The position numbers and the translations under genes were made by a program. Shown here one piece after another: positions 1 to 64,000 of a DNA stretch of 64,000 nucleotides. The stretch spans positions 27,708,646 to 27,772,645 of the forward strand of contig NC_069002.1 of NCBI RefSeq assembly GCF_001194135.2, given 5' to 3'. The notes below the pieces were generated by a model. The model saw only the letters and a list, made by a program, of their open reading frames with translations, did no database searches and was not told where the DNA came from. This DNA comes from Octopus bimaculoides. Its lineage: Eukaryota. Every line of letters begins with the position of its first letter. The first letter of the stretch is position 1.

Positions 1-554
1 ATATATATATATATATATATATATATAAATGTATTTGCGTGTGTGTATAGTTTAGGTTAGTTAAAGCATGTTTGCAATAATAAGTGTCGCATGGTGGAAA
101 TAAACGCAATTACCAAACTTTCATTCATAAATCCATTTATTATTTCATTCTTTTGTATTTCAATTTGTACATTAAGGTTCTTTGAATATGTATGATGCAT
201 TTTAAGGTTAAATAGTAATTCCGTTTCTGTAACTAAGATATTTTGGTTGGATTATATAGCCATTGCTATTACATTACTTTCTATATTCTGTAACTGTCAC
301 AATATACTTTTCTAGGCCCAAATTTCTTGTGGGGAGGGGGCCAGTTGATTAGATCGACCCCAGTACACAACTGATAATTTATTGACCCCGAAAGGACGAA
401 AAGCAAAGTCAATCTTGGCAGAATTTGAACTCAGAACATAAAGGCAGACGGTCATAATATACAAACAGTACACTGTTTACAGATGCTTACATTTTTTACT
501 TCGTTTTTGGATTTGGTTTGCAAGATTCTTTATGTGAGTTCGTGTGTTGAAGCA

Positions 555-824
555 TATTCTGTTGTGTCTGGAGAGTCATTCTCTTTTGGTGCCTTATAAT
601 TTAACACACTCACCGGTAAAATTTCCACTTATTTCTTTTTTATTTTTCTAAAATTTTCATTGTCTCTTGCAACCTTTTCAATCCTAGTCAAAACTATTGA
701 AAAGGTTGCAAGATGCAACGAAAATTTTAGAAAAGTAAAAAGAAATACGTGGAAATTTTACCGGTGAGTGTGTTAAATCATCAGGCAATAAAAGAAAATG
801 ATTTTCCCCAGACACAACAGAATA
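555..824. repeat. fold-back (palindromic MITE-like) element
   Basis: ~128-bp inverted arms with a perfect core atttaacacactcaccggtaaaatttccac; 13-nt spacer. Confidence 0.85.
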
Positions 825-1980
825 CATTTTTTTTTGCTTTCCATGAATTTTTCATGGGTTCAGCTAGTTAATCGTTAATTGCTGAAGAAGTATTTATCAA
901 TCAATAATTTTACTAATAAGATGAATGGCTGATTCAGCCATGCAGACCTATGTTTGGTGTTGGATTTAGCTGTGCCTACCTCCACCAGCAAGCAGAGATG
1001 CTTCACTGTTGCCCTCTATATGCTATATATCTGTTCTAATATTATTTCAACTTATTTCCTGATTCTTGTAAATTTGTTTACATTTCCCCTTTAGGACAAA
1101 TCTCAGTGAATGCACAAATGATGTCTGGCAAGCATCAGTAAATAACTGGTATGCTGACATCCATAAACAAAGGCTTGAGCTCTTGTTAGACTCATCACTC
1201 CAGTGGAATAGCTTTGAGTGAGGAGACACAATAAAGTCAAAAGACTGCAGTATCTTAAAGTACCCTTGCACCTGTGAAGCAGTGAATCACATGTATTGTG
1301 AAGCAGTGAATCACATGTATTATGAACACACATTGTCTAAAAGGAGGTGTTCTCTAATGATGAAAAACAATAGCCATAAGATATTCATGTCTAAATCTGC
1401 CAGGACTTATTAAGAATTGAAATGTTATTGTTTGGATTCTTGCTGATCTGCATGCTCCCAATAAATTGCTCTTTCTCTCATATATGTATAACATACTAAA
1501 CCATTAAGTATTATGTAAAATTATCATAACCCTTTAGTGTTTAAACCAGCCACATCTGGCCCAAATACTCTATATGTTTTATATTCAAACCAGCCATTTC
1601 TAGCCTCTCATACCTAACCTACATTGACAGTGTAAAAATAAACAATCACATCACTGAAACGTCAAAGTTATAAGATAATGCATGATTAATGCAAAACAAT
1701 TTGTGTGAAAAAGCATTGCATTTAATAAAGTAATCTGAACAGTATAGGGTTAAAACAGCGAGCTGGCAGAATCGTTAGCACGCCAGGCGAAATATCACTA
1801 AACATTTCACCCAGCGCTACATTCTGAGTTCAAATTCCACTGAGGTTGACTTTGCCTTTCATTCTTTCAGGGTCAACAAAATAAGTACCAGGTATGCACT
1901 GGGATCGATGTAACTGATTATTTCCTTCTCTCAAAATTTCAGGCCTTGTGCCTATAGCAGAAAAGATTATGTGAAATTAC

Positions 1981-2073
1981 CTTGATGATAAAATTTCCTG
2001 AAGCAAGTGATGGGTGCAAAACCAAATGATCAGCAACAGAGCCATTGCTGGTGAATGTAAGAACATGGCAATC
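1981..2073 (-). CDS. UBR4: UBR4 exon ([31 protein letters not shown])
   Basis: ctatag| and |gtaatt; 93 nt, phase 0 to 0; matches [31 protein letters not shown]. Confidence 0.98.
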
Positions 2074-2192
2074 CTATAGACAAAGAGAAGAAATGGAATT
2101 CAACAACAAATATAAAGAGAAACAAAAAATAAAAGTAAGAAGTATTTGAAAAAGAGAAAATTTAAATACAGGGCACTGAAAGTAAACTTAGA

Positions 2193-2227
<35 letters not shown>

Positions 2228-5200
2228 NNNNNNNNNNNNNNNNNNNNNNNNNNNNNNNNNNNNNNNNNNNNNNNNNNNNNNNNNNNNNNNNNNNNNNNNN
2301 NNNNNNNNNNNNNNNNNNNNNNNNNNNNNNNNNNNNNNNNNNNNNNNNNNNNNNNNNNNNNNNNNNNNNNNNNNNNNNNNNNNNNNNNNNNNNNNNNNNN
2401 NNNNNNNNNNNNNNNNNNNNNNNNNNNNNNNNNNNNNNNNNNNNNNNNNNNNNNNNNNNNNNNNNNNNNNNNNNNNNNNNNNNNNNNNNNNNNNNNNNNN
2501 NNNNNNNNNNNNNNNNNNNNNNNNNNNNNNNNNNNNNNNNNNNNNNNNNNNNNNNNNNNNNNNNNNNNNNNNNNNNNNNNNNNNNNNNNNNNNNNNNNNN
2601 NNNNNNNNNNNNNNNNNNNNNNNNNNNNNNNNNNNNNNNNNNNNNNNNNNNNNNNNNNNNNNNNNNNNNNNNNNNNNNNNNNNNNNNNNNNNNNNNNNNN
2701 NNNNNNNNNNNNNNNNNNNNNNNNNNNNNNNNNNNNNNNNNNNNNNNNNNNNNNNNNNNNNNNNNNNNNNNNNNNNNNNNNNNNNNNNNNNNNNNNNNNN
2801 NNNNNNNNNNNNNNNNNNNNNNNNNNNNNNNNNNNNNNNNNNNNNNNNNNNNNNNNNNNNNNNNNNNNNNNNNNNNNNNNNNNNNNNNNNNNNNNNNNNN
2901 NNNNNNNNNNNNNNNNNNNNNNNNNNNNNNNNNNNNNNNNNNNNNNNNNNNNNNNNNNNNNNNNNNNNNNNNNNNNNNNNNNNNNNNNNNNNNNNNNNNN
3001 NNNNNNNNNNNNNNNNNNNNNNNNNNNNNNNNNNNNNNNNNNNNNNNNNNNNNNNNNNNNNNNNNNNNNNNNNTAGCAAATCACAGAATATAATAAAAGA
3101 ACTTAATAAAGATTATCAAGACGAAATGAAATAAAAAGAGGAAATTTAAGATTTAAAAAAAAAAAAAAAAAAAGAATTAAAAATTTTTTTTTTAAATGAA
3201 ACTTAAAGCATATTCATATTGAAATCTATGAAGCACATGATTGAGATGAGCAGATTGTAGGCTGCAAACACCTCCAGTGGAATTATAACATGCACTCAAC
3301 AAATGGCAACTGAGATGCCATTCCAGAAAAACTTGGCATTAGTGATAATGCAGAAAGCATGACTGCTACAATCGACAAACGTCAACACAAATCTGTAATG
3401 AACAGAGCACAATTGGCAATACAAAATAGCTAGCAATGACCAGAAGTCGCTTAACCCAATAGACAATAAAATAAAATACTAAAAGGTTTGGGGAGGGGGT
3501 GTAAATCTAGATTTTGAACCACTTTAAAAATGTAATTAAAAAATTTTTTTTTTATCAGACTTATAAAAATATGGTTTAAATCATTAGCCTAATTTAAGAT
3601 ATTGCTTAATCAATGAGTCTGATTTCTTTTGTTTTGTATTTTACAGGAATGGTTAAGGAAAAAAAAAGAAGTTTTTAATTTCTGACTATGTGTGTAATTC
3701 TTCTTGAGCTCAGCAGTTCACAAAATGACAAGTACTAGCCCCCCCCCCCATACTACCCCCCATACATACACAGATACACAAAATCTGTAAAGATTTTTGT
3801 TCTCTGCCTCCATAATAATAATAAGCTTCATCATCATCACTGTTTTTTAACATCCACTTTTCCATGCTTGCATGGGTCAGATGGAATTAAGGCAGATTTT
3901 CTATAGCTTGATGCTCTTCCTTTCACTAACCCTCACCTGTTTTCAAACAAGTTCATATTTCCTCATTGCTAGACAAGTTTTTCACAGAAGTCGAGAAACA
4001 AACATAGCTTGTATGATGATGATGATGATGATGATGTACATGTCCACCCATCACATAATGTCGAGGTAAGAGCAAACACAAAAGATCTTTGTTTTCTTCC
4101 AACCACAAATTTCCATTTGAAAATTTTCAGAAAATATACTTTTGATACAGTTTTGCATGCTAATGACGAGCATCACATTCATTATCTTGGAGAATTTATA
4201 ATAAAGAAGATAGAAGCATTTAAAATTGTGTTTTAAGCCAAAATGAATGCGATATTCGTCATCAGCATGCAAAACTACATCTGTGTAGAAAATATTTAGA
4301 AATAATCCATTGAGAATTGCAAAAAAAAATCTTCAGTTGGTTGGAAGAAAACGAAAAAGATCCAACATAAACACACATATACAACAGGTTTCCTTGAGTT
4401 TTCATCTATCAAATTAGCTTCCATGGCCTTGGTCGGCCCAAAGCCATAACAGAAGACACTTGTCCAAGGTGATGCGCAGTGGAACCGAACCCAAAACCAC
4501 ATTTAAGAAGCTTGCTTCAGAACAACATGGTTTTTAGTTCGGTACCATTGTGGAGGAACTTAGGCAAGGTCTTCTACTATAATCCGAGGACAACCAAAGC
4601 CTTGTGAAAGGATCTCGTACATGGAAATCGAAAGAAGTCCATCATTATATATATATATATATATATATATNNNNNNNNNNNNNNNNNNNNNNNNNNNNNN
4701 NNNNNNNNNNNNNNNNNNNNNNNNNNNNNNNNNNNNNNNNNNNNNNNNNNNNNNNNNNNNNNNNNNNNNNNNNNNNNNNNNNNNNNNNNNNNNNNNNNNN
4801 NNNNNNNNNNNNNNNNNNNNNNNNNNNNNNNNNNNATATATATGCGCATGTGTGTGTTCATATTTATGTTCATGTCTCCTTACCTGGCCATCATGCCAAA
4901 TAATTGCTTCACCACAGTAGTGGTTTCTATTCGGAATAGAAACCCACATGCACTTTTCAAATTGGTAAAACAACAATTTCTTTAATCAAAGACCTGTAAT
5001 TCATAATAAACCAAACTTTCACAGATTCACATCAGAGTTACTACTAGCTAATCACTGCAAGCCAAACTGAACCAATACACTGGTTCTCCTCTCGCACACA
5101 CCATGCCTATTTCTCTCACTTCCAACCAACCAAACTCTGGTTAAATAACCACTTCACTATTCCTACCTAGAAATGCAGTCCTCTGGAACTCCATGCTCAG

Positions 5201-6790
5201 GTCTTCACAGAGAAGCTCAAACCAAATGTTAATAGTGTCAACATCAGTCTATGAGGACCATCAAAGATGGCAAGTGTAGAGATACTGCAACTCCTCCAAC
5301 ATGATTAGAGGTGGGGAGGGCAAAACTAAAAAACTTGAACAGTAAGTAGGGTCTTTAATCTTCTCTGTAGAAATGAGAACATTCTGCTACAATCTATTAA
5401 TCCTTTAACCCTTCAGCATTCAGATTACTGTCAAACGTAATGCTTATTTATTCACATTGTTTCCAATTAATCGTGTATTATTTCCTAGTTATTATTTCGA
5501 TGGTGTGACTGTTTATTTTTAGAATGAAATTGCATAGTAGGAGTGAGAGACTGCATCTGACCAGAATGAACATGAAGCTGGTTGGATATTTGGGCTGGAC
5601 ACGGCCAGTTTATATGTTAAAGGGTTAACATTGAGAAACTAAACAACTATTTTCATTGCTTAGACTAAAAAGGCGGAAAAGTAGCAGTTTAATTAGTTTA
5701 TAGGTGACAATTTCCAAATGAATAATTAAACCAATAATTGTAAATTTATTGACTACTTTTTTATGTATTAATAAAAGAATTGAAATTTATTTCCTTTATT
5801 CTTCAATTTATAACAACAAGAGGAGTAGGGGTGGGGAATGCACAATTTCAATTCAAATCTGATTTTACTTTATAGGTAATTTAATCTACCCTTTATTTCA
5901 TGTGACAGCAGATATGAGCGACTTAAGCAAATATTTATATTATTTCTAATATTTAGAGAGAAAACACTGCATATCTCATCATTTAGAACAGAAATTTAAA
6001 AAGCCAATGATGAAAAAAATAAATATCCAGAACATCACTCACATAAAATATCTTTAAAAGCAAAAATTTAATTCATAATCTATCCAAATAGAAGTATACC
6101 AGAGATGAACTTGCCAGGCAAATATTTTGATCCGAGACCATGTGTTAAACAATTACTGCATGGGAGACACATATTTGAAATTCAAAAACACAGACACTTA
6201 GCTTCGCTTAAACCTTTATTAGTTGATGTTAATATTTTCAGTGCACCAACTGCAACCTGGTCACTGACACAGATCCACTGCAGTAGGACTATGTCAGTGA
6301 CCAGGTCCAAAACGGTATAATGAACAGTTCCATACCTAATAATAAAATGTTTATGTGAAGTTAAAAGTCTTTGTGTATTTTTGAATGACTAACAAGTGTC
6401 TTCCATGCTGTAAGTGAAGTGGAATAGTCAAGACTCAATTAGAAAACCTAATTAGAAAATAATTAGTTAAAACATTGCAACAGTGAAGAAGTGCTCCTTT
6501 GTTGATAGCAAACAAACGATATCCAAGTGCATTGAAAAACAAACTTATGAGAAATGAGAAGAAACGCTTAAAGACTGCAGCTGCTTCTAACGAGATATGT
6601 AAATAATTGTAATATTGTCATTGAGGCAAAGACATATATAAATAATCTGTCAGATGTGATGACCTTCACATTACTTTTTATGAGCAAGAGCTTGACCGGT
6701 CAAAAGCAAATATAAACAGACAAAAAGAAAAGCTGGAAGTCAACACACACACACACACAGAGTCCCTCTCTAGTTCTCTTTCTCTGTCTC

Positions 6791-6851
<61 letters not shown>

Positions 6852-9800
6852 TATTTGCATCATGTACAGAAGAGATCTGGCTGTGTAGTAAGAAGCTTGG
6901 TTACCAACCACATGGTTCTGGGTTCAGTCCTACTGCATGACACCTTGGGCAAGTGTCTTCTACTATAGCCTCGGGCCAACCAAAGCCTTGTGAGTGAATT
7001 ACGTAGAGAGAAACTGAAAGAAGCCTTGTGTGCATGTGTGTGTTTGTCCCCCCCCCCCACCATTGCTTGACAACTGATGTTGGTGTGTTTATGTCCCTAT
7101 AACTTAGCAGTTTGGCAAAAGAGACCCATAGGATAAGTACTAGGCTAACAAAGAATAAGTCCTGAAGTCAATTTCTTCAACTAAAAAAGCCTTTAAGGCG
7201 GTGTTCCATCATAGCTGCAGTCAAATGATTGAAACGTGTAACAGAATAAAAGAATTAATACGTCTAGACCAGTTCAAATGCAAAATATGCTAGTCACAGT
7301 AGTGTATGTTGAAGGACAAAAACATCTCTCTCTAATGATGACAGTGTGTTCAACACACCAGACTTATTGGCACAGAGGGTCCTGGGACACTGGTGTTCCA
7401 ACATGTGTCACATCAGCTAGAAGTAACCTAGGCCTTTGAGTCTAGCCAAGCAGCTAGCCTTTGTTTATGCTTCCTACAACCAAAATGTTTGCTGATCAGT
7501 GCTTATCCGTTAACTGATATAGAATCATTAGTTGCACTTTGTAAAGCGAGAACATAATCATCATCATTTAACATCCATTTTCCATACTGGAATGGGTTGG
7601 ACGGTTTGACTGAAAACTGGTAAGCTGCACCAGGTTCCAATCTGATTTGGAATGGTTTCTGTAGCTAGATGCCCTTCCTAACACCAACCACTCCAAGAGT
7701 GTAGTGGGTGCTTTTGCATGGCAATGGCACAAGTACCAGTTACGTAACACTAGCATCAGCCACAACTACAAACCTCACTTGGCTTGACGGGTCTTTTCAA
7801 GCACGGTATTTTGCCAAAGATCTCAGTCACTTGTCACTGGCCCCGTCATTCAGGCAGATTCAAACGCAAAATATGCTAGTATACACATAGGGAGACCTAC
7901 ATATACATATATGCTTTATGAGTGTGTATGTATATATACACATAAACATATACAAAAAACATTTTCCATTATATAAACACGTTTTGTAAACACATTTTAC
8001 AAGTGTGTTACATATTTAATATTTGTACAGCATTTATATAAAAATACACATTACACACACACACACACCATTCATTCCTTAAGTTTTACTTTTTTCATTC
8101 TACTTGCCTTCTAAAACTGGTGGACAATTTTGTCGAGGAGTAATGTGAATAACCTTTGCTGTGTGTGTAGCTTAGCACCTCCTCATGCAAAGCACAAAAT
8201 GTAAACACACACACACACACACACACATAATTGGGCTTCCCTACAGTTTCAGTCTTACCTAAGAAATATGGTCACCATAATAGAAAAACAAGGTATGTGT
8301 GTAGAAAATAGCTATTTCTGATTCTCTTTACTCTTTTATTTGTTTTAGTCATTTGACTGTAGCCATGCTGGAGCATTGCCTTTAGTCAAGCAAATCGACC
8401 CCAGGACTTATTCTTTGTAAGTCTAGTACTTATTCTATCGATCTCTTTTGCCAAACCGCTAAGTTACGGGGACGTAAACACACCAGCATCGGTTGTCAAG
8501 CGATGTTTGGAGGACAAACAGACACACAAACATATACACACACATACACATATATATACATATATACGACGGGCTTCTTTCAGTTTCCATCTATCAAATC
8601 CACTCACAAGGCTTTGGTCGGCTCGAGGCTATAGTAGAAGACACTTGCCCAAGGTGCCACGCAGTGGGACTGAACCTGGAACCATGTGATTCGTAAGCAA
8701 GCTAGTTACCACACAGCCACTCCTACGGCTATTCTGTATCATTTTAAATTCACTTCCTTCCCAAAACAGCTGAAATCAAGTTGTCTTTCACTTAGGTATC
8801 AACACCTTGATCTGTTACCTTGGCATAAGGTTCTTTCTAGAATACAAGTAGAAGGCCTGAAATTTTGATTTGGGGGTGGGTGGGTTAATAGTCGATTACA
8901 TCAACCCCACTACCTGACAGGTACTTATTTTATTGACCCTGAAAGGATGAAAAGCAAAACCAAACTCAGCGGGATGTGAACTCAGGATCTTAAAGCCAGA
9001 AGAAATGCTGCTCAACATTCTGTCTGCTGTCCTAACGATTAGGCCAACTTGCCATCGTTATCTTGGCATTAAAATGGGAGGAAGTTCAGCATACAATATG
9101 GATTAATAAATCCGGAACATGTAAGGAAATTACAGAGGTAAGGGCATTGATTAAATGGAGAAAGGGGATTAGCAAACTGAAGGTGTGTAATTTACTTTGT
9201 ACATGTAACATCTGAAATGTTTTTCTGTTATTCTTTTCCTTGTTTCAGTCATTTGACTGTGGCCATGCTGGAGCACCGCCTTTAGTCAAGCTAATCGACC
9301 CCAGGACTTATTATTTGTAAGCCTAGTACTTATTCTATTGATCTCTTTTGCCAAACTGCTAAACTACGGGGACATAAACACACCAGCATTGGTTGTCAAG
9401 CCATGTTGGGAGGACAAATACAGACACACACACACATATATATATACACACACACACAACGGGCTTCTTTCAGTTTCCGTCTACCAAATCCACTCAGAAG
9501 GTTTTGGTCGGCCCGAGGCTATAGTAGAAGACACTTACCCAAGGTGCCATACAGTGGGACTGAACCCGGAACCGTGTGGTTGGTAAGCAAGCTACTTACC
9601 ACACAGCCACTCCTGTGCCTATGTTCGTTAATTATTTATTCTCAACTTTCATCATTATCATTTTTTAATGTTCACTTTCCCAGGTTTGTACGGGAATGAA
9701 GGTTACTTCTACAGTTAGATGTCCCTCCTGTTTCCAAGCAAGATAATATTCCCCCATGGCCTGACATGTTTTTGCAGACTATTAGACATGTATGACAATG

Positions 9801-12800
9801 ACACTCCTTTACAACTACCATGTGATGTCAGAACAAGGAAATCCACTCACACATATATGACAGGTTGTTTCCACTGAAGAGGCTGCATTTGACTCAAGAG
9901 TTATAGTAGAAGACACCTGCCTAAAGTGCCACATGGTGGGACTGAATCCAGAACCATGTGGTTCAGTGATAAATTTCTAAACCACACACTCACATCTGTG
10001 CCTCCTATATATCATACTAGCAGAGGCACCCGGCGTTGCTCGGGAATGAAATTTTTGCTTATATACTTGAAGAAAAAAAGGCAAAATATGCTGTATAGAA
10101 ATTTGAGGACATTCTGTAGATGGACTCTCAGATGTATGATGGCTGGGCGCCTCTCATGAATGGGGAAAATTGAAGATGTGCCAAAAAGCCTCATTGGTAC
10201 TTGGAAACTTTTACGAAAATTAAAATGGGGATCGTTGCCAGTGCCCATGGGCTGGCTCGTGTGCGGGNNNNNNNNNNNNNNNNNNNNNNNNNNNNNNNNN
10301 NNNNNNNNNNNNNNNNNNNNNNNNNNNNNNNNNNNNNNNNNNNNNNNNNNNNNNNNNNNNNNNNNNNNNNNNNNNNNNNNNNNNNNNNNNNNNNNNNNNN
10401 NNNNNNNNNNNNNNNNNNNNNNNNNNNNNNNNNNNNNNNNNNNNNNNNNNNNNNNNNNNNNNNNNNNNNNNNNNNNNNNNNNNNNNNNNNNNNNNNNNNN
10501 NNNNNNNNNNNNNNNNNNNNNNNNNNNNNNNNNNNNNNNNNNNNNNNNNNNNNNNNNNNNNNNNNNNNNNNNNNNNNNNNNNNNNNNNNNNNNNNNNNNN
10601 NNNNNNNNNNNNNNNNNNNNNNNNNNNNNNNNNNNNNNNNNNNNNNNNNNNNNNNNNNNNNNNNNNNNNNNNNNNNNNNNNNNNNNNNNNNNNNNNNNNN
10701 NNNNNNNNNNNNNNNNNNNNNNNNNNNNNNNNNNNNNNNNNNNNNNNNNNNNNNNNNNNNNNNNNNNNNNNNNNNNNNNNNNNNNNNNNNNNNNNNNNNN
10801 NNNNNNNNNNNNNNNNNNNNNNNNNNNNNNNNNNNNNNNNNNNNNNNNNNNNNNNNNNNNNNNNNNNNNNNNNNNNNNNNNNNNNNNNNNNNNNNNNNNN
10901 NNNNNNNNNNNNNNNNNNNNNNNNNNNNNNNNNNNNNNNNNNNNNNNNNNNNNNNNNNNNNNNNNNNNNNNNNNNNNNNNNNNNNNNNNNNNAGACAGAG
11001 TGAGAGAGCGGTGTGTATGTAGTATTTACTCTCTCTCTCTCTCATACACACTCACACACACACTCACACACAAAATAGAAAGTGAAGCTTTTTGCGGTTT
11101 GTTACGTCAATACCGGAAGTTGACATTGAGGAACCTTTTTAAAGAAGTGAATCTTAAATATAAAGCAATATTATTTCATTTTAATTTAAAAAAAATCAAA
11201 TGAAGAGCCTAAGATTTATCCGAGGTCAAATTATTCATGCATTACAAGTATGGAAGCATTTGGTGAAGTCGATTTCACGTGAAAAGCGATTACACACACA
11301 TCTCTGTTTTATATATAGTATAGATATAACAATTTATATTGGGTCATCCCATAAATAATGCGGTTTTATACAATTGCATGAACTAAAAGTCGGAGGGGGA
11401 CAGGATAAACTACCTGCATCAACTTGCTATAAAAGCAAGGAGTAATTTTACCATGTTCTTATTCTTAGTGCAAGTTTTGAAGAGTGCAGTTTGATTTTAA
11501 CAGTTATTTTTTCAAAGCTGTAATGGAAATGACAAAGGAGCATATTCGGCATATTTTGCTTTATGAGTTCAATAAAGGCATCAATGCAACGCAAAGTGCA
11601 AGGAATATTAATGCAGTATATGGGGTTCCAGAAATTCCGAGACAGAAACTACAGCCTAGAAGGCCAGCCTCATCCTGGAAGATCTGTAGAGCTCAACAAG
11701 GAAGTCCTGCAAACCCTGGGGGAACAAAATCCCATCGTAGCTGTTGAGGAACTAACAGACAAGCTTGGATTTGGTCATTCAACCATTCATTGACACCTGC
11801 ATGCCATTGGAAAAGTCAGCAAATTGGGTTAATGGGTTCCTCACAAACTTTCTGAGTCTAATCATGCACAGAGAGTGAATGTGTGCTCTTCTTTGCTGTC
11901 ACGTGTCACGAATGAACCTTTTTTGGACTGAATAGTGACAGGTGATGAGAAATGGGTTCTCTATAAAAATATCAGACGTCAAAGAGAGTGGGTAGGGAAA
12001 GGAGAAACACTGGCACACCAGGCTAAAGAAGATCTTCACCCATGTAAGGTGGTGTTATCTGTTTGGTGGGATATGAAAGGTTTAGTCCACTTTGAACTTT
12101 TAAATCCAAGCCAAACGATAACAACGGAGATCTAGTGCAAGCAACTTGAGTGGCTTAAGTCAGTGCTAGAAGAAAAACAGCCATCATTGGTTTCAAGATG
12201 AAAGGTGTTCTTCCATCAGGATAATGCTCGGCCACATACAGCGAGGATGACATTTCAAATGCCAGAGTAGTTTGAATGGTAAACGATGCCCACCCACCAT
12301 ATTTGCCAGACACTGCCCCATCTGATTAGCATTTATTCCACAGTCTTCAAAATCACTTGGAAGGAAAAAAATATGAATTCTGTAGACGAGGTCAGAACAG
12401 TACGAGAGGAGTATTTTTCACCATGGACAAGTGAATTTTGGAAGAGGGGCCCTGCAAATCTACCAGACAGATGGAAGAGCATTGTGGAAAATGAAGGGGA
12501 GTATATTTTAGATTAAAAAAGAACTTATTTTAATTTTGAAAAATAAAAGTAAAAAAAACACATTATTTATGGGATGACCCAATACATAACACAAATAATG
12601 AAAAATGCATACGTTATTTAATGCTATTGCTTTTTTTTTTTTTCTTTCATTATCATTTAACATCCATTTTTCCAAGTTTACATGAGTCTGAGGGAATTTG
12701 TTGAAGCAGATTTTCTATGGCTGGATGTCCTTTCTGTAGCCAACCCTCACTTCCTATTATTTCCAAGCAAGATAATATTTCCCTATGACCAGACATGTTT

Positions 12801-13510
12801 TTCACAGAAGACTGGAAGCAAGGTAGTATTTTCTCTTAGCTAGACAGGAAGATTCTAGATTGCATAGCTATGCCTGTGCCTGAAGGCACCTAATTAAAAA
12901 AAAAAAAAGGATCCCATTCCAATTAGTTAATGTATTACTAGCTTACACAGAGAGAACAATTAGAAGCGCAAGATTCTTTCTTAAAATGTGTAATCATGCA
13001 TGCAACCACATATTAGTAAAGACAAAGAACTTACAAGAATATAAGCCCAATATTTTTTAATAATTCACTTCGAAAGTGTATCAATACTGCTGACAAATTC
13101 AAAAGCTTCCTTCAACATAAAAAAAACCTTGTAATGGAGTGATTTCTATGATTACAAACATACAAAAACTAACGTGATCACACACAGGATCATAAATGAA
13201 CGCCCTGACCACAATGCTTCAGTCAGAGTTTTTATACAGAAAATCAAACACTATCTAACAATGTGTTAAAACTGATATCACCACCATCATTTAATGCTGG
13301 TATGGGTTGGACAGTCTGACAAGAACCAACTGCACCAAGCTCCAAGGTCTGCTTTAGCAAGGGCATCGAAGGTCATGCTAACACTAATCACTTTACAAAG
13401 TGTATGGGGTGCTTTTGTTTTTTTTGTGACACCAGCACTAATGAGGTCATCAAGTATATGTAAGACAAAACCCCTTAATTGAGTGAGCATAGTGTTAAAT
13501 GAGGTGAAAG

Positions 13511-13553
<43 letters not shown>

Positions 13554-16500
13554 GAGGAGGAGGAGGACACACAAGGTGAAAAACCCATAAAATCTATTAT
13601 AAACTGCAAACAAACTAAAAATGAAAGCCTCTAATTTCAATTAAATATAAGCATGAAATATAAGCAATACATTTGAATAATTTTCTTACGAACAATAACA
13701 TAAATGATTATGAAAAAATGTAACCAAAGTAATTTACATGCCTATGTCTAAAATAATCTATACTGATAAAACTTCAGCTTTCCATGCTCTTGCAATAGAA
13801 CACCTTATGCACATCGTCAGTACACAAAACAGGTAAATTAGCACAAAAGATCTGCATCAACATGTTAATCCTACAAAATATTAACTACTAAAAAAAGGAG
13901 ACAAAAGCAATTTTTAACTGCAACACGCAACACTTCCAGATGTACATAAAATAATGATCTATATAAAAACCAAAACAACACACACACACACATGGATACA
14001 CGCACGCACGACATCTCAAATTTTGACATCTCCACCTTCTGGCTCTGAAATATGAACATCTAAGTAAAAATGTTCTTAGACTCCTGAATATCTGTCTTAA
14101 GTATATTCAAACTATATTCAATTCATACTTTTAATCTTGATCCATTAAGCAAGAAATGAAGGCAAGTTTTGCAGAAATTAAAGCTTGTTAAGATTAATTG
14201 AAATATCAACTAGTTTCCTATTTTGCTTTCACGCTGTCTTAATCTATATGTCCTAAGTTGTTCACATGCATACTTTTCCACGCACACATTCTTGCATTAA
14301 GACCGAATTAAAAGGGTTTCAATGTTATTGGCTACCATCTGAAGGTAAATGCAACTATATCTACAAAAGTCAAAGTTATTAGTTCAAACAACTGCATTTT
14401 CTGCAAAAAAAAAACAAAAACAAAAAAAAAACTATAAAAATGTACAAAATTTAGTTAAATATTGTAGCAGAGTCTATACTTTTAATATCACCCATTAACC
14501 ATCCAGAAGCAAAAGTTGTTCCCATTATACATACATNNNNNNNNNNNNNNNNNNNNNNNNNNNTATATATATATATATATTGTACTCTAGTGTGAGAGAG
14601 AATACGCTAAGTGTTATATTACTTACTCAGCCTAAATCAATTTAAGAAGGATTCTTAATTGTGTGTGTGTGTGTGTGTGTAAAAGTAAATAGCCTGCAAG
14701 GGATGTTTAAAAGTTAAAGAAAGCCTAGAAACAATTATTTGAAAATAGTGGGCACAAAATTTTGACCAAGAAATAACAGATCAATATTTTGTGCTGAGGC
14801 ACATATACACTGGAGAGATGCAGCAGTTTAAATAAGGATTGGCTACCAAATTTAATTATAGAAAAATTTTCAATTTGTATGAAAAAGTAGTTGGATTAAA
14901 TTTTCCATCCATAAGCCAACTTTAATCTTATAATGCATCCACCCGCTTCCAAATTGCAAAGTGCCAACCCTATTGATAGCAAAAGTTCTTCACAGCGTTT
15001 TAGCTGACAAGGAATCTGAGGAAGAGAAAATGTGGGCTAGAGAGAGATAACTTACCATCATGTTGATCACCTAGGAAAACAAAGACATAATCAAACAGAT
15101 TTTATTAGTAAAGATGAAATGCCTACCCTAGTGAAAGGTTTTAAAAAAAGTATTGTTTTGTCAAGGTTTTGAAGTGGGAACATTGAAGTTCAGCCAACTA
15201 AATGAGTAGTGTGTAAAAACAATCTAATGAAATAAGTCCTATCTTGATTTTATTATTATTATTATTATTATTATCATTATTATTATTATTATAACTCAGA
15301 ATTTATTTTTTTTAATCTATTAAAATGAACTTATACATAGGTGCTTTTAATTATATGAGCCAATTATAGTTCGTGGTGGAGTTCATGTATTTTTTACCTT
15401 GAACCAAGAATTTAAGAAACCAAATTCTTGAACTAACCTTTTAAATACTTAACTCACCGACAACCATCTCTCTCCACAACTCCCTTTCCCTGATTCCATT
15501 TCAGGTTTACTTATATTGAGGAATAAGGAGGGAGAGAGAGAGAGAGAGAAAGAGAAAAGAGGGGAGAGAGAACAATCCGTGGCCCTTGTAGGCCTTCTTG
15601 TTTATTTAGCTTTCCACTCTCATATTTTGGGGCTTTTCAAGACAATACACTGGACATCAACCCATCTGAAGCTGGTACAGGTTTCCAGCCAGTTGGAATG
15701 AATCTAAAGAAGTATTGTTGCATCTCGTCTCGCACATTTATTCAATCAGGATTTGAAATGATTACTTTGTACTTATCAGCTCTCCAACAATACTTTTATT
15801 TCGTTGTCTTCACTCACCCCACCCCACCATTTTTAATTACTCCTAAATGATTTTATTTCTCCATATTGCTGATTCATGTACAGTCTTGTATACTTACTTA
15901 GTGAGTCAGTCAACACTCTCTTGGCAAGAATAAACAAAGGACTGGTTTTGCTGATGAGGTCAGAACATGACCAAAACATGCTTGGAATTATCTCCAGTAC
16001 TTGATTAACTGATAAATACTAACAGCGATTGGCCAATATATTTTTTTTCCATCACAGAATATTTCAAGACTGATATTCATCATCTATTTTTACTGTTTAA
16101 CTGCCTCTACATTCTTACATCCTAATCAATGTTTTTATCACCATAACTCTTGCTCCCCTCTTGCAATTTTCCTGTCACTGCTACTTCTTCCATTCACCCC
16201 CTCAACCACACATTACAGAGGCGTGTGACCTCTCTAAACCTTATGGGGCACAAGGTGAACCTCACAAGTATTGACAGCACAATAAATCCAACCAGAACAT
16301 TCAGTAAATGCTCAGCAAGACAAGGACTCAAGACGGTCTCGGTGTTGTTGAGGGCATGACAACACTTTTGGAACCAGTACCACAATAAAGTGCTCTCAGT
16401 ACACACTGTAAAGCGGTTGGTGATACAAAAAGTATCAAGCCATAGCAAACAAAATCATAAAATGAAATGCATAAATGAGATATGGTCCTCTAACCTGTCT

Positions 16501-19500
16501 AACAGAACAGTAACTCCAAATAAGAACCGGTTCAAAACAAGATGACCCATCTAACCCATACCAGCATGGAAAAGCAGATGTAAAACAAGGATTTATGTTT
16601 AGTCAAATCAGTCTTTTTAATGCTCCCTGCATTAACTTACCTATTATTGGAGCAGCTTTGTGAAGATGTCTCAGTAATTTTTCTTGCAGCTACATTGATC
16701 ATTATTAATCGTTAGAATTAATAATAATGAATGTAGCTGCAAAGTATTATACTTGGACCTGTTTGTTTATCCCAACTCTTTGGCTGTAATCTATTTAAAA
16801 CCTATTTTCTTACATTCATTCGTATCCAACTTCAACAAAACTATCTCTTGCAAACAGAATTAAAGACCTTCAGTTTCCACCAAAGCAGTTCGTATCTATT
16901 TGACTTGGACAGCTAACACCAAAGGGAAGACATCTAATATGCAGAAGTAGAAATAATCCCTTGTCACTGTTGAAATGGTTTGTGCACCTACTAATCAACT
17001 TCATGTTTAGTAGAATGTTAAAAGAATGCTATGGTTATTTAGTTTGCCATTATTTATATAGAACAAAATTATTTATACAAAGGGATATCAGGCTCTATCG
17101 TCACTTTGAGACTCAAGAACAATGAGTCTTCTGACACCATTGCTCTTCACATTGAAAATCTTAGTTAATTCATTTATGATGACTGCTAATACTATCATTT
17201 CAAAACAGCCCTTATATCTTCAAAAGCAGTTAACAAAAGTAATTCCAGTATTGAAATAATTTTGTGTAATTAAAAAAAAAAGTTTTAAAAAAAGAGTAAA
17301 TTTGGGCAGTAATTTTATGGCCTTATCTTGTGTAACATATATGAACTGTTGTTTATTTGAGTTCTGATAGCAATTACAAGTTTTTAAACTAACTGTTTAT
17401 ATTCTGCATTTCATATAGTAAACCTATATAAAGAATGATAAGGAAAATATAATTATTCTGAGATAAAGAAAACAACAAAATTTAAGCCTCCAGAAACCCT
17501 GTGTCAGTCAGAGTAGTGGAGTGGCAACTACTGTTTAAAATCTACAAATGGGTCCTTGATAGAGGGTTGGGGGTCACTAACAATAAACATTAAAAAAAAA
17601 AATGTTTGATTCAACAAAATATATCAGGACATGTGGTAAAGACAAGAGATCTCTCACTGGTTTTTAATTTTGTAAAAGAGTGATAACAAAAAAAAAAAAA
17701 AAAAATTCCTAATGATCTTTCAAAATTCACAATTCATAGTAAAAACATTCAACAAACAAAAATGGCAAAAATTATAGTAAAAACATTCAACTGGAATTCT
17801 ATCTCATCAAAATAACCAAATCTTGATACATTAAATAAAAAAAACAAAAACAACAAACCCAGTTACACCACATATACAAGGTGGTATCAAAAGGTTCCAG
17901 AACTAGTTATGGTTCACAAACAATAACTTATTTACCAGAGTTTTAACATCTTCAGCAGCAATACACTGGTCCCAGCATTCCTACCACTTTTGGAATCAGG
18001 CCTGGAAATTGTTTTCCGTAAGCGAGTCAAGGACCTTCAGCGATTTGCTCTGGATCTCAACAATGGCGTTAAAATGGTGACCTTCAAGCTGCATTTTGCA
18101 TCTTGGCGAAGAGATGGAAGACTGCAGGTGTTAAATCTGGCAAATAGGGTGGGTGTGGAAGCGATACCATGTCTTCGGCAAAAAAAAACTCTGTGAAGAA
18201 GCCAATTCTTTGCTCCACAGATCCAGGCGCCTTCGCCAAATGTCCTCCCCTTTAAACGCTTCAAAACGCTGCAGTAGAATTCTTGATAAGCATATACGTG
18301 ATCACAAAAACAAACACAAAATTCACACTTTGCGAAGTAAATACAGTGACATCACTCGGCACACTGCCTCACGAAGGTCACTGCTAGCTCTCTCCCTGGG
18401 CACGCAACTGTTCTCACACAACAGGACTAGTCTGGAAACATTTTGATTTCACCTCGTATTTTATCCTCTCATCATATAAACTCATTAATGAACTTTTCCC
18501 AAAATAATCTAAGGAACACATTCAACTTCTTCATTTCTGTAATTTCAATAATTCATGATGCATTAACTAATGACTAACAACCTACACTTGTTTAGATCAT
18601 CTTTTCACTCTATTCACACACACACACACACACACAAACAAACAACAACAACTAAAAATCACATGAGACATTTAATTCTTGATATCAACCTGGTTTTATG
18701 ATACAAACTTTGTTTTAAAGCCATCTAAATTAAAACCCTCCATCAAAAGTTCGTTAATTTATGCTCCAAACACCAGCTTCATAATGACAGTTATTTTATT
18801 AAGTTCTCCTCATTATATTCGAAATTAATTCAAATAAAAGCAGTGCATTTAAACAGAAATATTGTAACAAAAGAGTCAACTCTTTTNNNNNNNNNNCAAA
18901 AGTTCGTTAATTTATGCTCCAAACACCAGCTTCATAATGACAGTTATTTTATTAAGTTCTCCTCATTATATTCGAAATTAATTCAAATAAAAGCAGTGCA
19001 TTTTTTAAAAAATGTTGTAACAAAAGGGTTGAGTGTAAAACATTTTATAATGAATTTGTTTTTGTTTGAAGTTCCAAAATTCAGAAACTTAAAGCTGATA
19101 TAATTTAGAATTCGCATATATTTCCCAGTGTCAATTTATAATCATCATGATTAACCCTTTAGCATTCATATTATTCTGTTAAATATATCTCATTTATTCA
19201 ATTGTTTTGTCTTAATCATGCATCATCTCATAACTGAGATTTTGACGATGTGATTGTTTCTTTATAGAATGACATTGTAGGGTAGGTGTGAGAGACCAGA
19301 TCTGGCTGGTTTGAACATAAAACAAGTAAAATATTTGGGCCAGATATGGCTGGTTTTAATGCTAAAGGGTTAATTTCAACTATTTCAAAAAGTTAATTAA
19401 TTAAAATTCCATTTCTGATGAAGAAACAATAATGTAAATCCTAACATACAACATGGCAAAGTTTGTCTCCTTTTTAATAGGCTTTAATCAGAATTCCAAT

Positions 19501-22500
19501 TCCATTTTAAAAAAATTAAACAATAATTAGTTTTAATTAAATCATCATCAGCCCCCGGACATTAGCCCTTTTGATGCCAACCCACCTCTGGTTCTGTAGT
19601 ACAAATGTCTTGTTTTCAAAAACACTAGCTTAATGATAACTAAGTTATTTTATAAAAGTCTTTGTTATATTTAAAATTAATTGAAAGAGACACAGAGCAT
19701 CTCAACAGAAAGATGATAACAAAAGGGGTTTAATGACTTGAGCCCTAGGACACACAGGGCTAGACACCCAGTTTTTATGAAGGTCACAACACTCCCTGAA
19801 CGAGACGGGTGTACTCATTAACAGCTGAGTGGGCTGGAGCAATGTGAAATTAAGTGTCTTGCTCATGAACACAACACACTGCCCTTTTAGGGAATCTAAA
19901 TCATGTGGTTGGGAGTGCAACACCCTAACCACTAAGCCATTATCAATTTAAAAAACCAAGTAATTTTCTGCAAAAATATTTAATCTCTCGCAAAACCTTC
20001 CATTTAAGTTGAAATTACTATTTATATGTTGAAGCCAAACATGCTAATTAAAGAAAATGCCTCTTTTGCTTTAAATACATTTTGCTTATGTCAACAAAAT
20101 GTTTTTCTCAATTTTAGGCTGCCTTTAGCTTATCTTTACTATTTTTATTAGCTAAAGTTAATTATTCCATGTTTACCTATTTATTAATATTTCTGATGTT
20201 AGCTAAATAGTTAGCTGACACCACAAACATACTAAAACATTTGCTGACCTTTGCACTATTGGCAACTGCAGCACTTACACAGTATGATTTGTATTATTAC
20301 ATATCTATATGGTTATACTAATTACAAAAGTGGGGCAGATTGACAGTCATTGCAGTGCTGGATAGAAGAATGGTCTGCAGTGTCTGTTACAACTATCTGC
20401 ACTCTGATTCATATCCCACTGAGTTCAACTTTACCTTTCATCCCTTCAGGATGGAAGGAAGGGACAAGTCCATGGCAGTGAACTGGCACAATTGTTAGAA
20501 CATCAAAAGAGGATGCCTTGCAGTATCTGTTCTGGCTTGGTGCAATCTGAGTTCAAATCCTGCTTGGATTAAAAAAAAAAAAATGCAGCTCTTGAAAAAC
20601 CAATGGGAACATAGTGTCCCTGGCTCCATCTGATGAACTGGTATCTCTATTACACCTATCTATTGTATATACCCTGAAGATATTGGGTACTAGATGTTAC
20701 TAACTTCCAAGATCAAGTCAGGCAACATTTCAAATTTCTCCCAATTAGTGGGAAGCCAATTCGTCTAGCTCTCTCCGAATCTCAGTGTTGCACTCGGTTC
20801 TTAGCTCTTTTACAATGATTTCAAAGAGTAGAACAAAATAGAGAGAACTGCAAGCAAGACTTGATGGCCCCTCAAGTGGACTACCCAAGAAGCAATCAAT
20901 CTTACATCAATTTTCCTAGCACCCACAACGATACTCAATACCTGAAACATGGAAAATGTCCATGAGCGTGGCCGTTGCCAGTACCGTGTGACTGGCCCTC
21001 GTGCGGGTGGCACGTAAAAGCACCCACTACACTCTCGGAGTGGTTGGCGTTAGGAAGGGCATCCAGCTGTAGAAACTCTGCCAGATCAGATTGGAGCCTG
21101 GTGCAGCCTTCTGGCTTGCCAGTCCTCAGTCAAATTGTCCAACCCATGCTAGCATGGAAAGCGGACGTTAAACGATGATGATATATATATATATAAACTA
21201 GCTAATTCTAACTGTTACACCAAAAAATACGGCAATGTCTTCACTGAAATCCAACTACCTTGATTGTACCCTGCACTCAATTTCTTATTTGTTTCTCTCC
21301 CACTCGCAAAACATAATATCCTACCACATAATTACACAAAGGTAAAAACGTTTTCATATAAAAAGGAAAAAACTCACTAACATACAACATTAACCAATAA
21401 ATTAAAGGAGAAAAAGGTAATATTCTAGCTTGCAGCCTTGAGTTAACTTGTGCACTGGAAATGTGACAGTTTTAGCAACCAACTTAAAATATATATATAT
21501 TTACTGTTTTCATTAATCACGCTAACAAAGATATGTGATTGTTACACTCAACCTTATTGTATATTGTGAATAAGGATAGCAAAACACTTGCTTACTAAAA
21601 ACCAATCGGTGTCTAATATATTATTGCATTTTAGTGCTATGAAAAAATTAATAGGTAAATGCGTGAGGGTTCGAACAGAAGATGTGTAAGCTCAATTTTC
21701 ACAGATAAAATTAGTAAAGATTCACCATAAAAATTGTAAAATGTAAAGTGTTTTCTCTTTATAAAATACAAAGTAATTTGAATAATATATATTAAAAGTA
21801 TCCAATGCTTACTGTAAGGGTTAACTTTTTTTTACTTGAATCTGCTTGCTTCAAGAGAGCTGATAACTGTAAAATAGTAATTTTTCCTTTCTCATGGCTA
21901 ACAGCCAAATGTTGTCTTTTACCATGGGGAGACGCTAAGACACACATAGCAACACGCCGCACCATATGAGCAGTGATCAGTTGACGGATGGCTTGACCTT
22001 GATCTCCACTATAGTTCATGCGGACATTTTCAAAGGCTCCTTCTTGTGAGCCCAAAGTTACAGTCTACAAAGAGAAAATAAAATTAGATTAAATTAAAAA
22101 AACACCAATCTCACCAATAAACTCTTATCTCATTTTTATTTTTCAAATACACAATTACATTCAAATAACATCAAATATGCTTTTAAGAAACAGATAACAT
22201 ACTTTTAAAGAACATTACCATTATATTACAATTAATACAAAAGTACCGCAAGGCATCCCATCTGAGGCGACAATAATTCCACCAATACAACATCTTGGAT
22301 TAGTGGGTTTTTGTTTTTTTTATTGACCCCTAAACAAATGAAAGACAAGGCTGACCCCAGCATACATATTTACTACTGATATGGAAAAGCAATTGGCTTT
22401 TGACCATGGCTTCCTAAGAACTGTTAAAACATTAGACAAGATATCTTAAGGTATTTGTTCCAGCTCTTTGTGTTATATATTAACTTTACACACATATATA

Positions 22501-25500
22501 ATATATATATACACACACATATATACACCCAGACACACACACACACGCATGCACAATCATTTCTGAAAGTCTTTCATCAATACATCTATAAGCTGGTTGC
22601 TATAAGAATTGACAAACTGACTTCAAACCAAAATGGGGAAACAGGTAATCAAGTATCTAGACATAGGTGTTGCACCAAAAGACTTTGACAATTTATGAAA
22701 TATATAATTAAAACAAATAAGAATCTTATTAAAGAAAGTGTGCTATTAAAATCATTTCATCTATCAGCCAGTGTACTGACAAAGTATAGACCCCAGTCCA
22801 GTGTTAAAATATGAATAAATCTATTAAATGAAGGCAAGCTATTTACCATCAATTGGTCAGTTGTGTCTATTGTTTTTGGAAGGGTGTGTAGATCACCAAG
22901 AGCTTTCTGAGCATTTGCCACACTTCCCATGGGAAAGCTGCCTTGATAGTTTTCAACCATAGATGGTAAAACAACATCCAGTAAGTCCAATACCGTTTTG
23001 ACAGTATTTGCAGAATCCTACAAGACAGAAATAAAATATTAAATAAATAAATAAAATGAAATAAGAGTAACAGCATTTGTTTAACCCTTTAGTATTCAGA
23101 TTTCTTTGTCCAACTTATTGCTTATTTATTCACATTGTTTTGAATTTATCAGGCATTCTCTTGCAGCTTCAATATTGCAATGATGTGCTTGTATATTTTT
23201 AGAATGACATTGTTGGGTAGGTGTAAGAGGCTGGATCTGGTCAGTTTGAACATAAAACAAACAGAATATTTTGGCTGGATATAGCTGGTTTAAATGCTAA
23301 AGGGTTAAACTGAAAAACTATATACATATAAATGCAGTATAATAATCATTTATGATACAATGCAACTATCATTAATAACTAATTTGTTTACTGGACTCTA
23401 TCGAAGAGGAGAGTAAATATCCACATTCCCCACTAAACTTTCAGGACTATTTATTTCAGGCTCAGTATTTCAATCCCTTTGTTACCCTATTTCTGTTAAA
23501 ATACACTGCCTTTTCACTTCAATTAATTTTGAAAATAATTTAGTGAAATAAGCTTCATCATTTTTAGTGTTTGGAACAAAAATTAAGAAAATTTGATGGA
23601 AAATTTTGATTTAGATCATTTTAAAACAACAAGTCTGTATCATAGTCCCCATGGGCAGTCATGGGTGGATTGGCATCAAAAGGGTTAATTCTTACATGTT
23701 TTTTTTGTGTGTGTGTGTCTCAATCACTGACCTACAGCCATGCTGAGGAACAGCCTTGAAGAGTTTAGTCAAACAAATCAACCCCAGGACTTATTTTTGA
23801 GTCTGGTACTATTTATGTCTCTTTTGCCAAACTGGTAAATTACAGTGATGTAAAAAAAAAAAAAACTGAGACTGATTGTCAAGTGGACACACACACAATT
23901 GACTTCCAAGCAGTTTCCATCTACCAAATTCATTCACAAGGAATTGGTTGTCTAAGGGCTGTAGTAGAACATTTGCACAGTGTGCCATACATTGGGATTG
24001 AACTGGAAACTATAAGGTTACAAAGCAAGCTCCAGAAACACAAATATTGGTTAAAATTCAATTTTTCAGAATTCGGTCTGTTTTTTAAATTTTTTTTCTT
24101 TTATTGCCTACATATACTAGACTACTTGAAAATTTTAATCATTCCAATAAGGTCTTCACCCATCAATTCAGCAATGATCACCAAATTTTCAGACAAATTG
24201 TCACACTGTGGTTTCATTATTTTACAATCTGTGGCCTGCTGGGAAACTCATGGAAACATGGTCCGAAACATATTTGCTGTCTTCATGTTTACTCTGATAG
24301 GGGATTTATAAATCATGGATCAACAAGCAGCTAACTTTTTTATAAACCGTTAAGCTATCGTTAAATGAATCTTTCTTAACTATGTTTCTAAGGCTGATAT
24401 TTAGAAAACAAATATTTAAGATACAGGTTGGAAGATTGTTCTCAAATAGAGCCAGTTATTCTTTGATTATAAAGTTAAATCATTTGACAAGAGCTAAGGT
24501 GAAAAATTAATACTTACTAAATATTTCAGTAAGAAGTCTCGGTACACCTAAAAAAAATAAAATATTTAAATTTAAGAAAACTGTATAATAAAGAAAGAGT
24601 AAAAATTTAAAAGAAGAAAAAAAAGAGCCGAACCCTAGCCAATATAACATAGTGACATCACACACCTACGCATTTGTAAACAAAGATACCCTCTTGCTCC
24701 TCCTGCCTCTTGACCCAGCAGAGTATCAAGGTGCCAGCTGGAGGAAGAGTATTAAGCTGGTAGTTATTTTCAGACTGGAGCAACATGAAATGATGTTGCC
24801 TTGCTCAAAGACACTATGTGTTGTGCAGTCCAGGAATCCAAACCCACGACCACATCATTGAGCCCAACACTTCAACTACAATGTCATACAGCTTCAGAAA
24901 AGGGTATAAAATAAACATAATTTCTTCATTTATTGCTTCTAACTCTGCTTTCTTTTACTCCAATCCAGTTGCAGTAAATTTATTATATATTCAAGTACAT
25001 TATATATACATATATAATTTAATGCACACAGTATAATGAAGCAAGTTACTAATAATTTCTTGCATAGGAGACATGAGTCTAAGCAGGTTTTTATAACATG
25101 CCTTGTGTCTCCAAGCAATCTTCAGGCTTGAAAGCACAAAACATGTTTATGAAAACCTGCCTAGAGCCACATCTCTAATGCAAGAAACTATTAGTATCTC
25201 GCATCTTCATAATGTGTACATCAATTGATGGAGTACTGTGTTGATCTTATCTCAACAGAACAATAAACTATTTACTATGTTTTCAGTACAAAATTGAACA
25301 GCAGTACACTTCACAGAAACACTTTCTCCTGAAAGTATATTAAACCATGAAACTCTCCAGGATTTTAATGATGATGTAACTGAAGTATAAACTAGAACAT
25401 TTTTATATTAATTACTTTGTGGTTTCTAAGTACCAACATCCTTATCGCTGTCAGTAATATTTTTATTTTCTTTTATTTCAATTAATTTATGTTATTATTA

Positions 25501-25753
25501 ATAATTGTCACATTTGACCTAAAGCTACACAGACTGGAGATGGGTGGTCAATTGCAACAACCCCAGTAGCTGACTGGTACCTATTTCACTTGTCTGTAGA
25601 GTAGGGAATAAGGAAAAAAAAGGTGACTGGAACTCAAAGACATAAAAGAATACATAACATCAACAGGCATTTAGCCCAGTTGTTCTTTTCAGCAAACCAC
25701 TATCTTCTTAATACACAAACTACAATTCCATGTTCTTTTTTTCATTAATGCAC

Positions 25754-25787
<34 letters not shown>

Positions 25788-28623
25788 NNNNNNNNNNNNN
25801 NNNNNNNNNNNNNNNNNNNNNNNNNNNNNNNNNNNNNNNNNNNNNNNNNNNNNNNNNNNNNNNNNNNNNNNNNNNNNNNNNNNNNNNNNNNNNNNNNNNN
25901 NNNNNNNNNNNNNNNNNNNNNNNNNNNNNNNNNNNNNNNNNNNNNNNNNNNNNNNNNNNNNNNNNNNNNNNNNNNNNNNNNNNNNNNNNNNNNNNNNNNN
26001 NNNNNNNNNNNNNNNNNNNNNNNNNNNNNNNNNNNNNNNNNNNNNNNNNNNNNNNNNNNNNNNNNNNNNNNNNNNNNNNNNNNNNNNNNNNNNNNNNNNN
26101 NNNNNNNNNNNNNNNNNNNNNNNNNNNNNNNNNNNNNNNNNNNNNNNNNNNNNNNNNNNNNNNNNNNNNNNNNNNNNNNNNNNNNNNNNNNNNNNNNNNN
26201 NNNNNNNNNNNNNNNNNNNNNNNNNNNNNNNNNNNNNNNNNNNNNNNNNNNNNNNNNNNNNNNNNNNNNNNNNNNNNNNNNNNNNNNNNNNNNNNNNNNN
26301 NNNNNNNNNNNNNNNNNNNNNNNNNNNNNNNNNNNNNNNNNNNNNNNNNNNNNNNNNNNNNNNNNNNNNNNNNNNNNNNNNNNNNNNNNNNNNNNNNNNN
26401 NNNNNNNNNNNNNNNNNNNNNNNNNNNNNNNNNNNNNNNNNNNNNNNNNNNNNNNNNNNNNNNNNNNNNNNNNNNNNNNNAAAAAAAAAAAAAAAAAATA
26501 GCAAGCTGTGTATCATTTCATATTATTGCCTTCATTGTTTTGTTGACAAAGGAAAGAAGAATCTGCACAACACCGTACGTTCATTTGTCTTAAGCCTTTC
26601 CTTTTCTATCCTCTTTTCTGTGGCTCCCATCATTTCCAAATTTGATATCAAACACAATTTCACAGGTTCACACTGATCAGCTTCTACCACACCTACTTCA
26701 CAGCACTTTTCTCTTTTTCTTTTCTAACAAAGCATATCTCATCTACACCTATTACATAATCACACCAACACAAACACCTTTGCTACATACAAGACAGGTC
26801 ATTCTTCAACCTTCTAATCTCACTCTTCTCCGATATTTCAGATTTCACATTTAATGGATAACACTCCGGGTCATTCTTCCCCAGATTACCTCTTCCACTG
26901 CAACATTAGACCAATCACTTCACTATCAAGTAGCAACGGTGCTTCAAATGCATCCGAAAGCAATTAAATATAAGAAAACTCTGTGTGTGTGTGTGTTGTT
27001 TTGACATCAATATAAAATGAATTACCAGACAACTACTATCTTCTTTGGCTCCACAATCACAGAAAAAGGAGCCAAATTTGGCGTAGGACAAGTCATGGTC
27101 TTTATGGCAAACTTTGGCACAAATGGTGCATACACCAACCCCATCTTCCATTTTACATGTATGGCAGTGATACCTGGAGAAGAAAAATTAAATAGTTTTA
27201 GTTTCCCAACCAAATAGCATTGCCTAAAATGTATTCTATCCAAGCATTATATTTATACAGAAACATCTACACAGCAAAGTGATCTGTTTAAAGACAGTGT
27301 TATAAACCAGATTAATTAAACTTGACTTTAGCTCACTACAATTGAATATAAAGCAAAAATACATTTCATCTTTTGTTTTTTACTTATTTCAGTGACTAGA
27401 TTGTGGCCATGCTGGGGCACCACCTTGAAGGGTTTTATTGAAACAAATTAACCCCAGTACTTACTGTCAGTCTCTTTTGCTGGACCACTAATTTACAGGG
27501 ATGTAAACAAACCAACACTGGTTGTCAAGCAGTGAGGTGGGGTGAGAACAAACACAAACACAAACACATATACAAGCATGTAATGGGTTTGTCCCAAATC
27601 CACTCACAAGGTACTGGTCAACTCAGGGCTGCAATAGAAGACACTTGCCCAAGGTGCTGTGGTGTGGGACTGAACCCGAAACCACATGGTTACAAAATGA
27701 ACTTCTTAACCACCTAGTCATGCCTGCCCCTGTTAATAATTCTTGAAAAAATATCTTGGAGACTGGTAATATGTGATGGCACACAGGAAAACCCCCCTTT
27801 AACATGATGAAAAATTTGAAGTGATGTTTTATGTTTCGTTCAGAAAGAGCATAACTCACAAATATCAGAATACTTTAAAATTTTCAAATATCATAATATC
27901 TATTTTCTGATGAAAATATTTAATATAACATATGTGTGGCTGTATGGTAAGAAGCTTGCTTCCCAACCACATGGTACTGGGTTCAGTCCCACTGCGAGGC
28001 TCCTTGGACAAGTGTCTTCTTCTATTGCCTCAAGCTGACCAAAGCCTTGAGTGGATTTGGTAGATGGAAACTGAAAGAAGCCCATCATGTGTACATATAT
28101 ATGTGTGTGTCTTTGTATCTGCACTTTGTAACTGGTGTTGGTTTGTTTACGTCCCCCATAACTTAGCAGTTCAGCAGTTTAGACTGATAGAATAAGTACT
28201 GGGCTTAAAGAAAAAAGAAAATGTTCTGGGATCAATTCATTTGACTAAAAATTCTCCAAAGTAGTGCCCCAGAATGGGCACAGTCTAATGACTGAAACAA
28301 GTAAAAAAAATAAAAGATAGTTTAACAATACCTACCAATGTTGGTTCATAAATTCTTTTTGAGTTATTGTAAATGTACATAGTTTATTATTCAGGGATTC
28401 TTCATCCTGGAACAAATAAATTAAGATTAAATAGATGAAAATATGAAAGAAATCAATGTAAATATGAATTCTGTGGGTCTGTGAGTGTGATTTTAATTTT
28501 CAATGCTTTGTGTACAATAGTTTGCATCAAAAAACAAAAAAAAAAAAATCATTTCGTTTCTAAGTAAAAACTTAGATAACAAAGCAAGATAACACTGGTA
28601 ACAAAGCAATAATACCGGTGGTG

Positions 28624-28659
<36 letters not shown>

Positions 28660-31600
28660 AGAGGGGGTTTTTTTCTTTTTTTTTTCTTAAATTAATGCTG
28701 AAAGCTGAAAAAGTAGTAGAGTTAGAAAGGTGTGGACTAACACAAGTGTCACCTTCCTGTGAGAGAAAGGTAGACCGAACAAACAAAGATGCGAGAGAGC
28801 TGTGTTGCTGCTGCATGTTTAAGTGAGACGTGGGCTCTGACTTGTAGAAGCTAAATCAAAGGCGAGAGACAGATTCGGTAAGGCTATTTTGAGACATTTA
28901 ACTCGACATGTCGTGCTTTCAAAAACATAACATATCACACGGGGAATGAACTGGATATGCTAAGCTGTTCAGAAATAACATGGCGTCACATTGTTAAGTA
29001 ACAGGTTATGTCATGCAGTTAAGAAGACATCTAGTCACCAACATAGCACACAATGTTAAGTATTTAACAATCTCATAAAACTGAACTAGAATTTAACATT
29101 GAGTACCTGCAGTGGTAATTGATATTGCTCGTCCTCTTCAGGCTAAATGTAAAACAAACAAAAAATAATAAAAAAGGCAGAGCAAAAAAATATGCTAAGA
29201 GTTTAGCAGCCATTAAAAGCATCAGCTCAATGTGTCTAAGAGAGAGAAGATTCTTCTAGTAAGGACATTTTCTCTTGGATGCAGGATGCATCTTGGTGAA
29301 AATGTGCCAATTCCCAACAGTGGAAAGTACTTGCAGCAGTGAAAAAAAAAAATCATGAAAGATATGAGAAGAAATGATGAGAGAAGATGTGAAGAACTTG
29401 GGTCTCACAAAAATGATGATGAAGAACCAACTAAGAAAAGTGGGGACTCATAGCAGAGCAAACCTAACAGTTAAAACCCATTCCAATATGGAAACAGAGA
29501 CAGTAAAACAACAGAAATAACAATAATGCCAACATACAAGACCATATTTACTTTACTTGTCTCTCCCGACTACCTACCCAATCACACCTCATCATCATCT
29601 CTCTCTCTTTCTTTCTCTCATATGCTCTTATCATTTCCTTATTCTGCTACTCCACCTTTTCTGCACAGTCAGTCATCTCCTCCCCCTTACCTACCTCCCA
29701 ACACAATTATCATTGCTCCCCACCACCACTACATCCAACCTTCACCCCTAGCTAATTTCTACACTTGCCACCTGCTCTCCCCTACTTATCACCCCATTCA
29801 ACACTTACTCCTCATACTAATCACCTCCTCACCCATCCCCCATCTTTCATTCTCCCATACATTTGCACCCTCTACTCACCCACTCCTTGTTCCCCACTCA
29901 CATCTATTCACCTTGTATTTTAAGGGTGCACCTTGACTTCTCATGATCACTATTTTACCACTTTCCACCTCCAACCTAGTCACTCTCCCACCTTCTCTTC
30001 TATAATGTAGCTTCTCTACAACAACCCTGTTCTTTTCTGGGCCCCTTCTGTTACATTTTCCTCATCCCCTAGCATAAAACCACCTCCTCATTTACAGCTG
30101 CTCCACTCGGTTGAAAGGGATTTTAGTCTACCATGCTGCATGGCGACCTCACAAGTGCTGGTGCCACAAAAAAAAAAAAAAAAAAAAAAAAGACAACATC
30201 CAAAGACACCCAGCTGAAGAATCTATACCAAAGAAGACATTAAGGCACAATGCAGTCCCTCAGACCCACTGGATCCTGTCAAACCATCCAACCTTTGCCA
30301 GTATGGAAAGTGGACTTTAAATGATGATGATGTTGATGATGATGATAATGAAGCTTATGTATGACCATGAGAAGCATTACAGAACTGCACGGAAATTGAC
30401 TGACTTCTGAAACATTGGTTTGAACAGAAATTTTCCACAAAGGTTTCAAAAAGACACAAACAAGTCGCTTACTATAGTTTTTTAATATTTAACCCTTTTG
30501 TTACCATATTTCTGTTGAGATGCTCTGTGTTTCTTTCAATTAATTTTAAATATAATAAAGAAATTTAGTAAAATAACTTAGTCATCATTCAGCTAGTGTT
30601 AGGAACATAAATTGTGACTAAGGTTTGATGGAAGATTTTAATTCAAAACTTTTGAAAACAAGACATTTGTACTACAGAACCAGAGGCAGTTTCAGGTGAG
30701 TTGGTATCAAAAGGGTTAAATTTATATTATACAATTTTTAAACTCAAACTTAAAAGAAATTTTATTTGGATCACTAAAACTGAAATTAAGAATTGATATG
30801 ATACNNNNNNNNNNNNNNNNNNNNNNNNNNNNNNNNNNNNNNNNNNNNNNNNNNNNNNNNNNNNNNNNNNNNNNNNNNNNNNNNNNNNNNNNNNNNNNNN
30901 NNNNNNNNNNNNNNNNNNNNNNNNNNNNNNNNNNNNNNNNNNNNNNNNNNNNNNNNNNNNNNNNNNNNNNNNNNNNNNNNNNNNNNNNNNNNNNNNNNNN
31001 NNNNNNNNNNNNNNNNNNNNNNNNNNNNNNNNNNNNNNNNNNNNNNNNNNNNNNNNNNNNNNNNNNNNNNNNNNNNNNNNNNNNNNNNNNNNNNNNNNNN
31101 NNNNNNNNNNNNNNNNNNNNNNNNNNNNNNNNNNNNNNNNNNNNNNNNNNNNNNNNNNNNNNNNNNNNNNNNNNNNNNNNNNNNNNNNNNNNNNNNNNNN
31201 NNNNNNNNNNNNNNNNNNNNNNNNNNNNNNNNNNNNNNNNNNNNNNNNNNNNNNNNNNNNNNNNNNNNNNNNNNNNNNNNNNNNNNNNNNNNNNNNNNNN
31301 NNNNNNNNNNNNNNNNNNNNNNNNNNNNNNNNNNNNNNNNNNNNNNNNNNNNNNNNNNNNNNNNNNNNNNNNACAGACACATACATTTATATATATACAT
31401 ATATACAACAGGCTTCTTTCAGTTTCCGTCCACCAAATCCACTCACAAGGCTTTGGTCGGCCTGAGGCTATAGTAGAAGACACTTGCCCAAGGTGCCACA
31501 CAGTGGGACTGAACCCGGAACCATGTGTCATTTTGTTAGGCCTAATACAGCTGTCAGCAAAGTGGTTGATATTGATCTCCAGGGAGCGGTGGGGATCTGA

Positions 31601-34600
31601 TAACACCCGAAGCGATTTTGAGATTCAGGACACTGAAATATTAGCAAACTGCATCTGGAAGAGTGCAGTAATTTAAGGATAAAATTTGCTAATTTCAAAC
31701 CAAATATCAATGCAATAACTAATATTCACTAAACAGATATTTCACATTATATAGGATAAAGACCTCCTTTGGTCATGAATGACCATGGGATTGCACCTAG
31801 AAAGTTCCCCTCTGAAGAACAAACCCAAGCAAGGTTGTTTATGGAAGACCAGCAGTCACCCATGCATACCACCCTCCCCTCTCCATGTCACCGATGTTAT
31901 CCAAGGGAGAGGCAAAGGGGCCAATACAGCTTGGCACCAGTGACATCGCAACTCATTTCTACAGCTGAGTGAACTGGAGTAATGTGAAAAAAAGTGCCTT
32001 GCTCAAGAACACAACACAGTCTGGAAATCGAACTCACTACCTCATGATTGTGAGCCTGATGCTCTAACCACGGCGCTATGCGCCTTCACATTATATATTC
32101 TGACTGTATTAATACNNNNNNNNNNNNNNNNNNNNNNNNNNNNNNNNNNNNNNNNNNNNNNNNNNNNNNNNNNNNNNNNNNNNNNNNNNNNNNNNNNNNN
32201 NNNNNNNNNNNNNNNNNNNNNNNNNNNNNNNNNNNNNNNNNNNNNNNNNNNNNNNNNNNNNNNNNNNNNNNNNNNNNNNNNNNNNNNNNNNNNNNNNNNN
32301 NNNNNNNNNNNNNNNNNNNNNNNNNNNNNNNNNNNNNNNNNNNNNNNNNNNNNNNNNNNNNNNNNNNNNNNNNNNNNNNNNNNNNNNNNNNNNNNNNNNN
32401 NNNNNNNNNNNNNNNNNNNNNNNNNNNNNNNNNNNNNNNNNNNNNNNNNNNNNNNNNNNNNNNNNNNNNNNNNNNNNNNNNNNNNNNNNNNNNNNNNNNN
32501 NNNNNNNNNNNNNNNNNNNNNNNNNNNNNNNNNNNNNNNNNNNNNNNNNNNCTGGCTTGCCAGTCCACCCCATGCCAGCATGGAAAACGGATGTTAACGA
32601 TGATGATGATAAATATTATTTCAGAAATTAAGGTGGTGAGCTGGCCGAATTGTTAGCATGCCAGGCAAAATGTTTAGTAGCATTCTGGCCATCTTTACGC
32701 TGAGCTCAAGTTCTGCCTAGGTCTACTGTGCCTTCCATCTTTTCTGGGTTGATAAAATACATACCAGTTGAGTACTGGAGCTGATGTAACAGACATAGCC
32801 CCGGCCCCGAATTTGCAGGCCTTTTTGTCAAAATTTGAAATCAATATTTCAAAAATGATGGAGGTGAATAGGTTATCAAATGATTCCTTGAAAGGAGTAA
32901 ATGACAGTTTACCAAACTCTGCTCTAATCTGATTTTTTCTTACCTGTGCAGTTGTAGCATCATGGTCTATTGGAGGGGAAGTGGCTCCACCTCTGTAAAA
33001 GAAAACAAAAAAAACAGACACGTTAGAACCAACTTGATAACTCCAAGAGGAAAACCCGAAACCTTTTACAGTCATAAAACCAAATTATACACAAGGAAAT
33101 GGTGCGGAAGTGCTATTATAAGAGCTTACTGAACATGTAAAATGCATGGGATAAAGAGGGGCCTTCTCATGTTGACCATACAGAGAGAGAACAGCAATTC
33201 TCCTCATGCTGACCCTACAAGGAGAGACCAACAATTCAAGTTGAGAGCAGCATGGTAGATCAAATGATTAAAGGCATGCAGAAAGGAAAAGCTGTAGGTT
33301 CATCAGGAATAGTTGCAGGGACGCTCAACATATCTGGTGAGGTAGGATACACAATTAGCACTTGGGATAGTTAATAAAGTTATACAGACAGGTGTCTCAT
33401 ACCTAATGATTCCCACCCTCTCCTCTATAACATGAGTAGCCATGCAGCTCCTCTACAGCAACAAATCTGTTCCGGTCTGTTCTCTCAAACTTCAACCCCA
33501 CATCTTATCGCATAATGTTACCTCCCTCTCTACTGTAGCACCACTCAGTCTATGGGGATCTTAGTCTTGCAAACTACATTGCAATCTTACTAGTGCTAGT
33601 ACCACAAAAAAAGTACCCAGTACACTCTGTAAAGTGGCTGGTATTAGGAAGATGCATCCAATTGCAGAAACCCTGCCAAAGCAGACATTGGAGCAAAAGG
33701 GTAGTCATTGGCCCCATCAGATTCTGTCAAGCTGTCCAACTCATGCCAGCAGGGAACATGGACATTAAATGGTGATGACAATTATTTTACACTGTTTACA
33801 GTTAATTCATAGAAATTGCTTTACAAACCAATACATATGAAATTTTCTTGAATTCACTTTTGGCAAATTTTATTGACTTAAATTACCAATACAAATACTC
33901 CTCGCTTTCAACTGGGGAAATTGGGTGGTTCTTTGCTCTTTCTCAGAAGGGAACCCTTATGGCAACAGTCCCTGTTGTTATTCGCATAAGTTTTCATGCC
34001 CCACTCTTTTTCTACTAGGAAGATTTTAAGTCTCTCTTTTAGAATACATAACGTTTCTTCAGTTGAATTACATATTTTGGTTTATGGTGGGTTTTTTGGG
34101 GGGGTTTTTTTTAACACCATAAAGTTATCTGAATCAGTCACCGGATTCAGGAGTTGACAACATGAAAGATGTCCAGACATAATAAAAGGCTAACAATGAT
34201 CATCAAATGTATCGACTGAAGAACTTCATTAGAGATCAAAATGTGCAGAAAGAGGTTTTGCCGCAGAACCATTAAACCTATCTTAACGAGTGAGGAAAAC
34301 AAAAATAAACAATTCGATGATAATGATGTTAATGTCAATGAGAATATAATATTCTCTATTGTGCAGGTTGCTTGTAAAACACTCTTGAAAAAAGATTCTC
34401 TAAACATTTCAACTTCATTGCATTTATAAAACATATTAGATGAATAAATCAGCATTACCATCTTCAATATTTAAAATCTGGTTTCCATGCTGACATGAGT
34501 TGGAGAGTCTGATAGAATTCAGCAAGCCACAGGGTTGCACTGAGTTTCTATATCAGCTTTGGAATGGTGGCTGGATGCTCTTCATCATCATCATTTAACG

Positions 34601-37600
34601 TCTGCCTTCCATGCAAGCATGGGTCAGACGGTTTGACAGGAGCAGGCCAGGTAGAAGACTACCCCCAGGCTACTGTGTTGGTTTTGGCATAGCCTTTACA
34701 ACTGGATGCCCTTCCTAAACACCAATCACCCCATAGAGTGGACTGAGTGCTTTTTACATGGCACCAGCACAGGCGAGGTCAGTTTTGGTATGGTTTTTAC
34801 AACTGGATGCCCTTCTAAATACCAACCACTTCAGTGTGGACTGGATGCTTTTTAAGTGGCACTAACAGTGGCAGGATCACCAAGTAACTTGCAAGACAAG
34901 GAATTTTGAGAGGAGGAGGGGGCTCTTGTGTCAGATAATGAAAGGTTAAAGTGTGACAGCGTTAGTAAGGTTGTCAAGTACAAGAAAGAACAAGAAAAAG
35001 AAAAGGCCCCCTTGAGGGTGTTGAAAGGGAGAGGATTAATAGTTTTATGTCAGGTGTCGAGAGATTTAAGTATAATAGAGGGACAAGCGCAGGTGTCTCT
35101 CTATAGAGGAGATACATGGCTACCTTGCATCATACAATGGTGGGCAGGAGTAGCTGGAAAGAAGATCAAGATGATAGTGATGGGGTGCCAGAACACAAAA
35201 ATCAAACTATGTATGTATCTGAATTTACCTTTCAGAATTTCTCTTGAGTGCACTGAGCACCTCTCCCACGTGAGAAAGCAAGGAACACATTGCATCCAAG
35301 ATGGACAGATGCTACAAAAACAAAACAAGAAAAAGTGATGTACGTAAGAATAAAGAAGACCCCAAACTTGATTATTTTATGTTATTACTGAAAGATGTTA
35401 GGACTAACAGAAGTTTATAGCAATTTGTCAAGTGTGGAATGATTGAGACCTACCACATAAAATTGATAGCGAATTGTTTTATTGCCATGAGAATTTGACT
35501 AACAGGAGACTTTGGGATTAAGTATTCTGCTGGAAATGCAGACCACAGGAAAAATAAGTTGTGTAGACATGAATATCTTCGATAGTTATCCCGAATAAAC
35601 ATATATTTTATAAAATTTCTCAAAATAAATATATCAATATACTTTAAGGAAGACATTTGTCAATCTATACAGTAACCCACTAAATCATCCCTGTTTACAA
35701 ACAGCACTGTATACAATGAATATTTTCATTTAATTTATATTAATTTAAATCAAATTAAACTTATGTTAAATCAAATTAATTTATATTAATTTAATTTACA
35801 CTAAAATATATTAAAATAATTTAATTGTTTGTGTTTGTCTTGTAGGATATCTATTAGAAAGAGAATCTCTGCCTGATAAGAAAGACTTCAGGTGTGAATT
35901 TTTGTTTTCTCGTAAGAGCAGTAGAGGAATGAACAACAAATAGCTTTACAGTTCAAGTGCTAGATTAATGACTACACTGTAATAAGTTCAAACCTTAATA
36001 GAACCATTGATGTGTGTGGGGGTACTTTGACAAAACAAAGTCAGATTTGCTCCAGACAAGATCTATTGGTAAGGACTTCTGAATATAAAAATTATTCCTA
36101 ACAACCCTACCTCAAGTAGAAAAGAGATTTAAAATAAGAATATAGATGTTTAAATTTCACTACAAAGTTAAAATTAACCAAAAGAAAAATGCCAGCCTTC
36201 TGGCTTGAACAATGACAAACAATGAAATAGAAAAAAAAAAAAAAACAGAATTTATTTTTTTATTTTTCCTTTTCTCTTGGTCACAATTGATTAAAAGAAT
36301 TTTACCTTTCCAGATTTCACATTTTCTTTGATTTTTTCCATGACATCTTTTTGAGAGAGGTGAGAATAACTGAAATAAATGTTAAGAAACATTAAAGCAT
36401 TGAAGCTAAATGTAAGATTGCATTCAATTTTAATTCCAGTATGTGGAGCGAAAATTATATCAATATAAACGAATGCATAATTTCTTGGTATACTAATTAA
36501 CTTTTCCTAGTCCCCCCCCCCCAAATTCTTGTAACACATCTCAGATTAATTACTATTAACGTTAATACTTCAGATTATTATTATCTGTCATTATACTTGT
36601 CTGTGACATTACATTTCATTGAGTGTAATATTCAATCATGAAACCAAATAATTTAATTAACCACCAGGAAAACAGGTGCATTATTTGTGGACATACTAAA
36701 TAGTGGTAAATATATGTGGGTATATCTATCAATGATTGAAGAATAATTATGAAGAATTATTAGACTCAGGCACACAGTGTTATCAATGATTGTTACTGAG
36801 AAATTACTTTAAGTTATTAATAAAGAAGAAATACTAGTCTTTTACAAATCATGACACCTGTAGAACTAACTAGCAGTGGTACATACAAGAAGTATACTAT
36901 TTCTACAGGTTTCATACAGACTGCCATATTTAAGAGACAATTGGCAGTGAAGATTGCATAAATGTTTTAATTATTTCAAAGAGGTTGAAGAACTTCCAAC
37001 ACAAACAGCATTAAGCCTTGCAAATGTATAAGAAAAGTTAGCAGATGTTTTTGAAGGTTTTGGTGTTTTTTAAGGTGATCAGATAATTACTGTAGAGCTT
37101 CAAATAATATCAACTTTAGCTTGTAATGTAAGACTAAAATCCACTGAGTCATATGGTATTATTATATAACACCAAGTAACTCGGTGGATTTTAGCTCTTC
37201 AGAAACCAAATGACTATGTTAATAGCTTGGTGGTTGTGAAGAAATGAGATAATACAGTGTATTATTTGATAGATTTGAATGACAGTAAGGAGTGTTTTGA
37301 AAAGTAAAACTATCCAAACTTGATTTGTTTTCAAAAGAATTCCTTCAGAATGAAATCTGTTTCTGAGGAACTAGTAAACTCTATGACACATTTTTCTGAA
37401 ATTTCAAAGACGTATGTTTGTATCGATGATATACTTGTGTTCTTGCAGTCAAAGAAGGATCATGACAAAATCTACAAGCTGTTTCAAAATGAAATATACA
37501 GCTCATTTACGTCACTATTTTACTACTTATTTGCTGTGTTTGTTACATATTCATTTAATTTTATGCTGTATTAAAAAAAAAATTATATTCTAAAGTGAAT

Positions 37601-39443
37601 AAAATTACTTCTGCAACATTTTAATGATAAAAAATTCTTTATTTGCAAGTGTTTACCCACGCAGTGTGGTTAGGGCAGCGGACTCGCGGTCATAGGATCG
37701 CGGTTTTGATTCCCAGACCGGGCGATGTGAGTGTTTATTGAGCGAAAACACCTAAAAGCTCCACGAGGCTCCGGCAGGGGATGGTAGCGAACCCTGCTGT
37801 ACTCTTCCACCACAACTTTCTCTCACTCTTACTTCCTGTTTCTGTTGTGCCTGTAATTCAAAGGGTCAGCCTTGTCACACTGTGTCACGCTGAATATCCC
37901 CGAGAACTACGTTAAGGGTACACGTGTCTGTGGAGTGCTCAGCCACTTGCACGTTAATTTCACGAGCAGGCTGTTCCGTTGATCGGATCAACTGGAACCC
38001 TCGACGTCATAAGCGATGGAGTGCCAACTAACCAACCCACGCAGTGGATAAAGTAAAAAAAAATATTTGCCTTTTGAACCTGATGGGGGGAGAGTATACT
38101 GCGTTATTTTGGATTTGCAAACATCATCAGAGTTAAAGAGTTAACAGCATAAAAAGTACAACTTACCAAGTCTCCAACCATCCAACAGCAGCCTGGAACA
38201 GTGCTTTGTGACCACTTCCCTGACCAGCTCCAGCTAAAGATCTCATTACACTGACAAGATCAGAGAAACCTTGACTATCATTATTGGAAGCTAGAATTTT
38301 TGTGCCCATTGGAATTAATGTGACAAGAATTGTTTGAGCTACTTTCTCACTGACTGGACTGAAATATAAAAAAATATATATATATATATAATTATATCTT
38401 TGTTTCTAAAAGATTCTATGCATCAAAAATTTTCTCATTATTTGTAAAAACAACAGCAATAACAGATCTCCAATACATTTTCTATAGTTTTTCAAATAAG
38501 TTCAGTTTGATATTGAACAAATTTTTTTGGACTGCTTAAATTACTTTACATTTTATATTAAAGTCATTTTCACTTGATCATTTCTAATCTACAAATACAT
38601 ATCATTGCTATTATGTTAAACTGTTGTATGTCCAAATTTGGCCAAATGCATTTTTTTCAATATTTATTTTTGCTTGTAATAGCCAGTTCTTTTGGTCAAA
38701 CTATCGTATCTCCAGCTGCTTCAGATGCCAAGATATCAAAAATTGTACAACGGTTTCGCTATGGAATGGTGAAACAGTTTTATCATTTTCTGAAAAAGCA
38801 ACGTTTTGGACTTATAACACTTTTGCATTATAGCAACGACATGCATCTCCCATCTATTTGAAACGGCAAACTTCACTTAGGGCGTTGCACTAATGATAGC
38901 ATTGTGTTCTTGAGCAAAACACTTCATTTCACATTGCTGCAGCCCACTCAGCTGTAAATGAACAACCTGTGACAGAATGGTATCCAATCCAGGGGAAATG
39001 TGATCTCTATCACTTATGTGCTATGCAAACCGGGTAACCAATCCTATGAGTCCAAGGACTCATGAAAGTAATGTCCAGGGGTCAATGATAAGGATGCGTT
39101 CTCATCCATTCGGATGACAAATGTAAAGCAACGCAACCAAAGACTGACCTTTTCAATATGCTTTGGTGTCAGTTATGATAACATTAATTCCTCACAAGAC
39201 TCCTTTCCTCTGCAAGAAAGGAATAGAACTGGTTTGATGAGAGGAGGTTTGCTATTGCTAAAAGAGAAAGATATTGCACTGGAGAATATTCAAACCGAGA
39301 TGGCTAATATTTACTGAATACAACTAAATCCTGTGGAGAATTACCAAAATATTGAAAACAATCTTCGTTTTCAATTATACAATCATAAGTTGGACACCAC
39401 AAATTGCAGTCAATAGAAAATAGATTTCATGTTTAAAGTCAAA

Positions 39444-39492
<49 letters not shown>

Positions 39493-42400
39493 TTATTTAT
39501 TAACTTAAGTGAATCAGCTGAAAGTGTAAAAAATATATGCAAAAAAATAGTCATTTGATTAAACAAAATGAAAGCATTGAGGAACACGAAATGATTCAAA
39601 TAAACTTTACCTTTTGTCTTTAACAAAGAAACCAGTCAGGCTCTGGAGCAGCATTCTGTTTTCTTTCATTGCAGCTTCTTCAGTAGAATCCTAAAATAGT
39701 TAAGTTTTTTCATTTAACAGTAAGTACTGAATTTTAAATACAAATAACTCTAAAGGAAAAAAAATTACAAAAAACAGTATAAATACAAAGTGCGTTTAAG
39801 AAGTATCTGACCTTTGAGCAAAAGAAAGAAAAAATTTTTTTGTACATTTCACACATTTTATTTAATCAGCCTCAAAACACTGCCCTTGGGAGTTCACACA
39901 TTTCTCCCAGTGGTTCTACCACTGCTGGCAATATCTCTGGAAAACCTTTTCTGCAATGCTATGGAGTTCCACAGTATATATGAGAGGGTACTGAAAAGTT
40001 CTTGGTATTGAGTAAAAGAAAATACAGGAGGATCAGTTAATTAAGATTTTACCCAACATAATCCCCTCTCAGATTCACACACTTATTGCAGTGGTCATGC
40101 AGTTTTTCTAAGCCCTGTAAAAAAACTGGAAAGTTGGGCCTCCAACCAGGCCTTTCATAATACACTTAAAGCTAGGAACTTTTCAGCACCCCCTCGTACA
40201 TTAAATGTTTTAACAGAAAAACTCGGAACAAACCAAAGTTCTATAACTTAGTAACTGGCCATGCTTAAGTAAAAGAGAAAGTTACCTGGGGTGAAGTCAA
40301 AGCAATTTTCCATAACCACGTCTGTAGTGTTGTTATATCAACAGAGGCCAGTTTTGTTAAGCAGCCACACAAGGATTCATAGTCTTTATCATTTGGATTT
40401 TTTTCAGCTGAAAATATTTAAAAAAAAGAATACAATTTAAATGAAATACAATTTCCCTGGTTTTAACCCTTTAGCATATCCCTTTTGGCCACATCCAGTG
40501 CAAATATTTTACCTGTTTTATGTTCAAACTGGCCTCTCACACTAACCTTACAAGATCATTCTAGCAATAAACAATTACATTACTAAAATCTCTAAACCAG
40601 ATAATTATTCTGAATTAATCATATATTATGTCATAACTTCAACATTTCAATAATATGACTATTTCAGAATAACATTGTAGAACAGGTATGAGAGGTAGGA
40701 TCTGGTCAGTTTCAACATAAAACACGAAGAGTATATAGGCTGGATGAGGCTTGTGTAAACGCTAAAGTGTTAATTTAATTCAGACAAAATAATTTGTGTC
40801 TACTCACCAAGCATGAATAATTTATTGAAAAACTTCAAAATCTTTGTTGCAAACTGGGGTGATAAATTAGCAGCAGCCAGAAGCAGACCACATAAATCTA
40901 GAATGAAAAATTAGTCAGTTTAATAAAGATATCAAAAATATGTCATTACATATTTGATAGCTTTGTTTAACCCTTTTGCTGTGAAGTTAAATTTTATGGT
41001 TATTCCAGCAATGATGTTAAATATCTTCCAAAAAAATAGAATTGGTATTTTCTACAAGTCACACTGCTTCAATAAACTTGACATGTCTCAACAGAAAGTA
41101 GTTTCAAACACGACATTCCTCAACAAAAGACAAGATTAGCATTATCATCATCATCGCTTAACGTCCGCCTTCCATGCTAGCATGGGTTGGACGATTTGAC
41201 TGAGGACTGACGAACCAGATGGCTGCACCAGGCTCCAATCTGGTCTGGCAGAGTTTCTACAGCTGGATGCCCTTCCTAATGCCAACCAAACAATATATAA
41301 ACAATTGTAGTCTGGGCAGCTCCCAGCCGGCCAGCTACATGTCAAACCATCCAACCCATGCTAGCATGGAAAGCAGACGTTAAACAATGATATAAACTGC
41401 TTTCCACAATTGAGGCTAATGAAATTTTGAGTGGAAATATCTGATTTCAGCAGCAAAAAGGTTCAAAGTATAATTAACTGTCTATAAATCTTGTTCCATT
41501 AGCTTCTTTTACATGATCCTACCCTAAAACTTGTCCTATTTCAATTAAGCCAAGTTTTCTGGGTCAGCATAGCCGAGAGGATCTTTATATTTATACATTT
41601 TTGGAGACCCCCTTTTGTTAAGTCAGATGTCTTTCTAATGGTTAATCACTAAAACAGGTAGAAGCAAAACTTATTCATTAGTCAAGTAGAGTTACCACAA
41701 CCAGGACCATCTGCCTGCCAGTAACATGCCTGTGTTCTGTTTGTAAATACATCATCTAGGGCTAATTTTTAGATCAGTATATTTATTAATTATGCTAACG
41801 AAGGACAGAACTTTGTTCTGTACATCATCATCGTTTAACGTCCGCTTTCCATGCTAGCATGGGTTGGACGATTTGACTGAGGACTGGTGAAACCGGATGG
41901 CAACACCAGGCTCCAATCTAATTTGGCAGAGTTTCTACAGCTGGATGCCCTTCCTAACGCCAACCACTCATATCAATAATCTTCAACAAGCATTTACAAA
42001 GACATTCACTGTTCAATTGATTCAGAAAGCATTGAGAATCCAGTCAAGGTAAAATAATTTACAGTTCAACTCCATAATACAAGATACATTAAAATAATCA
42101 GAACAACTCTTACTTTACAGTTCATTACAACAGCTCTAGCACATGAAGGAGATTAGCTGATATAACAATAAATAAATGTAAATCTTTGAGTCAAATTTCC
42201 TTATGTTGTATAGGAAAAAAACCCCAGTAGAATTTGCATAATGGGTCCTGTAATGACTTCTGTAATACAACATTTCACACAAAAACATGAGACCGGGAAC
42301 TGATGTCTGTAGATAAATAAGTATTGGCTGTTGCTGTGGAACAATGGTTAAGTTCAGACATATTTCTGCAGTCTACGTAAATAATGTTTTAGAAATGAAA

Positions 42401-45400
42401 TCTATTTTACCTCCTGTTTCAATATAAAATTTTTCAAAAGCTTTTTTTCCAGCAGTTTTTTCAAGGTGACTATCCATGAATTTCAAGCAGTCCACAAATA
42501 TTTTTTCATCCAAGCCACTGATAAAAAGAAGACACAAACAAAATAATGACATTGAATTATTTGTACAGAAAATAGAGACATACAAAAATAAGAGGAATGA
42601 CCAGCAAAAGTGGACTCCTATATGCTAGAAATAGATGCCGAATCATCTAACCACGAAAAATATGTTCTCAGAAAAAATTTAGCGACACAACAGACTGTAA
42701 AAGGGCAAGATTTTTACTGAGAACATATTTTTCGTGGTTAGATGATTCGGCATCTATTTCTAGCATATAGGAGTCCACTTTTGCTGGTCATTCCTCTTAT
42801 TTTTGTATGTAATATAATTTTAATCTTCGGATTTTTTTAATATGCTAGACCACTGGTTTTAATTGATTAATATCAATTTCTACCCTTATTAATAAATTTG
42901 AAAATAGAAACAGCTAATAAAGTACCTACTAAGATTCTGTTCAAAATTACAGATCCATCAAAACAGTATTTTTTGTATCAAAGCACTCATGCAGGTGCCA
43001 TGTAAAAAAAAAGCAGCCAGCACACTGTGAAGTTACTGGCATTAGGAAGGGCATCCAGCCATAGAAACCATGCCAAAAGTGAAAGGAGCAGGCAAGCCAG
43101 AGAGCTGCCCAAGCTCCTTTTGTCTAACCCATGCCAGCATGAAAAACAGATATATGATGATGATGGTGGTGATATGATGCTGCTGCTGCTGAAACACACA
43201 ATTTCCCATCATCATCATCATTTTAATATCCACTTTTCCATGCTAGCAAGGGTTGGATGAAATTTGTTGAAGCAGATTTTCTACAGCCAGAAGCCGTTCT
43301 TATCACCAACCTTCACCTGTTTCCGAGCAAGGTAATATTTCCACCCCATGGCCAGACAAGTTCTCATAGAAGACTGGAAACAGGACACTACTTGCATGAT
43401 AGCAACCCCATTTACAGCTATCACATGTTGTCACGGCAAACAGATGCTAACACACAAACACACACACATATAGTATGGTCATTTTTCAGTATCTGTCAAC
43501 CAAATCCACTCACAAGGCTTTGGTTCACCAGGGGCTGTAAAAAAAAAAAAAACACTTGCCCAAGATGCCACACAATGAGACCGAAACCAAGTGGTTGGGA
43601 AGCAAACAACCACAGAGCCATGCCTTCCACTAATAAAACTAAAAACTGAAATCACAATATTACATATAATAAAATTTCCTTGCAAGAATACTGATAAGTT
43701 CTACTATGTATTCATGTATACATACCTTAATTCATTTGTGTGTTCAATGAGAAGCTCTTGACAAACCTCCAGCACATACAGGTAAGTTTTCATGATGAAT
43801 TTCTCCCCTTCTCCTTCACCAAGAAATCTTTCCAATGACATTGTTACCTAAAATAAATAAACAGAAATGAATGGAATAAAAACTGTATGCATCTAAGTAG
43901 GTTATGTATACATTTTTGTATTTTAGGGTTTAATGAGAGGAGAAAGGATATCATCAATGATATTTGCAGTCTGAAGAGATAAAAGGAAGACAAAACCACA
44001 ATATCTTCTGCCTGGAATCTTAGCCCCAATATTTACAACTGCGTGGCCGTTTTCGTGCGGGTGACACGTAAAAGCACCCACTACACTCTCTGAGTGGTTG
44101 GCGTTAGGAAGGGCATCCAGCTGTAGAAACTCTGCCAAATCAGACTGGAGCCTGGTGTTGCCATCCGGTTTCACCAGTCCTCAGTCAAATCGTCCAACCC
44201 ATGCTAGCATGGAAAGCGGACGTTAAACGATGATGATGATGATGATGATGAATGAACCCTACAAAAGACATTCAAAGGGTATGTGGTGGTGTGACACTAT
44301 GTAACAAAATAAGGTTCTCGCTGAAGGACAAGCATAAAGCATGCTCATCCTTAATGTACGTCTACCCAATGGCAATCACAAGACATGGGTTGATCTAAGG
44401 TTGTGATGATGTACAATGGGATTGAACCCTGAAAAGCTATTAGATAACAAGTAGCATAAACATATGGTATGTCAGTTCCGTTATAGACATGAAAATAAGC
44501 ACAAACATTAACACCTTTTGAAACCAACATGTGACCATCCGCAGTTCTTTTGCAAAAACTTTGTTCTAAAGAAATCTAAATTAACCCTTTAGCATTCAAT
44601 TCACATTCTTTTGAATTAATTAAACATTATCTCATATCTTTGATATTTTGATAATGCAATTGCTTATTTTTAGAATGGTATTGTAGGGCATGAGTGAGAG
44701 GCCCAATCAAGCCAGTTTGAGCATAAAACAGGTAAAATATTATGGCTGGATATGGCCGGTTTAAAAGCTAAAAGGTTAAAACCGGCCATTAAAAACTTTC
44801 ATCTCAATTTATGTTCCTAGTTCAATGACAAAATCATGTTATTGAATTCATTATTTTAAAAATTGATTGAAACAAAAACAGTGTATTTTAAAAGAAATGT
44901 GCTAACAAAGGATCTAAACAATATTGAGCTAAATAGCAAGTTCTACATCCATATAACATTGAACAAATCAGTAGGTCCCACACTGAATCCTTCTGATACC
45001 TAGGTTCTCAAGACTGCCTCTTGTTCTATGATACAAACTTCACATTTTAAAATAATCTGAATTAAAATCTTCCATCAACATTCAACGCTAATTTATATAC
45101 CAAACATCAATTTAATGACAAAGTTATTTTCAAAAACTGATCGAGACAAAAGCAGTCTATTTTAACAATATGGTAATAAAAGGGTTATATAAACAAAAAT
45201 TTATATTCTTTTATTGGAACTCTCATAAAAAATAAAACATATTTTTAATACAATTATGTTATTTTCTAAATTCTAGAAACAAGTAGACAATTTACTAATT
45301 CAACATTTTGTGGGAGCTAATTGTTGAGATTAGAACTAAGAGAACATCTAGATGCGGAAGATCACAGTTACATATTTTAATTAGTACATGTAGAAGACTA

Positions 45401-48400
45401 ACATATTTTGAATTATTTCAGATAATTTCATTTTTTCGGTGGAAATGAAGTAAAAATATAGGAACCTACCATGTCAACCAAATATTCTGTTGAAGCATCA
45501 AACAGTAATGGAAACAGTGCCTTGACATATTTGTTATTTCCGGTTGTTTCTGGACACCAACTAGAGTGGAAATAAAAATATATACAAATATTTTAAACTT
45601 TTTATAAAAAAATATATATCATTTAAAATTTCCACAAATGAAAAATATGAATTCTCCAAATTATAGGAGGGATTACTTTTACAAACTCTTAAAGGACAGT
45701 ATACATTTTAATATTTTCAATATTTTCAATATTTTTTTAATATTTTAAGTAATATCATCTTATTATATATACCAAACGCAGTGTATTTCAACAGAAATAT
45801 GTTAACGAAAGGGGTTATCGTTCACTTTCCCATGCTTACATGGGTTGGACAGAGTTTTCTGAGGCTCATTTTCTATCACCAGATGGCCTTCCTGTTGCCA
45901 ACCCTCATCCATTTCCGAGCAAGGTAATGTTTCCTGATAGCCAGACATGTTTTTTGGCAGAATATTAGAAATGAATCACAGCCATTTACAAAAATCACAC
46001 AATAGCAAGAGAAGGAGACACAAACACACACACACACACACATATCTTTTAAATCCGTTTATGGAGAAACGTTTTGAATATGCCAATAAAGCTCCTATTC
46101 CATTATGCTGGCCACAGTCTAATGATGCTGACTGGTGAACCAGTTTTTGGGGGTTGCATCAAGCTGTACCGATACAATGTAGGATAAATATAATAATAAT
46201 AACAATAATCCTTGGATGGAATGTATATACATTTAATGAAACATACGTAGTGATGCATTAAATGGCTATAAATTCCATCCAACTATTATTGTTATTACTC
46301 TCTCTCTCTCTCTGTATACATGTTTCTTTCAGTTTCCATCTATGAAATCCACTCACAAGGCTTTGATCAGCCCAGAGCTACAGTAGAAGACACTTGCTTG
46401 AGGTGCCACACAGTTGAACTGAACCCGGACCCATGTGATTGGGAAGCAAGCTTCTTACAACAGTCATGCCTGCCCCATAGTTGAAGTCCAATGACTGAAT
46501 CTAATGCAAGGTAACAGAAAGAGTAGAGAAAGAATAACAGTCTTTTGTTTAATTGATCTTCACACATCTTTATTTATTTAAACCCTGTATCCCACAAAGC
46601 TTCAATTTCTCTTCACAACACAATTGGTATTGTTCCTTTCGTTGCTTCAGATCTGCTTTGAAACCCTTCACTGCTTTATTTTCTACTTTACAAAGAAATC
46701 TTATCCCTTACATAAACAACTGCAGGAAAAGGACCAAGGCCACGTACATTTGCAGTTGTGTCAACTCGTTAATTTAGATGGGTATCTAAGGCAGCGAGCT
46801 GGCAGAACTGTTAGCATGCCAGGCAAAATGCTTAACAGCATTTCCTCTGTCTTCAGGTACTGAGTTCAAATTCTGTCATGGTCAACTTTGCCTTTCATCC
46901 TTTCAGGATTGATAAAATGAGTACCAGTCAAGTAAGNNNNNNNNNNCAACTGACTTACCCCTCCCCAAAATTTGAAATCAATTTAGGTGGGTATTTAAAA
47001 AAGAATATTTTTTTTTTACGCAAACACCAGTTATTTGTCTTGGCATTTCTTTTACTGATTTCAGTCACTGCACTATGGTCATACTGGAGCACTGCTTTCA
47101 ATGGTTTTAGTTAATGATATTGAACGATGAAATTTCATCATTTTCATCATACATGACGCATCACTCTACATCAGCACACACACACAATCCTCATTATAAT
47201 CATCACCTCCACCTTCAACCTTTTACATTTGTTTTTTCATACAGGTATAAAGCGAATTGGTCATCACAATCTATGAAACCCTGCACACAGCAACAGAGAA
47301 AAAAGGAGATTCTTTATTTTTTTGTCTTTTTTAATTTAATAGAATTTAAGNNNNNNNNNNNNNNNNNNNNNNNNNNNNNNNNNNNNNNNNNNNNNNNNNN
47401 NNNNNNNNNNNNNNNNNNNNNNNNNNNNNNNNNNNNNNNNNNNNNNNNNNNNNNNNNNNNNNNNNNNNNNNNNNNNNNNNNNNNNNNNNNNNNNNNNNNN
47501 NNNNNNNNNNNNNNNNNNNNNNNNNNNNNNNNNNNNNNNNNNNNNNNNNNNNNNNNNNNNNNNNNNNNNNNNNNNNNNNNNNNNNNNNNNNNNNNNNNNN
47601 NNNNNNNNNNACTCGTTTCAGTCATTAGACCGTGGCCACACTGGGGCACTGTCTTGGAGAATTTTTTTAGTCGAATGAATTGACCCCCAGTACTTATTTT
47701 TTAAACCTAGTACTTATTCTATCAGACGCTTTTGTCAAACTGCTAAGTTACAGGGATGTAAGCAGACCAACACCTGTTGTCAAGCAATGGTGAGGGACTT
47801 AGTCTTTCACTCTCTCCCTCTCTCACAGATATATATATATATAAATAAAACAGGCTTCTTTCAGTTTCCATCTACCTAGTGCACTCACAAGTCTTTGGTT
47901 GACCTGAGGCTATAGTAGAAGATACTTGCCCAAGGTGTCACACAGCGGGACTGAACCCTGAACCATATGGTTGGGAAGCAAGTCTCTTACCACACAGCCA
48001 TGCCAGATCATCATCGTCATCATTTAACATCCCTTTTTTCATGCTAACATGGATTGGACAATTTGACACGAATAGAAGAGCCAGGCTCCAGTGTCTGCTT
48101 TGGCAGGATTTCTACAGCCAGATGCCTTTCCTAATGCCAACCACTTCACAGAGTGTATTGAGTTCTTTTTTCATGCACTGAATTCTCCAGCACTGGTGAA
48201 GTCACCAAGTACCCACAAGACAAGGCGGGGGAAAAAATCATGATAGAGGGACGTTTCATAAAATTACAATATTTTAAATAGAATTAACAAGCAGAATGTG
48301 ACAGGAAAAAAAAGAAAAGAAAATTCCTACCAGATAATGTTCCAATATGAGCACTGTGGATCACATCAATATAACTTTCTGAAGGAATGATGTCATTAGC

Positions 48401-49421
48401 AAATGCATTACGCTAGGAGAAAAACAAAATTAATAACGATAATTTTTTTGGTTTATAAAAATATTGGAAACTGAAACTACTTTAGAACTTACAAAAATCA
48501 TTTCTAATATTTCTAATTACTTAAATTGAGATGTAATATTTCAAAACAATTTTTCCTCTCATTATCATTCTATGTCTGCTTTCCATGTTGGATAAGTTGT
48601 CATGGTCCAAGCCATATCTTACGAAGAGTAACTGCTCTTGTTGCCTGTTGCTCATACACGTCATTTGGTTCCATTTCTATTGCTGAACGCCCTCTCAAGT
48701 GCCAACCAGTCTATGGCATGTACAGGGTGCATTTTTTGTGGCACCAATGCTAGAGAGGGGCTGATAGGTCCTCATCAAGGAAAGAATAAGAGGACCTCGC
48801 AATCCTATGCTTTCTCCACTCAAGAGAAAGCGAAAGCAACAATAGCAGAAAAACCATATTGGGTTGATGAAGGGAGTAAAGGTGTAAGTGTAGAAAGTAG
48901 TTAGGAACCCCATAAATCATGTGCTGACAGTCCTATGAAACATGTGCCCTTGTCAAGATTACAAAAGTCAATGAATATACATACTGACGTTTTTTTTTGT
49001 TTTTGTTTTTACTGCTTTCGTGGATTCTTATGACTGTCGCCATCCAATTCCATTATTACAAATCTGAACTGGGAACATTAACTGATTAGAAAACCATGGA
49101 TGCTGCCCCTATGGATGCATTGCAGTTACTCTCTTGATAGATCTTGGTGATCCTGACCATTGATCTTCTAGGATTCCTCGGCTCAGCATCAATGAAAGAA
49201 GAACCATTAGCTCAGTTGAGCTCTTCCGCTGCCTCTTCGCAATCCGCCATACTGCAGTCCCACGACTTCACTATATATCACTGGCAGGGTGGCTGAACAG
49301 GTGCTATACCTTGCCAAAGAGCAACTTTTAACTATGCAGGGCATGGTCAGCACTGCATGAGGTATTTTCAAAGCACCTCCATACCCACATTAATGATAAA
49401 ATTAAGAAACATTCAATTACA

Positions 49422-49458
<37 letters not shown>

Positions 49459-52400
49459 NNNNNNNNNNNNNNNNNNNNNNNNNNNNNNNNNNNNNNNNNN
49501 NNNNNNNNNNNNNNNNNNNNNNNNNNNNNNNNNNNNNNNNNNNNNNNNNNNNNNNNNNNNNNNNNNNNNNNNNNNNNNNNNNNNNNNNNNNNNNNNNNNN
49601 NNNNNNNNNNNNNNNNNNNNNNNNNNNNNNNNNNNNNNNNNNNNNNNNNNNNNNNNNNNNNNNNNNNNNNNNNNNNNNNNNNNNNNNNNNNNNNNNNNNN
49701 NNNNNNNNNNNNNNNNNNNNNNNNNNNNNNNNNNNNNNNNNNNNNNNNNNNNNNNNNNNNNNNNNNNNNNNNNNNNNNNNNNNNNNNNNNNNNNNNNNNN
49801 NNNNNNNNNNNNNNNNNNNNNNNNNNNNNNNNNNNNNNNNNNNNNNNNNNNNNNNNNNNNNNNNNNNNNNNNNNNNNNNNNNNNNNNNNNNNNNNNNNNN
49901 NNNNNNNNNNNNNNNNNNNNNNNNNNNNNNNNNNNNNNNNNNNNNNNNNNNNNNNNNNNNNNNNNNNNNNNNNNNNNNNNNNNNNNNNNNNNNNNNNNNN
50001 NNNNNNNNNNNNNNNNNNNNNNNNNNNNNNNNNNNNNNNNNNNNNNNNNNNNNNNNNNNNNNNNNNNNNNNNNNNNNNNNNNNNNNNNNNNNNNNNNNNN
50101 NNNNNNNNNNNNNNNNNNNNNNNNNNNNNNNNNNNNNNNNNNNNNNNNNNNNNNNNNNNNNNNNNNNNNNNNNNNNNNNNNNNNNNNNNNNNNNNNNNNN
50201 NNNNNNNNNNNNNNNNNNNNNNNNNNNNNNNNNNNNNNNNNNNNNNNNNNNNNNNNNNNNNNNNNNNNNNNNNNNNNNNNNNNNNNNNNNNNNNNNNNNN
50301 NNNNNNNNNNNNNNNNNNNNNNNNNNNNNNNNNNNNNNNNNNNNNNNNNNNNNNNNNNNNNNNNNNNNNNNNNNNNNNNNNNNNNNNNNNNNNNNNNNNN
50401 NNNNNNNNNNNNNNNNNNNNNNNNNNNNNNNNNNNNNGAGAGAGAGAGAGATAGAGAGAGAGATAGAGATAGAGAGAGAGATAGAGATAGAGAGAGAGGG
50501 GTAATGTGATAGATCAAGGGAAGGTGGAAGGGAGACACAAAAAGGTTGCTGAATGTGGAGAATAAATGGGATTGTAACATTTTATTTTATTTATTGATTT
50601 TTAATATTAAATTATATATATATAGGCGTATGAGTGGCTGTGTGGTAAGTAGCTTGCTTACCAACCACATGGTCCTGGGTTCAGTCCCACTGCATGGCAT
50701 CTTGGGCAAGCGTCTTCTACTATAGCCTCGGGCCGACCAAAGCCTTGTAAGTGGATTTGGTAGATGGAAACTGAAAGAAGCCCGTCGTATATATGTATAT
50801 ATATATATGTATGTGTGTATGTGTTTGTGTCCCCCCAACATCGCTTGACAACCGATGCTGGTGTGTTTATGTCCCCGTAACTTAGCGGTTCGGCATAAGA
50901 GACCAATAGAATAAGTACTAGGCTTCTAAAGAATAAGTCCTGGGGTCGATTTGCTCGACTAAAGGCGGTGCTCCAGCATGGCCACAGTCAAAAAGACTGA
51001 AGCAAGCAAAAGAGTATATTTTAATATTAATGATATATATATGATTAAATTATTTTTTAATTAAAAAAAAGCTGCCAAGTTTCAAATGTCTGATATTGGA
51101 AACTTAATAATATAAAGAGTTTTTTAAAAATATAATAAAAAAGTCAGAAGTGTTTTAAAAATCAGAGTATACAAAATATTATCAAAATCAGATTGGTTAG
51201 AAAAACACAAACAAAAACAATGTGTTGATTTTATATAAGAGCTGACCAAATGAGTTGAAGAACACAGAATAGCTGGCATTGGAGTCAGCACAAGTGATGT
51301 GTTTCAAGGCACTGGAAATCACAAAATATGGGGGAAATAATGCCTGACAACTGTTGGAATGAGCACATCGTGGAAAAACATGAATTGCCAGTTTAATGCT
51401 AGATTCTCATAATATGAACAGTCTCCAAATTTCAAAGATGTGTTACAGTATTTCAGAGCTTTATTATTTAATGATGGGAAGCCATAGAGTAGTGTGTGTC
51501 AAACTCCAATGACCTTTCAAATTTCCATACACACACACACAGATGATTTTAAGGGTAAGAATGTCAATACAAATACTTATAGTTTATGTCACTATAAGTA
51601 TTTTGCTTTGAAATACAAATAGAATGTATCAATCAAATTGGATTCTTTGTTTTACACCAGCTTCATATAACAGTTTTTAGTTTAAGAACAAGGAAAGCAA
51701 TTTTAAGGGATGGGGGGGTTAGTTGATATCACTGATCCCAGTAACTGACTGGTACCGTATTTAATCGATCTTAAATGTTTTGCAAACAACTTGCACATGC
51801 AAGTGCTGCCAGCTAAAAGCTCCACATACTGGAAGCCACAAGTGTATGCGGTCATCATATTTTAAAGTGATGAAAAGCAAAACTAACATTGGTGAGATTT
51901 GAACTCAGAACATAAGTTTAGTTTAGTCTTGGCCATCCTACCAAATGCTTCAATGATTTCATGTGAGCACACCCCCCATCACAGTCCCCCATACATGTTC
52001 TTAACTCATCAGCATTTGCCATTCCACTGTTCTGAAGCCAGTTGTACAAAATAAGTTAGATATTTTCTTCCCCCCAACCCAGTTGATTTTTTTTCCTTCA
52101 ACAGACAGCCATAAGACCAGTTGACACTGAAGTTCTTCTGGGTGCCTGACACAATGACCAGCAATGACTTGGGAACAAAGAACCAAAACAACCATTGTAA
52201 AGCATTTTGTCCAACACTCCAATGATTCCGCCAGGCTGTCATGCTAGCTTCAAATAAAGATGAAATATAAATAACAGAATATCCAACTTACCATAGCCTT
52301 TGTAAAGATTTCATCCAAAGAGATTTGGACTTTGGCAACAACAGCATCAAGCATTAAAATTGAAGATAGTCCAGGAAGATCATTAGAAGAAAGAATAGTC

Positions 52401-55400
52401 CGGTGATCAACAGCAGGGAAGCTAGTCATCTATTTCAGTTGAAATATAAAAGAAATAGAAATAAAACTGACATATAATGTTTAACAGATATATTTGCAGG
52501 ATACTCCCTACATTAGCTTTTTATGACTGAATAGATCAGCTGCATTTATAGTTTCTTTTGTGATGGGTATTGAATCAGCAGCTAAATTGCTAAAAATACT
52601 ATGTGAATGTATTATGTTTAAAATACATTTGTGCAATGTCAAATCACACTTTACTGGTTCAGCCAATGTGGCAGAACTGCCACACTCTACCTCAAAGTGA
52701 TGGAAATAGCAACCAAAACTTCATTTTTTAAAGCATCTCTCACATAAGCAATATGAAATAGTTACCACGTTTTCTTATTAGTACTTTAGTGAATGAACAT
52801 GTATAAAAACAAGAAAAAGTTGAATTTAAAATTCAAAAATAAGTTATTAAAATCATCACCTGTTCTTGAATAAAATTAATAGCTAGTCGAACATCATAAT
52901 ATACAGAGTTAGCCATTTTATCAGCATTGGTGAGGAGTTGATCAGCCTGATGTGTTGTCTGCCCTTGTTTCACTAAACTATCCTGAAAGACAAGTAATAA
53001 AAGTGATTTAAAACTAAGAAAATGAGCGGGAAAAAAAATTATCTGAATTAACAAAAAACAAAGTATAATTAACTACCTTAATCCACCCTGAAAATGTTTT
53101 ATGTCCAAGTCTGGGAGCCCATCTGAGTGTGTGAAGAATATGCCCAGGACCCATTCCTAATTCTCCAGATTCAAGCATCTGTAGGTATTCCAAAGATGGA
53201 GGTAGACAGGCCAGAAGACGCCAGCAAATTATAAAGTGATAATTCATCACAGAAGCCTCCTGAAGAAGAAGAAGAAGAAGAAAATGCAAATCGAATTAAT
53301 AAATCAATAACACTGTTTCCATTATTCATTCACATCTTTATCAATAATTAACTCGGCAGGTTTTACTAGGTCAACATTGATCAACATCTTAATCATTACC
53401 TCATTATATTTACTAGTATTAAAATTGGATTGATAATGATATGTGCATATACACACACACTTTTTAAGATAATAGGGAATTGATTCGGAAAGATTTGGTT
53501 GCTAATCTAGCAGGCTAAATGATAGAGACATAGCAACCACTTAATCACATCAAATATGAAATAATTATCAATATTGAAATAAGAGCAACAAGCTAGCAGG
53601 ATCATTAGCACATTGGGGGAAAAGCTTAGCGGCATTTTGTCAATCTTTACATTCTGAGTTGAAATACCACCGAGGTCAACTTTGCCTTTCATCCTTTCGG
53701 GGTTGATAAAATAAGAACCAGTTGAGCACGGGGGGGTCAATGTAATCAACTTAACCCTTCCCCTGAAATTGCCAAAATTTGAAACCAATATTCTTTTCTA
53801 TTCTAGGCACAAGGCCCGAAATTTTAGGGGGTGGGACCAGTCGATTAAATCGACTCCAGTACACAACTGGTACTTAATTTATCGACCCCAAAAGAATGAA
53901 AGGCAAAGTCGACCATGGCGGAATTTGAACTTAGAACGTAAAGACAGACGAAATACCGCTAAGCATATCGCCCGGCGTGCTAACGTTTCTGCCAGCTCAC
54001 CGCCTTATTTGAAACCAATATTAAAATACTTTTTCCTAAAAATGTTCCTCAATAAGTGACATTCATTTTTGTAGCTTTATTAATTGTGCTAATAATTGGA
54101 TATGCTAATTTGTTGTTGTTGGCACTCCTTCGCTTACGACGTCGAGGGTTCCAGTTGATCCGATTAAAGGAACAGCCTGCTCGTGAAATTAACATGTAAG
54201 TGGCTGAGCACTCCACAGACACGTGTACCCTTAACGTAGTTCTCGGAGATATTCAGCGTGACACAGTGTGACAAGGCCGACCCTTTGAATTACAGGCACA
54301 ACAGAAACAGGAAGTAAGAGTGAGAGAAAGTTGTGGTGAAAGAGTACAGCAGGGTTCGCCACCATCCCCTGCCGGAGCCTCGTGGAGCTTTAGGTATTTT
54401 CGCTCAATAAACACTCACAACGCCCGGTCTGGGAATCGAAACCGCGATCCTATGACCGCAAGTCCGCTGCCCTAACCACTGAGCCATTGCACCTCCACAT
54501 ATGCTAATTAAAAGTGTGTTTAAAGCTACAGCATTTAAAAAGAAAAAACTTTCTCTTATTTATATATTGTTTGAACTGTAATTAAATGAACAGAAATAAT
54601 TGTTTCATTGTCAGTATGTGCTTCATTCAACATTTAGATTACGCTGTCAGATGCAATACTTATTTATTCACATTGCTTTGAGTTAATCATACATCATCTT
54701 GTACCTTCAAGATTTCGATGATGTGATTATTAATTTTTTAAATGATATTGTAGGACAGGTGTAAGAGGTTGGATCTAGCTGGCTTTGAAGGTAAAACAGG
54801 TAGAATACTTGGGCCAGTTATGGCCAGTTTAATGCCAAAGGGTTAAATGTATTCAATGTAAATTTTAGGTGCATAATAGAGATGCAGTATGATCACAGGA
54901 GAAGTTAGCAATAAGAACATCAAAAAAAAAAAAAAACATTTCTATAAATGTCAATCAGGTTCCCTCGAAGTAGCTGACAGCTTCTGTTATCCAGATGTTG
55001 TAATTGACAATGGAGAAGGGGGTTCTGAAGGTATTGCAGCTAGGATAAGCAAAGGATGAAAAAACAAAACGTTCAGGAAGCTTTATGTATGTTGGCAACA
55101 AAGGGATTTTACAGATTGTATTAACGCTCGGGTACAAAGTGTGGTGTTACATAGTAGAGAAATGTAAGCATTGAATACAGACGATGTGGAAGAGCTGCAC
55201 AGAAATGAGGAGGACATGCTCTGCTGAATGTATTTGGGGTGAGCATGCTATGATGGCTGTGTATGAGATTGACATGCTCTGATGCACGTGTAATGTATGC
55301 TTATGAATTATGGAGCAGGAATGAGAATGAGTGAAGAGTCAAGTGTAGTGTGAAGAGAAAAGACTGCACTGGTACAGACATGTGATGCATGGGGAGAATG

Positions 55401-58400
55401 TCAATTGAGGGAAGAAGCCTCAAGCAATCCAGGTGGAAGGAAATTGCAAAAGAGGAAGACATGAGAAGAAGTTGAGAATGGTTAGATGGACTGCATGTGA
55501 TGTTATCTCTGAATTACCAGCTATTTACTCAAAAAGTGAAATAAATCATTTCTTACCAGCAAGTTCAATTTTTCCAACACTTTATCACATTTGGATCCAG
55601 CCATTAATAAAACAATACATGCTTCATATAATTTGTTGTAACTGACAGTTTCTGTACTGGACAAAAGGAAACTACAAGCCTGAAGAGTAAAAGAAAAAGA
55701 AATTTTTTATATAAATTTTAATGAATTTTACATGAATGCACAAAAAAAAAATTGTCAAAGTTTTTAACTATAACAGTTAAAATATCAGAAATTTTCAAAA
55801 AAATTTCAATTAACTTTATATAAATGCATAAATAAAATTTTTGTAAGAAAATTTTTTTACTATCATCATAGAAATGTCAGAAATTATTGCAAAAAATTTC
55901 AATAAATTTTTCATGAGTACATAAATAACATTTTTGTAACAAAGTTTTTTTTAACTATAGCCATGAAAAATTATTGATTAAAGCCTCCTCAGAAACTTGA
56001 ACATCTAACTTTATGCACAAACGCATAAAGTAAAATAATTTAAAGGCGTTGTATTTCCAAGCATACAAGTCAAACTTTGAGACCAAAAGATCAAAAATTC
56101 CATGTGAAATGCAATTAGGATTTGGAAAAATGTTGATGAGAAATGTTTACACTACACATTTTTATATACACACACACACAGCGGCAATATGTAACATTAA
56201 AGACTAAATTATCAAAGGATTAATCAGAGTGAGGAAAAATAAGTACTTACCAGACCATCTACCTTTGGTGTATCTTGCATGTGCAGTTCTGTTGGACCCA
56301 AGTTGTAAAAACGAGGGTAGAAAGCACCAACTAGAAGAAAAAGCAAAATTTTTTAAAAAAATAAACTCCACATTGATTTATTATTTGTGCACAAAACAAA
56401 TTTTAAAAGACAGAGATAAAGATTAAAAGCTAAAATCCTATAAGATAATATTATTAATAATAAAACAACCAGGTATTTCTAAGTTGTTCATACTGATCTT
56501 TTCTAGGCAAACCCTTTAAAACTGATCTGAAGGCATGTGACTAAGTGTTCAGGGGTATTCAGATCATGTTCACGAGGTCATGAGTTCAATTCCCGGTGAT
56601 GTATTGTATCCTTAAGCAAGACACTTTACTTCACATTGCTCCAGTCTACTTGGCTGGCAAAAATGAGTTGTACCTGTATTTCAAAGAGGCAGCCTTGTTG
56701 CATTGTGTCATGCTGAATCTCCCTGAGAACTACGTTAAGTCTATGTGTGTGTAGAGTCCTCAGCCACTTGCACATTAATTACATGAGCAGACTGTTCCAT
56801 TAATTGGATCAACTGGAACACTTGTCATCATAATCGGCAGAATGCCAGTTCTTGAAGGACCACATAACCAAGCATACAAGTATTCACATACTCAAAGATA
56901 TGTACTGAGTAGCAAAGTCATTTTGTTAATAAACAGTTATGTTAATGCAAAGAAGACTTAAATTCTAAGAACTAATTACAAACACATACACTACAACTGA
57001 ACTTCAAGGTGCAGGTGCCATTCAACGACCACTCATCCAAGCCAAAGAAAACCATTGCAGTTATATATTGTATGGGTTATAATATCATTATCATCATCAT
57101 CGTTTAACGTCCGCTTTCCATGCTAGCATGGGTTGGACGATTTTACTGAGGACTGGTGAAACCAGAAGGCTACACTAGGCTCCAATCTGATTTGGCAGAG
57201 TTTCTACAGCTGGATGCCCTTCCAAACGCCAACCACTCCGAGAGTGTAGTGGGTGCTTTTACGTGTCACCCGCACGAAGGCCAGTCAGGCGATACTGGCG
57301 ACGGCAAATATAAATTTGCGTTATCTCATCATTTAACATCTATGTTGGCATGGGTCGAACAGTTTGGCAGGGTTCAAAGAGTCTAAAAGACTGCATCATG
57401 CTCCAATGTCTGTTTTGGAATGGTTTCTATTGCTGGATGCCCTTCCTAATGCCAACCACTTTACAAATTGTGGTGGCTACTTTTCTCTTGCCACCAGCCC
57501 TAGTAAGGTCAACATGGAGATTGCAAAACTACAAACCCCAAAGCAATAGATGGGTCGGGGACAACTTTAAGCTAGCAGATGAGGAATAAAGAGGGGTAAA
57601 GCTTGAGAGAAAAGAATGCGTATGTGGATGTGTAATCGTATGTGTTTATATAATACATCATTTATTTATATGTGTAATAATGTAGTGAAGGTGCGTGGCT
57701 CAGTGGCTAGGGCATTCAGCTCATGATTGTAAGGTCGTGAGTTCAGTTCCTGGCGATGCGTTGTGTCCTTGAGCAAGACACTTTATTTCACGTTGCTCCA
57801 GTTCATTCAGCTGGCAAAAATGAGTAGTACCTGTATTTCAAAGGGCCAGCCTTGTCACGCTATGTGTCACGCTGAGTCTCCTTGAGAACTACGTTAAGGG
57901 TACATGTGTCTGTGGAGTGCTCAGCCACTTGCACATTAATTTCACGAGCAGGCTGTTCCGTTGATTGGATCAACTGGAACCCTCGACGTCGTAAGCGACG
58001 GAGTGCCAACAACAATAAAAAAACAACAAAAATTGTCTCAAAACAACCTACTTTCTGTGGCTTCTTGGGGGCTCAGATTTTTTCGAAAATTTCCTTCAAC
58101 ATCTCTGCATGGAAAGAATTGGCTTGCTCTTGGTAAACTGGCATCTCGCTCCCCTGCTTGCCCAAGCGTATGTACTGTGAAAAGGTTCCACTGTACCTAA
58201 CATTTGGAAAATAGATAATAATGAATTTTACATTATTTTAAATGCTCGATGTAGAGAAAAACTCAAAAACTAATGAGTTTAACTTAAAAGAATACAAACA
58301 TGCAGTTACACAGTTAAGAAAGAAAAAATATGCTGTTTATATTTGAAGATCATTAAACCCTTTCATTGTTGTGTTTAAATGAAACAGATGTATTAATAAT

Positions 58401-59546
58401 CTGAAACATCATCATCATCATCGTTTAACGTCCGCTTTCCATGCTGGCATGGGTTGGACGATTTGACTGAGGACTGGTGAAACCGGATGGCTAGATGTAT
58501 TAATAATCTGAATTTAATCCTTTTGATCCCAACCTGTCTGAGACCACCCTTGGCTCTATGATACAAATTTCCTACTTTAAAGTGATCTAAATTGACACCT
58601 TTCATTAAAATTTCATTCTGATTTATGTTCCAAACACCAGCTTAATGACAAAGTTATTTCATTGAATTCTCCCCCATTTTTAACATCAACTGAAACAATG
58701 TGAATATTTCAAGAAAAGAGTATGTAAACAAAACCGATTTCACATAGCAACTACAAATTTTATTGAATTACATCATTTAACATCTGTTTTCCATGCTGGT
58801 ATGGCTTGGACAGTTTGATGGGAGCTGGTCAGCTCCACGTCTGTTTTGGCATGGTTTCTACAGCTTGATGCCCTTCCTAACACCAACCACTCTACAGAGT
58901 GTATCGGGTGCTTTTACACAGCATCAACACAGGTGCATCTACCTGGCACCAGTATGGGTGCTTTTTTAGGAATGCTCAGCTGGAGGGAGCAGGGGACATG
59001 CCTATATGCACAGGCAACCATGCTTTTACTTAGCTTGACAAGCCTTCTCAAGCTCAGCAAACAGCCAAGAGTCTCAGTCCCTTGTCAACGTTAATATTAA
59101 GAAATTGAACTGTTAATATTGTCAAGATTTATAATGTAAGGCATAAGTTAGCTTCACTAAATGAACAACTTCTAAAAATAATGTCTCATTGTAATTCAGT
59201 AAATAAAAGAAATTTCTATATCCAGACAAAAAATTTTCTACAATTGTACAGGTGGTTTAATACCTTAAGCTCTGCTCAAGAGAGGTCTCGTGACAACTAA
59301 AACGCTGCACAAAACATCACCTTTGAAATTAAAATAGAAATAAAATAATGCAGATTTTCTAGTGTTTATTACTACAGAAAACTATTATATTAGCAAAAAA
59401 AGAGGTTTCTTACTTGATCAATGAGAACAGCAGGTGGATCATAAAAATAGTGCACAAAGTAATCAAAAACTAGCATCAGACGAGACAGAGGAAGTGGTAC
59501 AGAACCAACCAGTTTACTGCAAGTAAAATATATGAGACTAGAAAAC

Positions 59547-59587
<41 letters not shown>

Positions 59588-59644
59588 TACTATATATGCA
59601 TTTTATGAGATATATATGTTCACCCCCACCCCACATATATACAA

Positions 59645-59677
<33 letters not shown>

Positions 59678-62600
59678 TACACACATGTATACTTTTTAAA
59701 CCATGCAGATAACATCCTGCGATAGTCTCAATACACACAAACATTCAGAGATTAACCAACTCAATATTTTATAGAAACATGAGTGCATTTGCAAAGATGT
59801 AATTGAATGTGTTCTTATACCAACGTAGCTGTATGTGCATTTGCAGAAGTTTCCTTGCATTGAAACAAAAGAAGATTTAACTGAAGCTGCATAGATATGT
59901 ATGTGCATAAATGCATTGACAAAATTAAACACATCTTTTTTTTTGTATTCTTCTGCACTCAGAAAATTACTGAATAATCTGACTTAAATACTGGCTACTT
60001 GGTACCTTCCTTTGAGACTATGTACAACTTCTGTCCACAAACAAATATGCAGTTAGTCTGGAAGAATATCCCAAACAGAGCCAAAATCCAAAACAGATCA
60101 TTTAGTTTTTCGATGAAGGAATTTACTCACAGAAACTACAATATATGAGGATTGGAAAGCTTAATTGAAACTAGCAGTTATACAATCATTTACAAATATC
60201 ATTTCAAAATAAATTGAGATTCATCGAGTAAGATTTTAGATGAAAAATCATAAAAACTAGCATTTACCTGTGATCTACCTGTGAAATCGCAATAAGATGT
60301 TCAGCCAGTTGCAATAGTAGAGACTTCTTCTGCATCAGAGGCAAGCTGTGGAAGAGGAACAAAAGGACCTGCAAATGTTCCACATTGACATCTGAAAAAC
60401 AGAGAAAAATATTCACATTTGGTGCATATTTTCATAAAATACCACTTTAAAAAAATGGAGAGGGAGAGAGAGAGAGAGAGAGAGAGACAACAACCTAACA
60501 AGATGTAGGCTTACACTCACAGAATATAACATTTTTGTTTCATTTTCCATTTTTTGTAGATACAAACAATATTAAGATAGAATGCAAAAGATATTTATAT
60601 AGACAGATATAATAGCAATGAATGATTCTTTAATTATACTTCTAAGACATATTTAATTAAAAACTCGTAAAAATAGAATTTAAAATATCTTAAACTGAAT
60701 AAAAATTATTGTAAATGAATGAAACACAACTGAAAATTTGAAATATTTTATCCACAAGGAAAAAAAAAAGAGAAGGGCATCACATTGGATACCATTTTCT
60801 ATAAAATTATAATAGTTTAAAGAATCCTGTGTGTATGATAAATACATTTCTCTCCAAACTGAAAAATTTAAACATGATAAATTTGGGAACAAGTAGCTTT
60901 TTGGAAAACATTCTGGAAAACTATTTAAAATGGAAAACAGTACTAACCTTCAAATTGATCAATTTTGTTATCAAAGTTTAAAATAGCTTGCTTTAATGTT
61001 CGAGTGAACTGAGCCCATATATTCATTACTTGAACCTCAGTAATACTCCTGATGATTTTGGGGGAGGTTTCTCTTTCTTTCTGTTGACGCAGAAGAATAA
61101 CTTCTGCTAGAACTGCGAGAGTGCGAGGATATACCGTAAGAGGCCAAGCCTCGGAAGTATTGGGATTCACTCCCAAGCTAATTAGAAGACAATCCTGGAA
61201 GATGAAATTTTTTTAAAAATTGTATCAGAAACAATAAAAACAAATAATTTGATTTTCATTTTAAAATTAAGTGCGTTTTGTAACAGGGTAATATGAAGGG
61301 GGAAAAAACAAAAACCCATTAGTTAGGAACAATATATTGTGCTGTCAGTTTCTTGTTCATTAAACATTTTTCCGTTGTCTGGCAGATACTGATAAAGCAA
61401 ACACAATCTGCTCTTTGCCATGTCTTGTTTATATTCTGATAATGACATGATTCGACAACCCATATGTATGAGAACTTATGAGAAATGGCAAAGAAGCTTA
61501 AACCTCAATCATGTGTTCCTTACAATGGTGGAATTAAGAGAATTTTTTTTTAAACTCCATTTTTTTTCTATTAAACTATCAAATTAATGGACATCTGTCA
61601 GTCTATAAAGACCACGGATCTGCACCAGTAGAGTTTTGTGTTAACTGCTGATGGCAGTGCAGTGTCTGCTGTGGCTGTACAAGCCCACACAAGAGTGGCA
61701 GTCTTGCATGCAGTAACTGCATTTGAAGATGCTCTCCAATGGCATTACTGAGTTTTCCTTTCTTTAAGCGCACTTTTCTGTGGTGGCAAGTTTCGGTTTC
61801 TTTCCCTTGCTCCATCCCTTTGCTATCAAATTATATACAATCCAATGGGACTGGTGCTGTAAATGCCAGAATTGTTGGCACTCTGTCGCTTACGACGTCA
61901 AGGGTTCCAGTTGATCCGATCAACAGAACAGCCTGCTCGTTAAATTAACGTGCAAGTGGCTGAGCACTCCACAGACACGTGTACCCTTAACGTAGTTCTA
62001 GGAGATATTCAGCGTGACACAGTGTGACAAGGCTGACCCTTTGAATTACAAGCACAACAGAAACAGGAAGTAAGAGTGAGAGAAAGTTGTGGTGAAAGAG
62101 TACAGCAGGGTTCGCCACCATCCCCTGCCGGAGCCTCGTGAAGCTCTTTGGTGCTTTCGCTCAATAAACACTCACATCGCCCGGTCTGGGAATCGAAACC
62201 GCGAGTCCGCTGCCCTAACCACTGGGCCAGAATATGAAAGACTTATTCAACCCTTGCCAGCATAGAAAAACATATATAAGAAGTTAGTAGGTAGTAGGGG
62301 TGAGAGAGGGGGGGAGAGCTGTTAAAACAACAAATTCAAATACAAAAAGTTTAAAATATTCTTAGAATTTAAAACAAATGTCATTATTACCTGCAAATTC
62401 TCTGATAGCGAGCCAGTTGCCACTAAACTGTGGTTAAACTTTGCCAAAGCAACTGAAAGCTCTTCATAGGTGCGATCTGTAATTAAAAATGAAAATAAAT
62501 TACTGAAGATAGTTCCAAAATAAAAAAAAAAAAAGGGAAAGAAAAACGAGACTGGAAAAATTTCAGAAATATCTTTATAACTGATATTTTTCTAGGAACA

Positions 62601-63524
62601 CACATCTCCGAAGAAAATCTCCAAGCTTAACCCATCACCATCATCATTTTAATGTCCATGCTAGCATGAGTGAAATAGAATTTATAGAAACAGATTTTCT
62701 AATGACCAGATGCCCTGCCAACCCTCACTTCCTATTTCTGTTTCCAAGCAGGATAATATTTCCCCATGGCCAGACATGTCTTTTGCAGAAGACTGGAAAT
62801 AAATGTATCACTTGTACGATGGCAACTCATTTAGAACCATCACAAGATACCATAACAAGTATAGGGATGGATACATAGTCACAACAAGCTTTTTTTAGTT
62901 TTCATCTACCAAATCTACTCAAGGCTTTGAGCAGCTTGAGTCTATAATAGAAGATTCTTGCCCAAGGTGCAAGTGTCTTCTTGATAGAAACCTTAATTAT
63001 TATAACTAGAGGTTGGCAAACAGGATGGGCATTCAACCATAGAAAATAGCCTCGACAGGTCATGTATAACCCATGCCAGCATTGAAAATGCAGATGTAAA
63101 AATGATAATGAATTAATTACAATTAACCTCAATCAGTAAATACTTCATAGTATTTAATTTTGTTTTGTATTAATGGATAAGTGTTTAATTTGATACAGAC
63201 AAATGTTACATCAAAAATTTTCTATTTAACAAACAGAAGAAAGATCGCAAAATATTACTGCGAATGCAACAATCAAAACCAATTTGAAAGAATATCATAG
63301 TAATGAATAACAATCATTATGTATACATCATTAATCACAATCAAATCAAGGTTTAAGTTTCTGATATTTCCATGAGTAAAGTTTAAAGACTAACCTGAAC
63401 CAGATCGGCAGCATTCTTTATCCAGTTCTTTGATAACCAATGCAAGATTAGACATGTGTTCTTCATTCAAAGCCTCCCTGAAAGTAGTAAATTTTGTTAA
63501 TAAAGAATATCCCAAATCAGGTGT

Positions 63525-63568
<44 letters not shown>

Positions 63569-63683
63569 AATTAAAAGGGTAAAGGATTATCAATTTATTA
63601 ATTCATTAATAAATCAACAATTAATAATTAATAATTTTTACCAAGCCCATCGGTATGTAAGCACCATTATTGGTGGAGAACTT
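1981..63683 (-). CDS. UBR4: E3 ubiquitin-protein ligase UBR4 (p600/Pushover), multi-exon gene, partial (both ends lie outside the window)
   Basis: 29 exons with GT-AG ends whose phases chain in frame. Peptides match recalled UBR4 motifs in colinear order: [59 protein letters not shown]-box [67 protein letters not shown]. Confidence 0.97.
4150..4275. repeat. 34-bp inverted repeat with ~58-nt spacer
   Basis: gttttgcatgctaatgacgagcatcacattcatt versus the reverse complement gttttgcatgctgatgacgaatatcgcattcatt. Confidence 0.85.
5409..5624. mobile_element. piggyBac-like MITE family 1 copy
   Basis: TTAA|CCCTT...AAAGGG|TTAA, 216 bp; shared interior with other copies. Confidence 0.75.
6243..6318 (-). 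ncRNA. candidate intronic pre-miRNA hairpin
   Basis: 21-bp upper stem with one G-U and one bulge, 9-nt loop, and an ~11-bp imperfect lower stem; folds better on the minus (UBR4 sense) strand. Confidence 0.4.
6792..6846. repeat. (GT)n microsatellite; (AT)n, (AG)n, (CA)n and poly-A tracts flank most N gaps
   Basis: Direct reading. Confidence 0.95.
6870..7250 (+). mobile_element. SINE family A copy
   Basis: ggctgtgtagtaagaagc..ctactatagcctcgggccaacc..gtcaaatgattgaaac. Confidence 0.8.
8322..8728 (-). mobile_element. SINE family A copy
   Basis: Reverse complement of the 50625 copy, with internal (ca)/(ta) tract. Confidence 0.85.
9230..9620 (-). mobile_element. SINE family A copy
   Basis: Same consensus as 8322-8728. 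Confidence 0.85.
10014..11325 (+). mobile_element. non-autonomous Helitron/Helentron-like element (interior mostly N gap)
   Basis: 5' end atactagcagaggcacccggcgttgctcggg; 3' end tttggtgaagtcgattt..(ca)n..ttttatatatagtatagat; terminal pattern typical of HINE/DINE-like elements. Confidence 0.6.
11337..12584 (+). mobile_element. full-length non-functional mariner (Tc1/mariner) DNA transposon
   Basis: Perfect 24-bp TIRs (tattgggtcatcccataaataatg / cattatttatgggatgacccaata); TA on the left, CA on the right; 1248 bp. Confidence 0.95.
11523..12516 (+). pseudogene. mariner transposase pseudogene
   Basis: Fragments [16 protein letters not shown] (HTH), [21 protein letters not shown] and HPPY..DLAPSD motifs, broken by stops and frameshifts. 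Confidence 0.93.
15056..15070 (-). CDS. candidate 15-nt alternative microexon of UBR4 (VINMM)
   Basis: Minus strand reads tactaat (branch-like)..tgtctttgttttcctag|GTGATCAACATGATG|gtaagt; frame-preserving, no stop in phase 0. No homology support. Confidence 0.45.
16684..16742 (-). ncRNA. candidate intronic hairpin (pre-miRNA-like)
   Basis: ~26-bp stem with one C-C mismatch and one U-G on the minus strand; ~7-nt loop. Confidence 0.25.
17877..18456. mobile_element. degenerate non-autonomous Tc1/mariner element
   Basis: ta|caaggtggtatcaaaaggttccagaactagt versus the reverse complement of the right end tacgaggtgaaatcaaaatgtttccagactagt; TA flanks. Confidence 0.7.
19155..19369. mobile_element. piggyBac-like MITE family 1 copy
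   Basis: TTAA|ccctttagcattc...gctaaaggg|TTAA, 215 bp. Confidence 0.78.
20965..21180 (+). mobile_element. SINE/RTE-tail family B copy
   Basis: gcgttaggaagggcatccagctgtagaaac..ccaacccatgctagcatggaaagcggacgttaaacgatgatg (RTE-type 3' tail ending in (atg)n). Confidence 0.8.
21813..22064 (-). CDS. UBR4: UBR4 exon, start of beta-propeller ([29 protein letters not shown]...[12 protein letters not shown])
   Basis: ttgtag| and |gtaagc; 252 nt; near-identical to human UBR4 segment. Confidence 0.99.
22847..23017 (-). CDS. UBR4: UBR4 exon ([57 protein letters not shown])
   Basis: ttgtag| and |gtaaat; 171 nt, phase 0 to 0. Confidence 0.96.
23085..23304. mobile_element. piggyBac-like MITE family 1 copy
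   Basis: TTAA|ccctttagtattc...gctaaaggg|TTAA, 220 bp. Confidence 0.78.
24518..24547 (-). CDS. UBR4: probable small UBR4 exon ([10 protein letters not shown])
   Basis: ttattttttttag| and |gtaagt; 30 nt, phase 0 to 0, no stop; sits where the EGCREELQNQ segment is expected. Confidence 0.72.
25047..25196. repeat. imperfect ~70-bp inverted repeat with 9-nt loop
   Basis: Arms align over their full length with 14 substitutions and 1 indel (manual count). Confidence 0.85.
27026..27173 (-). CDS. UBR4: UBR4 exon, UBR-box zinc finger ([49 protein letters not shown])
   Basis: ctccag| and |gtaatt; 148 nt, phase 2 to 0; Cys/His pattern of the UBR box. Confidence 0.99.
27925..28312 (+). mobile_element. 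SINE family A copy; inverted relative to the degenerate copy at ~27370-27730
   Basis: Same head, core and tail. Confidence 0.8.
28336..28406 (-). CDS. UBR4: UBR4 exon, UBR-box N-terminal half ([24 protein letters not shown])
   Basis: ttccag| and |gtaggt; 71 nt, phase 0 to 2; diagnostic UBR4 sequence. Confidence 0.98.
30493..30715. mobile_element. piggyBac-like MITE family 2 copy
   Basis: TTAA|cccttttgttaccatatttctg...ggtatcaaaaggg|TTAA, 223 bp; related copies near 19560-19730, 23480-23685, 45000-45185 and 58520-58700. Confidence 0.75.
32944..32992 (-). CDS. UBR4: UBR4 exon ([17 protein letters not shown])
   Basis: ttacag| and |gtaaga; 49 nt, phase 2 to 0; chains with the previous exon. Confidence 0.85.
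33120..33410 (+). pseudogene. degenerate RTE-clade LINE ORF fragment
   Basis: ..[21 protein letters not shown].. resembles the KxGKAxGPxGIxAEML segment preceding RT. Confidence 0.6.
35229..35311 (-). CDS. UBR4: UBR4 exon ([27 protein letters not shown])
   Basis: ttgtag| and |gtaaat; 83 nt, phase 0 to 2. Confidence 0.92.
36306..36369 (-). CDS. UBR4: UBR4 exon ([21 protein letters not shown])
   Basis: tttcag| and |gtaaaa; 64 nt, phase 2 to 0; matches YLSQKNVVEKL. Confidence 0.92.
36990..37500 (+). pseudogene. degenerate Ty3/Gypsy reverse-transcriptase relic
   Basis: Broken frames give [14 protein letters not shown] and [15 protein letters not shown] (YxDD motif region). Confidence 0.65.
37667..38034 (+). 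mobile_element. tRNA-derived SINE family C with 12-bp TSD
   Basis: Head tggttagggcagcggactcgcggtcataggatcgcggttttgattccc; TSD acccacgcagtg on both sides. Confidence 0.9.
38167..38358 (-). CDS. UBR4: UBR4 exon ([19 protein letters not shown]...[24 protein letters not shown])
   Basis: tttcag| and |gtaagt; 192 nt, phase 2 to 2; AGQGxGH motif. Confidence 0.96.
39611..39690 (-). CDS. UBR4: UBR4 exon ([26 protein letters not shown])
   Basis: ttttag| and |gtaaag; 80 nt, phase 0 to 2; matches ENRQLLQLLT. Confidence 0.93.
39981..40196. mobile_element. mariner-derived MITE
   Basis: TIRs tgagagggtactgaaaagttc / ggaacttttcagcaccccctcg, TA flanks. Confidence 0.75.
40286..40407 (-). CDS. UBR4: UBR4 exon ([41 protein letters not shown])
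   Basis: tttcag| and |gtaact; 122 nt, phase 1 to 0. Confidence 0.94.
40808..40897 (-). CDS. UBR4: UBR4 exon ([30 protein letters not shown])
   Basis: ttctag| and |gtgagt; 90 nt, phase 1 to 1. Confidence 0.94.
41823..41970 (-). mobile_element. family B copy, 5'-truncated, young
   Basis: Reverse complement nearly identical to 44091-44238. Confidence 0.85.
42411..42517 (-). CDS. UBR4: UBR4 exon ([36 protein letters not shown])
   Basis: tatcag| and |gtaaaa; 107 nt, phase 2 to 1; matches SGLDESILEECL. Confidence 0.95.
42578..42810. repeat. perfect 94-bp inverted repeat with 45-nt spacer
   Basis: 42578-42671 is the exact reverse complement of 42717-42810. Confidence 0.95.
43726..43847 (-). CDS. 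UBR4: UBR4 exon ([40 protein letters not shown])
   Basis: ttttag| and |gtatgt; 122 nt, phase 0 to 2. Confidence 0.94.
44040..44250 (+). mobile_element. family B copy, young
   Basis: Same consensus with (atg)n tail. Confidence 0.85.
44585..44775. mobile_element. piggyBac-like MITE family 1 copy (internally deleted)
   Basis: TTAA|cccttttagcattc...gctaaaagg|TTAA. Confidence 0.7.
45470..45560 (-). CDS. UBR4: UBR4 exon ([30 protein letters not shown])
   Basis: ctctag| and |gtaggt; 91 nt, phase 2 to 0. Confidence 0.92.
47611..48003 (-). mobile_element. SINE family A copy
   Basis: Same consensus, reverse strand. Confidence 0.8.
48331..48412 (-). CDS. UBR4: UBR4 exon ([27 protein letters not shown])
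   Basis: tcctag| and |gtagga; 82 nt; near-identical to RNAFANDTIPSESY. Confidence 0.96.
50625..51012 (+). mobile_element. tRNA-derived SINE family A (central domain resembling the Deu/Nin domain), full length
   Basis: Head gtggctgtgtggtaag..ggttcagtcccact (A/B-box like), core ctactatagcctcgggccgaccaaagccttg, tail gactgaagcaagcaaaagag. Confidence 0.85.
52292..52429 (-). CDS. UBR4: UBR4 exon ([46 protein letters not shown])
   Basis: aaatag| and |gtaagt; 138 nt; matches LDAAISKVQVSLDE. Confidence 0.95.
52860..52982 (-). CDS. UBR4: UBR4 exon ([41 protein letters not shown])
   Basis: tttcag| and |gtgatg; 123 nt; follows a 94-nt intron. Confidence 0.94.
53077..53259 (-). CDS. UBR4: UBR4 exon ([26 protein letters not shown]...[22 protein letters not shown])
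   Basis: (ttc)n-cag| acceptor, |gtagtt donor; 183 nt, phase 0 to 0. Confidence 0.96.
53590..53776 (+). mobile_element. SINE family D (CORE-like) copy
   Basis: gaggtcaactttgcctttcatcctttcggggttgataaaataag core; other copies at ~310-450 (-), 1755-1970 (+), 8860-9050 (-), 32630-32830 (+), 46790-46980 (+). Confidence 0.8.
53793..54006 (-). mobile_element. SINE family D copy with 16-bp TSD
   Basis: atttgaaaccaatatt at 53777-53792 and 54007-54022. Confidence 0.88.
54111..54498 (-). mobile_element. SINE family C with 11-bp TSD
   Basis: TSD atatgctaatt at 54100-54110 and 54499-54509. Confidence 0.9.
54960..55500 (+). pseudogene. degenerate RTE-clade LINE RT C-terminal fragment
   Basis: [18 protein letters not shown] and MVRW remnants. 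Confidence 0.6.
55557..55679 (-). CDS. UBR4: UBR4 exon ([41 protein letters not shown])
   Basis: cttcag| and |gtaaga; 123 nt, phase 0 to 0. Confidence 0.93.
55695..55985. repeat. degenerate AT-rich tandem repeat, ~3 units of ~90-95 bp
   Basis: Recurring aaatttcaat..atgcataaataa..tttttgtaa..actat..tcagaaatt blocks. Confidence 0.55.
56251..56330 (-). CDS. UBR4: UBR4 exon ([27 protein letters not shown])
   Basis: ttctag| and |gtaagt; 80 nt, phase 1 to 0; PRFY motif. Confidence 0.93.
57090..57302 (-). mobile_element. family B copy
   Basis: Same consensus, reverse strand. Confidence 0.85.
57688..58015 (+). mobile_element. SINE family C variant (a second variant lies at ~56530-56850)
   Basis: Shares the 3' half gaactacgttaagggtac..ggaaccctcgacgtcgtaagcgacggagtgcc but has a different head. 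Confidence 0.8.
58052..58196 (-). CDS. UBR4: UBR4 exon ([48 protein letters not shown])
   Basis: tgttag| and |gtaggt; 145 nt, phase 0 to 1. Confidence 0.9.
58406..58492 (-). mobile_element. 87-bp 5'-truncated family B insertion with 20-bp target-site duplication
   Basis: agatgtattaataatctgaa repeated at 58386-58405 and 58493-58512. Confidence 0.9.
59414..59516 (-). CDS. UBR4: UBR4 exon ([35 protein letters not shown])
   Basis: ttgcag| and |gtaaga; 103 nt, phase 2 to 0; matches PLILARLLLIFDY. Confidence 0.95.
60268..60391 (-). CDS. UBR4: UBR4 exon ([41 protein letters not shown])
   Basis: tttcag| acceptor. Only the distal donor |gtaaat (phase 2) keeps frame with the next exon. Confidence 0.93.
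60948..61194 (-). CDS. UBR4: UBR4 exon ([35 protein letters not shown]...DQFE)
   Basis: ttccag| and |gttagt; 247 nt, phase 0 to 1; similar to LGVAPFSEGPWPLYIHP. Confidence 0.95.
61600..61860 (-). pseudogene. RTE-type LINE 3' end with C-terminal zinc knuckle
   Basis: Minus frame [24 protein letters not shown] followed by a tail tggtctttatagactgacagatgtcc. Confidence 0.7.
61873..62228 (-). mobile_element. SINE family C copy
   Basis: Near-identical to 54111-54498. Confidence 0.88.
62391..62476 (-). CDS. UBR4: UBR4 exon ([29 protein letters not shown])
   Basis: ttacag| and |gtaata; 86 nt, phase 1 to 0; matches FNHSLV motif. Confidence 0.95.
63395..63477 (-). CDS. UBR4: UBR4 exon ([27 protein letters not shown])
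   Basis: tttcag| acceptor, |gttagt donor, 83 nt, phase 2 to 1. Confidence 0.9.
63642..63683 (-). CDS. UBR4: UBR4 exon, 5' part lost in N gap (..[14 protein letters not shown])
   Basis: Donor TG|gtaaaa. Ends in phase 2, matching the phase-2 start of the next exon (TG+G=Trp). Homology of the peptide not confirmed. Confidence 0.6.
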
Positions 63684-64000
63684 NNNNNNNNNNNNNNNNN
63701 NNNNNNNNNNNNNNNNNNNNNNNNNNNNNNNNNNNNNNNNNNNNNNNNNNNNNNNNNNNNNNNNNNNNNNNNNNNNNNNNNNNNNNNNNNNNNNNNNNNN
63801 NNNNNNNNNNNNNNNNNNNNNNNNNNNNNNNNNNNNNNNNNNNNNNNNNNNNNNNNNNNNNNNNNNNNNNNNNNNNNNNNNNNNNNNNNNNNNNNNNNNN
63901 NNNNNNNNNNNNNNNNNNNNNNNNNNNNNCATATGTAGGAATAAAGTATGCAATTATAACATGCGTTTTCTCCAATCCTTAAATTCTTAAATATACTCAA

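What the first reader, a model, noticed from the sequence alone, without database searches (positions are those of the whole stretch)
6243..6318. Strand-specific pre-miRNA-like hairpin inside a UBR4 intron
On the minus strand, ACCUGGUCACUGACAUAGUCC-[UACUGCAGU]-GGAUCUGUGUCAGUGACCAGGU forms 21 bp with one G-U and one bulge. Below it is an 11-position lower stem with 8 pairs, 4 of them G-U and therefore possible only on the host-gene strand. This upper stem, small loop and ~11-bp lower stem is the geometry Microprocessor recognises. I saw no second copy in the window and do not recognise it as a conserved miRNA family. Coleoid cephalopods are known to have a large expansion of lineage-specific miRNAs, so a novel intronic miRNA is plausible.
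Basis: partly seen in the sequence, partly recalled or inferred. Interest (0 to 1): 0.72.

Follow-up and report, generated by a model that had tools for sequence, protein, structure and literature searches.

The report
Intronic foldback palindrome, not shown miRNA
The hairpin is real and very stable, but it is the tip of a roughly 270-base inverted repeat inside a UBR4 intron, one of at least seven such palindromes in this window, and nothing here shows that it makes a microRNA.

Summary
On the minus strand, 6243-6318 folds as described: a 21-bp upper stem (or 19 bp, a 2x2 internal loop and 4 bp), and a lower stem with 8 of 11 positions paired, 4 of them G-U. The fold energy is -47.2 kcal/mol (z -6.9), second most stable of 14,458 96-nt windows.

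The host is UBR4 on the minus strand, and the hairpin lies between two mapped exons.

The hairpin is the apex of an imperfect palindrome at 6150-6416 (69% self-complementary, E 2e-35). At least six other unrelated foldback palindromes lie in the same 59 kb of resolved sequence.

Several features argue against a standard Drosha substrate:
- The apical loop is 4-9 nt.
- The lower stem drops to about 0.3 pairing probability once 40 nt or more of flank is included.
- No CNNC or basal UG motif sits at the usual distance.
- The strand bias is not significant (16 G-U against 7 A-C, p 0.09) and almost vanishes for the whole palindrome (-102.7 against -98.7 kcal/mol).

There is no Rfam family, no match to the published octopus miRNA seeds that are held, no second copy, no target-site duplication and no reachable close relative.

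Most likely this is a neutral intronic inverted repeat that forms double-stranded RNA. A young miRNA is not excluded (about 8%).

The parts
6286..6306 (-). 5' arm of the upper stem (ACCUGGUCACUGACAUAGUCC), the hypothetical 5p strand
   Evidence: Pair probability is 1.0 in every context tested.
6277..6285 (-). Apical region UACUGCAGU. In the minimum-energy fold it is a UGCA tetraloop closed by 4 bp above a 2x2 internal loop.
6255..6276 (-). 3' arm of the upper stem (GGAUCUGUGUCAGUGACCAGGU), the hypothetical 3p strand
6307..6317 (-). 5' side of the weak lower stem (8 of 11 positions paired, 4 of them G-U)
   Evidence: Read by hand. Pair probability is 0.94-1.0 in isolation and about 0.3 with 40 nt or more of flank.
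6244..6254 (-). 3' side of the weak lower stem
6150..6416 (.). Whole imperfect foldback palindrome, with the hairpin at its apex. Weaker pairing may extend to about 6119 and 6442.
   Evidence: I1: 43-nt outer arms, 79% complementary. (self reverse-complement match 6150-6416, 69% over 272 columns, E 1.85e-35). (401-nt fold -121.8 kcal/mol, z -8.0). (109 matches, 16 G-U, 7 A-C, 29 transversion mismatches, 18 gap columns).
21813..22064 (-). Upstream UBR4 exon ([22 protein letters not shown]...KKLTLT), with donor ACA|GTAAGC in phase 0
1975..2073 (-). Downstream UBR4 exon ([31 protein letters not shown]), with acceptor tctatag| in phase 0

Best explanation
The hairpin is the best-preserved central part of an old imperfect inverted repeat of about 270 nt (a foldback palindrome). 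It lies in unique, non-coding sequence inside a large, repeat-laden intron of UBR4.

It arose at the DNA level, either by a local inverted duplication or template switch, or from a low-copy foldback element. The two arms have since diverged to about 65-69% identity. This step is inferred.

Because it sits on the sense strand of the intron, it is transcribed within the UBR4 pre-mRNA. There it folds into a long imperfect duplex with a rock-solid 19-21-bp tip. The fold is shown; transcription is inferred from the intronic position.

Its most likely fate is that of other intronic inverted repeats: binding by double-stranded-RNA proteins, above all ADAR hyper-editing if the animal is a cephalopod, followed by degradation with the intron. 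It has no dedicated small-RNA product. This step is also inferred.

The excess of G-U pairs on the sense strand is small. It is compatible with the sense-strand composition skew (T over A, G over C) seen across the window.
For: - **Palindrome.**
- **A population of similar palindromes.** At least six further unrelated foldback palindromes with tiny loops, each single-copy in the window, lie in the same 59 kb. This is about one strong hairpin per 7 kb. The published octopus set holds only about 160 miRNA genes (PMC9699675).
- **Literature on octopus.** Octopus has an exceptionally high fraction of loci that form long, nearly perfect dsRNA, and the strongest hyper-editing signal among the animals surveyed (PMC5625713).
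- **Non-coding.** The ORFs across the hairpin have no Pfam family. They have no relatives among 5.8 billion proteins and only two spurious tandem-repeat hits among 1.84 billion. The weak amino-acid resemblance to the missing exon is chance.
- **Poor Microprocessor features.** The loop is 4-9 nt. The lower stem is unstable in context. CNNC and UG motifs are absent at canonical positions.
- **Weak strand bias.** 16 against 7, p 0.09, and 14 against 10 in the other palindromes pooled. The whole palindrome folds almost equally on both strands. Sense-strand skew is T 20250 over A 17788 and G 10879 over C 10118, derived from the counts.
- **No known identity.** No Rfam family. No match to the seed sites of published octopus miRNAs in the held supplement text. 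No paper holds the arm sequences.
Against: - The centre holds a perfect 15-bp run and 19-21 bp in all, while the outer arms are only about 65% identical. A run that long is expected about 0.1 times by chance in arms of this divergence (my estimate). This hints at selection, or at repair acting near the loop.
- G-U pairs are concentrated in the central 50 positions (about 8 against 2 A-C). The central 96 nt is 9.4 kcal/mol more stable on the host-gene strand. Selection on the RNA would produce exactly this.
- Neither transcription, nor editing, nor small RNAs could be observed.
Confidence: 0.62

Rival explanations
1. It is a genuine, lineage-specific intronic miRNA gene. Microprocessor cuts near the base of the 21-bp upper stem, and Dicer removes the 8-9-nt apical part. 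The result is a 22-nt duplex (5p about ACCUGGUCACUGACAUAGUCCU, 3p about GGAUCUGUGUCAGUGACCAGGU) that loads into Argonaute. The decayed outer palindrome would be the remnant of the inverted duplication that gave birth to it.
For: - The hairpin has more than 16 bp and is extremely stable.
- It is more stable on the host strand.
- The central duplex is better preserved than the outer arms.
- It is single-copy and intronic in the sense orientation.
- Cephalopods gained many lineage-specific miRNAs, and the published set is stated to be an underestimate (PMC9699675).
Against: - The prior is low: eight or more comparable hairpins lie in this window alone.
- The loop is 4-9 nt, and the pre-miRNA would be only about 52-54 nt.
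- The lower stem has probability about 0.3 in context, and there is no single-stranded basal junction.
- There is no CNNC or UG motif at canonical distance (determinants as in PMC6298569).
- It is not among the published octopus seeds that are held and matches no Rfam family.
- It is absent from the orthologous interval of the one relative that spans it, which is distant (L008).
- Three of the four MirGeneDB criteria (PMC12539619) need reads and are untested.
Confidence: 0.08
2. It is a hairpin-RNA (endo-siRNA) locus. Dicer processes the long foldback directly into heterogeneous 21-22-nt siRNAs from along both arms, as with Drosophila hpRNA loci.
For: A long intramolecular duplex of about 130 bp lies on a transcribed strand.
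Against: - The outer arms are only about 65-69% complementary, with many bulges. This makes them a poor Dicer substrate outside the central 19-21 bp.
- No target with extended complementarity was seen in the window.
- Whether this pathway acts on such loci in molluscs is outside what I could test.
Confidence: 0.08
3. It is a copy of a miniature inverted-repeat or foldback transposon that is multi-copy elsewhere in the genome. The hairpin is simply the transposon's own palindrome.
For: - The whole element is palindromic.
- The intron is full of interspersed repeats and holds a Mos1-type mariner remnant.
- Several other palindromes are present.
Against: - There is only one copy in 64 kb, where common repeat families have 3 to more than 10 copies.
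- No target-site duplication lies within +/-4 nt of the ends.
- The window's palindromes are unrelated to each other.
- The fetched relatives' loci hold no similar sequence, and the ORFs across the hairpin have no relatives in the protein collections.
- The two-arm pattern has no hit in JGI metagenome contigs.
- The source genome itself could not be searched.
Confidence: 0.15
4. It is an assembly artefact: a chimeric foldback read or a mis-join in a gapped scaffold.
For: The window is a gapped scaffold with 12 runs of N.
Against: - The arms are old and diverged, with 29 transversion mismatches and 18 gap columns. Artefactual inverted duplications are near-perfect.
- The nearest gaps are at 4671-4835 and 10268-10992, well away from the element.
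Confidence: 0.02

Closest known systems
Intronic inverted repeats that form long dsRNA and are hyper-edited by ADAR (for example paired inverted Alu elements in primates, the palindromic repeat in Xenopus, and the abundant dsRNA-forming loci of octopus; PMC5625713)
   Same: It is a long, imperfect intramolecular duplex, non-coding, on the sense strand of an intron. It is one of many such structures in the same gene.
   Different: Here the two arms are contiguous, with a 4-9-nt spacer. They are not two copies of a recognisable interspersed repeat. Editing itself was not observed.
Canonical animal pre-miRNA hairpins (MirGeneDB definition), including the lineage-specific cephalopod miRNAs of Zolotarov et al. 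2022
   Same: It is an imperfect hairpin with more than 16 bp in a duplex of about 22 nt. It is intronic, in the sense orientation and single-copy.
   Different: The loop is very small and the lower stem is unstable. The duplex continues far below the presumed Drosha site. Canonical flanking motifs are absent. It matches no known family and none of the held published seeds. Expression data are lacking.
Young plant MIRNA loci born by inverted duplication (Allen et al. 2004 model; cited from my own knowledge)
   Same: It is a long foldback whose arms have decayed everywhere except a duplex of about 21 bp.
   Different: This is an animal genome. No parental or target gene sequence is recognisable in the arms. 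The better preservation of the centre is only marginally significant.
Miniature inverted-repeat or foldback transposable elements
   Same: Its size is about 270 nt and it is palindromic over its whole length.
   Different: It has no target-site duplication and no second copy in the window. Nothing similar is found in the loci fetched from relatives, and no related ORF is found in the protein collections.

Membership tests
Animal miRNA gene (MirGeneDB criteria, PMC12539619) | Imperfect hairpin precursor with at least 16 paired nucleotides in the stem | tested here: met
   19-21 bp upper stem with pair probability 1.0.
Animal miRNA gene (MirGeneDB criteria, PMC12539619) | 20-26-nt reads from both arms | not testable with these tools
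   No small-RNA data are available.
Animal miRNA gene (MirGeneDB criteria, PMC12539619) | 5' homogeneity of the reads | not testable with these tools
   No small-RNA data are available.
Animal miRNA gene (MirGeneDB criteria, PMC12539619) | 2-nt offsets left by Drosha and Dicer | not testable with these tools
   No small-RNA data are available.
Animal miRNA gene (cephalopod set of Zolotarov et al. 2022) | Present in a second species, or listed among the annotated genes | tested here: inconclusive
   - Arm sequences and 12 possible seed-site 8-mers are absent from the held supplement text, but two files were cut when stored.
- All relatives reachable are distant: exon DNA is 74-82% identical apart from one short 46-bp match at 93%, and introns do not align.
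- The hairpin is absent from the orthologous interval of L008.
Canonical Microprocessor substrate (PMC6298569) | Stem of about 35 bp ending at a single-stranded basal junction | tested here: inconclusive
   The stem forms in isolation. With 40 nt or more of flank, lower-stem probability is about 0.3 and the flanks join a longer duplex.
Canonical Microprocessor substrate (PMC6298569) | Basal UG, apical UGUG and downstream CNNC motifs (helpful, not obligatory; their weight in molluscs is unknown to me) | tested here: not met
   UG lies at -20 and -3, not at -14. CNNC lies at +27 and +30, not at about +16 to +18. The apex holds only GUG.
Known RNA family (Rfam 15) | Score at or above the gathering threshold | tested here: not met
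   The best match is mir-BART7 at 20.5 bits against a threshold of 70, E 1.1. Nothing in the whole window reaches a gathering score.
MITE or foldback transposon | Multiple dispersed copies | tested here: inconclusive
   It is single in the window and absent from the relatives' loci and the collections searched. The source genome could not be searched.
MITE or foldback transposon | Target-site duplication flanking terminal inverted repeats | tested here: not met
   No direct repeat of 3 nt or more lies within +/-4 nt of either end.
ADAR hyper-editing substrate (intramolecular dsRNA) | Long, largely paired duplex within one transcript | tested here: met
   The foldback is about 130 bp: -102.7 kcal/mol for 267 nt, and z -8.0 for 401 nt. 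It lies on the sense strand of a UBR4 intron.
ADAR hyper-editing substrate (intramolecular dsRNA) | Clusters of A-to-G mismatches in RNA-seq | not testable with these tools
   No RNA-seq data are available.

The most novel reading that the evidence does not exclude
The hairpin is a young, species- or genus-specific intronic miRNA caught soon after birth from an inverted duplication. Selection on the sense-strand RNA has kept the apical duplex of about 21 bp, tolerating only G-U changes, while the rest of the 270-nt foldback decays. This would be an animal counterpart of the plant 'inverted duplication' route to new miRNA genes.
Probability: 0.08. Interest if true: 0.45.

Novelty: new member of a known kind. 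Interest (0 to 1): 0.2.

Why it matters
As it stands, the finding is an ordinary example of the dsRNA-forming inverted repeats that crowd the introns of this genome. Its practical value is as a caution. In such a genome, hairpin stability and stem length alone pick out many palindromes per gene, so miRNA calls need read evidence and conservation.

If small-RNA data did show precise 5p and 3p stacks, the locus would document the birth of a miRNA from a local inverted duplication, with the parental foldback still visible.

If RNA-seq showed A-to-G clusters, it would be one more ADAR substrate inside a neural E3-ligase gene.

Tried and rejected
1. **Coding exon.** A weak tblastn hit (E 3.1) placed the missing 30-aa UBR4 exon on the hairpin. 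I rejected this. Splice phases do not fit. Relatives show a highly conserved RLxSAPxPFTVLS...NPCNEDxLAVxGLK that the hairpin ORF lacks. The DNA comparison with the relative's exon scores at the null level, 9 against 8.2 +/- 1.3.

2. **Known miRNA.** The Rfam evalue scan and the whole-window gathering scan found nothing. Arm sequences and 12 candidate seed-site 8-mers were not in the Zolotarov supplements. The MirGeneDB 3.0 paper has no held supplement. A full-text search for the arm sequences found nothing.

3. **Orthologous intron.**
 - Of the loci fetched, only L008 spans both flanking exons. There the interval is 2.9 kb against 19.7 kb here, and it shows no similarity to the palindrome.
 - Every relative is too distant for introns to align.
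 - The 483-kb ENA contig could not be walked to the right place, because only proteins returned by the capped search can be looked up.

4. **Multi-copy test through spurious ORFs.** No relatives were found. The representative search returned two tandem-repeat artefacts.

5. **Metagenome scan.** A JGI metagenome scan for the two-arm pattern gave 0 hits.

6. **Species identification.** Accession searches gave only that L008 comes from a South China Sea cold-seep metagenome. The coleoid origin of the window stays unverified.

Full report
**1. The observation**

- The 5' arm ACCUGGUCACUGACAUAGUCC is at 6306-6286.
- The 9-nt loop UACUGCAGU is at 6285-6277.
- The 3' arm GGAUCUGUGUCAGUGACCAGGU is at 6276-6255.

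Pairing by hand gives 15 perfect pairs, one U-G, two pairs, a bulged U and three pairs, so 21 bp with one G-U and one bulge. RNAfold prefers an equivalent form: 19 bp, a 2x2 internal loop, 4 bp and a UGCA tetraloop.

The 11 positions below the stem (6307-6317 and 6244-6254) hold 8 pairs, 4 of them G-U, as stated (read by hand).

The 96-nt fold has -47.2 kcal/mol against -24.7 +/- 3.3 for shuffles (z -6.9, 0 of 200 as good). The plus strand gives -37.8 kcal/mol. In a sliding scan of all 96-nt windows on both strands, the hairpin ranks second of 14,458 (mean -14.9, sd 6.4).

**2. The host gene**

Pfam places minus-strand translations in UBR4:
- 53077-53259 matches PF19423 positions 924-984.
- 38175-38405 matches PF19423 positions 1423-1492.
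- 27020-27172 matches the UBR-box zinc finger.

I also used a probe of human UBR4 written from memory, only to locate exons. It gives colinear tblastn hits from 63473 down to 1975 on the minus strand.

The hairpin lies between two exons. One ends at 21813 (KKLTLT, donor ACA|GTAAGC, phase 0). The other starts at 2073 (acceptor tctatag|, DCHVLTF, phase 0).

One conserved 30-aa exon that relatives place between these two (RLxSAPxPFTVLS...NPCNEDxLAVxGLK) is not in the resolved sequence. It probably sits in one of the assembly gaps.

A weak amino-acid hit put this exon on the hairpin. That hit is chance. The splice phases do not fit, and the DNA-level score against the relative's exon is at the null level.

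So 'sense strand of a UBR4 intron' is supported. The coleoid origin is not verified:
- The nearest sequences in the collections have 74-82% DNA identity in exons, apart from one short 46-bp match at 93%, and their introns do not align.
- One of them comes from a cold-seep metagenome whose samples include water above and fluids under the invertebrate communities (PMC9357000).

**3.

The hairpin is the apex of a much longer imperfect palindrome.
- The repeat finder reports 43-nt outer arms at 6150-6192 and 6374-6416, 79% complementary.
- A self reverse-complement BLAST spans 6150-6416 at 69% over 272 columns, E 1.85e-35.
- The 401-nt fold is one long foldback with z -8.0.
- Arm-against-arm alignment gives 109 matches, 16 G-U-type mismatches on the minus RNA, 7 A-C-type, 29 transversion mismatches and 18 gap columns.

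The palindrome is therefore old and is not an assembly artefact. It lies in a stretch (5642-6877) that is unique in the window and is flanked by SINE-like repeats with 3 to more than 10 copies. It has no target-site duplication.

**4. It is one of a population**

The same window holds at least six other foldback palindromes with tiny spacers:
- 617-757
- 16663-16763
- 25045-25195
- 37130-37199
- 42578-42810 (106-nt arms, 97% complementary)
- 46197-46297

They are unrelated to one another and single-copy in the window. Eight or more hairpins at or below about -37 kcal/mol lie on the sense strand within 59 kb of resolved sequence. The published octopus complement is about 160 miRNA genes (PMC9699675). 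If this density holds genome-wide, only a tiny fraction of such hairpins can be miRNA genes. That extrapolation is an inference.

The literature reports that octopus has an exceptionally high fraction of loci able to form long, nearly perfect dsRNA, and the strongest hyper-editing signal among the animals surveyed (PMC5625713). That fits what is seen here, if the window is indeed from an octopus.

**5. How miRNA-like is it?**

Of the MirGeneDB criteria (PMC12539619), only the structural one can be tested here, and it is met. The Microprocessor determinants (PMC6298569) fare poorly:
- The apical loop is 4 nt in the minimum-energy fold and at most 9 nt.
- A pre-miRNA would be only about 52-54 nt.
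- The lower stem has pair probabilities of 0.94-1.0 when folded alone but about 0.3 once 40 nt or more of flank is included. The flanks then form competing local hairpins and the long-range duplex.
- There is no single-stranded basal junction.
- UG lies at -20 and -3, and CNNC at +27 and +30, not at their canonical distances.

It also has no known identity:
- No Rfam family is matched.
- None of 12 possible seed-site 8-mers, and neither arm sequence, occurs in the held supplements of the octopus miRNA paper. This is a weak negative, because two files were cut when stored.
- No paper in the library holds the arm sequences.

**6. Strand specificity**

The central 96 nt is 9.4 kcal/mol more stable on the host strand. 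The whole palindrome, however, folds almost equally on both strands (-102.7 against -98.7 kcal/mol).
- The G-U to A-C ratio is 16:7 (p 0.09 two-sided), or 11:6 with tighter bounds.
- The palindrome at 25045-25195 shows 9:3.
- The other six palindromes pooled, including that one, show 14:10.

The sense strand of the whole window is T-rich over A and G-rich over C (from the counts). This skew favours G-U over A-C in sense-strand hairpins without any selection. That last point is an inference from established knowledge of transcription-associated substitution asymmetry.

**7. Is the centre specially preserved?**

At the DNA level the central 27 columns are 81% identical, against about 65% for the outer arms. 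That difference is not significant. A 15-bp perfect run is expected only about 0.1 times in arms this diverged (my estimates). The signal is suggestive, not decisive. It is the main reason I keep the miRNA reading alive, at about 8%.

**8. Conservation and copy number beyond the window**

- The ORFs across the hairpin have no relatives among 5.8 billion called proteins.
- They have only two spurious tandem-repeat hits among 1.84 billion representatives.
- The two-arm pattern is absent from JGI metagenome contigs.
- L008 is the one relative that spans both flanking exons. Its interval is 2.9 kb instead of 19.7 kb and shows no similarity to the palindrome.
- No close relative could be reached, so conservation within the genus stays untested.

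**9. Verdict**

The feature is real. It is best described as the tip of an old, single-copy foldback palindrome in a UBR4 intron. It forms long dsRNA in the pre-mRNA and is most likely a neutral by-product. If the animal is a cephalopod, it is probably an ADAR substrate.

The miRNA interpretation is neither shown nor excluded, but both its prior and its structural details are unfavourable. Interest is low (0.2). The kind is known.

Noticed in passing
window 25045-25195 (hairpin 25073-25168, minus strand): Another single-copy foldback palindrome. Its apex looks more like a pre-miRNA than the reported one: a stem of about 40 bp, a 9-nt loop, -46.7 kcal/mol on the host strand against -38.9 on the other, and G-U to A-C of 9:3.
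   Followed up: partly
window 42578-42810; 617-757; 46197-46297; 16663-16763; 37130-37199: Five more unrelated foldback palindromes with spacers of 3-21 nt. The first has 106-nt arms at 97% complementarity, so it is young. None has a convincing target-site duplication, and at 617-757 the flanks simply extend the palindrome. This points to a recurrent process in this genome that makes inverted duplications.
   Followed up: partly
window 2074-21812 (minus strand): The conserved 30-aa UBR4 exon (RLxSAPxPFTVLS...NPCNEDxLAVxGLK) is missing from the resolved sequence. It probably lies in an N gap (2228-3073, 4671-4835, 10268-10992, 14537-14563 or 18887-18896).
   Followed up: partly
window 1975-22064 compared with L008 1684-4896: The interval between the two flanking exons is 19.7 kb here but 2.9 kb in a distant relative recovered from a cold-seep metagenome. 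The excess is largely interspersed repeats.
   Followed up: partly
window 11481-12132 (+): Remnants of a Mos1-type mariner transposase (HTH_48 and Transposase_1), split over different frames. The ORF that follows at 12283-12513 (+) has no Pfam family.
   Followed up: partly
window 6878-7185, 8319-8750, 9218-9622, 47666-48000, 50603-51016 and others; 7553-7715 and others; 5404-5641 and others: At least three SINE-like interspersed repeat families are present, with 3 to more than 10 copies each at 72-92% identity. ARAGORN finds no tRNA-like head in them.
   Followed up: partly
window 6743-6846: An (AC)n/(GT)n pair forms a perfect 17-nt inverted repeat. It draws sub-threshold Rfam hits to mir-3149 and mir-297 (31 and 19 bits against thresholds of 100 and 90). 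This is low-complexity noise.
   Followed up: yes
whole window: The sense (minus) strand is richer in T than A (20250 against 17788) and in G than C (10879 against 10118). This is the composition skew typical of long transcribed introns.
   Followed up: no

Follow-up and report, generated by a model that had tools for sequence, protein, structure and literature searches.

The closest described systems are the SRRM3/SRRM4-type neural microexons (eMIC, Srrm234) of vertebrates and insects, which are 3-27 nt long, a multiple of three and frame-preserving, and which combine a strong 5' splice site and conserved flanking intron with insertion into protein-interaction domains. In these exons, the pyrimidine tract and branch point are displaced and the 3' splice site is weak (10.1101/2024.09.17.613571). 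A UGC motif between the branch point and the AG is present in 74-79% of them and is not strictly required (10.1101/2024.09.17.613571). Two further classes are broadly included or constitutive microexons, with near-consensus splice signals and no obvious reliance on a tissue-specific enhancer, and recursive-splicing (RS) exons, short exon-like units within long introns that start with AG/GT.

UBR4 (p600; SIFI or UBR4-KCMF1-CALM1 complex) is the scaffold of a megadalton quality-control, stress-silencing ligase, and its beta-propeller is one candidate partner- or substrate-binding module. No described UBR4 microexon was found in the literature. Here we analyse a candidate 15-nt microexon in the UBR4 gene carried by the minus strand of a 64,000-nt stretch of DNA (hereafter, the window), and compare it with the corresponding introns of related species and with the three classes above.

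The UBR4 locus and a missing exon

On the minus strand of the window, UBR4 appears as a series of approximately 27 matches to relatives, each about the size of an exon, between positions 63479 and 1981. The features relevant to the candidate are collected in Table 1, with slashes marking exon-intron and exon-exon boundaries. The first-pass annotation had placed the candidate between an upstream exon ending in phase 0 and a next exon. The upstream exon was confirmed: exon A closes with ...KKKLTLT/gtaagc, in phase 0. The intended next exon, by contrast, is missing from the readable sequence. In every relative, KKKLTLT is expected to be followed by a conserved 90-nt phase-0 exon starting with RLASAP, RLASAPIPFTVLSI.GNPCNEDFLAVCG.K (..GLK), which we refer to as exon B and which was not found in the readable part of the window. 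In the closest relative, L011 (see below), exon B is located 765 nt upstream of exon C and approximately 570 nt downstream of a conserved island that also exists in the window (second island in Table 1). From this spacing we infer that exon B most likely sits in the 846-N assembly gap. Because exon B runs from phase 0 to phase 0, the 15-mer keeps the frame wherever exon B lies. Gene models built on the present assembly would miss the 30 propeller residues that it encodes.

Table 1. Features of the UBR4 locus around the candidate microexon. Positions refer to the window unless stated otherwise
Feature	Position	Strand	Remarks
UBR-box exon	27181-27020	-	Pfam zf-UBR match; upstream of exon A
UBR4 exon A (...SSKKKLTLT)	21813..22064	-	252 nt, phase-0 end; matches PDB UBR4 chains
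Exon A donor ACA/gtaagc	21812-21807	-	
Branch-point-like TACTAAT	15104..15110	-	Putative branch A 34 nt upstream of AG
Conserved island around the microexon	15014..15096	-	Aligns with L011 10745-10837
Polypyrimidine tract and acceptor ttatgtctttgttttcc/tag	15071..15090	-	14/17 pyrimidines; adjoins AG
Candidate microexon GTGATCAACATGATG (VINMM)	15056..15070	-	15 nt, phase 0 to 0, no stop
Donor gtaagt (ATG/gtaagtt)	15050..15055	-	Unchanged across the window, L011 and L019
Second conserved intronic island	3287..3379	-	Collinear with L011 13822-13911; score 52 versus null 24
Assembly gap, 846 N	2228..3073	.	Most likely conceals the 90-nt exon B
Other N runs	4671-4835, 10268-10992, 14537-14563, 18887-18896		Five N runs between exons A and C in all
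UBR4 exon C (DCHVLTF...FIIK)	1981..2073	-	Phase-0 start; next visible exon after exon A
Site in L011, ttctgtag/GTCACCAAACAAATG/gtaagttg	10779-10793 (L011)		15 nt, encodes VTKQM
Predicted inclusion junction, window			AACCCTTACA/GTGATCAACATGATG
Predicted skipping junction to exon B, window			AACCCTTACA/AGA
Predicted inclusion junctions, L011 and L019			CTCACTTTGACT/GTCACCAAACAAATG/AGATTAGCATCTGCC
Predicted skipping junction, L011 and L019			CTCACTTTGACT/AGATTAGCATCTGCC

The host intron starts in phase 0 after KKKLTLT and is long, with no less than 6.7 kb before and as much as 13 kb after the 15-mer, which itself lies 6.7 kb past exon A on the gene strand; the L011 intron measures 4.3 kb. A decayed mariner/Mos1-type transposon (11484-12516, plus strand) lies antisense inside the UBR4 intron, with ORF fragments matching Pfam HTH_48 (E=9.5e-12) and Transposase_1 (E=1.2e-18). 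Just downstream of exon C, there is a SINE-like element, ggcacaaggcctgaaatttt...ctgccagctcgc (1760-1950, minus strand), which resembles an abundant octopus SINE and would fit the cephalopod origin proposed in the first-pass annotation.

Splice signals of the candidate exon

Rereading of the minus strand yielded cctag/GTGATCAACATGATG/gtaagt, in agreement with the near-consensus splice signals reported in the first-pass annotation, and the claim of a stop-free, symmetric 15-mer (phase 0 to 0) translating to VINMM held as well. The candidate thus falls within the 3-27 nt range of microexons, with AG and GT on the gene strand, a pyrimidine tract and TACTAAT at -34. Its donor, G/GTAAGT, allows 7-base pairing with U1. 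For comparison, exon A has the acceptor ttctctttgtag/ and the donor gtaagc, and exon C the acceptor ctctttgtctatag/ and the donor gtaatt. Judging from these sequences, the core signals of the 15-mer appear to match or exceed those of the neighbouring constitutive exons in strength, which makes recognition by the core machinery plausible. The spliceosome would recognize the exon through TACTAAT, an uninterrupted pyrimidine tract adjoining the YAG, and G/GTAAGT. As the intron is in phase 0 and the exon is 15 nt long, inclusion would insert five residues, VINMM in the window and VTKQM in the two relatives that carry the exon, between ...KKKLTLT and RLASAP...; the phase-0 end of exon A is matched by phase-0 starts of exon C and, in relatives, of exon B, and both versions of the 15-mer are open in this frame. 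Approximately 180 nt upstream of the 15-mer on the gene strand, the window contains an (ATT/AAT)n microsatellite (15247-15290), which is not conserved in L011.

How often such a site would be expected by chance was estimated by scanning the window for YAG preceded by at least 14 pyrimidines in 17 positions and followed by a stop-free stretch of 3-27 nt, in multiples of three, that leads into GTAAGT. The candidate was the sole match on both strands, with 0.03-0.085 sites expected per strand in Markov simulations (orders 1-5) of the gene strand under criteria that were chosen after the fact and fitted to the candidate, so that chance alone could still have produced it. Under looser criteria, 1.6-2.3 sites were expected per strand and 5 were seen, 3 of them within one repeat family. 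The splice signals on their own are therefore unusual but not decisive for a real exon. The flank of the 15-mer has no repeat copy elsewhere in the window.

An interspersed repeat reading ...tctactatagcctcag GyCrACCAAAGmCTT gtgagtgg was found to mimic exons elsewhere in the window: its copies at 47903-47889, 43534-43514 and 31461-31447 (minus strand) imitate open microexons of 15-21 nt flanked by AG and GTGAGT. This repeat is a source of false microexon calls in the host genome.

Conservation of the candidate exon in related species

Relatives of the locus were retrieved through the exon-A ORF; all protein-collection entries found for this lineage in the UBR4 region are prokaryote-style ORF calls on genomic contigs, with no transcript-derived sequence among them. 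The closest relative retrieved, L011, is a 483-kb contig (ENA ERZ21867824) reached through cluster member P0157. Its exon A encodes a protein segment identical to that of the window, with 79% nucleotide identity and a third-position identity of 0.49. In a variable exon (23020-22844), the protein identity is 86%, compared with 50-60% for all other loci. The high identity in the variable exon and the near-saturated third positions therefore indicate that L011 represents the closest lineage, yet a deeply diverged one.

Between exons A and C, L011 contains exactly one microexon-like site, 571 nt after exon A (Table 1). Local alignment of the window and L011 sites with 200 nt on either side gave a score of 39, against 22 +/- 3 for shuffled sequences; the alignment is centred on both 15-mers and spans approximately 27 nt upstream and 38 nt downstream. 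When decoys, that is, sites with comparable splice signals taken from all sequences gathered, were aligned to the window site, none scored above 22 (n=154, mean 15.8, sd 3.0). Furthermore, the two sites are reciprocal best matches when searched against all of L011 and the whole window (runners-up 32 and 31), and they are collinear within an intron of which the remainder barely aligns. The island around the microexon is one of just two islands of other than low complexity shared by the window and L011 in this intron; a third, weak one (window 17853-17824, L011 10540-10572) was set aside as T-rich low complexity. In a default blastn comparison of the intron with its relatives, exons alone were matched, the island becoming visible by anchored or gapped local alignment. 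Plain BLAST of the site against L011 was correspondingly weak (26.5 bits, E 0.03-0.08), with low-complexity intron matches equal in score, so the case for homology is built on anchoring, reciprocity and collinearity.

A third species is represented by L019 and L020 (Logan ERR12408771 and ERR12370320), reached through P0163. L019 carries a 15-mer identical to that of L011, with the same acceptor and donor, at 1063-1077, 560 nt after exon A. Approximately 200 nt around the microexon are 91% identical between L011 and L019, as is exon A, versus 72.5% for the remaining intron, and the longest perfect run between the two introns (42 nt) covers the tract, exon and donor. Given the close relationship of L011 and L019, the three species amount to just one deep comparison. 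Positions invariant across all three are TAG/GT.A.CAA....ATG/GTAAGT, and the tract and acceptor are aligned and largely conserved in both relatives; TACTAAT is not strictly conserved, its aligned place in L011 being occupied by CCAACAT. The check proposed in the first-pass annotation, conservation of the 15-mer and its flanks, thus returned, at the corresponding intron position of L011 and L019, stop-free in-frame 15-nt segments framed by AG and GTAAGT. The exon itself is less conserved than its flanks: 9 of its 15 bases are identical between the window and L011, and 2 of the 5 residues (V...M) are kept. The target of selection may therefore be the splice signals and not the peptide.

The remaining relatives (L001-L010 and L012-L018; 74-78% nucleotide identity) have no homologous microexon in the same intron, which is compact in these loci. 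A look-alike in L018 (3783-3797) was rejected as a chance occurrence, being downstream of exon C and preceded by a poor tract. Scans of JGI metagenome contigs with degenerate patterns returned either no match or one unrelated sequence (L021).

The second conserved island (Table 1) contains an invariant 14-mer, GTTGAGTGCATGTT, that includes UGCAUG, an Rbfox-type motif. This island may or may not regulate the microexon or exon B.

Position in the UBR4 beta-propeller

With exon B of L007 placed between exons A and C, the joined translation matches residues 1862-2004 of human UBR4 without a gap (E=3e-82; PDB 9hxw, 9nwd, 9qws, 9d9z), and the insertion point corresponds to T1942/R1943 in human numbering. 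The beta-propeller of human UBR4 comprises E1849-N2245 (PMC7617804), so that the insertion inside this domain, as first proposed, is borne out; human UBR4 being ungapped at T1942/R1943, the five residues indeed have no human counterpart. In vertebrate-like ORFs (P0010, P0036) and in other ORFs (P0009, P0014, P0015), LTLT-RLASAP is continuous, without an intron, and the microexon therefore cannot exist there.

Between molluscs and human, the block around the insertion point has no gaps, so that an insertion there may not be tolerated, which counts against the exon. Across the window, L011, L012, L015 and L001, exon A is 93-100% identical at the protein level with a third-codon identity of 0.36-0.49, near saturation. 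Purifying selection on this part of the propeller is extreme, and an insertion in its middle is all the more notable. In two AlphaFold fragment models, pLDDT was below 50 around KLTLT/RL. From the WD-repeat pattern, we suspect that the insert is located on the outer (D) strand or in the link to the next blade. The five residues would extend a surface stretch of the propeller, a candidate domain for the binding of partners or substrates. A conserved optional insert of this kind, if true, would be a natural handle on what the propeller binds.

Alternative explanations

The splice signals and the frame are established, as is where in the protein the insert would fall, and three species keep the length of the segment together with its splice sites and flanks. 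On this basis, we consider it probable (roughly 60%) that the 15-mer is a genuine UBR4 exon that arose in one mollusc lineage, that of the window, L011 and L019 species. That it is spliced into mRNA we infer from these features, as would be the case for any statement on alternative or constitutive inclusion, on tissues or on the effect on the propeller. A much less probable alternative is that the conserved segment is an intronic element seen by the splicing machinery and absent from the mature mRNA, either a decoy or pseudo-exon that tunes intron removal or a platform for regulator binding. The better conservation of the flanks and splice signals than of the 15-mer fits this possibility, as does the second island: it has no exon features, so non-exonic constraint occurs in the same intron. 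However, a purely intronic role would not account for three species keeping both consensus sites exactly 15 nt apart with an open frame between them, and no feature of the sequence would block inclusion once the acceptor is used. It is quite unlikely that the site is a chance pseudo-exon of the kind that AT-rich, T-rich introns yield in the form of AG...GTAAGT pairs, with a coincidental resemblance in L011. Such pairs are expected under the loose criteria, exon-like repeat copies and the unrelated L018 look-alike show that mimics exist, and the BLAST E-values are weak, but coincidence is difficult to reconcile with an alignment score far above the decoy maximum, with reciprocal, collinear best hits and with the conservation peak between L011 and L019.

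The long intron of the window, together with the direct succession of AG and GT at the start of the 15-mer in all three species (AG/GTGATC, AG/GTCACC), is also what would be expected of a recursive splice site or RS exon, by which the intron would be removed in two steps and the 15-mer then spliced out. We regard this as very improbable: the regenerated donors, ACA/GTGATC in the window and ACT/GTCACC in L011, both lack the +5 G and the latter also the +3 purine, so that the downstream GTAAGT would outcompete them, leaving the 15-mer included; moreover, the L011 intron is comparatively short.

If the segment is a genuine exon, its use could also be regulated. In the most far-reaching version, a lineage-specific, possibly coleoid-wide microexon would reshape the outer surface of the UBR4/SIFI propeller in tissues such as the nervous system and alter the partners or substrates of the ligase, under the control not of the SRRM3/4 UGC code but, for example, of the distal UGCAUG island. 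This version is unlikely. The candidate is one among many animal microexons, and its importance would be modest unless regulated use is shown.

Comparison with known microexon and splicing classes

Like RS exons, the 15-mer is short, resembles an exon, sits in a long intron and begins at AG/GT, but the 5' splice site regenerated after its acceptor (GTGATC or GTCACC) would be weak or unusable.

Like the SRRM3/4-type microexons, the candidate has a length within 3-27 nt that is divisible by three, preserves the frame, has a strong 5' splice site, is flanked by conserved intron sequence and would be inserted into a protein-interaction domain. It differs at the 3' splice site: instead of a displaced tract and branch point, it has in all three species a tract that continues to the YAG. 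Neither the window nor L011 nor L019 has a UGC between the branch point and the AG: in the window, the 50 nt upstream of the AG contain no TGC, and the nearest copies in the two relatives (-53 in L011, -55 in L019) fall before the likely branch point. The neural specificity suggested in the first-pass annotation is thus an analogy that the cis layout does not support. If true, the exon would be a further case, in a non-model lineage, of microexon evolution that does without the customary SRRM3/4 signature.

Broadly included or constitutive microexons offer the third comparison. The 15-mer departs from these in being confined to one lineage, the distant relatives keeping the intron without it. 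It is like them in its near-consensus branch point, tract, YAG and GTAAGT and in showing no obvious reliance on a tissue-specific enhancer.
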